Counted from the first letter of the whole stretch, positions 1 to 63,085 are shown. The stretch is DNA of 63,085 nt, filler included, from Craspedostauros australis (GCA_030167865.1; 5 parts of 5 records of this genome joined end to end with filler, not necessarily neighbours in it), one strand, 5' to 3'. Notes: generated from the sequence alone by a model not told the origin. Program-made: numbers and translations.

Positions 1-1995
1 CGAAACCTCGTGGTCGGCGAGCACGCTCTGCACATGTCGGCAATGGCACCCGCCGCGATGTACCTCCAACTGGCGAACACATCGCTTCGGAAGTTGCGGG
101 GCGACCCGTGGCAGAACGACTACGATCTGACCTTGCGGCTGCTCCGTGCTCGATGTGACGTTGAGCTCGCGCTGAACCGATATGACCTTGGCTACTCCTT
201 GAGCGATGAGCTACTGGAGCATGCACGGTCGCTGGATGACAAGCTCCCGACATACGCAGCAGTGGCGAATGCTCTCGGAAAGCAGAACGACCCCAAAAGG
301 AGCTTGGAGCTGAATCAACGCTGCGCGTCGTTGTGTGGGGCACACCCCAAGCGCGCCTACGCCTTCCACATTGCACTGGGGTTGGTATCTGCACGAGTCT
401 ACTTTCGACGCACGAGTGATGAAGACTTCTTTCGGCAGAATCCCGTGACCACGTCCCCACGGGTAATTCTATCGATGGTGTTTTTGCGGCAAGCCACTAT
501 TCGTGGATTCGAATGCAACGATGCGACAGCATGGATCCTTGCAACGGTGAAGATGGTCCATATCACAAGACAGCACGGAATTTGCGAAGAGACTTCCACT
601 GCTCTCACCTGCTTTGCTTTGCTCCATCAAGTTCTCGGTGACACCGAAAATGCACGAAGGTACACAGAGCTGGCAAAAGAAGTCCTTCGCAGGATAGGTG
701 GAGACAAAAAGAGGGAAGGCTGGACGCACTATATCGCCACAACGCACGTCGACGCTTACTTCAAGCCATCCCAGGAGGTGGCACAAGCATTTCACTTTGC
801 TCATGAGGCAGCCATGAGGGTAGGAGACTTCGAGCTTGGTTTTTTATCCTGGCATGGTTTCTTGGTGAATGCATTCTTTGGAGGATATCCACTTGACGCG
901 CTGGCTTCAGCTGCAGCCTCATTGTTGGAACAAATGAAGCGATACAAAATTGCCGCGCACAGAGGTATGATCGTTGAAGTTAGCAAAGCGTACGGATACA
1001 TGAGCGGCACCCTTCCTCTGGATTGGGAGGAGCTGATGGATCTCGACAAATGTGACGACTTGGAACCATATGCTCGCATTGCCACATATTGGACAAGACT
1101 CCACGCTATGGTATTCTTTGGCAAGTATGAATGCGCAGAAAGAGTCTACACTTTGTGGAAAAAGTACGGCATGGATCAGCCCAGCTATGATTTGGCAACA
1201 GCAACACCAGTACTGAGTGGTATGCTGGCTTCGAACCGATACAGACAAACGAAAAAGACAAGATACCTCAGGATACTTTCACAGAACAAGCGAAAGCTCA
1301 AACACATTTGCAAAACCAAAGGCAACAGCGCATATCATCGGTACTTGATTCTTCGGGCAGAGACGAAATCAATCAGGGTGGGAACGGCTGACCACCATGC
1401 TGTTGCATCATGCTACGATGAGGCCATCGCCCGGGCCGACGCTGAGAACAACCTTCAGGAGGCAGGGTATGCGTGTGAACTTGCGGGCAACCACTTTCTG
1501 GGAGTAGGCAGCGACTCCCAAGAGAATCACGACGCATATATTCGTCAATACTTCACGAAGGCGTTGGGCTTCTACGAGTCCTGTTGCGCGACAGCCAAGT
1601 GCACAGATGTCCGTGCAAGGCATGCGGCATTGATCGATGAGGACGAGGTGCTCAAAGCCAAGCAAAAGAGAAGCGCTGTCGGCCAAGCAAGGACCATGTC
1701 ATTCGGAGATCAGCCGTCTCAGCCGGAACAACACCAATCGAGTGCAAGTGGCGACCTGGCATCGGTGAGTACTCCGGTGCATAGAAGCATGGTGTGCCAG
1801 GCTCTCTCGGGTATCGCGTCAGACGCGAGTCCTATAAGATCACCGGTCGCAGAAAGGGGAGTGCTGCAGAATCGTGGAAACAGCGACGGAAGTAGACGCA
1901 TGTCCGCAAGCCCAAGCATGAACGATATGCCAGTCAAGATCGACGTGACTGACAACAATGATGATGGAATGGTGGTGGCAGCAGATAGACGCTGA
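1..1995 (+). CDS. C-terminal part (helical/TPR-like region) of a COG3899-type STAND/AAA ATPase; 5'-truncated by the window edge; tandem paralog of 3892..8133
   Basis: The frame is open from base 1. Position 1 onward (CGAAACCTCGTGGTCGGCGAGCAC) aligns with ~6187 onward in the downstream gene. The proteins are collinear (NLVVGEHALHMSAMAPAA...GDFELGFL...YHRYLILRAE...LQEAGY.CELAG) until the disordered tail. Confidence 0.85.
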   Translation, partial: RNLVVGEHALHMSAMAPAAMYLQLANTSLRKLRGDPWQNDYDLTLRLLRARCDVELALNRYDLGYSLSDELLEHARSLDDKLPTYAAVANALGKQNDPKRSLELNQRCASLCGAHPKRAYAFHIALGLVSARVYFRRTSDEDFFRQNPVTTSPRVILSMVFLRQATIRGFECNDATAWILATVKMVHITRQHGICEETSTALTCFALLHQVLGDTENARRYTELAKEVLRRIGGDKKREGWTHYIATTHVDAYFKPSQEVAQAFHFAHEAAMRVGDFELGFLSWHGFLVNAFFGGYPLDALASAAASLLEQMKRYKIAAHRGMIVEVSKAYGYMSGTLPLDWEELMDLDKCDDLEPYARIATYWTRLHAMVFFGKYECAERVYTLWKKYGMDQPSYDLATATPVLSGMLASNRYRQTKKTRYLRILSQNKRKLKHICKTKGNSAYHRYLILRAETKSIRVGTADHHAVASCYDEAIARADAENNLQEAGYACELAGNHFLGVGSDSQENHDAYIRQYFTKALGFYESCCATAKCTDVRARHAALIDEDEVLKAKQKRSAVGQARTMSFGDQPSQPEQHQSSASGDLASVSTPVHRSMVCQALSGIASDASPIRSPVAERGVLQNRGNSDGSRRMSASPSMNDMPVKIDVTDNNDDGMVVAADRR

Positions 1996-3891
1996 GTCAT
2001 ATCTAACTGCCGGTGGACAATGGCAAGGAGCCGAGCTGCTCCAACTTGATGTTGGGTGTGAAGTAAAGCATCACGCGGCAGTAGTGGTGATCGTGATCGC
2101 GGTGACAGTACAACGAGTCTAGAATCTAGCCTCCTATGTGTAATTTTGTTTGTGTGTTTTTGGAAATATCGTCATTTTGGCCCACAAAATACTTGATTCT
2201 GTCCCAACTTTTCTCGAATGGAGGAATCGCATGGAAAATGATGAAACACCAGAATTCTCTTTTCTCTCGTAGATTTTGATTGTGGACAATTTCAAACAAA
2301 ACTAGAGGAAAGCATAATATTCTACTCTACGACCACTTACGTAACTCCCATGCCTCAAGTCCTTGTTTCGCCAATAGACACCATCTCGTTTCTCCTCGGT
2401 TGGATCCAAAGTACTTATGAACTTCCCAACCCGCTCTGTGTTGGACAGGCAAATGGCGAAAGACGGATCGAGAGATGGATCTGGGAGTTATCTTTTGAGG
2501 AAATTCACCAACCAGAATATCCGCGTCGTGGTCGTGCTCTACGAAACGCCACCACGCCTCTTGTGGGTTGATCATTGCAACCATTCACAACCAGCGGTAT
2601 GGCCATCGAAGCCGTCCCGGGGCAATCCATCCACCCATCTGCTTCTAACATTAATTTCAGTGGAGTGTTCGATTCGAAGAGAAGCTCTTTGAGCCATTTC
2701 CATACATGCGAATAGAACACAGGCAGTTTGCCAACTGGTCCAGAGTCGCCAAGCAACAACCAAACGTCGGCTGATTGACCTAGTCTTTCAAGAGTATGAG
2801 CCAGGAGCGGGTGGTCCTGGGAATTCTCTTGTCACAATCATCCGTCGCATCAACATGCTGTGATGACGACATCCCGCCCTGACACGAAGTGCATCGTCGG
2901 CCATCCCGATCCGCGACTCTTCATGTTTGGCGAAAGTAAACGTACTACTATACTTGCTTTGGCCACTATTGGTGGAGGATTATACTCCAAAGGCAAATAG
3001 TATCATACCATTGCGCTCCATGTCATTCCAGACACCTGTGCGATTGATGCGTCCCACTGCGAGCCGCAATTCTGCGACGAAGAGGCTGGAGCGAGATAGA
3101 GTCTGAACGATCATTCCCACGTCAGGGAAGATCGACACACCGTTCTGTTTCACCAACACTCACGAACCTGGTTGCAGAGATATTATGAGCAGACAGAGTT
3201 TGCGCAGCATGTGGTGCATTGTTGTGTATCGACTGAAAGGTCTCTGTGGCGCCTATTTGTACCAGGAGAGTACTTTACTGTACCTAACGATTAAACGACC
3301 TCCGTTCTAGCGCAGTGTCAATTTCTCAGCGCGACGGCTTCTCGCCTTACTGGTATCTCAAATGTTACCTTGGCATCTACTTGGTCTGATTTCGTCCGAC
3401 AAAGGCCGTTTGCTCTCGATTCGCGCCAATACCGACTTGGTATGGACTTCCCGCTTCAAACAGAAGGGTTCTCTTCCGATTTTTTGCGTTCCTTGGCGTT
3501 CCCGAATGCAGCGATAACATGCCCTGCACATTATTGTGCCTTTCTACGGAACAGGAAAGCGCCCATTGTTTTGGTCACAGGCGAATAAACAGCACACGGA
3601 ATAGAGTAAATGTTAGACCCACGTGGAGCGAGGGAGCAGGTGAAGCGCGTTTTCCGATCACACAAGTACACAATGTGCGTTAACGGTAAAGGCCACGAAC
3701 ACTGCGCCAGTCCGAAGGAACAAGACCAGTCGCTGACAACGTCACAGCCACCCTTCTGTTTCTGTTCCATTATTTTGTTGCGAACTGCGCATTCATTCGA
3801 ACCAACAACAGTGACGTCGCAAGTCGCCCCTTTCAATTGTGTCATCGCCAATGCAAACAAAACCCATCATCACACAAACACTCGCCACAAC

Positions 3892-6800
3892 ATGCACAAC
3901 AACATCACCATGAATGACAAAGTCGCCATGAACGGCACCATCAACAGCAGGGGAACGGATGGCTATGGCGCAACATCATCGACGCAATCATTCAAATCAT
4001 CAACACCGTATGCCTCGATCATGGCGACCGGCACCACCGTTTCCAACGCTTCCTACAGATCTGCTCGTTCTGCTTTCTCCAAGGAATCGACACAGAGCAA
4101 ATCTGTATCGTTCGATCACAAGCCATCATCACCAGCACCAATCCAACCGTCATCCATCAGACCATCGTCCGTCCTCCATGACACCGTCCTCACCTCCGGC
4201 AACGACTTCTACGATGACGGATACAACGAAGTTGAGCTGGACACGGAAGTTCCGCACACTCTCTTTGATGGTGGCGGTGCAACGGTGTTCGGTCGTGACA
4301 AAGAACTCGAGACACTGCGCGCCGCCTTTGATCAGATGGCAGTGGCTGGAAAGACAGCCAGAAGAGGCAGAAAAGCCAAGACCACAGCATCGGAGGAGTC
4401 GGTGCCTGAACCAGCGCCCGCTGGAAAAACATTGCTGCCAGCTGTGTTCGTGTGGGGTATCAGCGGCACAGGAAAGTCCAAGCTGGTCGATACCTTCTGC
4501 AATCAGTTGCGTGACGATCTCGAGAAGGAGAACAGGAGGAGGCACAGAAAGAAAAAGAGCACGAAGGTCATCGCGCATCGTGACGTGCACATCCTGAAGG
4601 GCAAGTTCGAAAAACATCAACAGGGCGATCCCTTCTCTGCCATCACCCAGGCGCTCTCGAACTGGTGCAAGCAACTGGCTTCTGACAACAAGCCCTCAGG
4701 AGCTACAGTGAAAGACTCAATTCCAACACCACCGACGTCAACATCATCGCTGTCACTGCCAAACGGTTCCAACCACGTCGATGCGAAGAAGAACGAAGAA
4801 GGGACCAAGGAGAGCACAACCACAGTCAACCCTCTCCTGCAACAACTTCGAACCAACATCAAGTCCAGCCTCCTCACGTCCCAACAAAGAAGCCTACTCC
4901 TCACCTTCGTGCCATCATTGTCCATCCTCTTCAGCGATGGTGGCAGTGACAACGCTTCCCTAACCTCGCAACAAGCCAATGCCAGCCCTGGTGCACAATC
5001 CAATGCGCCGCAGGTTTCAGCCACGAATACATCATGGAATCGATTTCAATACACTTTCACACAGTTCTTGAGTGCCGTGTCATCGAAGGATTGCCCAGTC
5101 GTGATGGTGCTGGATGACTTGCAATGGGCATCGCAAGAGTGCATGGAGCTGATGTCGTCAATTGTACATCGCTCGCACTTTTTGTGGATCGGGACCATCC
5201 GACAGGAAGTCAATCCTCATTCACCAGATGAAGTACTGGAATTGGAAGTTGACGTGCCGTTCCGCAAGCTCTTGGCCGACATCAACTTGAACAACCCTGC
5301 CAACAACAACACCGACAACAGCAATGGAGTCATCGACAAAGCAACAATGATGCCTCCATACACCGACATACACCTCAACAACTTCGACAAGCAACAGCTG
5401 CGTGACTGGGTATCGGAGCTGTTCCAACAAGACGACGACGTTGTGGATGAGGCGACCAATCTGCTTTTCAGACAAACAGATGGTAACATCTTCCACACAG
5501 TCCAGCTTCTAGAAGACATGGAGCGAAGTCAGGTGTTGGTGTACAGTCGTATCACCTTCCAGTGGGAGATGAATACTGCCGCTGGTGCCTCTTCCAACGC
5601 CCAGGGTGGCACCGACAATGGTGGTTCTGCGGTGGAGTATGGAGGCTACGGCGGATCCAGCAACATCATCCAGCTCATCTCCTCGAAGCTTCGGTCCTTG
5701 CCCACCCAGTTGCAAAAGGCACTCGTGCTGGCATCGTACATCCGATCTTCGTTCGAGTTGGAGCTGTTGCAAGTCGTGTGGGACCGTGAACAGCAACACA
5801 ACCCCACCAATGATGACATTCTCGGTGGAAATCGCAATGGCAACGGCAGCCCCCGCGGCAGTGCCAACAAGAAGCTCGTGGATTGGTTGGAGCAGGCTGT
5901 CCTCGAAGGACTGCTCGCCAACTCCATCGGAGGCACAAGCTACCGTTTCACCCACGATCGCATCCAACAGGCTTCACGCGAGCTGGTCCCATTCGGGGAA
6001 GTGCAAACGATGCTTCGCTTGCGCATCGGCGAATGTCTGTGGAATGTCTGCAGAGGCAACACAAGCGGGCATTCGACGAACAAGGCATCGAATGACAAGG
6101 CAGTCAGTGACGACAACGGCCTGCTCTTCGTCGCGGCCGACCATCTCAATTGCACTCCAAGTAAGGATCACATGTCATCGACACAGCGAAACCTCGTGGT
6201 CGGCGAGCACGCCCTGCATATGTCGGCAATGGCACCCGCCGCAACATACCTCCAATTGGCGAACACATCTCTTCGCAAGGTGCGCGGCGACGCCTGGCAG
6301 GACCACTACGATCTGACCTTGCGGCTGCTCCGTGCTCGATGCGACGTTGAGCTCTCGCTGAATCACTTTGATTTAGGCTACTCCTTGAGCGATGAGCTCA
6401 TTGACCATGCACGGTCGCTGAACGACAAGCTCCCGACGTACGCGGTAGTGGCCAATGCCCTCGGGAAACAGAACGAGTACCGCAAGAGCTTGAAGCTAAA
6501 TCAACGCTGCGCATCATTGTGTGGCGCTTATCCCAAGCGCGCGTACGCCTTCCATACCGCGCGGGAGCTACTCACGGCGCGAGCCTACTTTCGACGCACG
6601 ACCAACAAGGAATTCTTCCAGCAGAATCCTGTGACCACAGATCCGCAGGTGATCTTGCCCATGTTGTTCTTGCGGCAAGCCGTCATCCGAGGATTCGAGT
6701 GCACGGATGCCATCGCGTGGATTCTTGCAACAGTGAGGATGATCCACATCACAAGGCAGAAAGGTATTTGCGAAGAGTCTTCCGTCGCGCTCATCTGCTT

Positions 6801-8133
6801 TGCTCTGCTGCACCAGGTGCTTGGTGATTCCGAAAATGCACGACGGTACACGGAACTGGCAAAGGAGACGCTTCAAAAGATGGGCGGTGACAAGAAGCGG
6901 GAAGGTTGGGTTTTCTTCGTCGCCACATCCTACGTCAACGCCTACTTCAAGCCATCCCACGAGGTGGCACACGCATACCAGTTCGCGTACGAGTCCGCCA
7001 TGGCCGCGGGAGACTTCGAGCTCGGTTTCTTGTTGTGGAACGATTTCTTGGTACATGCATTCTTCGAAGGATATCCCGTGAATACGCTGGTGCCAGCAGC
7101 AAACTCCTTGCTGGAGAAAATGAAGCTCTACAAGATCACTGCCCACAGAGGCATGTTCGTTGAGATCAGCAAAGCGTACGCATACATGAGCGGCGCTCTC
7201 GATTTGGATTGGGAGGAGCTGACAGATCTCGCCAAGTGCGACGCAATGGAACCCTTCGTCCGTGGTGCCAGGTGTTGGGCAAGATTCCATGTGACGGTGT
7301 ACTTCGGCAAGTACGAATACGCCGAAAGAGTGTACACCTTGCTGAAGAAGTACGGCATGGATGACCCCAGCTACTCGTTCGCAACATCGATGGCCACGCT
7401 CAGCGGCATGATGGCTTCGAACCTGTACAGGCAAACGAAAAAGAGAAAATACCTCAGGATCCTCGCACAAAGCAAACGAAAGCTGAAGCACATGTGCGAA
7501 ACCAAGGGCAACAACGGCTACCACCGATACTTGATTCTCCGAGCGGAGACGAAATCGATCAAGGTGGGAACAGTTGACCACGATGTTGTCGCATCGTACT
7601 ACGGTGAGGCCATCGACCGAGCCGATGCTGGAAATCACCTCCAGGAGGCAGGGTATGTCTGCGAGCTGGCGGGTAACCACTTCCTCCGAGCAGCCAGCAC
7701 CTCTGAAGAGAATCACGACGCGCGTATCCGTCAGTACTTCACGCAGGCGTTGGGTCTCTACGAGTCGTGTGGCGCAGCAGCTAAGTGCGCGGATTTCCGT
7801 GCCATGCATGCGGCGTTCATCGATGAGGAGGAGGTGAGCGCAGCCAAGCAGAAGAGGAGCGCTATCGTCGAAGCGAGGACCGTTTCATTCGGCGAGCACG
7901 CCGGACAAAGCTCGAGCGCAAGTGGCGACTTGGCATCGGTGCGTACTCCAATGAGTCGGGACACTATGTCCCATACTCTTTCGCACATGGTGTCAGGAGC
8001 AACTACCGCCAAGTCATTTGGGGCAGGAGGATCGATAATGGAGGAGCGTACGACCGGCGGCCGAAGTAGAGTCACGAGCGCACACCAAAGCATCGAGGAT
8101 GACGACCTGTCGGTCTTGACTGACATGAGTTAA
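3892..8133 (+). CDS. STAND-class P-loop ATPase (AAA_16 / COG3899-like) with C-terminal helical repeat region
   Basis: Motifs: FGRDKEL, Walker A GISGTGKS, KGKF..PFSAI, Walker B VMVLDDLQWA, TDGNIFH (GxP-like), YRFTHDRIQQA, FVAADHLN. ATG 3892 follows a CA-rich leader and is preferred to 3610. Confidence 0.88.
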   Translation: MHNNITMNDKVAMNGTINSRGTDGYGATSSTQSFKSSTPYASIMATGTTVSNASYRSARSAFSKESTQSKSVSFDHKPSSPAPIQPSSIRPSSVLHDTVLTSGNDFYDDGYNEVELDTEVPHTLFDGGGATVFGRDKELETLRAAFDQMAVAGKTARRGRKAKTTASEESVPEPAPAGKTLLPAVFVWGISGTGKSKLVDTFCNQLRDDLEKENRRRHRKKKSTKVIAHRDVHILKGKFEKHQQGDPFSAITQALSNWCKQLASDNKPSGATVKDSIPTPPTSTSSLSLPNGSNHVDAKKNEEGTKESTTTVNPLLQQLRTNIKSSLLTSQQRSLLLTFVPSLSILFSDGGSDNASLTSQQANASPGAQSNAPQVSATNTSWNRFQYTFTQFLSAVSSKDCPVVMVLDDLQWASQECMELMSSIVHRSHFLWIGTIRQEVNPHSPDEVLELEVDVPFRKLLADINLNNPANNNTDNSNGVIDKATMMPPYTDIHLNNFDKQQLRDWVSELFQQDDDVVDEATNLLFRQTDGNIFHTVQLLEDMERSQVLVYSRITFQWEMNTAAGASSNAQGGTDNGGSAVEYGGYGGSSNIIQLISSKLRSLPTQLQKALVLASYIRSSFELELLQVVWDREQQHNPTNDDILGGNRNGNGSPRGSANKKLVDWLEQAVLEGLLANSIGGTSYRFTHDRIQQASRELVPFGEVQTMLRLRIGECLWNVCRGNTSGHSTNKASNDKAVSDDNGLLFVAADHLNCTPSKDHMSSTQRNLVVGEHALHMSAMAPAATYLQLANTSLRKVRGDAWQDHYDLTLRLLRARCDVELSLNHFDLGYSLSDELIDHARSLNDKLPTYAVVANALGKQNEYRKSLKLNQRCASLCGAYPKRAYAFHTARELLTARAYFRRTTNKEFFQQNPVTTDPQVILPMLFLRQAVIRGFECTDAIAWILATVRMIHITRQKGICEESSVALICFALLHQVLGDSENARRYTELAKETLQKMGGDKKREGWVFFVATSYVNAYFKPSHEVAHAYQFAYESAMAAGDFELGFLLWNDFLVHAFFEGYPVNTLVPAANSLLEKMKLYKITAHRGMFVEISKAYAYMSGALDLDWEELTDLAKCDAMEPFVRGARCWARFHVTVYFGKYEYAERVYTLLKKYGMDDPSYSFATSMATLSGMMASNLYRQTKKRKYLRILAQSKRKLKHMCETKGNNGYHRYLILRAETKSIKVGTVDHDVVASYYGEAIDRADAGNHLQEAGYVCELAGNHFLRAASTSEENHDARIRQYFTQALGLYESCGAAAKCADFRAMHAAFIDEEEVSAAKQKRSAIVEARTVSFGEHAGQSSSASGDLASVRTPMSRDTMSHTLSHMVSGATTAKSFGAGGSIMEERTTGGRSRVTSAHQSIEDDDLSVLTDMS

Positions 8134-8469
8134 GACTTTGACAGCAAGGCGATAAACACTCTGCTTGGAGCAAAGGTGAGAGACGTTCCCACGCTGTGAC
8201 AAAGAACATAGAGCGACATATATATAACCCTCTGACGAGTACAATACATTAATATGCATATTCTTTGCATTCACCGTTGGCGACTTTTATCTTCGCGATG
8301 CATGATGCTGATGCTGATGTTAATGTTGATGTTAATGTGATAGGTTTGAACAGGCAATTGCCAGACCTCTGGCATGGTTTGGATTGGTGCAGTGTTGGTA
8401 CTTTTCTGGTACACATGCGAGTGCATCGAATGCGATCTGTAGGATCGCACCATACTAATATCAATGGTT

Positions 8470-11400
8470 CTACACGCTGCCATTGCCGACCTTCGCCATG
8501 CAAACAACCTGTAACAAGGTTGCTGGCTCAATAAGATTGAATCCATCAAGTTCGATGTCAACAGTTATCGCAGCATCTGTCTCTTTTCCAATATCCCACA
8601 AAGGAGCGATCAGTTGGTGGAAAACGGTCGTTCCGGGCAGCTGGACCATGTCTTCTGTGTCGTTGCTGTCAAGAACGGGGAGAAGTTGGCGGCGCGTATC
8701 ACCCAAACGGAGCATAGTCTCGTCAAGCATTCCACAATCCATGAGGCAAGGGTGGAAGATGGAGGCGGTTGGATACAAAAGAACTGCCCCAACATCTTGG
8801 TTGAGATGCACCTCCACCTCAACAACTAGTTGCAGGTCCATCGACGTCAAATGATAGCCACAATCTCGCACTGCCAGTTGAATTCCATCCGCGTCAATTT
8901 GCTTGAGCTGTGTCGTCAGAGGTGAAAAGTCGCTGCGAGAGCCATTGCTTGGATCTGCGAGCCAGTACCACTGTTTGAAGTAGGCGTTGCGCATTTTGGA
9001 ATCACCACTCTCGGATGTGTGCGGCTGTTCTTCGACATCGAGTGCCAAGAAGCACACCGAAGAACAGTTGGATGGCCAAGCGATCCTTCCCCCCGGGATT
9101 CGTCTTGCAGTCATAGCAGAACTTGTGCTGCCATCCTCAAGGAGAAATGGTCCACGAGTGACTGCTTCGCCGTCCAGATTGTACCATGCGTACTCCAACA
9201 GTAGTTGCAAGCTTTTTCTAGCTCGATGCCTCGGTCCCGTGGCTACACGTCGATCAATGACTTTGAGCTCCCAAGTCTTCATATCCAGCAGAACTGACAA
9301 TGGCCTCTGCAGCGCTGCCTTGATGCCACGAAGCATCCCGTTGGATTCCAAGTACGAATCGTACATGAACCCTCGCATGGATGGCCACGGAGATTGTGTC
9401 TTCCATATGATTACCGCTGTTGTGTATTGCAACATGTGGCTGAGAAATCCATTTATCAAATGCTGGTATTGAGTGTACGCGGCAAGTTGTGATGCTGCGC
9501 ACCACTGTCTTGGCGTGAGTCTGGTGCCATTGATGTGCATCGCTGGTGGGTAGTGGTAGGCGTAGACATGATCATACAGATCATGGCCATTGCCTGCCTC
9601 TTGTGTCGTCCACGATTCGTAGTTGTGATACGACCACGCGCCAGTCGCTGGCTGGTTCGCCCCGCTGGGCATGCCGCCTTCAATTTCCTCTTCTGTCAGG
9701 AAGCGGTTCAGTCCTCGGTACGTTGGAAAGCTCGCGCTTCCAACTTCTGGCTGAAAACCAATTCGGACCTGCTTCCATCGTCGTTCGTCTGGGGCATCGA
9801 ACAAACCTGGATTCCTCTCATAGAAGGTTTGCGGAAAGAGCATACCATACGGTCCATCGGCAAATGCGAGGCTGAAACTGCGATCGAACCAAAGAGCCGA
9901 GTCTGCTTTGGATGTGTCAGCCTTGTTCCTGCCGCCCATGGATGACGGGATGTAGAATCGACCAGGATCTCGGTTTTGGAGTATGGTTCGAATGCCTGCG
10001 TCAATGCCCGCAGGTGGATTGGAGATGGATGATGCGCCCAAGCATTCGTTGCAACCGCCGTAAAAGAGCAAGCTCGCATGACCCCTCAAGCGCATCACAG
10101 TATCTTCGACATTGTCCAGATAAACCTTGTGATTCGATGGCCAGGAGTAATTGCCTGCCCACCGACCGTTGTTGTCGCCCGTCATCCAAAACTCCTGGAA
10201 GATCAGGATCCCCAATCGATCTGCACAATCATAGAACGGATCAGTCTCTGCGACGCCTCCACCCCACACACGCACCAAGTTCAGTCCGGCATGTCGGTGC
10301 AAGCGGAGTTCATTACAGTACCTGCTACGTGATGCAGAGTACCGAAAAGTTGCATCGGTCGTTATCCAGTTTCCACCCAGAATGTAGAGCTTCTCGCCGT
10401 TGATCAGAAACTGCTGACCTTGTGTGTGTTGGTCCACAAACGTCTCGATCGTGCGCAGTCCAACTTGAATTGTTCTGGTATCGGAAAGGGTTTGCTCGTC
10501 GTGTATTAGTACCTGTCCGTGTACCTGTATGTTTACGTTTGCATTTGCGTTGACGGCGGCATCATCTGCGTTCGATTCCGCGGTACTTCGCGGGCCTTGT
10601 CCTGAGGCTTTATCTGCATTATGCTGGGGGTGGTGCCTCATGTGGAACGAGAAATCGAAGCTATGCAGACTGGGGCCAGGCGACATATCATGTGGCCACC
10701 ACAGCTTGATTCTTTTCGAAGCGACTTCTTCGATGTGCACCGGGTGGGTCACATCAATGATGTACAGTCCTGGATGGTCGCACGCGATCGCTGCGGACAT
10801 GTTGACTTCGACCGACCAATGCTCGCCCCAATCTGATGAAACGACAAGGTCTCCCAGTACGGATGCTGAGTCGAATTGGTCGTTGTCTGGTGCCGAACCG
10901 TCCGGGATCAGCACCTCCAGTCGCAACAACAGCTGAATGTTCATGGCATCGTTGGCCTTGTCGATCTTCAGCGTTTGGACACATGGATCGAGGATCGCAA
11001 CGATTCCCGACGTATGCAATTTGATGGGTCCATAGAACCCTGTGGATCTATCCGGCATCGGTTGAATCCAATCCCATCCTTGCACGAATTGTGGAACGGG
11101 TCCATCCTGCGCCATGGAATGGTCGCCACCCTGTCCTCTCATACGATTCCGACTGTTGGACGACTTCCCGGGGTGCAGCGGCGGTTCGACTTGTACTGAG
11201 AAGGTTCCACCTTGTGTGACATCGTACGTACGACGACGAAACATTCCATCGATGATGGTCGGTGATGTGGCATGCTGCACGCTTCGCACAAGCGGTATCA
11301 ATGCATCGCCATCCAACGTTGCCGAGGACCTGTAGTGGATGCCGGCTATGCGAAGCGTTTGGCGCAAGTTGCTGCGTGTCAGCGTTTGCGTGTCCAAAGC

Positions 11401-11970
11401 AGGAATCTCCCGTTCGTACCGCAAGGTGTAGTAGCCTCTCCCGGTGGATGCAATGTCTGGCAACAGTGCCATGTTGTTAGAATGGTACAAATTGTCGCTC
11501 GTGATCAACGTTTGATGTTCGTTGCCATCCACGCCGGATCTTGTTGAATGGGCCTGGATTTTATGGTTGTCCAACAGAACCAACAGCGCGGTGGTTGGCA
11601 AGGATGGCACATTCAACGCATGCGCATCGTCGTAATCGTTTGCGGATGAATTCGTCGCATTGGTGGTATTGAGACGGTTGGAAAGGCCTTTCGACGATTT
11701 AGGCGTGAGGTGTTGTCGTTGGAATGCAGTCCATCCCGTCAGAAGCGAGACGGTATGCGGTCGCCATGTTGAAGGTTGCTTCCGTTGCATCTCATCTCCA
11801 AGTTGTTGGATTGTGTCGCCCGTGATCGCATTCACTGTACTGGTGGATGCAACGCCGCCCTTCAGGAGAGGCAGGAGGATCAGCGCGGCCACTGCTATCC
11901 ACCACAAGGAAATAGTGCAAAAGGAGCGTCCACATGACGGCTGCGCTCCGCAATGACATCGATTCATCAT
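8470..11970 (-). CDS. Glycoside hydrolase family 2, mannosylglycoprotein endo-beta-mannosidase (EBM)-like, with N-terminal signal/TM segment
   Basis: Motifs GMFRR, PPLHPG, GQGGDH, GWDWIQPMPDRSTG, GGNWI, RVWGGG, QEFWMTGD, acid/base GCNE, DGPY, nucleophile FQPEVGS and WKTQSPW match plant-type EBM. Hydrophobic WWIAVAALILLPLL lies near the N-terminus. The start codon is uncertain (11970 chosen). Confidence 0.88.
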   Translation of the reverse strand: MMNRCHCGAQPSCGRSFCTISLWWIAVAALILLPLLKGGVASTSTVNAITGDTIQQLGDEMQRKQPSTWRPHTVSLLTGWTAFQRQHLTPKSSKGLSNRLNTTNATNSSANDYDDAHALNVPSLPTTALLVLLDNHKIQAHSTRSGVDGNEHQTLITSDNLYHSNNMALLPDIASTGRGYYTLRYEREIPALDTQTLTRSNLRQTLRIAGIHYRSSATLDGDALIPLVRSVQHATSPTIIDGMFRRRTYDVTQGGTFSVQVEPPLHPGKSSNSRNRMRGQGGDHSMAQDGPVPQFVQGWDWIQPMPDRSTGFYGPIKLHTSGIVAILDPCVQTLKIDKANDAMNIQLLLRLEVLIPDGSAPDNDQFDSASVLGDLVVSSDWGEHWSVEVNMSAAIACDHPGLYIIDVTHPVHIEEVASKRIKLWWPHDMSPGPSLHSFDFSFHMRHHPQHNADKASGQGPRSTAESNADDAAVNANANVNIQVHGQVLIHDEQTLSDTRTIQVGLRTIETFVDQHTQGQQFLINGEKLYILGGNWITTDATFRYSASRSRYCNELRLHRHAGLNLVRVWGGGVAETDPFYDCADRLGILIFQEFWMTGDNNGRWAGNYSWPSNHKVYLDNVEDTVMRLRGHASLLFYGGCNECLGASSISNPPAGIDAGIRTILQNRDPGRFYIPSSMGGRNKADTSKADSALWFDRSFSLAFADGPYGMLFPQTFYERNPGLFDAPDERRWKQVRIGFQPEVGSASFPTYRGLNRFLTEEEIEGGMPSGANQPATGAWSYHNYESWTTQEAGNGHDLYDHVYAYHYPPAMHINGTRLTPRQWCAASQLAAYTQYQHLINGFLSHMLQYTTAVIIWKTQSPWPSMRGFMYDSYLESNGMLRGIKAALQRPLSVLLDMKTWELKVIDRRVATGPRHRARKSLQLLLEYAWYNLDGEAVTRGPFLLEDGSTSSAMTARRIPGGRIAWPSNCSSVCFLALDVEEQPHTSESGDSKMRNAYFKQWYWLADPSNGSRSDFSPLTTQLKQIDADGIQLAVRDCGYHLTSMDLQLVVEVEVHLNQDVGAVLLYPTASIFHPCLMDCGMLDETMLRLGDTRRQLLPVLDSNDTEDMVQLPGTTVFHQLIAPLWDIGKETDAAITVDIELDGFNLIEPATLLQVVCMAKVGNGSV

Positions 11971-12414
11971 GGCGATGATCCTGGTGAGAACGATGTGGTC
12001 AATGTCTTCTTGTGTGCGGACGATCCCTGGTGATGGTGTACTGTTTTGCTGGAAAGGATGGCGTTGATGCGTCATGACGCGCGAAGAAACGAATCCCCAA
12101 AGATACGAAACTCGCTCCCGCCAAGAATGGATGTGTGGTAACGGTTTGTAACGGTCTGTTGCAATTGACCACTTCCCCAAGCCCCTTTCCCGACGTCAGC
12201 ATGCAGTTGTCCACCAACAGTGGCTGACCAGATCATCTGTTCGACCATACTATGACTACTGTCACAAACGAAGCAGAGGAATGCTCCACCTATTCTACAA
12301 TCCAAGTAAGACACATTCCACCTCGGACCGTTCCGGATTGCGTTCATGCGTTTAAAGTTAAATTCACTTGCTTTTTTCGCTCCTGTAGCATCATCGATTT
12401 TTCGTATTGCTCGG

Positions 12415-15042
12415 TCAATCATCCAGGATGGCCTTCATCAGTTCCAACAGCTCCTTGTCTTGCGTTTCTAGCTGATCGACGTTGCCGTCTGCCTCCTTCA
12501 TGACTTCCTCGATGCCGGAACCGAAGGCCTCCTTGAATTGCTTCTTGACTTCGGCAAGCTCCGAGTCGGGGATGGCGCCCGAGTCCTTCAGCATCTTCAG
12601 GCTCTGCAGCATCTCCTTGAGCTGTTCCGGTGACGGCTCCTCGCCGTCCACGCCACCGTCCAAGCCGCCCATGAGGTTGGCCATATCTCCCATGCCTTCC
12701 ATTCCTTCCATGCCCTTCATCATGTCTTGCATTCCTTCCATTCCCTTGCCGTCCTTCATCATGTCCATCATGTTCTTCTGGACGGTCTTCATCATGATGC
12801 CCTCGGCCTTCTTGTCGTTGATCTGGAAGACGTCCTGCAGCAAGGTGACGCGGTTGTCAAAGTCATCGGCGATGTTCTCCATGTCCGTCATGCCGGATGA
12901 GGAGAAGGCGCCGTACATCTGCTCGAGCTGCTTCTTGTTGAGGTTGCCGCCGTACGTGACTGGCTTGATGTCGACGCCTTCGGCGATGGAATTGAAGAGG
13001 GATGCGGCGTGGTTCATGAAATCGACGACGATGGAGAGGGCGCTGACGACGACCTTGTCATCCTTCTCGCCCAGCGCGGCGGAGGCCAGATCGACGATGT
13101 CAATGAGCATGCAGTTGACGACGTTGGCAAAGAGTTCGGCGGATTCCTCCTTGGTGAGACCGGCCGAGGTCTGGGCTTCCACGAGGATTTCGTTGGCCGT
13201 CTCGACGCTGAATTCCGTCAGCGGCATGTCGCCGGGCAGAGCCACGACGTCTGGGAAACGTCCCGGAGCACCGAAGGTGAGGATCTTGGCCAGCGTCTTG
13301 GCGAATTCCGGTGCCTTGGCGGAGGTGGCGACGAGAGCGCTGATGTCGGTTTCGCGATCGTTCTTCTTCTTGCCGAACATCTTGATGCCACGTCGTTTCT
13401 TCTTGACGGGTGCTGGTGCTTCGGCAGGTGCGGAAGCTTCGGATGTGGAGGCATCCAACGGACTGGCATCCTCGGCGCCGAAGGCAGCATCGAGATCGGC
13501 GTCGGTTGATTTGGTGGCAGTGTCATCGGCATCGCCCCACATGAGCTTCAAGGACTCCTGCCGCTCGGCCTCCTTCTTCTCGTTGCTGGCCTGCATTGAG
13601 CGGAATGCGTAGGCGGCACCACCGATTGCCACGACGACGGCCGCACCCTTGGCCGCCGCGGGTATGGTGCTCTTGGATGTTGGTGTGATTTCCGTTGGCG
13701 TCTCGCTTGCGACGATGGCATCTGCATCTTGCGTGATGGCCGCTGGTGGCTGTTCTGGTTCTGGCGTGACATCCTCGACAGCCGGTTCCACCACAGGCTC
13801 CGCAACGACACCGGTGGCCGCCATGGCAGCTGCGGCCTTGGCATCCGCCTTGGCCTGTCGCGCCTGTTCCTTGGCCGCCTTGGCTTCCGCCTTCGCCTGT
13901 TCCTTGGCGGCCTTGGCCTCCGCTCTGGCTTGCTCCTTGGCCGCCTTGGCCTCGGCCCGCTTCTGTTCCTTGGCCGCCTTCGCCGCGGCCTTGGCAGCCG
14001 CCGGCGACTGCGCCGCCGCCTCCTTCTCGGCCATGATCTCCTTGACGCTCTTCTCGCCCTCGTTCGGTTCGGTGATCTGGCCGTACTGCTCGAGGTTGGC
14101 CCGATACTGCGTCGCCAACGCGATGGCCTGATCCGTGGGCAGATCGTGGATCATGCGTGTCTTGGTCGTGTGTATCTGAAAGTATTCGACCTCGTCGATG
14201 CCGCGGTTGCGCATGTCCTGCGCCATGCAGCGCACGATCTCGCGGTGCGCCTGCTTCTGGTAGCGCCATGATTTTTCCGGCTTCTTTTCCTGCAACCGCA
14301 CCTCCTTGTTGTAGAGCGTGCCCGAGACCTTTCCGAGATCGACGCCGGCGTCGTAGTCGATGACCTGGCGCTGGCCTTCCATGTCGGTGAAGGGGCAGAT
14401 GCCTTTGGCCAGCAGGTCGCGCTTGAGCTGCACGAGGCCTTCGTCATGCTCGATGGCCTCCTGCTCCTTGCGGGCCTTGTACTGCTTCTCGTAGGCGCCG
14501 CGCGCCGCCGATCCCTGCTCCTTCTCGATCTGGCGGCATTTCTCCGTGTGGGCCGTGAGTTCTGCCTGCGCTGCGCGCTGGCGCCTCTTTGAGTTCTGGC
14601 GCATGGCGTTCTCGGCCGGATCCACGGTCTGCGTCTGCGGTTTGGCCATGACGGGCGCCGAGGCCTGCGCAGGCAGGGGTTGCTGGGCGGCCATCAAGGC
14701 GGCGATGGCGAACGGCGCCGCGCGGGTGAGGGGTTTGCCGATCTGTTGCGTCTTGCGCGAGACGAAGCTGGCCAAGCGTCGCATTTTGGATCGTTTGTTG
14801 TTGTTACTATCGTTGTTGTTGTTGTTGTTGCTATGGTTGTTGTTGATACTATGGTTCTCATGGTTGGCATCGTTGCTGCCATGGTTGTTGGCATCACCAA
14901 AAGCATCCAAGGAATGCGGTGAGGGAGACTGGAACAAAGCCGATGGTTGCATGGACAGCTTGGGCTGAACGATCGGCGGTTGGAAGGCTGCCGATGGCTG
15001 CACCATCAAAGCGGCCACTATGGCCAAGGCTGAGAACTTCAT
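12415..15042 (-). CDS. Plastid-targeted, probably thylakoid-membrane protein of unknown function (875 aa)
   Basis: Signal peptide MKFSALAIVAALMVQPSAA-F (ASAFAP-type), transit-like region, second hydrophobic stretch ending PAQA (AxA), AKAAKEQ repeats, one TM (AAVVVAIGGAAYAF), helical domain and Met-rich tail. GC-ending codon bias is strong. Confidence 0.85.
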   Translation of the reverse strand: MKFSALAIVAALMVQPSAAFQPPIVQPKLSMQPSALFQSPSPHSLDAFGDANNHGSNDANHENHSINNNHSNNNNNNDSNNNKRSKMRRLASFVSRKTQQIGKPLTRAAPFAIAALMAAQQPLPAQASAPVMAKPQTQTVDPAENAMRQNSKRRQRAAQAELTAHTEKCRQIEKEQGSAARGAYEKQYKARKEQEAIEHDEGLVQLKRDLLAKGICPFTDMEGQRQVIDYDAGVDLGKVSGTLYNKEVRLQEKKPEKSWRYQKQAHREIVRCMAQDMRNRGIDEVEYFQIHTTKTRMIHDLPTDQAIALATQYRANLEQYGQITEPNEGEKSVKEIMAEKEAAAQSPAAAKAAAKAAKEQKRAEAKAAKEQARAEAKAAKEQAKAEAKAAKEQARQAKADAKAAAAMAATGVVAEPVVEPAVEDVTPEPEQPPAAITQDADAIVASETPTEITPTSKSTIPAAAKGAAVVVAIGGAAYAFRSMQASNEKKEAERQESLKLMWGDADDTATKSTDADLDAAFGAEDASPLDASTSEASAPAEAPAPVKKKRRGIKMFGKKKNDRETDISALVATSAKAPEFAKTLAKILTFGAPGRFPDVVALPGDMPLTEFSVETANEILVEAQTSAGLTKEESAELFANVVNCMLIDIVDLASAALGEKDDKVVVSALSIVVDFMNHAASLFNSIAEGVDIKPVTYGGNLNKKQLEQMYGAFSSSGMTDMENIADDFDNRVTLLQDVFQINDKKAEGIMMKTVQKNMMDMMKDGKGMEGMQDMMKGMEGMEGMGDMANLMGGLDGGVDGEEPSPEQLKEMLQSLKMLKDSGAIPDSELAEVKKQFKEAFGSGIEEVMKEADGNVDQLETQDKELLELMKAILDD
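13850..13990 (-). repeat. 33-bp (11-aa) coding tandem repeat AKAAKEQ(K/A)(R/K)AE, about 4 copies
   Basis: The translation reads AKAAKEQKRAE AKAAKEQARAE AKAAKEQAKAE AKAAKEQARQ; the DNA repeats TCCTTGGC(C/G)GCCTT. Confidence 0.85.
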
Positions 15043-15911
15043 TGTTGTTTGCTGAGTGTGGAGGTTGATGTTGTTGTTGCTGTTACTGTTACTGGCATGT
15101 GATGTGATGGGATGGGATGAATCGTCTTCAACTCACCCACTCTCTGGAGCATAAAAGTATGAAACAGAAGTGTGGCAGATGGTGAAGTCGGTGGGAAGAT
15201 ACCGAACCGCGAAACTGCGCACAAAAGCGAAGATGCGGATGATGGCACGAACGACTGATTGCCTGCGATTCACAAGACGGATCAACGATCAGAGGATCGA
15301 TGTCGATTGGTGATGATGATGATGATGATGGTGATGTGAGGAATGGAATAGAGTCTCGGAGAGAAGGAGAGGCAACAGACAGACATGGAGACACCAACGA
15401 GAGGCAGATCCCATTGTTCACAAGACGAAGGGGCAAAACGACCAACAACCAACAACCAACAGCCAACATCTGCCCATGATGTCACGCCACAGAGATGGAA
15501 CGGAACCGTCGGCAACATCTGCGCCATCGCCGACCACGGATCCGCCGATCTTGGTGCCGTCGCTTGACGTCTTCCACGTTGAATGAATCTTGTGTTCGCT
15601 CGAGTCGAAGATCGATCAAATCGAATGAATCAATTTGGAAGATACGAACTCGTCTCAATTTGAGCCGTCAACGAGGTTGCGTGCCATAGAATTCTCGTGA
15701 TGACTTTCTGCACCACCAATCACAACCGATGATGTGATGTGATGTGATGGATCGCGTGGTTGGTGGCAGATCTCTCGGACGCAAGAGACACATCGTCATT
15801 TCGCACCATCTCAGAATCGAAGAATAGTTGTACCGAGAGAACGAATGAACAGATGACAAAAGAACATCCTCTCTCTTGTCAGTCTCCTGCGACGATCCAA
15901 AGCACCTCCAA

Positions 15912-15946
15912 CCATCATTCCACCCATCATTCCACCCATCATTCCA
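15912..15946. repeat. 12-bp tandem repeat CCATCATTCCAC, about 3 copies, in the divergent intergenic region
   Basis: Seen directly in the sequence. Confidence 0.75.
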
Positions 15947-16046
15947 ACCCTCATTAGTTCATTTGTTGCTTGGCGAAGATCCAAAAGAAAGCAAGTAGAG
16001 GCAACACTTCACGATACCCTCACTCTACATCTCCCTATCTCTCTCA

Positions 16047-18503
16047 ATGACGACCAAGTGCATAAGAAGGAGACCCGCGTCAAGGCAACCATCGTTATTG
16101 CCCACTCCTGCGTCAATACGCAAACGCAAACGCGCAAACGCATACTTGTGCACGCCCAGGTACATGTGCGCATTCGTACTCGCGCTGATGCTCGCAGACC
16201 TCCCACAATGTCAAGGCTTTCGGGGGTCCGTCCGACCATCTCGTCGGTGCACTGCATTGGATCCTTGTCCGGTGCTGGATCGGAGATACCATCATCATGA
16301 TTCCGCGACCACCACAGCATCTGCCACGGCGACGACACTATTATTGACGACAACACGAGGACCCGTCCGAACGTACCGACAACTGTCTGCCTTGTCCATG
16401 GCGACATCATCCAGCGACCTCAAGAAGCAACAGACCTTGAAAAAGAGAAAGACCCGCCCATCGTCCAAATCAAAATCAAAGAGCAAATCAACATCCAAAG
16501 ACGTCACCACTACGTCCACCAAGTCCAAATCCACAGCAACTACAGCAGCGGCAACAGCAACAGCAACAACAACAACAACAGCAGCAACAGCGGCAACAGC
16601 GGCAACAACAACAGCAACAACAGCAGCGGCAACGAATGGCCAGGAAAGCGTCGTCAAACGTCTCTCCCGAGCGGCCAAAGCGGCACACGCGCGCCAAAAG
16701 ATGGACGAGCAGGCGCCAAAAGATGACGAAGCTTTGGCGTCCATCTCGGCCTTGACGAAGGCCATCGACAGCGAATTGATGTCACCATCGCAGCATGAGA
16801 TCCATAAAGGCGCCACGCATTATCACAGCCGTCGCAAGGTGCGTGGCTCGGTCGATGGATCGTCCGTCATGAATTTGCTGGAGCACAATCAGCACCTCGA
16901 TAGTCAGATTCGGCGCAATGCGGAGCAGAAGGAACAGCGCAAGGAGAAGGCCAAGGCGATGTCGGGTGTCGCGGCAGCAGCCGGGCAGGTCGCGGATGCG
17001 TCGGGAACTACGACTGTTGTTGTCAATGGCGAGGCCGATGTTGGCAATGCCACCGTTACCGCCAACACGACGATGGACAATGCCACGACGGTCGTGGACT
17101 CGCCGATGATACGCCTCAAGGCCAGCCACGTCGCCATCGTCTTTTCGAAGCCGTTGATCAAGGATGAAATCACAATTGAGTACGCGTCGCGATTAATGTC
17201 GTTGGCGCATTCCATAAAGAACGGCCTCTACAAACCTGATCTCGTGTGCCTCCTCACGAATCCCATCCCATCGTCCGAACACAATCAGCTCACGGACGCC
17301 ACGGTCGGCTACATCTTCTTCAAACAGCTCTGCTCCGCGCAGGATATCGACCTCAGTCACACCAACGTCTGCATCGTGCCTGCCGCGCATTCCAGCATCG
17401 ATGGCATCGGCAGTCTGCATCCCGTCGTGCAAGCCATCGAACATGGCAACTTCCTCAAGAATTGGTTGGCCGATTCCACGGAATTCGAACGCAGCACCGA
17501 TGAATACGGTCTCAAACGCGACGTGCCGCGCAAGAAGGTGCACATCCATTTCCGATTGTTCAGCAGCGATTATCATCTGTGCAACTTGAATGACATCTAC
17601 CAGCGATCGCCACGCCAATCCGTCCTCAACACGCTGCGGTCCATGTCGAATCCCTCGTCATCGCCATCGATTCGTCAGCGCGGCGTCATCCAAACATCGT
17701 GGAGTTTTCAGCATTCCACATATCCCTACGTCTACTCCAACGACGATCTCACGGCATTCTTGGGCAAGACCTACGTGATGGGACAGCAGCTGCGTCCGCT
17801 GCTCGTCAATCTACGTGGCGTGCAAAGCAACGTGAGTGTGCCGCGTTGTGTCGTGCTATGCCATGTCGTGCTATGGTGTTGCAAAGAGTCGTGCCGAGCA
17901 ATAACTATGCGCGTGATTGTTTGTCGCGTGCATTCATGATGCTGTGCTCGTGGAGCGTGCGCTGGGTGCGACGAGGTCACTTTCTCTAACACCGACTTTG
18001 CTCCTTTTTTCATATCTTGCACCACGCCCATACTGCACCCGTACAATACCCACACGCAGGCCGAGTTCTTTCAGACCGACAACTATCAACAGTTGGTCGC
18101 AGTACGACGATCCTTCGTGACCCAAATCGAGGAATTGAACAATTACTATTACAATCAGAACAGCAACACCATGACGGTCGATGAGGACAACAACGTCGAC
18201 AACAACAGCGAAGCCAAGGCCAAGGCGAAATTGAAAAAGCGCATGTCCCAAGTCCCCACCCAGTTCGGTGTCACGTTGGACGTCACGCTGGAGAACGCGC
18301 TGCTGCGATTGGGACGATGCCTCGATCTGCTTCGCTCCAGCACGAAGCAAGCCAGCACGATGCCCATGGAAAATTGGATCCAGGCATCAACGAATTTGGA
18401 AAAGTTTCTGGAACAGATTCAAGGCTGCTGCGATCCCGATCATCCCTTGCACGGCGAGGATTGGGGCAAACTGCGGATGGATGAGATAGAGCATAATCCA
18501 TGA
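16047..18503 (+). CDS. Two-exon gene for a DUF218/YdcF-like domain protein, possibly plastid-targeted; exons 16047-17831 and 18060-18503
   Basis: Donor GTGAGT at 17832, branch-like CTAAC at 17986, acceptor CAG at 18057-18059. The phase-0 join gives VQSN|AEFFQTDNYQQL, in frame with ORF 18093. VAIVFSKPL...EYASRL and FSSDYHL resemble DUF218 motifs. Alternative start 16164 gives signal-like MCAFVLALMLADLPQCQG-F. Confidence 0.75.
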
Positions 18504-18552
18504 TCCGTTGAGCAATCTGCAGAGCTCGTACAGCGAATGATCGTGCTCGACG

Positions 18553-19599
18553 CTAATTTGATAGATCGTACTGGCATTTTTGGGACAACATCTGCTTCCA
18601 ATCCCCCGTCTTGTGAGATGACATGTGCAGGAATGTGCTATTGGCACGATGCAGGACTCCGGAATGAAACCAGATCTTGTCCAGCACATCGGCTTGATTT
18701 TCCACATGATCCCAATGATTCGGCAGCTCGCAGATGGTTGCGCCGACCGCGTCAATCGCCTCCGTCAACTTGCTTTGATCCCGCCCCATCCACGGTGGAT
18801 GCACCATGCGGCTGCCCCATTCCCGCAGCACCGATGCCGAGGCGTTGCGTTTGGCAATCCACATCCCGCTGTTGTAGCGTCCCGTCAAGTGCCTCGATTT
18901 GGTCCCCAACAACGGAATCTTTGTGTACCATCGTTCCGGATATAAGATCAAATGGCAATCCGGATCCTGCATCATCGGCACCACGGCATCGTACCATGTC
19001 TCCATCAAGGCATGCTGCGCCAGCATGTCGGCGTCAATAAACAGGATCGTCTGGATGGATGTGCCTGGCAGCAGTTCGAAGATCTGCGTCTTGTGCCATT
19101 TGGTCCAGATCTCGGGATTGAATTGCTGGATGCCCTGCACGTAATCCCGATACTCCGCATCTGTCTCGAAAGTCGGGTGCTGCGTGACCTTCACGGGCGT
19201 GCATTGCGTGGCATCTTCCTTGTCCGGGGTGTCGGTGATGACGAAGATGGGTTTGGTCCATCGTCCCTGTTGACGCAATGCTCGCACGGCATGCTTGGCT
19301 GTGAATCCGCACATGGCGATCGTGACGATGGCGTCCAGTTGGTTGTTGGTCTGTAAGTGTTGTTGCCGTTGGTGCTGTTGCTGCGCTGGAAATAGCATTC
19401 TTGGGAGCACAAACCAGCCGGCGCACAAGATGCAAACAATCATTTGCATCTGTTTCCTTTGCCGTTGATTTCGTGGTGAAGATCCATGCCGCAACGCAGA
19501 TTGGAAGCAGAAACAGAGTCGGCGGATACCGTGACTTGGAGCTTTCGTTTTGGATTCGTCTGCGCTTGCACTTGTCGGAGGACTGTCGGAGTTGGTCAT
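18553..19599 (-). CDS. Type II membrane GT-A fold glycosyltransferase (nucleotide-diphospho-sugar transferase-like)
   Basis: N-terminal TM (MIVCILCAGWFVL), IFVITD, HKTQIF, DxD motif ILFIDAD, YNSGMW and GRDQ. The start is uncertain (19701 or 19599). Confidence 0.75.
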   Translation of the reverse strand: MTNSDSPPTSASADESKTKAPSHGIRRLCFCFQSALRHGSSPRNQRQRKQMQMIVCILCAGWFVLPRMLFPAQQQHQRQQHLQTNNQLDAIVTIAMCGFTAKHAVRALRQQGRWTKPIFVITDTPDKEDATQCTPVKVTQHPTFETDAEYRDYVQGIQQFNPEIWTKWHKTQIFELLPGTSIQTILFIDADMLAQHALMETWYDAVVPMMQDPDCHLILYPERWYTKIPLLGTKSRHLTGRYNSGMWIAKRNASASVLREWGSRMVHPPWMGRDQSKLTEAIDAVGATICELPNHWDHVENQADVLDKIWFHSGVLHRANSTFLHMSSHKTGDWKQMLSQKCQYDLSN

Positions 19600-20485
19600 T
19601 GGTAGAAGCGATGACGAAGACGGTAAGGAAGCGGCGAACGTGCCGTTGGATGCCTTCTGTACATGCGCATTTTGCCGCGAAGTCAGATGCCGTCCATGCA
19701 TCGTCGAACGAGTAGTCGTACTGTGCGGCTTTGGTCAACAGCAAATATCAGATTGGTGGAACGCTGGATAGATTGATGCACAGGGCGATGGTCTGGCGTG
19801 TCGGTGGACTCTAATGGTGTTATACTTGCATTTGAATTGCATATGAATTGACGAAAATGCGTGGTGATGATTGTGGTGGTCATGGTCGGCCATTGTGAGT
19901 CGGTGTCATTGTTCTGCGAAAGTTGCACCAACATCCATCTCGACGCGCACGAGCTACACGACTGGCGAGACGTGGATCACGACTGAATTTTCGGCGAAAG
20001 ACAGCTTGAGCTTGGGCATCTACTCCATCTCTCTGTGGAGATTGGAGGAGACCAAAGGTGACCAATGGAGGCATCATGAATGCCGCGTGGTCAACAGTTG
20101 GCAGTACATGTTGAGCGGTGCGCGGCGATATAGCTTTGGAGGCGGGCTTGAAGTTCTGCGAGCCTGGGGTTGTAAGATTGTCTTCGATTTCTGCGTGGCG
20201 TTTTTGCGCAGATTGCAACTCGCAGACTCCGTCACTCTGTAACGTTGTCAAGTTGGCCGAGCGCTGAACGATAACAATTGAAAGGTATGATACCGTGGAT
20301 TTGTTCGAGCTCTCTCATTTGTGATGTGTGAGAAGTAAAATATTTTATAACATTATTCATACTGATGTGAGGTGTCAACCCCACAACACGAATGGAGAAA
20401 GCGAAAACAAATTGATCCTTGCGCGCCGTGATTGTACAGTAAAGAGTGCACAATTTTGCTGGGAGGAGGCGACAGCACGAGCTGG

Positions 20486-20558
20486 TCCGATATGATGTAG
20501 GTGGTTAGCATACTTGCCTTTCACGCAGGATACCCGGGTTCGAGTCCCGGTATCGGAA
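20486..20558 (+). tRNA. tRNA-Glu (anticodon TTC)
   Basis: Acceptor stem TCCGATA/TATCGGA; anticodon stem CTTGC/GCAGG with loop CT-TTC-AC (anticodon 20520-20522); T arm CCGGG-TTCGAGT-CCCGG; no encoded CCA; TTTT Pol III terminator at 20561-20564. Confidence 0.95.
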
Positions 20559-21785
20559 TGTTTTGCGCGAGATGGAACTGACTTTTGCTGCGAGTGTTTG
20601 TTGACGTTTTGATCGGATTCCGTTGGGTGTGATGCAAGCGCGCCGAAGATCCTCGTCCAGTCATCAAAGAGGAAAAAGGAAACCTGTTTGGCTTGTGACC
20701 GGCGTCGCCACCATGTCTTCTTGAAGTGAAGTGTTCGAACAGCGCGGAGCAGAACAGAAAACGAATAGTCCCAACGAGAACCTCGCCTTCGCCATCCCCA
20801 CTGGAACATGGAACAACACTGTTTGCAGAATTGGACATGTGAGGGTGGATGGAGTGTGCGATCGAGGCTCTGTGTGACGGCTTCAAGCCAAAACCTGTGT
20901 CGTTGTGCCCTGTCCATGCCCTGTTCATGCCCTGCTTGACGCCTGGTACGTGGATCAGGCAGCGACCTTCGGGAGGCGAACGAAAATGTTTCCCGAGGAT
21001 TCAGCACACCTCCCAGCACGCATTGTGCAGAGTTTCCGGCTCCTTCCGACCTGCTCCACACTACTCGCTCGTACGCTGCATCAATACGACCTCCTCTAAT
21101 TGCTAATGTTTGTATGGGTGGGATAGGGATGCTTTGTTGCGTCACGTCTCCATCTTGTGCCAGCCTCAGCGCCTTCGCGCTCCGGGCTCGTTCGACAGAT
21201 TCTCTGACAGTTGGCCACGCGCCTGCAGTTCGTGTCAACTTTCTCTGCTAAAAGATGTGGTTGACATCTTCCCTATCGCTGCATTGCAGAAACGAACATT
21301 GAACACAAGTGAGCTGTAAAGGACATTATGGCTCTGGATGAGGTGACGACTATTAAGCTCGCGCTGACGGACAACTGGTTGTCTGGAAGATGATCATGAT
21401 ACGATTCATTTAAGCGGGTGTAGCAGAATGGCATGTCTTTGTTGGTCTTTGACGCTGTGGACAGCGACTGTGACAATGGCCTCACAAAATTGCACAGAGA
21501 GAGGAACATGGCACAGAAAGATGCGACAAAGCGAAAAGCTGACAGAGTATCGCGCCACGCCAATCACGACCCCGACCTGGCTCGATGGTGGTGGTCACTA
21601 CGATGGTACGAGTGTGCCGCGCGACGTGCCAATCCTCTCTTCACGTGGGAGATCAACATCAGTAACAGTAAAATCAGCAGCAAAAGCGGCAGCAGCAGCA
21701 ACAAGATCACAGACACCTGCGACCACCAAGCAACAGCATGCATGCATAAATAAATAAATCTCAACCTCTCTCAGACTTGCAAACC

Positions 21786-22826
21786 ATGGTGGCGATGAAC
21801 GCAACGACACTCTGCGATGACAGCAAGCACGATGATGGGACTTTTGCTTCCCGCACCGTCGACTGTGACAGCTCATTCGACTATTCTTCGTCAACTGACA
21901 GCAATGGACAGCCGAATGTGACAGGCCATCAGCTGCGCTGCTCGTTCACCCTCACTTCACCCAGCTCCTCCAAGGTGCCAGCATCCACGGCGCGCAACAC
22001 GCCCAACACCTTCGACGTCAGCAACGGGGCAAGCAGCCAGCACAGGGGTGGGATGCACTCTCTCCAACTACCAACGAAAACATCGCCCTCCAACCGACAC
22101 GGAATGCCGAACAGCATTCTGAAGGATGGACCGACGCTCGCAACAGAGACCAACCGCATGCGTACAGCCAGAAAGCTGGCGGAATTCTCCCAAAGCTCTC
22201 TCGACTTCTCGCGCATCAGTCTCATCGGACGAGAAAAGGAGAAGCGCGTCCTTGACCGTCTATTCCAGCAGATCCTCAAGAAGCCAACGTCCGCAGCCTC
22301 ACCACCATCTTCATCTTCATCAGACGAAGAGAGGTCAACGGGTCCGAATGACGAGGAAAGCAACGCAATCTATGCGAGCAATGCGACCAACCCAGACAAT
22401 CAAAACGCTCTCGGCCAACATGTGACAGCACAAGCTATCACCGTCCGATCCCTCGTGTCCATCTCCGGATACTCGGGCACTGGAAAATCGGCCCTGGCCA
22501 ATACGCTGCAACCGAAGTGCAAGGCGAGCAACGTCTTCTTCGTGTCCGGAAAGTTCGATCTCAAGCAGATGGATGAGCCGTACTCCGGCTTCCGAACCGC
22601 GATAGCCGATCTCTGCTCACAGATCTGCGCTCTTCCGCGCACCAACTCCGCCGGCGTTATCGTCACCCCCGGCAACTGGCAGAGTGGAGGACAGGATACC
22701 CGAAGCTTCGATGTGATCAGGCAGCGCATCACAGATGGTCTCAACGTCGACGAGCTGCAGGCACTCACCAAGATCATTCCCAACCTCGTCGACGTCGTCG
22801 GCAGTGATGCCCTATGCCACGCGCAC
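21786..22826 (+). CDS. Third COG3899-type STAND/AAA ATPase, N-terminal part; truncated by a linker
   Basis: LIGREKE, Walker A ISGYSGTGKS and FVSGKFD...EPYSG. The frame runs into Ns at 22827. Confidence 0.85.
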
Positions 22827-22926
22827 NNNNNNNNNNNNNNNNNNNNNNNNNNNNNNNNNNNNNNNNNNNNTTAATTAATTAANNNNNNNNNNNNNNNNNN
22901 NNNNNNNNNNNNNNNNNNNNNNNNNN
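22827..22926. other. Artificial contig linker N44-TTAATTAATTAA-N44
   Basis: Exactly 100 nt; the core gives stops in all six frames; an identical unit occurs four times in the window. Confidence 0.97.
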
Positions 22927-25900
22927 TTCTTCAACAACGAAGTCTTCAGATCCGCCATACGCACGGGCTTCTTCAGGCAATCGTTCATGCCAATGTGACC
23001 CCAGTCGATGGATTGGATGCTCGCCGTCAGTCCCACGATCGGCAGATCACGTTCGCTCAATCCCCGTGTCCGGATCTCCTTCGTCGCATCGATGCCATCC
23101 ATCACGGGCATCTGCCAGTCCATCAGCACGATGTCGAACGGAGGTCTCTCCACGCCGCCATTGGCACCACTCGTACCATCGTTGGCGTCGGTGTTGGTGT
23201 TGTTGCCATCGAGCATGGCAATGTCATCCACATCGGTTGTTCCGAATGCCTGGGCGACAGCTTGCTCGCCATTCTCGACGATCGTCACAACATGGCCAAG
23301 TCTCTTGAGCATGTTGCGGATGACCTTCTGGTTGATCTTGTTGTCCTCCGCCACCAGGATTCGCAGCTCGTCTGTCTTGGGTTTCTTCGGAGCTGGAGCT
23401 TGAGTTGGAGCTGAAGGTTGAGGTCGTGCCTGTGGGTCTGCCGGTGGTCGTGACAAAGGTTGTGACAATGCCTGTGGTTGGTCACTCTTCACGATGACAC
23501 TATTGCTCACACCCTTCCTCGTTCCATTCCCATCTTCCCTGTCCCTATCCGTATCCCCACCTTGATCGTCATCACCGTCGTCATCGGTGTATCTTCTTGA
23601 TGCTGATCCTTGTTTCGGGACTTGTATGATCGTATGAGGATGACCAATCTGATCTGCGGATACGACCACATTCCGCACATCATGATCATCATCCAAATGG
23701 ACACCTTGAGATGGATCACGATCCGCACCATCCACATCATCCTGAGCAACAACAGCATCATCGTCACCATCGCCATTATCAATGACGTCGTCATGGATGG
23801 CATCATGGATGGCATCATGGATGACATCATCGAGACCATCCCCGACGACGCTTCCAACTGACATACCTGTTGCGGCACAACGAGTGTTCACATGCCGCTT
23901 GTATGGAATCTCGAACCAGAACGTGGTGCCCTCACCAGGCGCCGAATCCACACCGATCGCTCCTCCCATACCCTTCACCAACGACTTGCAGATCGCCAGT
24001 CCCAGACCTGTGCCACCAAAGTTGCGTGCCACAGATGCATCGGCTTGCTGGTAGGCATTGAAGATGCGTTCGCATTGATCAGGAGTCATTCCGATTCCTG
24101 TGTCGGTGACGCTGAATCGCAGCACGACCTGTTCCCTGTTGGTTTGTGGCATGGCCTTGACTCCGTTCTTGCTCTTCTTCTTGCCTGTCTTGGTGTTGTT
24201 CTTGGTATTCTTGGTGTTCTTGCTAGTCTTTGACTTCCTTGCCATTTGTGACTGAGATCGTGAGTGGGATGATGCGCTTTGTGTCCCACGGTTCTTCCTT
24301 CTCGATCTGGATCCAGATGGGGAACCAGATAGGGATCGACGGGGCGATCGTCTTCCTTTCTCACCATCGAGCGTCAATGATGCTTCGGCCGCACCTCCAT
24401 TGTCATCATTGGTTGTGGCATTGGCCTTGTCATCTACTGCACTTCCAGCCGTACCGCCGGCTGCACCAATGACCACACTGTTGTTTCCAGACATGGCATT
24501 GGCAACGGCAGCAGCAGTTGTGCTGTGGGCGGAGTTATCGTTCATGGCATCCCCATTCTTCGCCTCTGTGTTAACATGTGCATTCACATCTGTCATCACA
24601 TGAATCAGCCTCACGGACGTTGTCACACTCCCATTGCTCGTAAACTTGATGGCATTCGTCAACATGTTCAGCACGATCTGACGAAGACGGTTAGGATCAC
24701 CGAGCAGCTTCACTGGAATGCCACGTCCGATGTCACACTTCAGCTCGAGTCCTCTGTCTTCTGCCTGTGGAAGTACAGCGGCCACCGATCCATCGAGAAC
24801 ATTCCTCACCTCGAATGGGATCGTCTCGAGCTTCATCTTTCCGGCTTCGAGCTTTGTGAAGTCGAGCAGATCGTTGATGATGGCCATGAGTGCATTGGTG
24901 CTTGATTGCAGCATGGTGACGAAGTCTGTCTGTTCGATGTTGAGGGGTGTCGAGGCGAGAAGCTCGATGAATCCCACGACTTGGTGGAGTGGTGTGCGGA
25001 TCTCGTGTGCCATGACGGCGACTGTGTTGTATGACATTGTGTTGTATGACATTGTATTGTATTGTGTTTGCATTATGTTTGTGTCGTGTTGTATGGTGTA
25101 TGTAACGATGTGATGGAGATGGGAAATGGTGAGGAGTGAGTATGATGAAGCAGTGAGTATGGTGCTGTATGAGAATGTGTACATACAGACATGCACACAT
25201 GCACCAATACGCCAATACATCAATACCAACACCAGTATACATACACACACCAATGCAACAACGACGATGACAATGACAACAAACACGGCACAGCACGAAT
25301 GCAGCTACTCGTACACAGGGTACCATCCTCGCACTTGTCACATGACTCACAGAACTCGCTCTTCCTCATGTTCTGTCGATCTGCCTCATCCTTCGCAGCT
25401 TGCATGATGTCGGAGATGTCTCTGGCGCTGTAGATCATGACGGACTGTGATGTGACGGGATCCTTGACCTGTCTGATCTTGATGCTGAACCATTTGATGC
25501 CTTCGATGGTTTGAAGTTGTGCCTCTGAGCTGACATCGTGCTGTCCTTTTGAGTCGACCACTTCTTGCAGTATTTGCTGTCCCTTGTCGTGGTCGATGAA
25601 CTGAGCGACGAAGTCACACGGCTTCTCTTCTTTTTCTTCGTCCTCCTCCTCAGAGCTTTCGTCAATATCGCAGTAGTAGTCTTCATCTCCATCTTCGCTG
25701 GCAATGCCATCCGAGCGATCATTCGCGCCTGGGCCGTCAGGACCGTTGTTTTGGATCGTGTCTCCATGAACCTCGATGGCTGCGGTGCGGCAGCCGTGGC
25801 CACTGCTGCCATTCATGATGCGAGTGGCGTCTGATGTTTTGGGAATCCTGTGCGTTGGTGTATCGACAGTGTGTTCGACCGAACCGTCGTCCTGATCTTC

Positions 25901-28343
25901 TCTTCGCTTCAGTTCTGAACAGCTCAATTGTTGTGATGTCTGCTTCTGATCATCATGGGACCGATGCTGTTGACTTCCATTGTTGATATCGCCGACGCTT
26001 GTGTCGCAGCTTCTGTCGCTTTCATTTGAAGAGCACGCCGACGAGCAGGAACATGAAAATGATGAGAGGGAGGAGCACTTTGATGATTCAACAGCGGATA
26101 ACTCGTTCGATGAACTCAGCTGCGCATCGTCGCATCTGCGACCGTCGGAGCCGCGTGGCGCCTGCTCTGCCGATTGCGTGTCTTGCTGTGTGGGGACTTG
26201 TTGCAGGGTCTGGCTATCCTGCTTTCCCCTCTGCTGTTGCATTTCACTCGGGACGCTCTCACATAGCGCTTCTGATGGCCGCGTGCTGCATGTTGACACT
26301 TTCTTGAGCGGACAATTCAGCGAGTTCGTCGCAGTGTCGATCTTGGCGTCCTTCGGTAGTTGATCCTGTTGGTGTTGCTGCCGTTGCTTTCGTTTTTTGA
26401 GTTCCCGCCTCCTCTTCCTATGTTTTCGGATGTGCTCCCGGTGCTTTCTCTGAGCTGATGGATCGCCGGCGTGATCATAGTTGGAATGCTCTATCTCGTC
26501 GTCCCTTCGTAGAGATTTGTGAAGTTTGCTTCGTCCCGATGCTTTCGACCGTGTCGAGGTAAGTGATCCATGCATGGGCTCACTTCCTTCTGCCATTTCA
26601 TGCTGTGTCTCCTTGCCGCGAATGCTACCTCTCTTGCTCCTGCTCTTGCTCTGCCTGCTGCCGCCAGCATCGGTTTTCGTGTCATGCTCGCTGCTATCTT
26701 CTGTGGTAGGAGTGCCGGCATTTTCATCGCCGTTGCCATCGTCGGTCGGAGAGTCATCATGGTTTGCGTCGGTATCATTGGCATCGCGAGCACGGTTGTT
26801 CTCCAGATCGTCCTGGCTTGTTTCGCTGTCTGGATTATGCTCTGTCGGCTCACCGAAGAGCGCAAATGCCTCCTGATTTTGATCCATGAATCTTCCAGTC
26901 ATGTCGAATCTCCTTGCCACGACGGGAAGATGGCGCAGCGTTTCCATTCGGCGGATCGACTCCGCGGCCTCGTCCTCGATCTTTGCTTTGCTCTTTCGCT
27001 GCGGAGGCTGCGCTTCGTCGGGCTGCGGTTTCGCGGCGATCGCGCCTGTGCCATTCTCTTGCGGCTGATCGTCTGAGGGATCTATGTCTGCTCCATGGTT
27101 GCCAGGTTTGGATCGATCCGCATCCGCGTGGTTGTTGGTACTGCTGCCTTTGTGATCATTCCCAGCAGAAACTTTCGCGTTGGTGTCACCATCGCTCCCG
27201 CTATACACGACGATTGCTTTGGCGGCTTCCGCCGCTTCCGACCCAGCGGCCTTGGTTTCCTTGACTGACTCCACAACCACCAACAGACAAAGATGCGGGT
27301 CAGTTTCATCGTCGGGGTGAGGGATATAGATTCCAGTGATATTGATTGAACAGTATCTCGCACCCGGATTGTCTCCATGCGTTGGTTGATAGGTCCACTG
27401 GGAATTACGCAATGTATGAAGAACAACAAAATAGAATATAATGGATGAGAACAACAGGGACGAGCATGAATGGTCGAATGGAGTTGATGAGGACGGCATT
27501 GGTATTACGTGGAGACGCAAGCGACGGTACGTGCGCGGAGGCTTCGTTCAATGAGACCATCGCGATGGATTGTATTCAAGACAGTACGAGTATGGTGCAC
27601 AGAGACTGGTGACTTACCGTGAGGTTGTCCTGCGCGGTGGGGTGCTTGGAGAATCGATCCAGCCAGGCGATGTTGGAACGGTTGGTCGTCTCGGACATAT
27701 CGCTGGCGTAGTCTCGCGACATGAGCTCCTCCATGTGCTTGGCACTCCAGAACTTGCAGGCCGCCTGATTGCCGAACCTCATGCACTTGTACTTGCCATC
27801 AAAGATCCAGACTGGCGCGTTGAGCAGATTGAGGACCTTGAGATCCGCCATGGAGTAGACGTGCTTGCGACATGTCGTGAGGAACTGCGTCTTGCTGAAT
27901 CTATGACCCGGCGCAGCCTCGTTCATGAGCAAGTATGGCTGCTGCTGCTGCTTTCTCCTCATGCTCAACCTGGATTTCGTCTTGTTGGGTGACTTTGTCG
28001 GTGACTTTGTCGGCGAAGATGGTGTCTGGCTACTCGTAAGAGCAACCCTTTTCGTAGTCCGCGGAGTCGATGGGCGACGGTGTTGCGCCTGAGACTGCCC
28101 CTTTGCCTGGTGTCGAAGTGGGCTTTCGGCTCTTGGGGAATGCTGATGATCATCGTGCGGGCGACCGCGGCGACTGCGATGATGATGCTGTCCCCTGCGG
28201 CCAACATTGTCCTTATCGCAACTGTGGTCGTCAACGCTGCGAATAACCACGTCCAGCGGCCGGTTCGAGCTGCCGCCCTGCCCGTTTCGGCCACTCCCGT
28301 TGCTATCGCTGCAATTGCCGTCAAACGCCTGATCCGTCGACAT
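22927..28343 (-). CDS. Hybrid sensor histidine kinase PAS-PAS-HisKA-HATPase_c-REC; exons 28343-27618, 27397-25351, 25021-<22927 (3' end in linker)
   Basis: Intron 1 (GTAAGT...CAG, 27617-27398) gives QDNLT|WTYQP. Intron 2 (GTGAGT...CAG, 25350-25022) gives KSEF-F-AVMAHEIRTPL (H-box). N-box LNMLTNAIKFT, G1 VTDTGIGM, G2 GGTGLGLAI. REC motifs ILVAEDN, VLMDWQMPVMDG, LTA, KP. Confidence 0.9.
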
Positions 28344-31165
28344 GCTTGGGCTTCAGCGGCCTTGCTTGAGTGGCATACGACTACGTTTACGCGTGTGCAT
28401 TCACCCAGTCGCAACGCCTGCTAGTCCACTTGTCTTTGTAGAATACTATACTTCTGCCTTCCTTTCTTTCTGTGCTCTGCGCCATCGATTGTTGTTGGAA
28501 TGCAATTCAGTACTGCGCCTGGTACGACTATGCAGCGATGGTCTGAATACGCATTGAGTATTCGTACTCGTACAATGCATGCGAATGCGCAGATCCGTGT
28601 GCCCTGGAAGAGGAAGCCTCGCTTTCGATTCTGGTCGCGACGATCGTAGTGCCACTCGTGCTTGGTATGGTGCAGGAGTAGACCGTAGATTGTGCGCGTA
28701 GCTCATGGTGTGGCTAACGCGTGGCGGGGATGGTGAAGGTTCCTTTCCCATGACAACTTGCACAGTGGAAGAAACAGGACAATGACTGCCCATGCCCGCC
28801 AATGTCCTCTGTCGGAAAGGATCAAGAACACGAAGATGAGAACCGATCAGTGCAATGCACGATTGTGCCTGAGCGAAGCCAATGGGATGTACTCTACGTA
28901 CGAGAATTTATGTACGATGCATGGTGAACACAGTCATGACAGATGGATGCGCATTTGGCTCTTCTCTGTTGCGCGCGCTTTCGTCTCCTTTGTGCAGTAT
29001 GATGAGGCCACGTGCTGAGGATTTGGTGGTGTGACACCAAATTCCATTCCACCGGCCATCTGTCCTGTTCATTTCGAATCTTGCTCCGCGTATCTTCTGT
29101 TGTCGATCGATGGATTCATTCCTTGAAGATGGGAATGACACGTGCTGTTACACCATCCATACATAGTAGAATAGTACTCCCGAGGGGTCAAGACTCAAAG
29201 CTCGAACGAGCGTTTGATTGACGGCTGTTCTGGGGAGTGTCTCTCGTCTCTTGGTGAACGACCATCGCGTCTTGATCCCTCAGCCATGAGCAACTCAACA
29301 CGTTTCGATGCGTTGTGGATCCACAACCAAGCTCCGCCATGCAACAGCACATCAGCAACTCATCGACAACCGATCAACAACCGAGACCACGCGGTCGTAC
29401 CAAATACGCTTTGCCATCTCTGGAATCGCCCCAGTTTCGGCCACTCTGTGTGAATTCGCAGACTGCCATCATTCTCTGTTCGGCACCAGAATGCGTTGGT
29501 GCCGCATCGTGATCACGATTCTTCGTTCTGTCGGAGGCTTCGCTCATCATGCGCAAAATCGCGCGGCGACTGACTGGGTGGTTCTTAGGCGGATGGAATG
29601 CCGCTGCGATCCTGGTTGTGTCTATTCCAATTGACGCTCTCTCGTTCACAACAGGAACAAATACGGGTGTCGTGACAACAAATTAACAAAACCCCATTCC
29701 TGTGTTGGCGGACTGCACGAGCCATCGTGTTGGACGCACTACCGTTAAACTGATCGTTTTTGTTTTTGTCATTTGGATGCAACGAATGGGATCTTTGGCA
29801 CGGAACAGTTTGGTGGTTGTTGCTTGATGCAGACGCTTGGCGAAGTGGCTGCCACCGCCACAAGTTCCTCCACATCATCGCCTCGAATCGAATTCATCAA
29901 CCACTTTGCCGTGGCTGCATGGATGGACGCGGAGCGGGTGCAGTTGCGGGACACAGGAAGTGGACAGATAGTCGTACGCGTGGAGGAAGGGACAGCTGAC
30001 GTTTGTGGTATGTGTGGTACATTGGACGTGGCGCACTGTTGCTCTGCACGACGTTCGCTTTTTCGTCGCAGGAGAGGCAGATCAGCGTGTGAACATCAGA
30101 ATCAAACATCGGAGCACTTTTGGCGATTGATGCAGGAGGGAGGACTGGAACGAAGTAAAAGTCCCACCGCATGTGAACTTCCTGCTCGTGGGCATTGCAT
30201 CGTCGCGTTTATCCAAGCATGCACCAAAGCGACTCAATGCTTCCTCGCCCTTGTCGTGGGATACGACTACAAATTCTGCGACCTATGCTCACATTCCGGC
30301 CAATCCCCTGAGGAGACAAGCACGAACCTCCTTCGTCCAAGTCCTCTTCGCCTCCCTACCCTTATTGTTCTGCGCCGGAAGCATGCTCTGTCGGCCATTG
30401 GCTCGTCCTGGTGCATCGCGAGCAAAGGCCGCAGATACTGAAAGCGCACCACACCTCCTGGCCTGGGTCCTTCTGGCGTGTCCGAGATTGTCGCAAGATT
30501 GTTTGGCGCGCGTTTGAGCTTTCCTGGGTGCAGATCGCCTAACCGATTCGATACCACCAACACCATGGTCGCCATGAACACGCGAGAGAACGAGAATGGC
30601 GCCTTTCGGGCACACAGGCAACGACCAACAGCGTGCTCATGTCAGCGGTGTCCCGTTTCGGGGGTTATGGTTCGGAGAGCGCTGCACGCAAATCGAGTAC
30701 TAAAGCAGTCGTACTGTTGTTGCATGGTACGGGTAGAGTACGCCAATCGTTTCGACCAGCGTGATCATGTGGTGTGCAAGTGGTAGTGGGAGTGCTTCTG
30801 TCGCCGCCGTCGCCGACGCTACTTGTGTTGGTGCTGGTGGTAACGGCGGTGACATTGGTGCAGATACCGTGGCAGACAACGTATGCGGTGATAGGATTAC
30901 ACAATATGTATTAGAATACTATTATACCATATTCTATGATATATTATGTATTGTAAATGAAGGTGCTATTATAGACGCACTACGAAACACTCGTAGCTTG
31001 TGTGTGAATTGATGCAGAGCAGAGCTTCATGAAATGCGTTACCACACGATGAGCAGTATATCTCGTAGCAATGTAAGCGCATCAGCTATCGTGCAATCGT
31101 ATTCTGGAGAGAGAGAGAGATTGTTGCTGGATGCTGCGCCTCTCCTCATTCGTGAATTTCAATTG

Positions 31166-31828
31166 TCAGTAGCGATGGGCATGCGATCCGGCGTGCTTGT
31201 ACACTGGGTGCGAGACGCGTCTTTTGCCGTTGTCAATGCGATGCAATGTTTCCAGGAGCTGTGATTGGTCCTTCATAGCACCCAGGAGTTGTTCTTCGAG
31301 GGATGGAGCACTTCGCCTGCGAGACTGTGTGTATCTGCGATGTGTGATGATGCCCATGCCGAGGACGGGCACTGCCTCTCTCCGTCCACCGTTACCACTG
31401 CCACTGCGGCCGGCAGGGCTGCGCATTACCGACTGTCTCGTGTGATCCATCCGGTTCATCGCTGCCAGGAAGGATCCGCCCTCGTGCTTGTGCTCGGCGC
31501 TTGTGCCAGTGCCCTGCCTGTACATCCTGGAGATGGATCTGTTGGCATGGCGGACAGCAGCGTCCACCTGGATTTGAAGGCCGATGAGATCATCATGCTG
31601 TTCGTTTTGTCTGGACGAAGCACTGTCACGATGACAGTGGGGAGAGGACCTAGCGGCAGGCTTTGACTGCAGTAAATGCTGTCGTCGTAGCTGCGATGAT
31701 GGTGACGGTATAGTTTGTGGTGAAGGCATGGGAACGTCTACGATCAGCTTGCCAATGTGTGGGCTCCCGCAGTACCTGGCGGGCATCTTGTTCGTTGGCT
31801 TGTTTGGTGATGATGCAGGATGAGCCAT
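31166..31828 (-). CDS. Possible small hypothetical protein (220 aa)
   Basis: The ATG is in an ACA-ATG-G context after a CA-rich leader, there is a short coiled-coil-like segment, and an AT-rich patch lies ~200 bp downstream. No domain recognised. Confidence 0.4.
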   Translation of the reverse strand: MAHPASSPNKPTNKMPARYCGSPHIGKLIVDVPMPSPQTIPSPSSQLRRQHLLQSKPAARSSPHCHRDSASSRQNEQHDDLIGLQIQVDAAVRHANRSISRMYRQGTGTSAEHKHEGGSFLAAMNRMDHTRQSVMRSPAGRSGSGNGGRREAVPVLGMGIITHRRYTQSRRRSAPSLEEQLLGAMKDQSQLLETLHRIDNGKRRVSHPVYKHAGSHAHRY

Positions 31829-33506
31829 TGTGTTGCTTGTACTTGTGGAGTATGATGTGTATGTTGGAGGAGGGCGGTTCTATTGTCGAGGGTGCGGACA
31901 AGTACGAGGATGGTTGTGTGGTTGTGGTTGCGGATTCGGATGTCGGTGTTGGTGCGATGGAGAATGATCAAAGCTGTGCAGCACGTACTGTGTTACATGT
32001 ATGTGCTGGAATGCGCTCGTGCTGTGATAGTGTAATAGTGTGTTGGTGTGATGAGATCAGAGCTTCGCTATTCACTGATCGTGGGTTGCCAAGCGCTGAA
32101 GGGTTGATAGGTTTTGGAATTGTGAGCAGGAGAGACTCCGTGCTCATCACACCCTCACCTGGCACTGCTGCATCGCGATGTCTAACGATTCGCAACAGTT
32201 TGATCGCGCTGGAGTGGGGTGATGTTGGGTATTGAACTTATGCATCATGAGAATCATGTAGAATAATTGGCAATTGTTTCTGGTGGTCTCCGACGGTCTC
32301 TGATGTGGATGTTATCCTTCGTGCTCTCGAGGAGGCGTTCTTCCTCTCTCTGCTCGTGACACGCCAGTAGGCTGGCCGGGCCTCATTGGTCGGTGCCTGG
32401 ATGGGTGGAAAGGTCTCGCACTCGTCATCCATCAACCAAGGTTGGATTCTCATTCGCCGCCTTTCTCAGTTGGAAACCGCGATAACAGATTCTTCCACGA
32501 GCAGCCTCATGTTGCATGGCCTTGCCATGGATGTCGATGGTGCTTAGAGTAAGTGTACTCTGGAGTATGAAAGTGGATTCCAGCGCATCAAGTGTCTGGC
32601 CATAAGTCAAGCGACTGGCATCGCTTGGGGCCATCGACGACTTGGTGGAAGACATTTGTGTTACTCGTACGTGGTATTTGTCTGTTCTCCCCCCATCTGG
32701 CACGAAACGGCGCTGATCTCACTCAACTGCGAAAACCGAATCGGCGGCGTTGCAGAAATCTTCCACGTTTTCTCTGTGGGGAGACGAACAACGACAAACT
32801 TGTGAGCGGTTTCAGAAAACAATGTTTACACAGGGAGGTTGGCCCAGCGAGGGAGGGTCGCCTTCACCAAGGAGGGGCACCACTCCACAGCATCGCGTTT
32901 CGGTGCTTTCGCCCAAGGGGAGAGGCGACCATTCCGTTCTGTGGGCTGCGAATCTCTGCGATGAGGCAATTTTCGCACCAAGCAACACGCCTCGTGGCGG
33001 CGTCATGACTGGTCGTCTCATCACCACGCCTGTTGCTTGACATGTTCAGCCTAATTGTAGATCGTGGGTGCTCCGTACTCGTGCGAACAGATTTCGATTC
33101 AAAGCGTTGTGTGAAATGGACACCCACGCCGCACCTCATCATCGCAGGAGTTTGCCAAGGCAAACTAAGACAATCGACACCTCATGGATGCCGTACGTGG
33201 AGGGTGGTGCATCACGCATCAACTAGTACAGTACACTCTATGAGTATTGACATTGTCAAAGCTTGCCAAGTTCGCGAACATATCGGTCATCTACGTATCA
33301 TGCTCGAATAGGAGGAGCAATTAGTTCGCAAAGTGCGTCGCTTTGCATGTGGAGCATCGGCATACTGGTGGTATCGCATTGATACTCCACCTGGCTTGTA
33401 GACCACGCATTCCAGCTTCGCACGCCAGGCTTGTTTCGGTGTGGACATTGCGTTTTCTGCATGATTCATCCTGGAGAGTACGAGTAAGAGAGTAGAGCAG
33501 TTTGTG

Positions 33507-33534
<28 letters not shown>
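33507..33534. repeat. (GA)14 microsatellite
   Basis: Seen directly in the sequence. Confidence 0.95.
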
Positions 33535-33537
<3 letters not shown>

Positions 33538-34213
33538 TGCAAATGTGGAGTATCCGCATACTTACGCATACACAGTAGAACCGCAGACTTTGACATTCGT
33601 AGAATGTTTGCGCACGTGGGTGAGGAGGTGTTTCGGCGGAGAGTTCGTAAGGCACGCAAGTTTGCAATCTCTCCACCCTGTACTCGACATGGTTTCTATG
33701 GAGCGCAGCAACACAAGATGGAACGGCATACGATCGTTGCTGCGCAGGGGATGCACGGGTATTATGCGTGTCTTCGATGAACAGCATGTGGCATGCTGGT
33801 GTCCTGTCCATCTTCTGTGCCCTACATTATTCTATAATGTTGTTCTATTATAGAATATATAATAGAATAGAATAGAATATGTAATATTTCATTACACAAC
33901 ATGATATGCACGAGTGTGTGAGTGCATCGCAACTGCTGCTGCATTCATTGCTTCACATCAATTCTCTTTGTGGTACCCAAGTTAGAATAGTTATTTGCAT
34001 GTTGGGTTCTGTTGGTTGCTGCCTCGTCACGACGAGCCGACATCGCTTCTTCGGCAACCTCGAATCAGCCCATCGGCACTGACATTCGACAACGTCGATC
34101 GTGGTTGCTCTCGCTCGATTCCAACCAAGAGCAAGCGACTGCATCAACTGATTTTTGCCGCCAACTAGATACATGTGGCCACTCTCGCTGCGTTGACGCA
34201 ATCTACCTGCTTC

Positions 34214-34861
34214 TTAGCAGCCATCAACCGCAATCTCTGGTGTATCGTCGGCGATGACAGAGAGCGCGTTGTCGATGATTCCGATAAGGCACGCGCTGGA
34301 ACCGCATCGCTGGCGCTGCCGTTGTCGCCGTCTTTGCTGCTGCTGCTGCTGCTGCTGTTGGAGGTGTCGGTATTGCCGACTATTTCGCCGCTGCCCATGC
34401 CTCAATCTCGACCGTATCTCCGTCATGGTCCCTCGATTCCGCGCGCTCCAGTTGCGAGCATGGAATCGTTCGTCTCTCGGCAATCGCAAAGCGGAAAACG
34501 CGTTTGATTGGCGGAGTTGCTGGGGATGACGGCCCACGCGAGATTCATCGTTGTCCGGATAAGACGAGTCGTCGGGAAGCCCGGCTCGAGCACGGTGACC
34601 AACCTGATATGGCTGGAGGTTGAGGATATATCGGTGCAGTGAATCTCTCATCAAGTTGCCTTGGAAGGTTCCTGCTCGGTCGGCACTGGGTGATCCATTC
34701 ACGATGCGGATACCTTCATCCCGCGAACGGTGTACGTTGATGGATGATGCTTCGAGCGGCGGCGATAAATCGGATGTCCTCTGCGCATGACTCTGCTGAA
34801 CCTGCATCGCAGAGGATGCAGATGTGAATGTGAAGCAGTCGTTGTTGTTGTTCCCAATCAT
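34214..34861 (-). CDS. Possible small hypothetical protein (~215 aa) with polyQ and an amphipathic C-terminal helix (LIGIIDNALSVI)
   Basis: ATG at 34861 follows an (AAC)n leader, the frame is open, and an AT-rich patch lies downstream at ~33822-33895. No domain recognised. Confidence 0.45.
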   Translation of the reverse strand: MIGNNNNDCFTFTSASSAMQVQQSHAQRTSDLSPPLEASSINVHRSRDEGIRIVNGSPSADRAGTFQGNLMRDSLHRYILNLQPYQVGHRARAGLPDDSSYPDNDESRVGRHPQQLRQSNAFSALRLPRDERFHARNWSARNRGTMTEIRSRLRHGQRRNSRQYRHLQQQQQQQQQRRRQRQRQRCGSSACLIGIIDNALSVIADDTPEIAVDGC

Positions 34862-36959
34862 GTTGTTGTTGTTGTTGTTGTTGTTGTTGTCGGTGGAGAT
34901 AATGCGATGCTGCAGTGGGTCAACTTTGAGGGTGACGGTTCGAATCAATGAGCATGCACTGGAAAATGATCCCTCCCTCCCTCCCTCTCTATTGGTAGAG
35001 AGGAGCACACACCCGTAGAGTATTGGAGTGCGGAGCGAGTTCGAACCACGAGACGTTTCTCCGTTTCCCTCCACTCCTCCAATGACACCAGGGACTTTGA
35101 AAGAGAACTTGCTGCAATCATTGCGTGCAGTTGCATTCTTGTGCATCAGTTGGTGGTTCGTTTGCGCGCGTGCGTGCGTGCGTGCATGCTTCATCGTTGT
35201 ATCGCTCAAGCCCCGTCCAACACGCGAATTGGAACAAGGCAAAAGGTGAGCAGGAATGCAATACGAGCGCGGACGCGCCACGAAAGCGGGTCATCGAAAA
35301 GCACGATAGTCACAGAGCGGTGAATTAGAAAGTACGATCCACGAGTAAAGAACATCGAAGATGACCACGCAAAGCACCAGAATGTGGTCAAGTTAACCCG
35401 AAAAACAAATCGAGCTTTTCGCCAGAGATTTACGCCCATGGCGTCTAAGGATCATTGAAAGTGCCCCTGTGATATCATTTGTGGCGTATGACCAGGCGAA
35501 CACGTGGGGTTTCGAACACCGAAACCGCATTTTCTACGTTGCCGTTATGCGGAAACAAGCCTGCTTCACGACAACGAACACGAATCCAGGCAGAGCACTT
35601 TCTAATCCAAGCACGCAGCGAAACAAGCGAGATGTGAGCGAGCATGACCATACGAGAAGCGCAAGAGGCGGAACCGCTCCACTTTCCTCCACCTGGGGGT
35701 GCGCTGTGTTACCTCCTCGTGCACATGAGCAAAATACTCGCATGCCTTGGGCGAGGCATCTACGTGGAGTGCTCTACTCCATTACTGGGCACTCGTACGT
35801 ACAGACCAGCAACATTTCAAGATTCGTGTGGATGGTCGCTCGTTTTCCTGGTGGATCTCCGTTCCATTGTTTGTGGCGCCAGGACAATCGCACGCTTCGT
35901 GCCATGAGGAGTTGCTGCTTGTGGCCACGAACACGCCCCATCTTCTTCTGATTTGTCTCGGTTGGTCTGGTCAGGTCGTGAACTTATGCCGCTTACCAAC
36001 CACCTTGATTCGGATCCAGTGAAGTGTCGGTATGGTCGTGGAGATCTAAAGAGGAGCATCATTCGTGTTGTAATTGTTGTCCATTGTTTGCGTTTTGGCT
36101 GAATTGGGAGTCTCATCATGTGTTGGTGGTTTGTGTTTGTCAAAAGGAGTCTGGACTCGAGTAACATTCAATACTTGGGACACACTATATGCTGAATCGT
36201 GTGGTGGTCAGGCGTTATATTGTGTCTATATACTGTGCACAAACATACATCTGGTTGTCTAGCACATACGTCATCGAACTGACATACAGTTCTCAAACAT
36301 ACTGACAAAACGAATGCAATGAACGAACAGACATCGATCCACAAACATACACATATTGGTTGTGATCAATACGGACACCCTATTTCATCCCTGCGAACGC
36401 GTCTGGAAGGTAGAAGGAAAACAACTTTGGGCGAAGCCTCAAGAGCGCCTTGCGTTTTTCTGTACCTTGCGTTGGAACCTCACTAGTACCGTGCCGTTTA
36501 AGTATTTCTGTTGCTGCACAAGGAACACGCGGGGGAATCTAACTTGTCGTTGTATCACGGAATGAAACGCCGTTCGTTGGCAGAAACACCGAAGAGGCCC
36601 AAACTCCCCAACATGTCACTGTTCCATAAAAGTACCCGTAAAGGAGAGGGCACAACAATCAACGAAGGTAAGAGATACACGTTTTGAAATGCTGTTGGGC
36701 AAGAATTCAACGGCCTTCTCCGGTGTTGTTGTTCTTTGTAGCATGGGCGAGGAGCACAAGTCCAACCTCTCGTTCTTCTCACAACAGAGAACGCCTTGAA
36801 CAATTCCTGACGTCAACTTCCACCCGCTCCGCACACTTGACTTGATTGGAGAGTGGATAGCGCACGGTGCACAGCGAACAGCACGCTCCCTGACTCGTAC
36901 AGACACAAGCAATGAAGAGAGATCACTTGAGGTCACACACAACATTCGACTCTCTTGTC

Positions 36960-38206
36960 ATGGATTGGCGCAGCACCATCAATCGCACAGGAGGCAAAGC
37001 AAAGGATCGTTTGGATGAGGAGGATCCGTCAGCTGAGGCCTCGTATCTGGACATGCTCGGATCACAGCCAAATGCTATCGAAGTCCAGAGACGCAGCTGC
37101 TGTACTTCTCGTGGACAAGATAAGATTGACAATCACAACAACGCCAGCCCATCAGCCATGTTGCCACCTCCACAGCCGTCACAACATTCCGTGGAGGCGG
37201 ATCGTTTGATGAGAGAGCTGTCAAATATGGATATGGAGCCGACGCCGCTTGCCCCAGCTCACAAGCTCAACATCGTCAACAACGTGACCCTGCCTCGCTT
37301 TCAGCAGAACTTTTGGCATTCCAATCCGCACGCCAGGCTGGATCTGCGAGGCTTCGTGGACTTCGTTGGTCCTGCTCCATCTCACGATGCTCCTTCGTAT
37401 CCAACGCAACCACCTCAACGTCACCAATGCCATCACGCCGATACCGGCAACGCCGTGGAAACGAAGCTGCCTCCATCGTTATCGGCGGCCGCACCAAAAC
37501 TATTCGACCCTGCTGCATCGGCCAGCGTCCCTACGGAGATACCGTCACTGATGCGAGCGTCAGATGATAGTCAGGAGGAGGAAGAAGATAGGAAACCAGC
37601 CGCATCCACAGCACAACCACAGACACAGGCACTAGGGCAACCAAACGGCACGATCAAACCCAGCAGACGGACGGAGATGGAGCTGCAGTCACCCTCCCAG
37701 TCCAGATTCGGCATGGTGCAGCTCCGCAAGTGGGACAACAAGTACAAGGAGCTGCAGCAGTTCGCGCAGGTACACGGGCATGCCGTCGTTCCGCTGGAGT
37801 ACAAGATCAACCCCACCCTGGCCCATTGGGTCAAGAGGCAACGAGCACAGTACAAGAAGCTCGTGGCGGGGAAGGGGTCATCAATGACCAACGAGCGCGT
37901 CCTCTTGTTGGAGAGGATCGGGTTCGTGTGGGATTCGCACCGCGCCAGCTGGGACGGCAGATGGCACGAGCTCCAGGAGTTCCAGAGACTGCATGGGCAT
38001 TCGAACGTGCCGTGCAGCCACCCAGCCAATCAGGCACTGTCCATCTGGGTGAAATGCCAGCGTCGTCAGTTTCGGCTGTACCAGCAGGGACGCAGATCGA
38101 ACATGACGGAGGAGCGCGTGGGAAGACTGGAGTCGTTGGGCTTTGTCTTCTCTCCAAGACAGCTAGGCGGGGATGAAAATGCCGATACCAACGCCAATGA
38201 TGACGA
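36960..38206 (+). CDS. Helicase-associated (HA, PF03457-like) domain protein with two HA repeats and no helicase core; 3' end in linker
   Basis: WDNKYKEL..F...HGHAVVP......LAHWVKRQR...RVLLLERIGFVWD and WDGRWHEL..F...HGHSNVP......LSIWVKCQR...RVGRLESLGFVF. Start at 36912 or 36960. Confidence 0.9.
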
Positions 38207-38306
38207 NNNNNNNNNNNNNNNNNNNNNNNNNNNNNNNNNNNNNNNNNNNNTTAATTAATTAANNNNNNNNNNNNNNNNNNNNNNNNNNNNNNNNNNNNNN
38301 NNNNNN
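38207..38306. other. Artificial contig linker
   Basis: N44-TTAATTAATTAA-N44. Confidence 0.97.
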
Positions 38307-39502
38307 AACCAATCGTGTGATGATTGTCGAGATAAGTCACGAAGAAGGATACCGATGTCACAGAGAAGGAGGTCTACTGGCCGTCCACAAGTGACTCGTG
38401 ATCGAGAGCGGCATTTGGCTTCCTATGTGATGATTGTCAGTCCCTTATTGTGCGTGAATCACCATATATACATTGTGATTGATAACGATTACATGTCTGC
38501 TTTGTGTCTCTGACTTTATTCTTGTCTTGTTCAGTGTGTCCATACCAGTATCATCATTCCCAACAAGCGATCACTTGGGCGGAATGGGAAACAGATGTTT
38601 CTTCCTCACATCATTCGTGGCGGTTGTCTTCGTTGTTTGTGTTGTTTGCGTTGTTTGTCTTGTGTGAAGCTGTCCAAGTGCGTCTTCATTGTTGGTGTGT
38701 GCACTCGTACGCGCTGTGGATGGCTTTTGGGAGGCCGACGCATCACATTGATCCATCATGGCGGTAAACGCGTGACGAAGGATGTGTTCTTGATGGGGAC
38801 AATCCAAACCGGCGTTGGGAAGAAAGAAGAAAGACTGAAAGAGAGAGGAAGCGATGAAGCGCAGCGCGGAGAGAGCGACCGCGCGTCAACGCCAACACCA
38901 ACACCATCTCCAACTGATACAGCAGAACATAACCTGAGAGCTGATGGAGACGAGTGGATGCCTTGTCCTCTCCCTCTCCCTCTCTGCATTCTCCGTGTCT
39001 CTTCGCCACCACCAGCACCACCGCCTACTCGTGTTTTGTCGGGTGTCTCCACTTCGCATTCGTTTTCCGCCAGCCCATCTTTCTCCCATTCTGGTTGACG
39101 ACAAAGCAGTACAAGCGTCCATCACCTGGTATGCAGAGTGTGGTACTCGTAGCAGGTCAACAACGCAAACAACCGGTACGATCTGCGTGATCACAACCTT
39201 CAGGCTTCTGCCATTTTCTGACTCCATGCACTCTTCTGGCTGATTATTCCCACTTCACTTCACGGCACAAGAGACAACGCAACACAACACAACATAGACC
39301 ACAGACCATACAGGCAAGCATCTTGATGGCTGGGCTGCCTCAACAGATCATTCACCTCCACTCATAATCCAAATCGCCAACCACAACCATCTTCACCACC
39401 TTCATCTCCAAGGCACGCAAAGACAAACAAGCAACCAGCTTTCTCGTACGAGCTACCAGCAGCCGTGACCAGTGGCGACCAGTGAAGGAAGAACCTGAAC
39501 TC

Positions 39503-40792
39503 ATGAACAGAAACATGAACGTGATGACCGCTGCCTCCTACCCACCTCAGCTACATCTCATGCACTCGCATGCACACCAACATCAACAACATCAGCAGTA
39601 CCAGCAACAGCACCAGCAACAACACCAGCAGCAATACTCACAGACCATGCACCAAGGCAACGGAGGCGTCGCAGTCATGGGCAACAGTACTCGTGGTGCG
39701 CCTTCCTCCTTTGACAAGCTGACACTCCACAAAGATGTCGGAGCGGCCGCGTTGACCAGCAAGGCTGGCATCAACTTCACAGACAGCGACATCAACAGCA
39801 TCAAGGGAATGTGCAGTGGCCACATGACGTTACATGCCGCACCCGATGCTCAACTAGCGCCAACACCATGCAAGCCAAGCAAGCGCGTCCGCTTTGACTT
39901 GCCGCCAGCACCAATCCCATCATCAGACACACCAATGCATCCCAAATGCAACAATACCAACACCGATGTCAGCACTGCCAAGTCTTCCAGCTGGGTCAAC
40001 TATGACCGAGTCATCATGATGGAATACGAACGGGCGCGCATGTGGTGGTCCCCGAAGCAGGCGGTGCAGATCAAACGCCGTGCCAAACAGGTCGCTCGCA
40101 TGTACCGGCTGGAGGTCAACCAACAGGATGCGGTCACCGACGCCTTCACCAGCATGACGAACGATGACAGCATCAACAGCAGACGCATCCACACCATCGA
40201 TGAACACAATGCCAGCGATGTTATGGCCTGTGAGCCCACCGGAGTTGATGAAGCTCAACCAATGCCATCAGCCCAAGACCCGGTACCAAACACCACTGCA
40301 TGCGCTCAGTACGTTACGCAGTATCAACAAGCGCTGCAACATTTCAGCGCTCTTGCTGATCGACAGACGCCACCGGTCACATCACCAGGCGCGCCATCCA
40401 TCACCTCATCAATGGTCCCACCACCACCTTCGTCATCCCCATCGTGGTCGCCATCATGGTCACCTCCGCCATCGCCTGATCTGTATGCATCGCCGCGTGC
40501 CACTCACCAACCCAAGACCCCATCTCCGCTGACTTCTTCGGCATCCGCAGCTGCCAGAGGATTGGAGCGGCACATCTTTCCCGTGCTCGTCCAAGATAGA
40601 AGGAGGGTGGTGCGCAGCGTGTTGAAGGCGCAGTGCAGACTACCCTCCACTCTCACCCCGTCGCAACGGGCCAAACTCCTTGCCTGCACATCCAGGACAT
40701 TGACGAGACCAATGAGACGGATGGCCAGGTATGTTGGAATGTGCGATCAGGTCGAAGCCTGCACATCAATTCGTGAGGCAACCGAACCATAG
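39503..40792 (+). CDS. Hypothetical protein resembling a diatom-expanded family (KRVRF...WWS...RGLE...VL.AQ...LA..S......AR..G..D)
   Basis: Long ORF with polyQ/H N-terminus and motifs SKRVRF, MWWSP, ARGLER, VRSVLKAQ and RRMARYVGMCD. The family resemblance is from memory, not from a search. Confidence 0.75.
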   Translation: MNRNMNVMTAASYPPQLHLMHSHAHQHQQHQQYQQQHQQQHQQQYSQTMHQGNGGVAVMGNSTRGAPSSFDKLTLHKDVGAAALTSKAGINFTDSDINSIKGMCSGHMTLHAAPDAQLAPTPCKPSKRVRFDLPPAPIPSSDTPMHPKCNNTNTDVSTAKSSSWVNYDRVIMMEYERARMWWSPKQAVQIKRRAKQVARMYRLEVNQQDAVTDAFTSMTNDDSINSRRIHTIDEHNASDVMACEPTGVDEAQPMPSAQDPVPNTTACAQYVTQYQQALQHFSALADRQTPPVTSPGAPSITSSMVPPPPSSSPSWSPSWSPPPSPDLYASPRATHQPKTPSPLTSSASAAARGLERHIFPVLVQDRRRVVRSVLKAQCRLPSTLTPSQRAKLLACTSRTLTRPMRRMARYVGMCDQVEACTSIREATEP

Positions 40793-40866
40793 AGTAACCA
40801 ACACATGATACAAGTAGACTGTTATAGAATACTCAACTGTTGATGGGGCGATACAAGTGCCCACCC

Positions 40867-43800
40867 TCACTCCATTCTTGATCGTTTCGTCGGCTTGTCG
40901 CTGACAGTGCTGCGCCGCTGTCCATGCTGCTGCTCCTCGGCATGCTTCACCGTTGCTTCGCGGCTGCCAGCGTTGCTGCCGGCATCAACGCCAACGCCAA
41001 CCACAAGATCGCAGTCGTCGTCATCGTCACTTCGTCCTTCGCGGCTGGATCTTTCCAAGCGAGCGTAGCCAGCCGCTGCCATCTCGTCCTTTGTACCCGT
41101 TCCATCCTTCCCATGGTCATCAGCTCTGTCTTCGGCGGCGTTGCCACTGCTTCCGACGCCCGTTGACTGACATTGAGTGTGTGGTGTGCTCGCATCCGTT
41201 TCGCCACTGTCGCCATGGAGCTCTCTCACTGTCTGCCTGGTGCCTGGATACGAATCGCAGATGGCCTGCAACTCATCCAATCGAAGATGTAACGAAACTG
41301 GTTGTTCGCCATCATGCTTCCACTCTTCGTCTTCATCATCGTTTGCCACGAGTGTCTTCGATGCCGACTGAGACACGCTCATTCTGCTGATCGAGCTGTT
41401 GAGACGATCATCGACATTCTTCGCGCCATGCCCACCCAGCTCGAGCTTGCAGGACATGTATTCCGCAAAGCTTGAAAGGCACTCCACAAACCGCTCCCTC
41501 GGTAGATGAGGCTCGCTCAGCAGATCAACAACACGAAGCACTTTGCCATGTGTCATGGAGAATCCAGTCATCAGCATGGCACATCCCAAGGGCGGATCAT
41601 CGTGCGGAGCGATCGCCAGACACAGAAGTAACACGAACGTGGATGACGACCAAGGCTTGGACACAATCGTTGCATCTTTGTCGCTGGGTCCATCGCGGCT
41701 GTGGGTAGTGTCCAGTAGCAGATTCAGCATGGGTGTGGATGTGGATGCCAATGTGTCGGTGCCTTTCTCCGCATGCAGAGTCGTCTTTTTCGCTGCTGTT
41801 CCTGAAGCTGCATCTGCATCTGCGTTGGCACTGGTGGTCGTCTTTGCGCTGTTGCTTGCATCCTTTCTACCTGCGAGCTGCACTTGAATCCACCCGATGT
41901 CATCGACCGTGGCTTGCCGCAGTATCGTGCGCCCGACATCATTTTCAGTGATCTCGATCGGTCGTGACCTGCCTTCTTCGTCGTACTCGTTCAACAGCGC
42001 AAGGGCTGTGCCCACTTGACGCACGAGTTGCTTCTGACGACTCAGCACCCTGGCTTCCGACGTGTCGACGTTGGCAGTGCCAGTTCGCTTGTGCTGAGCC
42101 GTGCCGTTTGGTCGACAGGGAACATCGCTGTTCCGTGCGCATGCCACATCACTCTGCAACAATGGTGGATCTTGGAGAGGGTCATGAAGCGCGTACCCCA
42201 AATGAAGATGTTGCGCATCATTGTCCGCGTCGGTTCGAGAAGCATCACAGTGAGGCGAATGCGAGGAAGCAGACATCATCTTTTGGTGCGCTATCATTCT
42301 GCGCCTCACCTTTCGTTTTTGCGTCTTCCTGACTGCGAATTGTTCTGTGAGGAATGAAGTAGGAGACGGTAAATCGTGATAAGCAGCAGAGTGAGAAGAG
42401 GACAGAGATGGATCACCTCGTATGGGCACCTACACCATGGAACAGCACAGTACCATACACATGATTAATGCTCGATCTCGTCTTGGCAACGTCCAAACCC
42501 AGACAGACGATCAATACTCACCGCGCGCTGCTTCTGCTGCCCGTTTCACTTGTACCATCCCATTGCAATCAGGAAACAGCTTCGCCAACAGTTTCGCAGA
42601 CGCAATGTACCTTGCATCTCGTTTGCTCCCAGACGTTCCCACAGCCTCGAGAGTTTCCACTCGATCTTCGCTGTGGCTGCAGTCACAATCGCATTTGGCT
42701 TGATCCGTCACGGAGTCCGGCTTTTCGTCGTTTTGTGAGCAGGCGATGGCTTTTGCACTGTCACAAGTATCAACACTGCGTTCGGAATCTGCCCCAGCTC
42801 CAGCATCGATCTGCGTGGCATGATGATCGCATCGCCTTGGTGGATGATGCAAGACTAGATTTGCAACGCAAGTGAAGCTTACTTTGTGCAACACGACGAC
42901 TGGCTTTGTGGCAGATGATTGCATCGATGGCGATGACGATGACGATGGAGGTAGCGACACAGTCGATGTTACTGATGCAGTGCCGGACGTTGTTCTGGAT
43001 GTGCTGTATGAGAATGAAGGTGGAGTCCTGATTCTTTCGTCGATCTGAAACATGGCGTGGAGCAGCGTGCTGCAGGCCGACGCTCCTCTTGAAGCAAGAT
43101 AGGCGTCTTCGTCTTCCTCCTCGTCATCGTTGTCATTTATGTTGTGCTCATCGCTACCACAATCAACATGACGGTCCGTGTCAACGCCGCAACGTTGAAT
43201 TGAGGTGCCAGACACCTTGTCTCCGATGCTTTGTTTTGCGTCGTCTGCGACAGACAGTTGGTTGGACGATTCAATGATGGACTTGATCTGAGCATCGTCT
43301 CCATCTTGCGCGCGATGGGGCAAGGGGTTGGTCGTGCACACATCGCTGACGCCAAATGATTTCTGTCGTTTCTTGCAATGATCCTCATCCGCCGATGTGC
43401 CAATGTGCTTCAATCTACCGCGGAGAGCCTTTGCCGCGGCATTTCCTTTGTCAGCTTCTTCCAATTGGGGTCGCCCGATGGCCAATCGTTTGGCAAGGCT
43501 CGGTGCCAGCTCCTCCATTGGTTCCGTGGATCGGCTGAGCGGAGATCGCTTGCGTGCTAATTTCCCATCTTTGCTTGTTGGTATGGTCGCTGATGATGCC
43601 GTTGATGTTGTCGTAGTTGTTTGAATGGCAGTGGCAACACCGTCAATTGATGGCAATGCAATGACGACACCAGTTTCGCAGTCAAAGGCGATTCCAGGCT
43701 TGAGCGTCGTCAGCGCCCGTGCCGCAGCATCCTGACGAGCCGCTGCCTTGTTCCGGCCTCTTCCCTTGCCACACTCTCGTTCGTGGACGAAGACGGTGAA

Positions 43801-45099
43801 TTGGAAGTCGACATGCGACCCCCCTGCCGATACCAACCCTTTGACTCCTGATGCGAGTGATGCCACACCTGCGCTCCCACTTGCGCTTGCGTTTGCATTC
43901 AGGGTTGATTCTTCCCCTGCCTTCGCGCCATCTTGACTACCACTTGATGCCAGCTCCTCCAGTCTGAACGTTGGAGCGGTTTGTCGTTTCCCACACCATT
44001 CATGTAGCGCGGCCAGTGGCGTCTTTCCGATCAAGCTGTCGTCATTGGGAGGTGCACGCGCTTTCTTCTTCCTGGTGGATGCGTATCCCCACCTTCCGTT
44101 CCCATCATTCTCCGAGGATTGGCCAGACGATAGGTTGTATCGGAATGGTTTGCGTCGCCTTCGTCGGTTTCCACTGTCGTGGGCGCTGGCACCGTCCTTG
44201 TTACTGCTATTGGCCATGCCCGCATGCGCATTTGTGTTTTCATTGGAAGATGTGCACATAACGTCATCATCTCGAGCAGCAGGAGCAGAAGTAGACCCGG
44301 AAGCAGGGTCATGGTTCGCTGCAACGGTTGAGTGCTGGGGATGCACTTTCCGGCGACGCCTTCGCCCCTCTCTCCCATCCTTGGATTCCATGTCCATGCT
44401 CACACCGTCAACATCAGGGTCAGCATCGTTGCCATCTCTTGATCGAAGTTGATTCTGCTGATCCGCTCCCGACCTGTTCGCTGTGCCAGTGGCACTTCCC
44501 TCATTTGTGGGCCGACGATGGATGCTGCTGGAATCATGCGGCTTGAATGTTATCGCGTTCCGATGGTTAGTATGTGAGTAGGCAGCGGCCCGGTCTCGTT
44601 GGTGCCGTTTTCGTCTGTTGTGACGGTGAGTACCAGATTGCTGGCGATTACGAGGGCCGCTTGGGATGCGCTGAGCGTTGCTTTCGCCAGGTCCTTGTCC
44701 GAGTGGGCGTTGTTGTTGTTGCCGTTGCTGTTGTTGTTGCTGGTAGTGGTGATAATGGAGGTTCGTATCTTGACCGGCGTTGCTGCTGTTGGAGGGATGA
44801 GGAACAGCAACCTGCCCCTGGTGTGATGGAACAAAGGGAGAAAAAGAAGGAAATGGCTGATGGGGTGGTTGCTGATGGTGCGGATGTGAATGGAAATGAG
44901 GTTGGAATGGGTGAAATGGGGGTCCCTGGCTGAACGAAAAGTTCACCTGCGAAGTTGTGCCCATACCGAACCCCATTCCCAGCGAATGAGTAGCAACATG
45001 GGGGTGAACACCGAATGGATTGATTGGCGTTGCAGGCGACATCGGAACGGCCGGAGCATGAGCTTGCGCAAAGTGATGGGCATATGCATGGTTGTCACC

Positions 45100-45148
<49 letters not shown>

Positions 45149-46485
45149 GGATGATGAGGAAGATATACATCTCCCTGCATCATCGACGAATCCTGTGCCG
45201 TCGACCCATCGTCTTCCGCATCCTGCCCATCCTGCTCCATCCTTTCTGCCTCCTTATCTTCGCTGATGCCGCGTTCGGCGCCCTTGCTCTCCCCGTCATC
45301 ACGATGGCGTTCCACTCGTTCCGCTGATCTCAATCGCACCAGAAGCTCAACGTCCTTCAGCGGCGTGGATTTGCTCGTCAAATCCTCGAGCGTGTACTGC
45401 GCGTTGTCCCAAAGGTCGTAGTCTCCGCATGTGATGGATTCGATGCGGTCAGTGAAGTCTCTTGTATCTTCCGTGCCGTCATTCTGCGTTTCGCATCGTC
45501 TCTTTGGCTTGAGTTGATGGCCCAGCTCTACCATGGCTTCCTGCAATGACATGCGATCAGACAGCCGAACCTTCTTGAAGATCGTTTGTGTTTGCGCTGG
45601 TGTCTTTGCCCTTGTGCTGGCATCATCGTTGTCCCCGCAGGATCCATCATGGTCGATGTGTTGCGGCGAAGGCGTGATGACCTTGAAGTCATAAAAGGCG
45701 AAGTGATCGTATCCTGGCGCGGAAGTGGCATCTGGAGTTGGGTGTGTGCTCTGCAGTTGGAGGCCAGAGCCGCTGTGCGGCAATGAAAATGGATGTGCTT
45801 GCGTTGGATGATGATGGTGATTGGGATTCGGATTCTGCACAGTAAAAGCTCCGTGAGATAGAGGAGACGGAGTGACTGCTGCCGTTGCTACCGGAAAGGA
45901 TGGATGATGCTGGAAGGGTGACAGGGCATGGACGTTCCCAAAGACGGGAGAGAGCATCGTTGGGACAGGCGGAGCGGCGAACTGAGCGAATGCGTATGGT
46001 TGTCCAAATCCATTGACTGCGGCATGAGGCGAGAATGCGTGACCCGGCTGTTGTGGTGGATGTCGGTGCTGTTGGTAAGAGGGAGGATGCATGTTGATGT
46101 GCTGCATGTCAAGTGGTGACGGTGCCTCCATACGAAACGACTGGTCTGTCTCATCTCCGCCTTCTTCATCGCTGCTGTCATTGTCATTGTCTTTGCCATT
46201 GTCTTTGCCATTGTCATTGCCATTGTCATTGCCAATATTGCCGTGGTTGCTGTTGTTGGTCTCTGCGAGATTGCGATTGCGATTGTCATCCCCAACGTCA
46301 GAAGCATCGTCATTCAATCCATCTTGTTGTCGATTGTGGCTGTTGCTATTGCTTCTCTGTATTACTGTTGGTGCTCCCACTTGTGCTACCTGCTGCTGCT
46401 GCTGCTGCTGCTGCTGCGGTTGATGTTGGTGAGAACTGTCACCATCTGACACCACGAATTGATCGTTTCCCTCTGCTCTTTCCAT
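40867..46485 (-). CDS. Two-exon gene (46485-42522, 42344-40867; ~1813 aa): low-complexity N-terminus, two dsRNA-binding motifs, GNAT-like C-terminal region
   Basis: Donor G|GTGAGT at 42521; acceptor TCACAG| at 42345; the phase-1 join gives AAEAAR-E-QFAVRK. dsRBD1: KTPLAALHEWC...FTVFV...GKGRGRNKAAARQDAAARAL. dsRBD2: STLLHAM...PSFSY...FTCVA...AVGTSGSKRDARYIASAKLL. Confidence 0.8.
45101..45148. repeat. (TGC)16 trinucleotide repeat encoding polyQ on the minus strand
   Basis: Seen directly; lies inside the dsRBD gene. Confidence 0.95.
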
Positions 46486-47952
46486 CCTTCGTCTCCTTGC
46501 TTGTGTGCCTTCGTTTGCCTTTCTCTTTCTCTTGTATTACACAAGATGAAGGCCAGAAAGGATCATGTGTCGTAAGCTCCTCCCCACAAACCTTGTCGCA
46601 ATCTTGATGATCTCTTGTGTAGTGGGTTGGGTTCAGCTGAGTTGTGAGATCACGTGTTGTCCTGTCCAACCTCGCTGCTATGTTCTTGTGTTTGTGTCGT
46701 GTTCCTTCGTGAACGATGGGAGTTGTGGCAGTTCTATCTTTTGACTTCATTTCTATCTATATACCGTTGTATTGGTATCATGGACTTGGACGATGACCAT
46801 CTACCACGCCGAAGCAAGCAAGATGATGATGAAGGATGACCTCTGTCTACAACTTTGCGATGGAGGACGGCAATCAACCTGCTCTAATTCCTTTCATTGC
46901 GACTACCATTAGAGCGCACAATGAAGGCAGCGTGAGTTGAAACACCTCGCATCAACCACCAACTTGCGAATGCACCATTTCGCCTGTTTCATGTTTGTTG
47001 CTGATTTACACAGGTCGGCTGTCTTCTTTTCGGGCCGTTCTCGTCCCTTCGGTGCGTGGGTGGACCCCCTGGTGTTCGATCTCAGAACTGAGTGGCACCA
47101 ATAATAATCAGGAACTCGACAGCACAACACATCCATTCATCTCTTCCTCTTCCATCCAAACCGACAGTGATGCAGCGGATGACACTCAGCAGCACACTCT
47201 ATGAGAACCACGTGTGTCCCATTGCAGCTTCTTGTCGCACTTCACCGTTGAACATCCATCTCGTCTCGATGCTAACAACCGCCGCCAGCTATTGATAGAC
47301 ACTCTCGTCATCGATATCGACGATGCCTTTGCATGCTATGCACCCTCGTATGTGCATGGTTCAATTCGGTATGCAGAGAGAAGTAGAGAGGTACGAACGT
47401 AGGGTCAGTGCAACCCATCATCATGGTGGTATCACATACATACTCGTACGCAATCAGTCCATCAATGCCTTGCAAAATCTGTGCCATGGGTCATATCGCG
47501 TGACGTGTGCCACATGCTGCGTGGTCGTCGGCTAACGTGCACGCATGCGAATGCATCCAACGTGAAGCCATGCCACGCAGCCGCAACGATCAACACCATC
47601 GCTGAGTTCAATGTCCCGTGGTATAGCAACCGTCGTGATGTCGAAGAAGGATCGATCAGACAGTTATTAAGTCCACGGTCAGCCATGCTTCAATTTACAC
47701 AATGCAGCTGTATGTACATACGAGTATTGCAATGCGTCGCACCTGCTTTGATTCTCTGATTCGCAACACCCAGCAGCGATGACCATCCAAACGATGCCGA
47801 GATGAGGCTTGGGGAGGAGCTCACAAGATGTCTCGTAGAATACTTGGAAGTGGAGTGACGAAGTCAGAGAGGGCATGTAACGAGGGAGTGAGAAGTGTGA
47901 TGGGGACATGCTGACCGCCTCTGTATCTTTGTGCAAGCGTTGATGTGTTGGT

Positions 47953-48000
47953 GTGTGCAAGTGTGCAAGTGTTGATGTGTGCAAGTGTGCAAGTGTTGAT
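47953..48000. repeat. 24-bp tandem duplication GTGTGCAAGTGTGCAAGTGTTGAT x2
   Basis: Seen directly in the divergent intergenic region. Confidence 0.8.
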
Positions 48001-48394
48001 GTGTTGATGGTCTGTGTCCTTTGTTTCGTCAATGACCGTGTTTTGTCAACAATCCTGCTTCGATGTCGGACAGCCTAATCTGATCCGCGACCAACACGAA
48101 CGCAATCTTCTTTCTCTTTCTTGTTCTTCGTTTTGTTGGATGTGAGTCGTGTTGAGAATGAAAAAGATGGAACGAAACCATTCACGAATTCAATCAACAA
48201 CGACGAACACTCCAACAAACGCATGAACGATGAGCGAAGATCCAGCACGACGCAACAACGGCGATGGCAACGCCATGGTCATGTGACGCCTCCTGTGTGT
48301 AGTGATCCCGTTGGTGCTGTGAGAAGATCAAACAGCGCAACCACGACAGTGGAGCTGTGCGCCCGAAGTGCAACTGGAGGCGAGCCCACAAGCG

Positions 48395-50458
48395 ATGCCA
48401 TCCGTCGATTCGCCTCTCGCCAGTTCTGCTGATCATGAACTGCTGGAGATTCTGAGCAACGAGATCCACAAGGATGGCGGAATTACCATGGCCACGGCCC
48501 TCAAGGATCACCTTGCGCGTCCAAGGCACGTTGACAGACTGCTGGTGCAAAGCATCGGGTCGAAGGGGTTGCTGACGTTCTGCCGAAGGTACCCTGCCAT
48601 CTTTCGTGTGGATACCAGCACCAACATGCATCTCGTCCACTTGATTCAGAACAGTTACGTCACCCTCTTCTACGCTGCACGCAAAAGCCCTATCGCGGTC
48701 GCGCACGAGGACAATGGCAGCAGCGAAGAGAGCAACAACGACACTCACAGCAACGTTGAGAAACAGCATCTGCTCGTTTGGGACAATGAAAGATACCACG
48801 ACAGCCAAGACAAGCTGTTGCAGTATGTCAGCATCGTGATGCGCAGGCGACAAGCCAAACTGATAAGGCGGCAGAAGAACCAAGGGCATCAACGCAGCAA
48901 CGGCCGGCCAGAATGCAGCCTTGATTGGTTGATCCGACAATGCAAAACGCCGGCCCACGCATGGCTGCGCGAAACCAACTTTTACGTCAAGCATTATGGG
49001 AGTTTCAATCTGCCAGCAGATCGAGCATCATCTGACGGTGCAATCAACGTGCGTGAACATTCACATCAGCCAAGCAACAGCGACTGCAGCAGTAAGCATG
49101 AAGGCCTCCACACCAGCGATGGCCAGCAAGAGCCGCGCAAGCAAGCGTACTGTCCGGTCGGATCCACGCAATGGGCAAAGGCAGTGTTGCCAGCTGTGAA
49201 GCGACTGCTGCAACAACACGCTCAAGAGCGATACGATATCATCGACGAGAGGAACCAGATCTGCATATCAGCAATGGCAGCGACCGTGAGAGCAACCACA
49301 GCAGCAGTTGCAGATGTAACATCCGAAGTGTGGGCAGAAGAGGAGGCGAAACGAGCTGCTGCCGTCATCATGGAGTGTCTGCGCCAGGATGGTGGAACGC
49401 AAATGAAGCTCTCCCTTCTCATCCATCGGTACTCGTCCGTGAAAGAATGCCTTGGCGGCCGGGACTTCAGCGGCCTCGTCAAGGCCTTTCCAGTTTTGTT
49501 TGATGGGTTGGCAATGAAGCAGATTGCAAGCGGTGATGTGGAGCTGCGCATGAAGGATCATCCCACAATCAACATGCGCAATGCCGTCCCAAAGAACGAC
49601 AAAGATAGCACATGCAGTGGCAGCATCTCGCAGGTCGGAACTTCTCACCAGCCTCCTGGCCACAGCAGGATGGCGGTAGATCATCAAGGCTTGTATTCTG
49701 TGACAGCATCGAAGTGGTCGACAGCCATAGCGAACATCATGGTGTGGAGCTGCACATCTCCACAATCTCCATTCCACAGCGGTGGCGGCAGCAGTAACGG
49801 CAGCGGTTGCGGGAAGTATGGAAAGGATGAATGCGACGAACCCCACCTACACCCTACTGTGGTCAACCAAAGAACTCCATGCAACGATGTTGTGGCGGTC
49901 GATCTCACAGCATCTGTCGGTGGCATGACTCTTGGATTGGCCAAAACAAACTATTTCCAGCAGGTCATCGCCATCGAGATCGATCCGATCCGCGCCGAAC
50001 TCTGTCAGCACAACATGACAAAGCATGGCTTCAGCGCCAGATCAGCGGTGGATGTGAGGAACATGGACGCCATGAGCGCTCTACCTGTGTTGGCAGACGA
50101 ACGCACACATGGCAAACACGACCAGAGTATGATCCTTGTGATGGATCCACCGTGGGGCGGCATCGATTACAAGCAGGAGGACGAGGTGCATTCCACGATA
50201 CGAATGGGGCGGTGGAGCTTGAATGAGGTGATCGCGAAGTGCTTTTATCACTTGACACCGGCCATTCTGGGACTGCGGCTTCCTGTGACGTTCGTCGTGA
50301 AGGACTGGATGGAATCGCTGCGGAAGGAGTTTGGTATCACACCTGTTGTGATGACAGTACGCAAGCTGGGTCCTCAGCTGTTCGTCGTCATTACCCTCGG
50401 CAAAGGAGATGGAGAAGTGGATGGAGGAGCTGATGTCACCTTCACTGACGTTGTTTGA
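48395..50458 (+). CDS. TGS1-like RNA cap guanine-N2 methyltransferase (Methyltransf_15-like) with a long N-terminal extension
   Basis: GLYSVT, SAM-binding VDLTASVGG, VIAIEID...LCQHNM, MDAM and signature MDPPWGGIDY. First ATG at 48395. Confidence 0.82.
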   Translation: MPSVDSPLASSADHELLEILSNEIHKDGGITMATALKDHLARPRHVDRLLVQSIGSKGLLTFCRRYPAIFRVDTSTNMHLVHLIQNSYVTLFYAARKSPIAVAHEDNGSSEESNNDTHSNVEKQHLLVWDNERYHDSQDKLLQYVSIVMRRRQAKLIRRQKNQGHQRSNGRPECSLDWLIRQCKTPAHAWLRETNFYVKHYGSFNLPADRASSDGAINVREHSHQPSNSDCSSKHEGLHTSDGQQEPRKQAYCPVGSTQWAKAVLPAVKRLLQQHAQERYDIIDERNQICISAMAATVRATTAAVADVTSEVWAEEEAKRAAAVIMECLRQDGGTQMKLSLLIHRYSSVKECLGGRDFSGLVKAFPVLFDGLAMKQIASGDVELRMKDHPTINMRNAVPKNDKDSTCSGSISQVGTSHQPPGHSRMAVDHQGLYSVTASKWSTAIANIMVWSCTSPQSPFHSGGGSSNGSGCGKYGKDECDEPHLHPTVVNQRTPCNDVVAVDLTASVGGMTLGLAKTNYFQQVIAIEIDPIRAELCQHNMTKHGFSARSAVDVRNMDAMSALPVLADERTHGKHDQSMILVMDPPWGGIDYKQEDEVHSTIRMGRWSLNEVIAKCFYHLTPAILGLRLPVTFVVKDWMESLRKEFGITPVVMTVRKLGPQLFVVITLGKGDGEVDGGADVTFTDVV

Positions 50459-52063
50459 TCTGCAATCTGAATGTCATCACTCGATTGGTATCGTCGACGT
50501 ATGGCATATGGACAGATAGTAGATTTCAATCGTACCAACCGATCCACCAAGGTTGTAGAGGCCAGCCATCACACGATTGGAGTTCTATTCCAGCTTCAAT
50601 ACCACCATTCCGTCGTCCATGTCCTGTTGAAGACATGAGACGCACAAGAAAAGGCTCGTCTCCAGAGCAAACGGCATTGAGCAGAACAGAGAATGGAGAG
50701 TTTCGCTCTCAGAGGTTCGCTTTTGGTGGGAGCTCCTGCCACCACGAATGACGTGGGCAAACGTGGCCATGGTCAGACAACATTGTATGGTACGTATCTC
50801 CCCATCCTTGCATCGCCGTCCTTGGGAGAGAATGCACGGGATATTCTCGGAAATCGACGAATACCCGCCCAGCTATCCAACATATTAGTACTCTGCACGT
50901 ACATGAAAGGGATGAGACGGCAGGAAGAAATGAATTGATGGACGGTCGCGGGTGTGCGCATGTGCCTGGGGAATGAACGATTGCGATCTTCGGTGATGAA
51001 ATGTGAACGATTGAACGGAAACAATTGGACTCACTTCCATCTTCTTGCCACTTGCTCGCGCCTTGGATCCGTCGATCAATGAGACAGTCAGAGCACTCGA
51101 GATTCTGCTCTGGTGAATCTTGACCCGTCCGCTTCTCCTTTCTTTTGCGGTCCTTGATGCTCTCACCCATCAAGTGGTAACCGTATCTGAAGATAGCACA
51201 AGACTGCCGCGTCGCTTCTGCCACACTCCTTGGTCCGACTTGACCAAAGATACGTACGAGTACCATACACGAGAGTGAATCTTGCCCTGGTTCACGTCTT
51301 GGTTCGTATCATTCCATGCTGGTACTGGTGAGATCCACTGGTATAATATGCATCAGTACAGACGAACACGAGTACAACAAACAAGTGTGTCTGAAGATCG
51401 CAGCTGTAACTCGTGTGTGAGTGAATCATACGAATGCATTAGATGACGCTTTGCTACTGACGAACCAACTAACTAACTTCGAGCATGCTGGTGGGATTGA
51501 TAGTGTTGCGCTTTGTGTCGTGTTGTATGAGTACACAGAGATCATCAGCTGCTATTATATCTTGGAACAGTCATGATACCAGGAGAAGCCGTCGCACTCC
51601 CATACTCGCACCATAGACATCCGAGGCCTGACAATTGCGAGATAGACTACGTACAATGGCTGCCAAATTCAGAAGTTCCGACTCCTTCTGACTTCCCCTG
51701 TGCACTTTGTATTCCTCATCTCCGTCGCGCGAGACCAGAACATGAGGGACGAAGCGGAGCAGCAATGGCGCACATTTGGGAAAGCCTTGGCACACCAACA
51801 GCATGGATGGCGGTGCGCCCACTCTACACGATTGTTCACTTCCATTCTCTGTTTGCAGTGAATTCGCTCATTCCTCTTCCTTGTCCTGGATCGAGGTTTC
51901 GTACGTATTTCGGGATCTCTTCCGTGTCCGTTTCTCGCTCCTCACTGGTGTTGAATACCAGTCGTCCTTCGTCTTGTTGCCGTTCGTTGTTGGCCTTGCC
52001 GATCCTGCGAGTATCCGCCGATTTTATGCCTCACATTTTACATGATATGAGCAACTTGGACTC

Positions 52064-52081
52064 CTCTCTCTCTCTCTCTCT
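52064..52081. repeat. (CT)9 microsatellite
   Basis: Seen directly in the sequence. Confidence 0.85.
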
Positions 52082-52470
52082 CCTTATTGGTAGAGAGACT
52101 GGAGAGTATAGTAGTGGAACTTGTTAGAGTACTCTGCATTCGTTTGTCGGCAATGAAAGATCACAGACGTGGCGCAACTGGAGGCAACGCTGCCTACTCC
52201 AACACTCAAGATGTGGCACGATGCAATGCCATGGTAATCAGATCTGTTGCCGAAGGTGATCGCTTCCGTCACTGGTGCCGATCTCGCAATGCAATCGTGT
52301 GTTTTGCCTGTATAATAGTAGAGCCATGTGGTGACCATTGGGTCGATCCCGTCAAAAGAGAGGCGAAGCAGTCTGTGACGGCGGGGCTTGTTTGCTCTCT
52401 GATCGTCATGCGCTGTTGTCATCGTTGCCAACATGAATTGCAGTGCTGCACTCTACCCTAATCGTATGCC

Positions 52471-52496
52471 CTCTCTCTCTCTCTCTCTCTCTCTCT
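52471..52496. repeat. (CT)13 microsatellite
   Basis: Seen directly in the sequence. Confidence 0.92.
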
Positions 52497-53344
52497 TGTC
52501 TCTGTGAGTAGAGAGACCATAGAGTATTCGCCACGTCCAACCATCGTACCTTGCGCTATGCTCAATAGCACCATTATTCACGACTCGAACGCTGACCACC
52601 AATAGCGAGATAGCATTGAATCGTGTTGGAGGAATCAAGTTGTTGGAGTTGACATGGCACGGACAAGAACAAGAACAACGACAGCAACGAGGAGCACAGA
52701 AAGGAGAACGAAGGTGGACAAGACGAAAGGAAAGGTCCCGTGTATCCAAAGGCAGAGAGACTGAGACAAGGACACAGACACAGAGAGGAAGAGGATGGAA
52801 GTGCGTCACCGCTCGCATGGGACGGCCAATAAATGCGTTCTGCTCCTGCCTCCTTGATCGAGGATGGGCATCAGTGACTTCGATGCAACATTGTATCGTG
52901 CCAAATTGATCGATGGCAAGATCTGTTCCACTCCTGCCCTCGGGACTACTTGTCGCAGTCGATGTCATTCACACATCGATGCGAGTACCAGCGTACGCAC
53001 AGCAAACGCAAATGCCAACCACACCATACGACGACGTCACATCAGCACTGGTGTTTACGTACAACTCTTTGATGAACAGACGTGACCGTGGCCAAACGCG
53101 TCCAACCCAAGAATCCTTGGGACGGATGTGAGAACAAGGCAGTCCACGCCGCCAAATCCAACTACCATGGACTGTTACAATCCACGATACAACATGATGT
53201 GGTGTGATGCGGTGTGACATACCACCACAGGAACCATTCGAAAGAGTGCTGCCTCGGGTTGAAGACAAGTCAATGTGCTCACAATTTCACAATCTCATCA
53301 ACCACAACGCACAACCAACCACAACCAACCAATTCAGGTCCCCC

Positions 53345-53973
53345 ATGTCACAACGCACCCCAACCCATTTGGTCGCCAGGAACATGAGATCCCACCATCC
53401 TGGAATCACCCGGCACATGGTGCTTGTCGCAAGCATGGCCGCTTGCGTCTTCTGCATTCTCCAACTGAACTGCACCATGCTGAAGCAAGTGCTGCCACGC
53501 ACGCAGTACTTGCGCAACATCTACGTCGTGTCTCCCAAAGAATACATCATGGTCGACGGCTCAGGCCAAGACATGCGGGCTCTCGCCAACAACTACGGAA
53601 ACAAGGACGACGGGGAGAACTTCTTCGTCTCTCACAGCGATCCAATCTTCGCTGGCACTCCCATCTCCACTCGATCCTTCCAGACCGTGCGTAAGACGTA
53701 CAGCACACAAAACGAAATCACCCAGCCGATGGCCGTCGTTCCCTTGCCAACTGGCTTCCAGGGCGAGTACAGACCGGAGACGCTCAAGGAATTCATCAAA
53801 CTCGCAAGAACCATCTTTGACGATTCCGAGATCGGCCGCTCCCTCCAAGCACGGTCGTCTCAGATTGAACAGCAGAACAACCTGCATGGCAGAGATTCGC
53901 CAGAGTACGCCATTGTGAGCATCTGTGTCGGAATGGATCTGTGCGACATCTCCAAGCGCAACCACCAGCACTA
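53345..53973 (+). CDS. Type II membrane protein, possibly a GT34 (GMA12/MNN10-like) glycosyltransferase; truncated by a linker
   Basis: TM segment MVLVASMAACVFCILQL, a stem, then YAIVSIC...ISKRNHQH(Y), resembling the S..N...YA..HGY start of GT34 domains. The rest is missing. Confidence 0.5.
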
Positions 53974-54073
53974 NNNNNNNNNNNNNNNNNNNNNNNNNNN
54001 NNNNNNNNNNNNNNNNNTTAATTAATTAANNNNNNNNNNNNNNNNNNNNNNNNNNNNNNNNNNNNNNNNNNNN
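53974..54073. other. Artificial contig linker
   Basis: N44-TTAATTAATTAA-N44. Confidence 0.97.
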
Positions 54074-54124
54074 TATTGCTGTTGGCACTGGTACAGGTGC
54101 AGGTACGTGCGGAATGATGCTCTC

Positions 54125-57100
54125 TCATGCTTCCTCATCTGATGATCCGTCATACATTGACAGCGGTTGCTTCGTGCCGGGCGGTTGGATGTCGCTGACC
54201 ATCTTCCACGGGCTATGCTCCATCAATGCCGCATCCTGCGTCGCTGCTCCCTTCCTCATGAGTGCGAAGGACATTTGGTGCATCACACCATCCACGTAGC
54301 ACTTACCCAGCGACAGCGTTGAGAACACACCGTAATGACCAGTGATGATACCCTCGTCCACCACAGCTCCATCAGCAAATGTCACCAGCGGAGCTTCGTA
54401 GATGCGAAAACCGAAGTACAGCATCTTTCCTTGGATAGTCGCCCCTCTGAATTGCAGCAGAGCGTTCATCATTGGTGTGCCCCAAAGAATGGATTCGAAG
54501 GACCATTCCTCGAAGAAGAAGCCGTAGGACATGTACGCCGAGTACAGCGAAACGGACCATGGCTCTCCACGTTGGACGCCTCCGATAAGCGAGATAACCT
54601 CGATCACACGAAGGAGAACGAGCCAGACGATGGCCTGGACGACAATGGACACAACGACGATGACGGGGGCCGCGGCCAGTGGTGCTTCTGTTTTCATCAT
54701 GATTGACATCAGCTCATATGACGGGATGAGGCTCGCCGCCACTATCACCACCATGATGGCATGCGCCAGCGTGTTGTTGACGGTCATGAGTGCCAATCTC
54801 CACGTGGGGAGAGGCACGTTGCTTGGATGGTGGTCCTCGTTGATCATATCACTCGTGACGTGCGTACTCGGCAACACCAACGATCTGTCGATGGTCACGC
54901 CAGGGCCGCATGTCAGCGCCATGCCAACGCTGCTATCCGTGACCTTGGTTCTCTTGTACTGACCGCCCTCCTCGACATCGAAGTCGCAAAAGGAGATGAA
55001 GGATCGTCGGACCGTGATCAGATCCAGCTTCGATGGAGGGAAGGTAGTCACTCCCGCCCTCGATCTCATGTCGATATCCATGCCGTGTGCCATCAGGACG
55101 AGGTTCCACAGTTGCGAGTAGAATGTCAGGTCGAGGAGCAACATTGTTCCGACGAAGAAGTGGAAGTTGCATGCCCAGTCGGCGAACTTGGAGAACGTTC
55201 CTGTTCGTGCTGCACCCGGCCGTTTCTTGCCGATCAGCACCCACTTGAGGATGACGCTGGTGATCACGAAGAAGATGGACGTCAGGCCAAAGAGCGCGAT
55301 CCTGTAGATGATAGGGGAGTATCTCCATTCCGGAAGCTTATTCCCGACCAACTGATCGGCAGCCACGAAGCAACTGAAGGCGAAGTACAGCTCGATGGCG
55401 AGCCACATGACTTTCATCATTCCCAACACGGTCGATGAACCGGTGGATGTAGCGGATGTCATGTCCTCACTCGCTGTTTCGATTGCGGATTCTTCATCGC
55501 CATCTGGGAGGGCTGCCGAAGGAGCATCGACGAATGCTGGGTTGCCCTTGATTGTGGTGTTCGGGGGTGCCTGAGCGCCTTCCACCAGCACCGACACGCG
55601 CTGTACCTGGCAGCCGGAGCCGATGCTAGTTCCAGGGAGCAAGGCGCCATCGACTGTGGCGTCTGATCCAACCTGAATCTTGCGGAACTTCACGCTGGGA
55701 CCTTGCTGCTCATTTCTCCATGGGCCGAACACACGGCATCGGATGTTCATGTTGATCGTGGCGTTTGCACCAATCTTCACCAAATCGAACTCTCGGATGG
55801 TCCCGTTCACGCTGGCTGACCTGTGGATGTTGGCACCCATCAGGTAGTAGAACATCATCATCAAAGGCGTGCCGGCGATGATGCAGCCAACGAAGCGTTC
55901 CCATACATGCACCAACCGATCGACGAACCACCATCTGATGAAGTAAATATTGGTCTGATTGGCGTATCCTTCTGCGTATCTGCCAATGACGATCCACTTC
56001 GAGAGGACGATCGCGGAGGTGAACGCAATGGCCCAGACTGGAACGATCAAAGGGAACAGCACCCACTCAAGACCGGGGAGGACGTTGGAGTCGGCGATGG
56101 CCTTTCCAACTTCATACGCTGGGATGATGGGGAGCGCGAAGATGACGAGCATGATGAACGCGCCGATGGCTTGGGTGATGGCGACGGCGGCTTGAGAGAG
56201 TGGCTTCTCGTTGGGGAAAGTCACAAGCCTCTTGAGGGTTGGGAGGTTGGTTGGTAGAGGCAGCCCCGTTGATGCCTCAAGGAAGGCTCTTAGATCCACA
56301 ACTTTTGGAAACAGTTGGAAGACGTTTGAAGGGAGGACTTTGTTGTATCGTTGAGAGAGGGACTGGCGGAGCTCCAACTCCATCATGGAGGACAGTCCAA
56401 CATCCTTCCATTCATCGTCGGGGTGGACGCCTGATCTCGTGACGTTCTCGATGATCTCATGGAAGTCCATGTCGTTGATGTTCCAGTCTTCCATCGCGGA
56501 CTTCCTCAACGATAGGTGCGAGGATTGAGCTGCCGTGCCAACATCGTGCGCGCTGAAAAAGTGCGATGTCCCGGCCACATCTAGCACTATCTTCTGCGTT
56601 CCATCATGAAGGCGCTGGCGGTTGTGGCGTCTCTGGATCTTGCCGCTTGTTGTTTTGGAGATGGTCCGTTCCTCCACAGCGACGACTGATGCCGGTGTCA
56701 ACCCGATCTGGTCAACGACGGCCTTCTTGATCTGTTGGCAGATGCTTTCGACGTCATCTGTATCTGCTGAACGGATCTCAAACACGATCTCCAACTGCCC
56801 ATCGTTGTCGGTGTCGTCGGATGAAAAAGCAGCGATGCAGCCTGGACGGACAGCAGATGATGCATCTTCCACAGCTTGTTCGATGTCTTGCGGGTAGTAG
56901 TTGACACCATTGACGATTATGATGTCCTTCTTGCGGCCGCAGATGTAGAGATAATCGTCTTGGTAGAATCCGTAGTCACCTGTTCGCAAGTATACCTTGC
57001 TATCGGCATCTGCATCGGATGGTGTGGTCTCCTGCAGTCTGCCTTGGAATGTTTCGGCAGTGAGCTGTGGCTGATTGTAGTATCCAGCGGCAACGGATGC

Positions 57101-58693
57101 TCCCGCGATCCAGATCTCTCCCGTGACGTTGTCAGAGACCTGCGAGCAGGTGTCCGGGTCCACAATGATGATGTCTACCAAACTGTGCAGATTGCTGCGT
57201 TGGGCGATGGCCACAAATGGGTGGAGATCTTCATCTGGTCGGACGGTCGACAGATGGAATCCAAAATTGAAGCTTGCTCCAACCACGTTCTCGGCCAGAC
57301 CGTATCCAGCCATGAACCAGTCCTCGCACAACCCGTGCGGGCAGAAGGCCTTCGAGAATGATTCGTTCGTATCAAGCCGGATTGGCTCCGCGGCATTTTG
57401 CAGCTCGAATATACTTGAGAGATCAAGGTTGGGGATGGGATTGGACTTGCCATGTTTTGCTCGTGTCTTCGCCTCGTTGAACTTGCGGACGACCAGTCGA
57501 AACGCGAAGTCGGGGGCGGCGCTGAAATGGCACTTGTGCTGTGACATGAGATCGACCCAGAGCAATGGGTTGCGGATGAAGGAAACCGGCGAAATCATGT
57601 GGACTCTCGAACTCGATGCCAGTGGCGCAATCACCATTTGGATGAGGCCCATGTCATGATACTGCGGCAGCCATGAAAATGTGGAGAACCGCTCCGGAAG
57701 TTGCTTGCCGCTTGTACCCTTGTCGAAGCAAGTGAGCCAACTGCTGTGCAGCAGCTCGATGTTGGCCCTCACTGCGTCATATGTCACCATCACACCCTTC
57801 GGGTTGCCGGTGCTTCCAGACGTGTACTGAAGGAAAGCCAGATCCGAGCCTTGGATGTTCGGCTCATCAAAGGAAGGTGGTGGCGACGACGAGCGGCCAG
57901 ACAGGAGGCTGGACAGGAATCCTTTCTTTGCCTGCTTGGGGCCGGCCTTGCTCTTGCCGCTTCTCCTGTCGACCAAGAACGGATCATGATGGATGACGCG
58001 ATCGGTCACTTGGTACTTCACCCCGCTTGGCCACATGGATCGGCTCTTGGATGCCGGATTTGCGCGATCGGCGAGACGCAGCAGGTTGATGGTCGTCTGG
58101 GTGAGAATGACTGCCGGGGAGCAATCCTCGATCACCTTGTTCATCTTCGCGAGTGACTTGACGAGCGGTGGTCCTGGAGGATAGACCAACACAGCAGTCA
58201 CGCCTGCGCGGAGGCATCCCAGAAAGATGGCGAAGAAGTGCAGTCCGAAGTCGTAGCAGAGCACGACGCGATCGCCTTTCTTGACGTCCCACTTGTTGCG
58301 GAGGAGATGGGCGCATTGTCCCGCTTCATCCCAGAGCTGCTGGAAGGTGTAGTTGTTGATTGCCTTTCCCTTGTCGTTGTACCAAGTGGAGAAGACGGTG
58401 TCGGACTTGAGTTCGACGATGAACTTGAGATGGTCGATGAAAGAGTTATCCTTGATGGACTGTTGGATGATTTCGTGCTCAGTGGCGTTGGTGTTAGCGG
58501 TAGGGCTGGCTGTGCGGTTAGCTGCGGCGTTGCTGGTGCCGGTCTCGATGTCATCGACAGCGGCGTCGTTGTTTTGGTGTTTGGAATGGTTGGCCTTTGC
58601 TGGTGGCGCACTCATGGGGATGGCGTTGCCGACAACGTCGATGGTGGCGGCGCTTCGGACGCCGGAGGAATGAGTTGAGGTAGTCACGTCCAT
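54125..58693 (-). CDS. NRPS-like protein: fatty acyl-AMP ligase (FAAL) + carrier protein + Pls/PosA-type terminal region (three TM-pair/left-handed beta-helix modules)
   Basis: FAAL motifs AFLQYTSGSTGNPKGV, SWLPQYHDMGLI, SAAPDFAF, NAAEPI, GYGLAENVV, YLRTGD, GRKKDIIIVNGVNYYPQDIE and KTTSGKIQR. Carrier motif DVGLSSM (~56390). Terminal motifs KWIVIGRY, RWWFVDRL, GTPL...MGANI, DLVKIG, IKGNPA, KWVLIGKKRPG and WGTPM...RGATI...ITGH. Intronless; ATG at 58693. Confidence 0.88.
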   Translation of the reverse strand: MDVTTSTHSSGVRSAATIDVVGNAIPMSAPPAKANHSKHQNNDAAVDDIETGTSNAAANRTASPTANTNATEHEIIQQSIKDNSFIDHLKFIVELKSDTVFSTWYNDKGKAINNYTFQQLWDEAGQCAHLLRNKWDVKKGDRVVLCYDFGLHFFAIFLGCLRAGVTAVLVYPPGPPLVKSLAKMNKVIEDCSPAVILTQTTINLLRLADRANPASKSRSMWPSGVKYQVTDRVIHHDPFLVDRRSGKSKAGPKQAKKGFLSSLLSGRSSSPPPSFDEPNIQGSDLAFLQYTSGSTGNPKGVMVTYDAVRANIELLHSSWLTCFDKGTSGKQLPERFSTFSWLPQYHDMGLIQMVIAPLASSSRVHMISPVSFIRNPLLWVDLMSQHKCHFSAAPDFAFRLVVRKFNEAKTRAKHGKSNPIPNLDLSSIFELQNAAEPIRLDTNESFSKAFCPHGLCEDWFMAGYGLAENVVGASFNFGFHLSTVRPDEDLHPFVAIAQRSNLHSLVDIIIVDPDTCSQVSDNVTGEIWIAGASVAAGYYNQPQLTAETFQGRLQETTPSDADADSKVYLRTGDYGFYQDDYLYICGRKKDIIIVNGVNYYPQDIEQAVEDASSAVRPGCIAAFSSDDTDNDGQLEIVFEIRSADTDDVESICQQIKKAVVDQIGLTPASVVAVEERTISKTTSGKIQRRHNRQRLHDGTQKIVLDVAGTSHFFSAHDVGTAAQSSHLSLRKSAMEDWNINDMDFHEIIENVTRSGVHPDDEWKDVGLSSMMELELRQSLSQRYNKVLPSNVFQLFPKVVDLRAFLEASTGLPLPTNLPTLKRLVTFPNEKPLSQAAVAITQAIGAFIMLVIFALPIIPAYEVGKAIADSNVLPGLEWVLFPLIVPVWAIAFTSAIVLSKWIVIGRYAEGYANQTNIYFIRWWFVDRLVHVWERFVGCIIAGTPLMMMFYYLMGANIHRSASVNGTIREFDLVKIGANATINMNIRCRVFGPWRNEQQGPSVKFRKIQVGSDATVDGALLPGTSIGSGCQVQRVSVLVEGAQAPPNTTIKGNPAFVDAPSAALPDGDEESAIETASEDMTSATSTGSSTVLGMMKVMWLAIELYFAFSCFVAADQLVGNKLPEWRYSPIIYRIALFGLTSIFFVITSVILKWVLIGKKRPGAARTGTFSKFADWACNFHFFVGTMLLLDLTFYSQLWNLVLMAHGMDIDMRSRAGVTTFPPSKLDLITVRRSFISFCDFDVEEGGQYKRTKVTDSSVGMALTCGPGVTIDRSLVLPSTHVTSDMINEDHHPSNVPLPTWRLALMTVNNTLAHAIMVVIVAASLIPSYELMSIMMKTEAPLAAAPVIVVVSIVVQAIVWLVLLRVIEVISLIGGVQRGEPWSVSLYSAYMSYGFFFEEWSFESILWGTPMMNALLQFRGATIQGKMLYFGFRIYEAPLVTFADGAVVDEGIITGHYGVFSTLSLGKCYVDGVMHQMSFALMRKGAATQDAALMEHSPWKMVSDIQPPGTKQPLSMYDGSSDEEA

Positions 58694-58883
58694 GTTGCTA
58701 ATATGCGCGAAGTTGTGCAGATTCTGATGCTGTTGGTCTATGTCGACGAGTATGTTGATAGTTGTGGTTGAGCACTTGTGGTTTGTTGATTGTGTGAGCT
58801 GACGGTGTGTCGGTTCCAAATTCCCAGGTGGCAAACACGATGATCAGCGATCACCATCGAACGGCAGAGCATTGACTGCGTGC

Positions 58884-58897
58884 TACTCGTACGAGTA
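58884..58897. promoter_or_regulatory. Perfect 14-bp palindrome TACTCGTACGAGTA ~190 bp upstream of the FAAL-ACP-Pls gene
   Basis: The palindrome is seen directly; a regulatory role is inference only. Confidence 0.3.
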
Positions 58898-60115
58898 CGG
58901 TATAGAGTACTTCATCGTGATCGTGCGTAGTGTACCAACAAGGAAGTCCAGCACGTATGCACACGGATGTATTCGTATTCATTTTCGTGCTCGTAGTCGT
59001 AGTCACAGTCGTACCCCATCTGAGCTATGCATTCGTATCTCGCTGGTGCAATCATCGGCGCGTGCTGTTTGCGCTTCATAATCCTGACAGGCGCTTGATC
59101 AGATTTCCGTGAAGGCGCCAAAAACATCCCCGGTCACTACTTTGGGATCAAGAAGTCTCATTCGTCCCTTGCGGTCACACTGGTACGATCATACTGTGGC
59201 CGATCTCGGATGAGACTCCCAAGACACCGGATAGAATGGAGGGGTTCGAGTGGCTATTTTTTGGCGTGGCCGGCGACTCCAGCCAATCAAATGGCTTAGA
59301 CTTTATCACTGGCACGAGCAAGCCATCCCATTGAAGGGTGAATTGAGGGGAGTTTGGGTCATTTCTCCCGAGCTTTGTTGCGCTTGGAGTTCTCATTTGG
59401 AACCGTGTGACGCAGACGATCCGTTCTGTGCCGGATCGATTCTCGTCGTGAACGCTGACAGAGACGGTGGGATTGGGTGGTTGGTTTTGCACGAGGAGTT
59501 GAACAACTTTTACACTTTCTCAGAAATCACGTATTGAGCAAATAAAATGCAATTTTTGCGTGCAGTATCTCCGTGTGAGTATCTCGACGTGGCAAACTCC
59601 ATTGTCGTAACTGAACGACGATTCCGACCGATACGTTCATGATATCATTGCTATGGGACTATCGTAGCTCCGTACTGTTGTCGCTCATATCAAGTACTAC
59701 CACCATAGTACCAAGTATTACGAAAAATTGACAAAATTGTTTCCACAAAATCCCAACAAAACAAGGACAGAAGTGTCCCTTTGATGTGAACGGTGACACA
59801 GCGCCATCGCCATCGCCATCAACCATGCCAACACCAACACCAGGATTGGCATCGACACAGAAGATGGTATCGATGCTGTCATTGAGTCCAACTATGCAGA
59901 GGCTTGCACTAACAAAAGGTCCAACCCATGCTCTGTATAGTGCTTGGAACAACTATCTGCTGAACACATTCAGCCACGCTTCCGACAATACACATCCAAA
60001 GACGCACATCCAACAACGCAGACTCCATCCGCTTCGTTGGAGGTGATGGCAACATCAAGATAGCCAATTCTATGCATCGCCCATGTGTATCACAGCCAGC
60101 CAACAACTGCCAACT

Positions 60116-60215
60116 NNNNNNNNNNNNNNNNNNNNNNNNNNNNNNNNNNNNNNNNNNNNTTAATTAATTAANNNNNNNNNNNNNNNNNNNNNNNNNNNNN
60201 NNNNNNNNNNNNNNN
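60116..60215. other. Artificial contig linker
   Basis: N44-TTAATTAATTAA-N44. Confidence 0.97.
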
Positions 60216-60234
60216 CATATGTAACCGTACTCAC

Positions 60235-63085
60235 CTCCACCTTGAAGACGCCACGCTTCCTTGCCAGCTTATCGAAGGCGTTGTAAATGCCCTCCAACAG
60301 AATGAACACCTGCGTCGGTTCTCGCACGGATGACCAAGCAGTGAAGCCAACGATGTCCGCAAACAAGACCGAGGCGTTCAGGAACAGATCCGCAATTGGT
60401 TTGCTGTTCTGGTGCATCGATGAGGCTGGGATAATAGACGCCATGGACAGCTTCCGACTCATCGATGCCTCCGTCACAGAGTGGCTGTGTTGACTGTATC
60501 CGCCGTCCAATCCCATTCCTGCGCTGCGTTGAGGGCTCGCCCCAACAAAGCTGGTTTGATGGCCGTCGCCGTTGTGCCCGCTGCTTGGAGAAAAGGGTCC
60601 CAACGAGTGCTGCGATTTCATGACTGTGACGGGACCGCAAGATGCCGCAGAATCCGACGCCCGATTCGCCATGCGGAACGCGTCCTTGTTCTTGTCGTAC
60701 CTTCCAAGCAGCTCGGTGACAGGGTTCTTGGCTCGGTTCAGATTCGCTTGCTTCTGCTCCTCCTCTTCTCGTGCTGCAGCATCTTCCATCAGCCGGTCCT
60801 GCACGTTCCGGGGGAACAGCGAGCTGACGATGGCGGTGGATCTCGTGGCTGTCGTCATGACCTTGTCCTGCCGGCGTTTCACGGTGCAGTCGTAGATGAC
60901 GAAGACAAGCGCCGTGATGGAGAGGCCTATGATCACACCGACAGTGTAGATGATGGGCTTGTCGGTGATATATGTGCTATGGAACTCCGAGGTTGGGTAC
61001 ATGTAGAGAGAGTTCTGGCAGTCGCTTCCTTCGAATGGGGAGAATGTGGTCTTAACCTCGTACGCATCCCATTCAGTGTCATGGAAGTCGCCGTTGCCCA
61101 GGTAGGACACATCGGGACCCGTGATGAGGAACGTGTACTCGACACCGCAGTTGCTGCGAATGACGATGTAAATCGGGTCGATGTCCTCCGGCAGGAGGTT
61201 CACGAAGTAGTTGTGCCACGGCAACAAAGAAATGACCGTCGCGACGATGGTTCTGTTCTCTGCGCTGGGCTTCTGGACCCGGTTGCGGTTGTTGAGGCTG
61301 CCGAGGGCCGTCGTCGCTTCTGTGCTGGCAGGATAGTCGAGGTCCTTCCGCAGAGTGGCGAAGACTGGGCTGAGGATGTAACTTTCCGGTGGCAAGAAGT
61401 TTCCACCTCTAGGCACTTGCAGGATCTCGGACAACACTGGACGTCCACTTCGGACGATGCGATCAAAGTTCTCAGGTATGCCCCGCAGCGTGAACGTATC
61501 GTGGTTCACGATGACGTCGTTCCCTACGACGGGCGCAACTTGCCAGAAGGGTGCGAACTTGCCTTTGGATATCGGCGATGATGCTCCAGTGACACCCTCG
61601 ACGGGACGAGGAGGGGTGAAGTTTGTCCAGATGAAGGGAAATATGGGAGGGGCCGTGCCATCATCCCCACCTCCCAGCACCCAGTCGGGAGGACCGCCAG
61701 TGCTGCCACCAGCGTCGCTGCTGTTGCTCCCATTGTTGACGAATGCTGGTGGTCCATTGGTGGTGCTCGTGGTGGAGACGTCGCTGGTATTCTCCCCAGT
61801 GACAAATGCCGGTGGGCCACTTCCCTGCGCAACGCCAGGAGGCGGCCCTGCACCTGTATTCGTTCCTCCGACACCCGGAGGTGGCCCTGCGCCTGCATCT
61901 ATTCCTCCGGCACCAGGCGGCGGCCCTCCGCCCGTTCCTCCCACACCAGGTGGTGGACCACCAGCTGACGTGCTAGGTATGAAGGGAAGCCCCATGTGCT
62001 TGTAACTTTCTGCTCTCCAAACTTCATTCTGCTGCATGACGTACCCCAGCCACTCGCCCTGCTGGGCTTCCGGGACGAGCGGGGCGACGCCTATCGATCG
62101 GGAGCCCGTCGCTTGGATGGCACGCTCCGCCAATGCCTCAAACAGAGGGACAGTGACCAACGGCCAGGTCGAATTCGTTTGGATGGCATGTGCGGTGAGC
62201 GATGTACTGAATTCCTCCAATGTACCCACGATGTGCTCCCCATTCAATTCGTACACGGTGATGATTTGATTTGCAAAGTCGGTGAACTAGAGAGACATGT
62301 TGCATCCGCGTTTGCATTCATAGTTGCAGGTTGGTTTGGCGTGCGTAGCAGAGTTCGAGTTGGTGCACAAACAAGGGGAGAATGGAACCGCCGCATGGGC
62401 GTAGGTGGAGCCGTATGGTATGTACGGCAGAGCACGTGGGAAGAGGAAGGATGAGATCGGGAAGGATGGTTAGAGATGAGATGCCAACGATGATGATCAC
62501 CACCATGGTGGAAAGCCAGCCACATGCATTGCCTCCTCTTGGTGGAATCTCATGTGGGCAATTGCAGATCAACCACTCCAGAACCGTACTCGTACTTGTA
62601 CTTGTACTCGTACTTGTACTCGTGCTTCTGTGTCAATGTGGGACCGGCATTCCGTAAAACCGGATACGATAGTTTCATGCATACAATCTTCCATACGCTC
62701 CAACAAAAAGCACGTACTCTGGTGACGAGATCATCTTCCTGTTGCTGTGATGTGAAGAAGTATGTGATGGTCGCGAATGCAGCCATGGTGAGCAGCAGGA
62801 CCATCACCAGCAGCATCTTGGAGCACGTCACGAGACGTTCCTCCTCCGCCGCGAGTGTGGAGGTGCTCATTGGCCGCGCCTTGTTGTCGATGCTGCTGGA
62901 CGGTACCGAGGCATCGTCATCTTCCATCACAGACGACGCGGATTCATCATCGTTGTGTGGGTTTGGCAGCCGTACGGCACTATTGTAGGTATGGCCATGG
63001 AAGGATTGGATCGATGTGGCTGGGGAATGGGTTGTTTCCGTGGGGCCCGAGTTGCCGCACGCGGCTTCATCGACTGTTGACGCAA
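60235..63085 (-). CDS. Receptor-type class III adenylate/guanylate cyclase (TM - extracellular CHASE-like - TM - cyclase), partial at both ends; exons >63085-62718 and 62286-60235
   Basis: Intron GTACGT...TAG (62717-62287) gives EDDLVTR|FTDFANQII. Motifs WPLVTVPLFE, PFWQVAP, YLGNGDFHD, TM2, IVSSLFP, KPIADLF...VLFADIVGFTAWSSVREP.QVF.LLE.IY.AFD and VFKVE, followed by donor GTGAGT at 60234. The frame is open to the window end. Confidence 0.9.
62586..62623. repeat. Hexamer tandem repeat GTACT(C/T) x6 inside the cyclase intron
   Basis: GTACTC GTACTT GTACTT GTACTC GTACTT GTACTC GT. Confidence 0.9.

Follow-up and report, generated by a model that had tools for sequence, protein, structure and literature searches.

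The Locus and Its Open Reading Frame

The window, i.e., the whole stretch of 63,085 nucleotides that was analysed, filler included, carries on its minus strand the ORF P0002 (Table 1). The ORF starts with an ATG at 58693, stops at 54125-54127, and encodes an uninterrupted product of 1522 residues. The true start codon is uncertain. Upstream of the ATG, the frame is open to 58834 and contains no further ATG; the Pfam and PDB matches start only at about residue 98-112, and Kyte-Doolittle hydropathy finds no hydrophobic, signal-peptide-like segment before residue 142. Homologues are collinear with the ORF across 92-99% of its length, and hence nothing points to an internal intron. The reading of the locus as one intronless ORF, made in the earlier note, is borne out by the open frame and by this collinearity, and the agreement of frame, motifs, domains, and model with that first reading far exceeds chance.

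The GC content and base composition of the ORF resemble those of the adjoining DNA. The genes around the ORF are of eukaryotic type, and the best named relatives of one of them, a hybrid histidine kinase, are from pennate diatoms. For the ORF itself, homology is closest to proteins of diatoms. Stretches of masked N flank the gene. No biosynthetic cluster, nor any synthase gene near the ORF, was found within the window.

Table 1. Features of P0002; coordinates are positions in the window.
Feature	Residues	Coordinates	Strand	Basis or remark
Whole ORF P0002	1522 codons + stop	54125..58693	minus	FAAL, carrier, three TM-hairpin/beta-helix modules
N-terminal segment	1-94	58411..58693	minus	low complexity, non-conserved
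A domain, N-terminal subdomain	112-539	57077..58360	minus	Pfam PF00501 (AMP-binding), E 1.2e-56
A domain, C-terminal subdomain	589-690	56624..56929	minus	PF23024 (AMP-dom_DIP2-like), E 4e-8
Carrier (phosphopantetheine-binding) domain	752-804	56282..56440	minus	PF00550, E 0.002
Predicted attachment serine in GLSS (codon)	S769	56387-56389	minus	motif
Module 1	830-1062	55508..56206	minus	hydropathy, AF2 model, TIGR02353 match, conserved columns
Module 2	1084-1290	54824..55444	minus	hydropathy, AF2 model, conserved columns, motifs
Module 3	1297-1500	54194..54805	minus	hydropathy, AF2 model, conserved columns
Candidate general base (codon)	His1453	54335..54337	minus	sole histidine conserved in FAAL-fused clade and Pls/PosA

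The Adenylation and Carrier Domains

The adenylation (A) domain has its core motifs (P-loop, YGxAE, TGD, GRxKD, and the catalytic Lys) all intact, with sequence stretches that we take to represent these motifs, as follows. The N-terminal subdomain contains YTSGSTGNPKG (290-300), WLPQYHDMGLI (341-351), and YGLAEN (464-469). LRTGDYG (569-575) and CGRKKD (585-590) sit at or just ahead of the start of the C-terminal subdomain, which contains NYYPQDIE (598-605) and the catalytic-lysine motif TTSGKIQR (681-688). All four motifs that the earlier note had named, WLPxYHDMGLI, YGLAE, NYYPQDIE, and the GLSSM of the carrier, are located in the translation. An insert of low complexity occupies residues ~235-285.

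In the NCBIfam ranking, FAAL families are on top (E 1e-88 to 1e-69; best NF004509, E 1.4e-88), and nine of the ten best families are FAALs or FAAL-containing synthetases (E 1.4e-88 to 1e-51); these models are mostly mycobacterial or bacterial, and the scores, all of them under the models' curated whole-protein cutoffs (e.g., 297.7 vs 775), show FAAL type, not one named orthologue group. For ordinary acyl-CoA ligase models and for TIGR01733, the model of amino-acid adenylation, E goes no lower than ~1e-36. In bits, TIGR01733 scores 124.8 against a cutoff of 317.4, and the FAAL models score up to 297.7. The FAAL/DIP2-type model PF23024, at 33.7 bits, is over its cutoff of 27, and the best PDB sequence matches are the FAAL structures 7r7f, 3kxw, FadD32, FadD23, FadD28, and 3pbk; the A domain was aligned with the FAAL structures 7r7f, 3kxw, and 5ey9. 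These sequence comparisons support a FAAL-type A domain, as first proposed; it does not lie nearer to acyl-CoA ligases or to amino-acid A domains.

The spacing between the P-loop and YGxAE is 173 residues in P0002 and 152-185 in the other FAAL-type rows; in the Pls-type rows it is 133 (two rows) and 161 (a third). Aligned with 7r7f, P0002 lacks ~14 residues in the stretch that follows YGLAE. The FAAL-specific insertion presumably lies in this region. Patil et al. 2021 (PMC8460268) define the FAAL-specific helix and the blocked CoA pocket on the numbering of EcFAAL (3pbk), with a CoA-rejecting helix at T252-R258 and the named residues F279, W224, and M231.

For the carrier domain, PF00550 (PP-binding) scores 18.8 bits, slightly below the Pfam cutoff of 20.8. 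The motif GLSSMM is at residues 766-771 (56381-56398), inside the segment of ~56270-56460 where a carrier had been proposed. At the G-x-(S/T)-S column, which lines up with GGHS of the Pls-type proteins, conservation in alignment A1 (50 rows) is 90% or more, and the family as a whole keeps the predicted attachment serine. In addition, hhalign pairs the carrier region with the Pls carrier.

The Terminal Domain: Modules and Fold

The C-terminal region of 708 residues consists of three repeats, each with a TM hairpin and a left-handed beta-helix. In module 1, a hairpin at ~834-868/875-902 is followed by beta-helix 1 at ~972-1058; its motifs are SKWIVIGRY (898-906), IRWWFVDR (919-926), and REFDLV (967-972), and it is the most Pls-like of the three. 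Module 2 has its hairpin at ~1084-1119/1126-1154 and beta-helix 2 at ~1226-1284, with the motifs LKWVLIGKK (1149-1157) and GMDIDM (1204-1209) and an invariant D1224. Module 3 has its hairpin at ~1297-1334/1339-1368 and beta-helix 3 at ~1424-1500, which contains the conserved residues D1446 and H1453.

Two lines of evidence bear out the three TM-pair and beta-helix modules of the earlier note. Kyte-Doolittle hydropathy gives hydrophobic helix pairs at 831-867/871-904, 1088-1116/1125-1157, and 1300-1333/1330-1374, with one extra hydrophobic segment at 934-953. The AlphaFold2 (AF2) model of the C-terminal region (pLDDT 89.9, pTM 0.91) has a unit of helical hairpin, two helices, and beta-helix, repeated three times, and its pTM marks the overall arrangement as confidently predicted. 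In pairwise BLAST comparisons, the modules are marginally similar, with E 0.005 for module 1 against module 2 and for module 1 against module 3, and nothing significant for module 2 against module 3. In Pls-type proteins, all three modules match module 1 of P0002. The threefold repeat therefore rests on the AF2 model and the Pls-type module matches.

Searched with Foldseek against the PDB, the model gave 56 matches at E <= 1e-3, and all of the best 30 of these are hexapeptide acyltransferases or designs based on them. VIA-align superposes maltose O-acetyltransferase with Z 12.0 and rmsd 3.0 Å over 152 of 186 residues, mainly in module 1; the Z 12.0 alignments to maltose and galactoside O-acetyltransferases span model residues 87-250. 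By sequence, the Pfam hexapeptide matches at residues 1000-1048 are weak, and a PDB search with the C-terminal region alone returned no Pls/PosA terminal domain and gave weak beta-helix matches (best E 0.009). The C-terminus thus has both left-handed beta-helix similarity and, as described next, similarity to TIGR02353.

Relation to Pls and PosA

TIGR02353 is the sole specific NCBIfam match for the C-terminal region. It scores 75.8 bits (E 2.4e-21) with the whole protein and 79.3 bits (E 2e-22) with the C-terminal region alone, both below the curated cutoff of 423.1; true members scanned in parallel score 486-686 bits. The match spans only profile positions 43-362 of 695, modules 2 and 3 being too diverged for a direct match. 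Homology is found over a greater length when alignments are compared. With hhalign, 13 FAAL-type rows (A3) and 12 Pls-type rows (A4) align with probability 100 and E 4.2e-53 over 746 columns, which include the carrier and all three modules, and five verified Pls/PosA proteins are matched by phmmer at 1e-26 to 1e-30. Therefore, of the proposal that the terminal region is of the Pls/PosA type, homology over all three modules stands, but membership of TIGR02353 does not. Formal membership was rejected on the score of the terminal domain and on that of TIGR01733 (124.8 vs 317.4 bits). The A domain, likewise, scores less than 50 bits against most of the Pls A domains compared.

The PosA study (PMC10522769) describes six membrane helices, in three pairs, between three soluble tandem domains, and a PosA model with helical-hairpin/beta-helix repeats packed as a pseudo-trimer. 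P0002 has the same layout of six membrane helices in three pairs and three tandem domains, by hydropathy and in the AF2 model.

Conservation was scored in an alignment of 92 clade rows and five Pls proteins, made with MAFFT at faster settings. Eight residues, K899, W900, W922, D970, L971, K1150, D1224, and H1453, are kept in 93% or more of the clade rows, and every one of them is also present in three or more of the five aligned Pls proteins. We count these shared residues in favour of a retained function. In both A1 (50 rows) and A3 (13 rows), H1453 is conserved in 90% of the rows or more, and its aligned counterpart in P0255 is the near-invariant H1257, within the QTHLFEDR motif of A4 (12 rows); the Pls column reads HHPHH. 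We infer from this conservation that His1453 may be catalytic. Other residues are conserved in the clade at positions where Pls differs, namely D925/R926, W931/E932, R967/E968, R987, F989, and D1446, and therefore a different acceptor from that of Pls is suggested.

Distribution and Phylogeny of the Family

With the terminal region as query, phmmer finds 102 cluster representatives at E <= 1e-30, among which are FAAL-fused forms as well as fragments and a small number of amino-acid-type proteins. The FAAL-fused members that bear organism names are all eukaryotic, mostly ochrophytes, and come from diatoms, brown algae, pelagophytes, Picozoa, and one choanoflagellate; Seminavis has more than ten paralogues. 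The layout had been presented as algal. It does occur in diatoms, brown algae, and pelagophytes, but the choanoflagellate and Picozoa members show that it is not restricted to algae. The terminal domain is conserved over ~700 residues in all five of these groups.

In the terminal-domain tree, the FAAL-fused forms and the amino-acid-type Pls/PosA split cleanly, with support 100. By this sequence tree, which like the other is unrooted, the FAAL-fused forms are a large clade, sister to the amino-acid-type Pls/PosA synthetases. Some homologues have variant architectures. In P0009, P0032, P0150, and P0265, the same terminal domain follows FAAL-FAD oxidoreductase-carrier, and in P0201, it follows FAAL-carrier-ketosynthase-carrier. 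We count these variants in favour of a terminal domain that would act as an off-loading domain. The nearest A domains from outside the family are in multi-domain proteins, mostly with condensation domains by Pfam, and a Seminavis FAAL-polyketide synthase, P0046, nests inside the family's clade in the A-domain tree. The Pls-type A domains, below the length filter, were left out of that tree, and support at a deep node is 91. With no outgroup and weak deep nodes, the A-domain tree therefore gives no readable donor lineage or direction of transfer.

Prokaryotic relatives were sought in three ways. The C-terminal region as single query against the genomes of 185,579 species gave seven pattern matches, none of them confirmed. 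A3 with the pattern [YF][LIV][RCQ]WW[FW][VI]DR gave 15 matches in prokaryote genomes and three confirmed loci, all three amino-acid-type with TIGR02353 above cutoff. The A3 profile matched seven of 401 Myxococcota genomes at E <= 1e-8. The membrane/beta-helix part was matched in only two of the seven (G002 and G142), and the remainder comprised four genomes with the carrier/linker part only and one with a 259-aa beta-helix ORF. Thus, no prokaryotic FAAL-fused form was found in these pattern-limited or sampled genome searches, a result that leaves the A-domain type of G142 outside it. The ancient horizontal acquisition suggested in the earlier note is not borne out, given this result, the local base composition of the gene, and the unrooted trees.

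A Proposed Mechanism and Its Alternatives

We propose that P0002 encodes a single-chain, membrane-anchored enzyme that would activate, carry, and transfer an acyl group, as follows. The FAAL-type domain would adenylate a fatty acid or other aliphatic carboxylic acid and load it, as a thioester, onto the phosphopantetheine arm of its own carrier (S769), not onto CoA; both the adenylation and the loading are well supported by homology. An acceptor amine or hydroxyl would then attack the acyl-carrier thioester in a reaction catalysed by the C-terminal region, as homology to Pls/PosA and to hexapeptide acyltransferases suggests. In this region, six membrane helices, forming three hairpins, would lie under three left-handed beta-helices packed as a pseudo-trimer, and His1453 of beta-helix 3, at an interface, would be the likely general base. 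The pseudo-trimer packing and the interface position of His1453 are inferred by analogy with what the PosA paper (PMC10522769) describes and from general knowledge of hexapeptide acyltransferases. As a speculative last step, the product, acylated on N or O, would be released into the membrane or across it. Taken as a whole, loading of the FAAL's own carrier followed by transfer, via His1453 of the pseudo-trimeric domain, to an amine or hydroxyl acceptor at the membrane is the account we consider rather probable.

The earlier note had allowed for either acyl transfer or polymerisation at a membrane. The FAAL, the carrier, and the terminal homology are consistent with such a reaction, but there is no pointer to a bifunctional substrate. 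Since a plain fatty acid itself lacks a nucleophile, one transfer onto a separate acceptor is likelier than Pls-like iterative polymerisation. For polymerisation, a bifunctional acid, i.e., an omega- or beta-hydroxy or amino fatty acid, would have to be activated and joined iteratively to give a polyester or polyamide extruded at the membrane. In favour of this, homology to known iterative polymerases extends along the entire terminal domain of P0002, which retains their candidate catalytic histidine, as well as the six membrane helices of enzymes which, according to PMC10522769, export polymer from the cell. Against it, besides the matter of the substrate, the clade-specific residues suggest another acceptor, and the ketosynthase and FAD-oxidoreductase variants resemble assembly lines with a single final off-loading step. 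We regard polymerisation as unlikely, and we know of no such hydroxy/amino fatty-acid polymer in diatoms. It is also conceivable that the FAAL-carrier passes its acyl group to a separate polyketide or peptide synthase, or to a lipid acyltransferase, with the C-terminus as a non-catalytic anchor or scaffold. FAAL-carrier didomains often serve as loading modules, the nearest non-family A domains are found in mostly condensation-domain proteins, and the nesting of P0046 fits such a role. However, a mere anchor has no need of three conserved beta-helices, the ~700-residue terminal domain is conserved across lineages with invariant polar residues and the Pls histidine, and no synthase gene lies near the ORF in the window; we find a pure loading role quite improbable.

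The overall domain order, and TIGR02353 as sole specific match of the C-terminal region, would also fit an ordinary Pls/PosA-type synthetase making a cationic homopoly(amino acid) from a diamino acid. The A-domain evidence speaks strongly against this, since TIGR01733 is far under its cutoff and well below the FAAL models, and most Pls A domains are matched at under 50 bits; in addition, TIGR02353 itself is far under cutoff and the terminal-domain tree parts the two architectures with full support. Such a synthetase has very little to recommend it. Scarcely any weight can be given, either, to a non-functional relic, a mis-assembly, or a contaminating sequence. The masked N stretches on either side of the gene would be compatible with this, but the frame is unbroken over 4.6 kb and retains every catalytic motif, the GC content is like that of the adjoining DNA, the neighbours are eukaryotic in type and include the kinase with pennate-diatom relatives, and the closest homologues of the ORF are diatom proteins.

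It is tempting to view the FAAL-fused clade as a eukaryotic set of synthases, integrated in the membrane, in which activation of fatty acids is coupled to the vectorial synthesis of an undescribed class of product, although we consider this doubtful. One possibility, analogous to the export of polylysine, would be a hydroxy/amino fatty-acid polyester or polyamide that leaves by extrusion through the six-helix base; another would be N-acyl amines (of amino acids or polyamines) acting as signals or surface lipids. If vectorial synthesis proved true, the expansion of paralogues in the benthic diatom Seminavis would reflect product diversification.

Significance

A literature search found no paper describing a FAAL-carrier fusion to a Pls-type terminal domain, and the five FAALPred supplementary files searched, figures aside, contain no mention of TIGR02353, NRPS_term_dom, Seminavis, IPR012728, or Hexapep. 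The gene product joins fatty-acid activation and a carrier to a Pls-type membrane transferase, which suggests an acylated lipid or polymer as product. A large conserved clade in which a FAAL replaces the amino-acid A domain would imply that the Pls catalytic platform is used for lipid chemistry, and the algae concerned are ecologically dominant. In diatoms, brown algae, and pelagophytes, the clade is a candidate source of acylated metabolites or polymers that have yet to be discovered. Comparison with the clade would be a natural way to study acceptor selection by the Pls terminal domain, and the FAAL-fusion assignment corrects the database label 'fatty-acid--CoA ligase FadD21'.

Comparison with Known Systems

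Bacterial FAALs (FadD32, FadD28, FadD23, 3kxw, which we take to be the Legionella FAAL, and loading domains such as 7r7f, presumably of the lipopeptide/polyketide-synthase type) share ~30-40% identity with P0002 over the whole A domain. As in the FAAL loading modules of lipopeptide and polyketide synthases, the carrier of P0002 follows the FAAL in cis. Unlike the bacterial proteins, its FAAL is fused to a membrane transferase and not to condensation or ketosynthase domains, and its A domain has the low-complexity insert and, relative to 7r7f, the shortened stretch after YGLAE. DIP2/CPS1 are eukaryotic FAAL-like proteins that share the C-terminal subdomain model PF23024 with P0002 (PMC8460268). 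DIP2 differs in having a DMAP1-binding domain and two tandem FAAL-like domains, with no carrier and no membrane beta-helix domain.

Hexapeptide-repeat acyltransferases would share the left-handed beta-helix fold predicted for P0002 (Foldseek E 4e-5 to 8e-4, VIA-align Z 9-12), with sequence identity of only 13-19%. Those compared are the maltose and galactoside O-acetyltransferases, serine acetyltransferase, and the amino-sugar N-acyltransferases AntD, WlbB, PerB, and QdtC. These enzymes are trimers with active sites between subunits, and P0002 has three beta-helices in one chain; unlike theirs, its beta-helices are non-identical and covalently linked, with six membrane helices as their base and a fused carrier as their supply. 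LpxA and LpxD are hexapeptide acyltransferases that draw their acyl group from an acyl-carrier protein, much as we propose for P0002.

The closest likeness in layout is to Pls of Streptomyces albulus and PosA of Acinetobacter baumannii, which we take to be the epsilon-poly-L-lysine and delta-poly-L-ornithine synthetases, respectively. Both have the same order of A domain, carrier, and ~700-residue terminal domain, and both share with P0002 the motifs KW..(I/L)GR, RWWF, and FDL and the module-3 histidine. To our knowledge, no non-ribosomal synthetases other than the Pls-type enzymes use a membrane-embedded beta-helix domain in place of a condensation domain to form amide bonds, and the members characterised so far all polymerise diamino acids. 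P0002 differs from them in its FAAL-type A domain, which takes the place of an amino-acid adenylation domain; in the clade's own conserved residues and an insertion (R987, F989) in beta-helix 1; and in the organism-named members of its clade, which are all eukaryotic. Its product is probably not a cationic isopeptide.

The Gene and Its Setting

The reading frame is open from 58834 to 54125 on the minus strand, and its first ATG, at 58693, yields P0002, a protein of 1522 residues whose span is exactly the one named in the earlier note. The motifs listed there are all present in the translation, namely WLPQYHDMGLI (residues 341–351), YGLAEN (464–469), NYYPQDIE (598–605) and GLSSMM (766–771). There is no hint of an intron, since homologues cover 92–99% of the frame collinearly. 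The true start is uncertain because the first ~95 residues are of low complexity and are not conserved. The GC content of the gene, 0.51–0.55, lies inside the range of the window, 0.48–0.58.

The proteins encoded by the remaining long ORFs of the window are eukaryote-type (the TPR, AAA_16, histidine kinase, dsRNA-binding, methyltransferase-like and guanylate-cyclase entries of the table), and no biosynthetic partner gene for P0002 was found among these ORFs. Several further ORFs of the window, of 500–875 aa, have no Pfam match. The best named relatives of the histidine kinase belong to the pennate diatoms Cylindrotheca, Seminavis and Amphora and a ‘Synedr…’ record, and the ESM Atlas cluster closest to the P0002 C-terminal region is 94% Eukaryota, with Bacillariophyta the commonest group. 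By these two observations, the window is diatom nuclear DNA. Bacterial sensor kinases score just below the diatom relatives of the histidine kinase. Two runs of 44 N with 12 bases between them occur at each of four sites (22827–22926, 38207–38306, 53974–54073 and 60116–60215), one of these ~50 bases downstream of the P0002 stop and another ~1.4 kb upstream of its start; they resemble masked or withheld DNA.

Coordinates of features in the window and, for L001–L003, within bacterial loci
Feature	Position	Strand	Remarks
GLSSMM of P0002	56381-56398	-	motif scan
TPR protein			long ORF in window; Pfam
AAA_16 ATPase	3610-8133	+	1507 aa, single frame
Protein with weak GH2 TIM-barrel match	8470-12180	-	1236 aa, single frame
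Hybrid histidine kinase	22875-25286	-	HisKA, HATPase_c, receiver domains
dsRNA-binding-motif protein	42511-46485	-	1324 aa, single frame
Cap guanine-N2 methyltransferase-like protein	48368-50458	+	single frame
Guanylate-cyclase fragment	60160-62256	-	single frame
Pls/PosA-type synthetase, L001	4009-8028		MAG, Proteobacteria
Pls/PosA-type synthetase, L002	3361-7908		MAG, Myxococcales
Pls/PosA-type synthetase, L003	3979-7959		MAG, Fimbriimonadaceae

The Adenylation and Carrier Domains

Pfam places an AMP-binding domain at residues 112–539 (E 1.2e-56) and the FAAL/DIP2-type C-terminal subdomain PF23024 at 589–690 (33.7 bits, cutoff 27). Nine of the ten best NCBIfam matches are FAAL families or FAAL-containing synthetases, with NF004509 at the head (E 1.4e-88, 297.7 bits), followed by the FadD32, FadD21, FadD28 and MbtM types. 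E-values for the ordinary long-chain acyl-CoA ligase models and for the amino-acid adenylation model TIGR01733 get no better than ~1e-36 (TIGR01733: 124.8 bits, cutoff 317.4), and the FAAL-type assignment proposed in the earlier note is borne out. Since the FAAL models score best, yet every one of them scores P0002 under its curated whole-protein cutoff, the A domain is FAAL-type but outside the named bacterial orthologue groups. The best PDB matches are likewise FAALs (7r7f, 3kxw, FadD32, FadD23, FadD28 and 3pbk; E 2e-76 to 2e-42), the printed alignments to FAAL structures span the whole A domain, and a motif scan finds the adenylation core motifs intact.

The FAAL-specific insertion is located after YGLAE. 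In this stretch P0002 aligns with 7r7f but is ~14 residues shorter. P-loop and YGxAE are spaced 173 residues apart in P0002, 152–185 in other FAAL-type proteins, and 133, 133 and 161 in three Pls-type proteins. The CoA-rejecting helix and pocket residues of FAALs have been defined by Patil et al. (PMC8460268). A Ser/Lys/Pro-rich low-complexity insert at residues ~235–285 (window ~57839–57991) splits the N-terminal subdomain of the A domain, and the HMM matches form two stretches flanking it.

The carrier with GLSSM that had been noted corresponds to a PP-binding match at residues 752–804 (18.8 bits, slightly below the Pfam cutoff of 20.8), in which serine fills at least 90% of the S769 column of alignment A1 (50 rows). 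FAAL-type carriers read G-(L/M/I)-(S/T)-S, versus G-G-H-S in the Pls-type rows, and hhalign aligns the carrier regions of the two sets to each other.

The Terminal Domain

Past residue 830, a hydropathy scan shows three pairs of hydrophobic helices, and Pfam gives weak hexapeptide matches at residues 1000–1048. The AlphaFold2 model of the C-terminal region, built from A1, has a mean pLDDT of 89.9 and a pTM of 0.91, and confidence drops only at the two termini and in a linker (model residues 249–268). It contains three repeats, each with a long helical hairpin, two further helices and a beta-helix, with a short strand in module 1, so that the hydropathy pairs and the modelled repeats together agree with the three TM-pair plus beta-helix modules read from the sequence earlier. 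The layout is the same as that modelled for PosA, in which six bent membrane helices lie beneath three left-handed beta-helices that pack like a sugar-nucleotide acyltransferase trimer (PMC10522769). For P0002, a similar packing of its beta-helices and the placing of single residues are inferred by analogy with PosA and with hexapeptide acyltransferases. Foldseek against the PDB returned 56 matches at E <= 1e-3, and the 30 listed consist entirely of hexapeptide acyltransferases and designs derived from them. The VIA-align matches, mostly over module 1, include maltose O-acetyltransferase (Z 12.0, rmsd 3.0 Å, 152 of 186 residues) and amino-sugar N-acyltransferases (Z 9–10). Among the PDB matches listed from the sequence and Foldseek searches, none bears the name of a Pls/PosA synthetase.

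The earlier note had described the C-terminus as TIGR02353-type. Scanned alone, residues 802–1522 match this model with E 2.1e-22 over profile positions 43–362 of 695. An exhaustive phmmer search with residues 815–1522 against 1.84 billion cluster representatives yielded 1062 proteins at E <= 1e-3, of which 483 reach 1e-10 or better and 102 reach 1e-30 or better. Among the 18 listed matches scanned against NCBIfam, 5 are bona fide Pls/PosA (TIGR02353 at 510–686 bits, TIGR01733 above cutoff), 12 have a FAAL family as their best match, and 1 has nothing at E <= 1e-60. Module 1 is the least diverged, since it matches all three modules of Pls-type proteins. A comparison of A3 (13 FAAL-type C-terminal rows) with A4 (12 Pls-type proteins, including the three bacterial loci) by hhalign gave a probability of 100 and E 4.2e-53 over 746 aligned columns, from the carrier through the end of module 3. 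This profile–profile comparison settles the homology and identifies the region as a Pls/PosA terminal domain in diverged form. The TIGR02353-type description thus stands as homology over the carrier and three modules and fails at the curated cutoff (79.3 versus 423.1 bits). A third, remoter group, P0135–P0141, has a generic AMP-binding plus AMP-binding_C (PF13193) A domain, a carrier and three hexapeptide modules, and matches module 1 with 44–56 bits only. At least one of them, P0139, is from the diatom Cylindrotheca fusiformis, and diatoms may therefore also hold non-FAAL Pls-like enzymes.

An alignment of 92 rows of the FAAL-type clade with 5 Pls-type rows shows the residues common to both groups, which include K899, W900, G904, W922, G953, D970 and L971 in module 1, K1150, W1151, G1155, G1204 and D1224 in module 2, and G1405, G1417 and H1453 in module 3. 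In the Pls motif QTHLFEDR, a near-invariant histidine occupies the column of H1453. As the sole histidine kept in both groups, H1453 is the natural candidate for a general base. D925/R926, W931/E932, R967/E968 and D1446 are kept only in the FAAL-type clade, which also has an insert, C-R-x-F, with R987 and F989, where Pls differs. These clade-specific residues would fit a different acceptor from that of Pls.

Relatives and Distribution

The closest homologue is a metagenome protein, P0003, at 45% identity, followed by more than 10 Seminavis robusta proteins, most of which bear the label ‘Putative fatty-acid--CoA ligase FadD21’; Chaetoceros tenuissimus contributes two proteins, and Ectocarpus is represented as well. 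Exact look-up of 20 further proteins gave an organism for 7, a generic IMG product name only for 2, and no name for 11. The seven are three from Salpingoeca kvevrii (a choanoflagellate), one from Picozoa, two from Chrysophaeum taylorii and one cluster containing Aureoumbra lagunensis. All FAAL-fused members for which an organism is named are eukaryotes.

The terminal-domain tree of 105 rows (FastTree, local support, unrooted) splits with support 100 into 15 rows, of which 12 have an amino-acid A domain and 3 lack the N-terminal part, and 90 rows, of which 74 have a FAAL and 16 lack the N-terminal part. Each architecture is therefore confined to one side of a single branch. The A-domain tree (72 rows) has no outgroup, the Pls-type A domains being too distant for the length filter. 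In it, the FAALs of diatoms, brown algae and pelagophytes form one group (30/31 rows, support 91; an inner 24-row clade, 99). The choanoflagellate and some unnamed sequences are nearer a 29-row clade (support 99) of FAALs from other multi-domain synthases, whose named members are bacterial. The FAAL of P0046, a Seminavis robusta FAAL–polyketide synthase labelled ‘deoxyerythronolide-B synthase EryA1’, nests in the FAAL-Pls-like A-domain clade, which suggests domain shuffling within diatoms.

With the P0002 C-terminal region as query, a peptide-pattern scan of 185,579 prokaryotic species, each represented by a single genome, gave no confirmed match. A scan with the clade motif [YF][LIV][RCQ]WW[FW][VI]DR gave 15 matches, three of them confirmed, and all three ORFs (1339, 1515 and 1326 aa, L001–L003) are amino-acid-type, with TIGR02353 above cutoff. 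Their module 1 has a motif resembling RWWFVDR, which elsewhere is typical of the FAAL-fused clade of eukaryotes. Among 401 Myxococcota genomes, a profile search detected the membrane/beta-helix part in just two. Within these pattern-limited scans and the 401 genomes, the FAAL-fused form was not found in prokaryotes.

Among eukaryotes, FAALs are reported to be most numerous in diatoms, which have 2.9 per genome (Seminavis has 16), and FAAL-PKS in Bacillariophyta is mentioned (FAALPred, PMC12820801). The main text of that paper contains neither ‘Pls’ nor ‘hexapeptide’, and the supplementary files examined contain no Pls-type or hexapeptide terms or Seminavis, although its figures and other files could differ. 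The Pls homologues surveyed in the PosA paper come from bacteria, fungi, Amoebozoa, Metazoa and Alveolata, and the word ‘fatty’ does not occur in it (PMC10522769). Literature searches linking Pls-type synthetases with FAAL, diatoms, Seminavis or TIGR02353 gave nothing relevant.

Proposed Mechanism

By homology, P0002 combines a FAAL-type A domain whose motifs are intact, a carrier whose serine is conserved and a Pls-homologous terminal domain, and the structural interpretation in the earlier note was essentially right. In the Pls terminal domain, a carrier-bound aminoacyl thioester is the donor and a free amine the acceptor (PMC10522769, on Yamanaka et al. 2008). We propose that the FAAL domain loads a fatty acyl chain onto S769 of its own carrier, and that the pseudo-trimeric beta-helix domain would pass the chain to the amine or hydroxyl of an acceptor, H1453 serving as the base. 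The soluble parts would all be on the same side of the membrane since every membrane insertion is a hairpin.

The terminal domain could act once per acyl chain or, as a polymerase, repeatedly. Iterative polymerisation would require a hydroxy or amino acid substrate, and we consider it improbable; a one-step acyl transfer is the likelier since an ordinary fatty acid has no nucleophile, and we lean towards it. In P0009, P0032, P0150 and P0265, an FAD/amine-oxidase-like domain lies between the FAAL and the carrier, P0009 having in addition a C-terminal alpha/beta-hydrolase, and P0201 has the order FAAL–carrier–ketosynthase–carrier before the Pls-like domain. The ketosynthase and oxidoreductase variants suggest that the terminal domain is the off-loading step of short assembly lines, seemingly of several types across these five homologues.

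The best description of P0002 is a FAAL-carrier joined to a putative Pls-like membrane beta-helix transferase, and the clade to which it belongs has only eukaryotes among its named members. It differs from Pls/PosA in carrying the other, FAAL-type, A domain and in scoring below the TIGR02353 cutoff. A functional analogy to its terminal domain is offered by LpxA and LpxD, which are beta-helix trimers with acyl-carrier-protein acyl donors.
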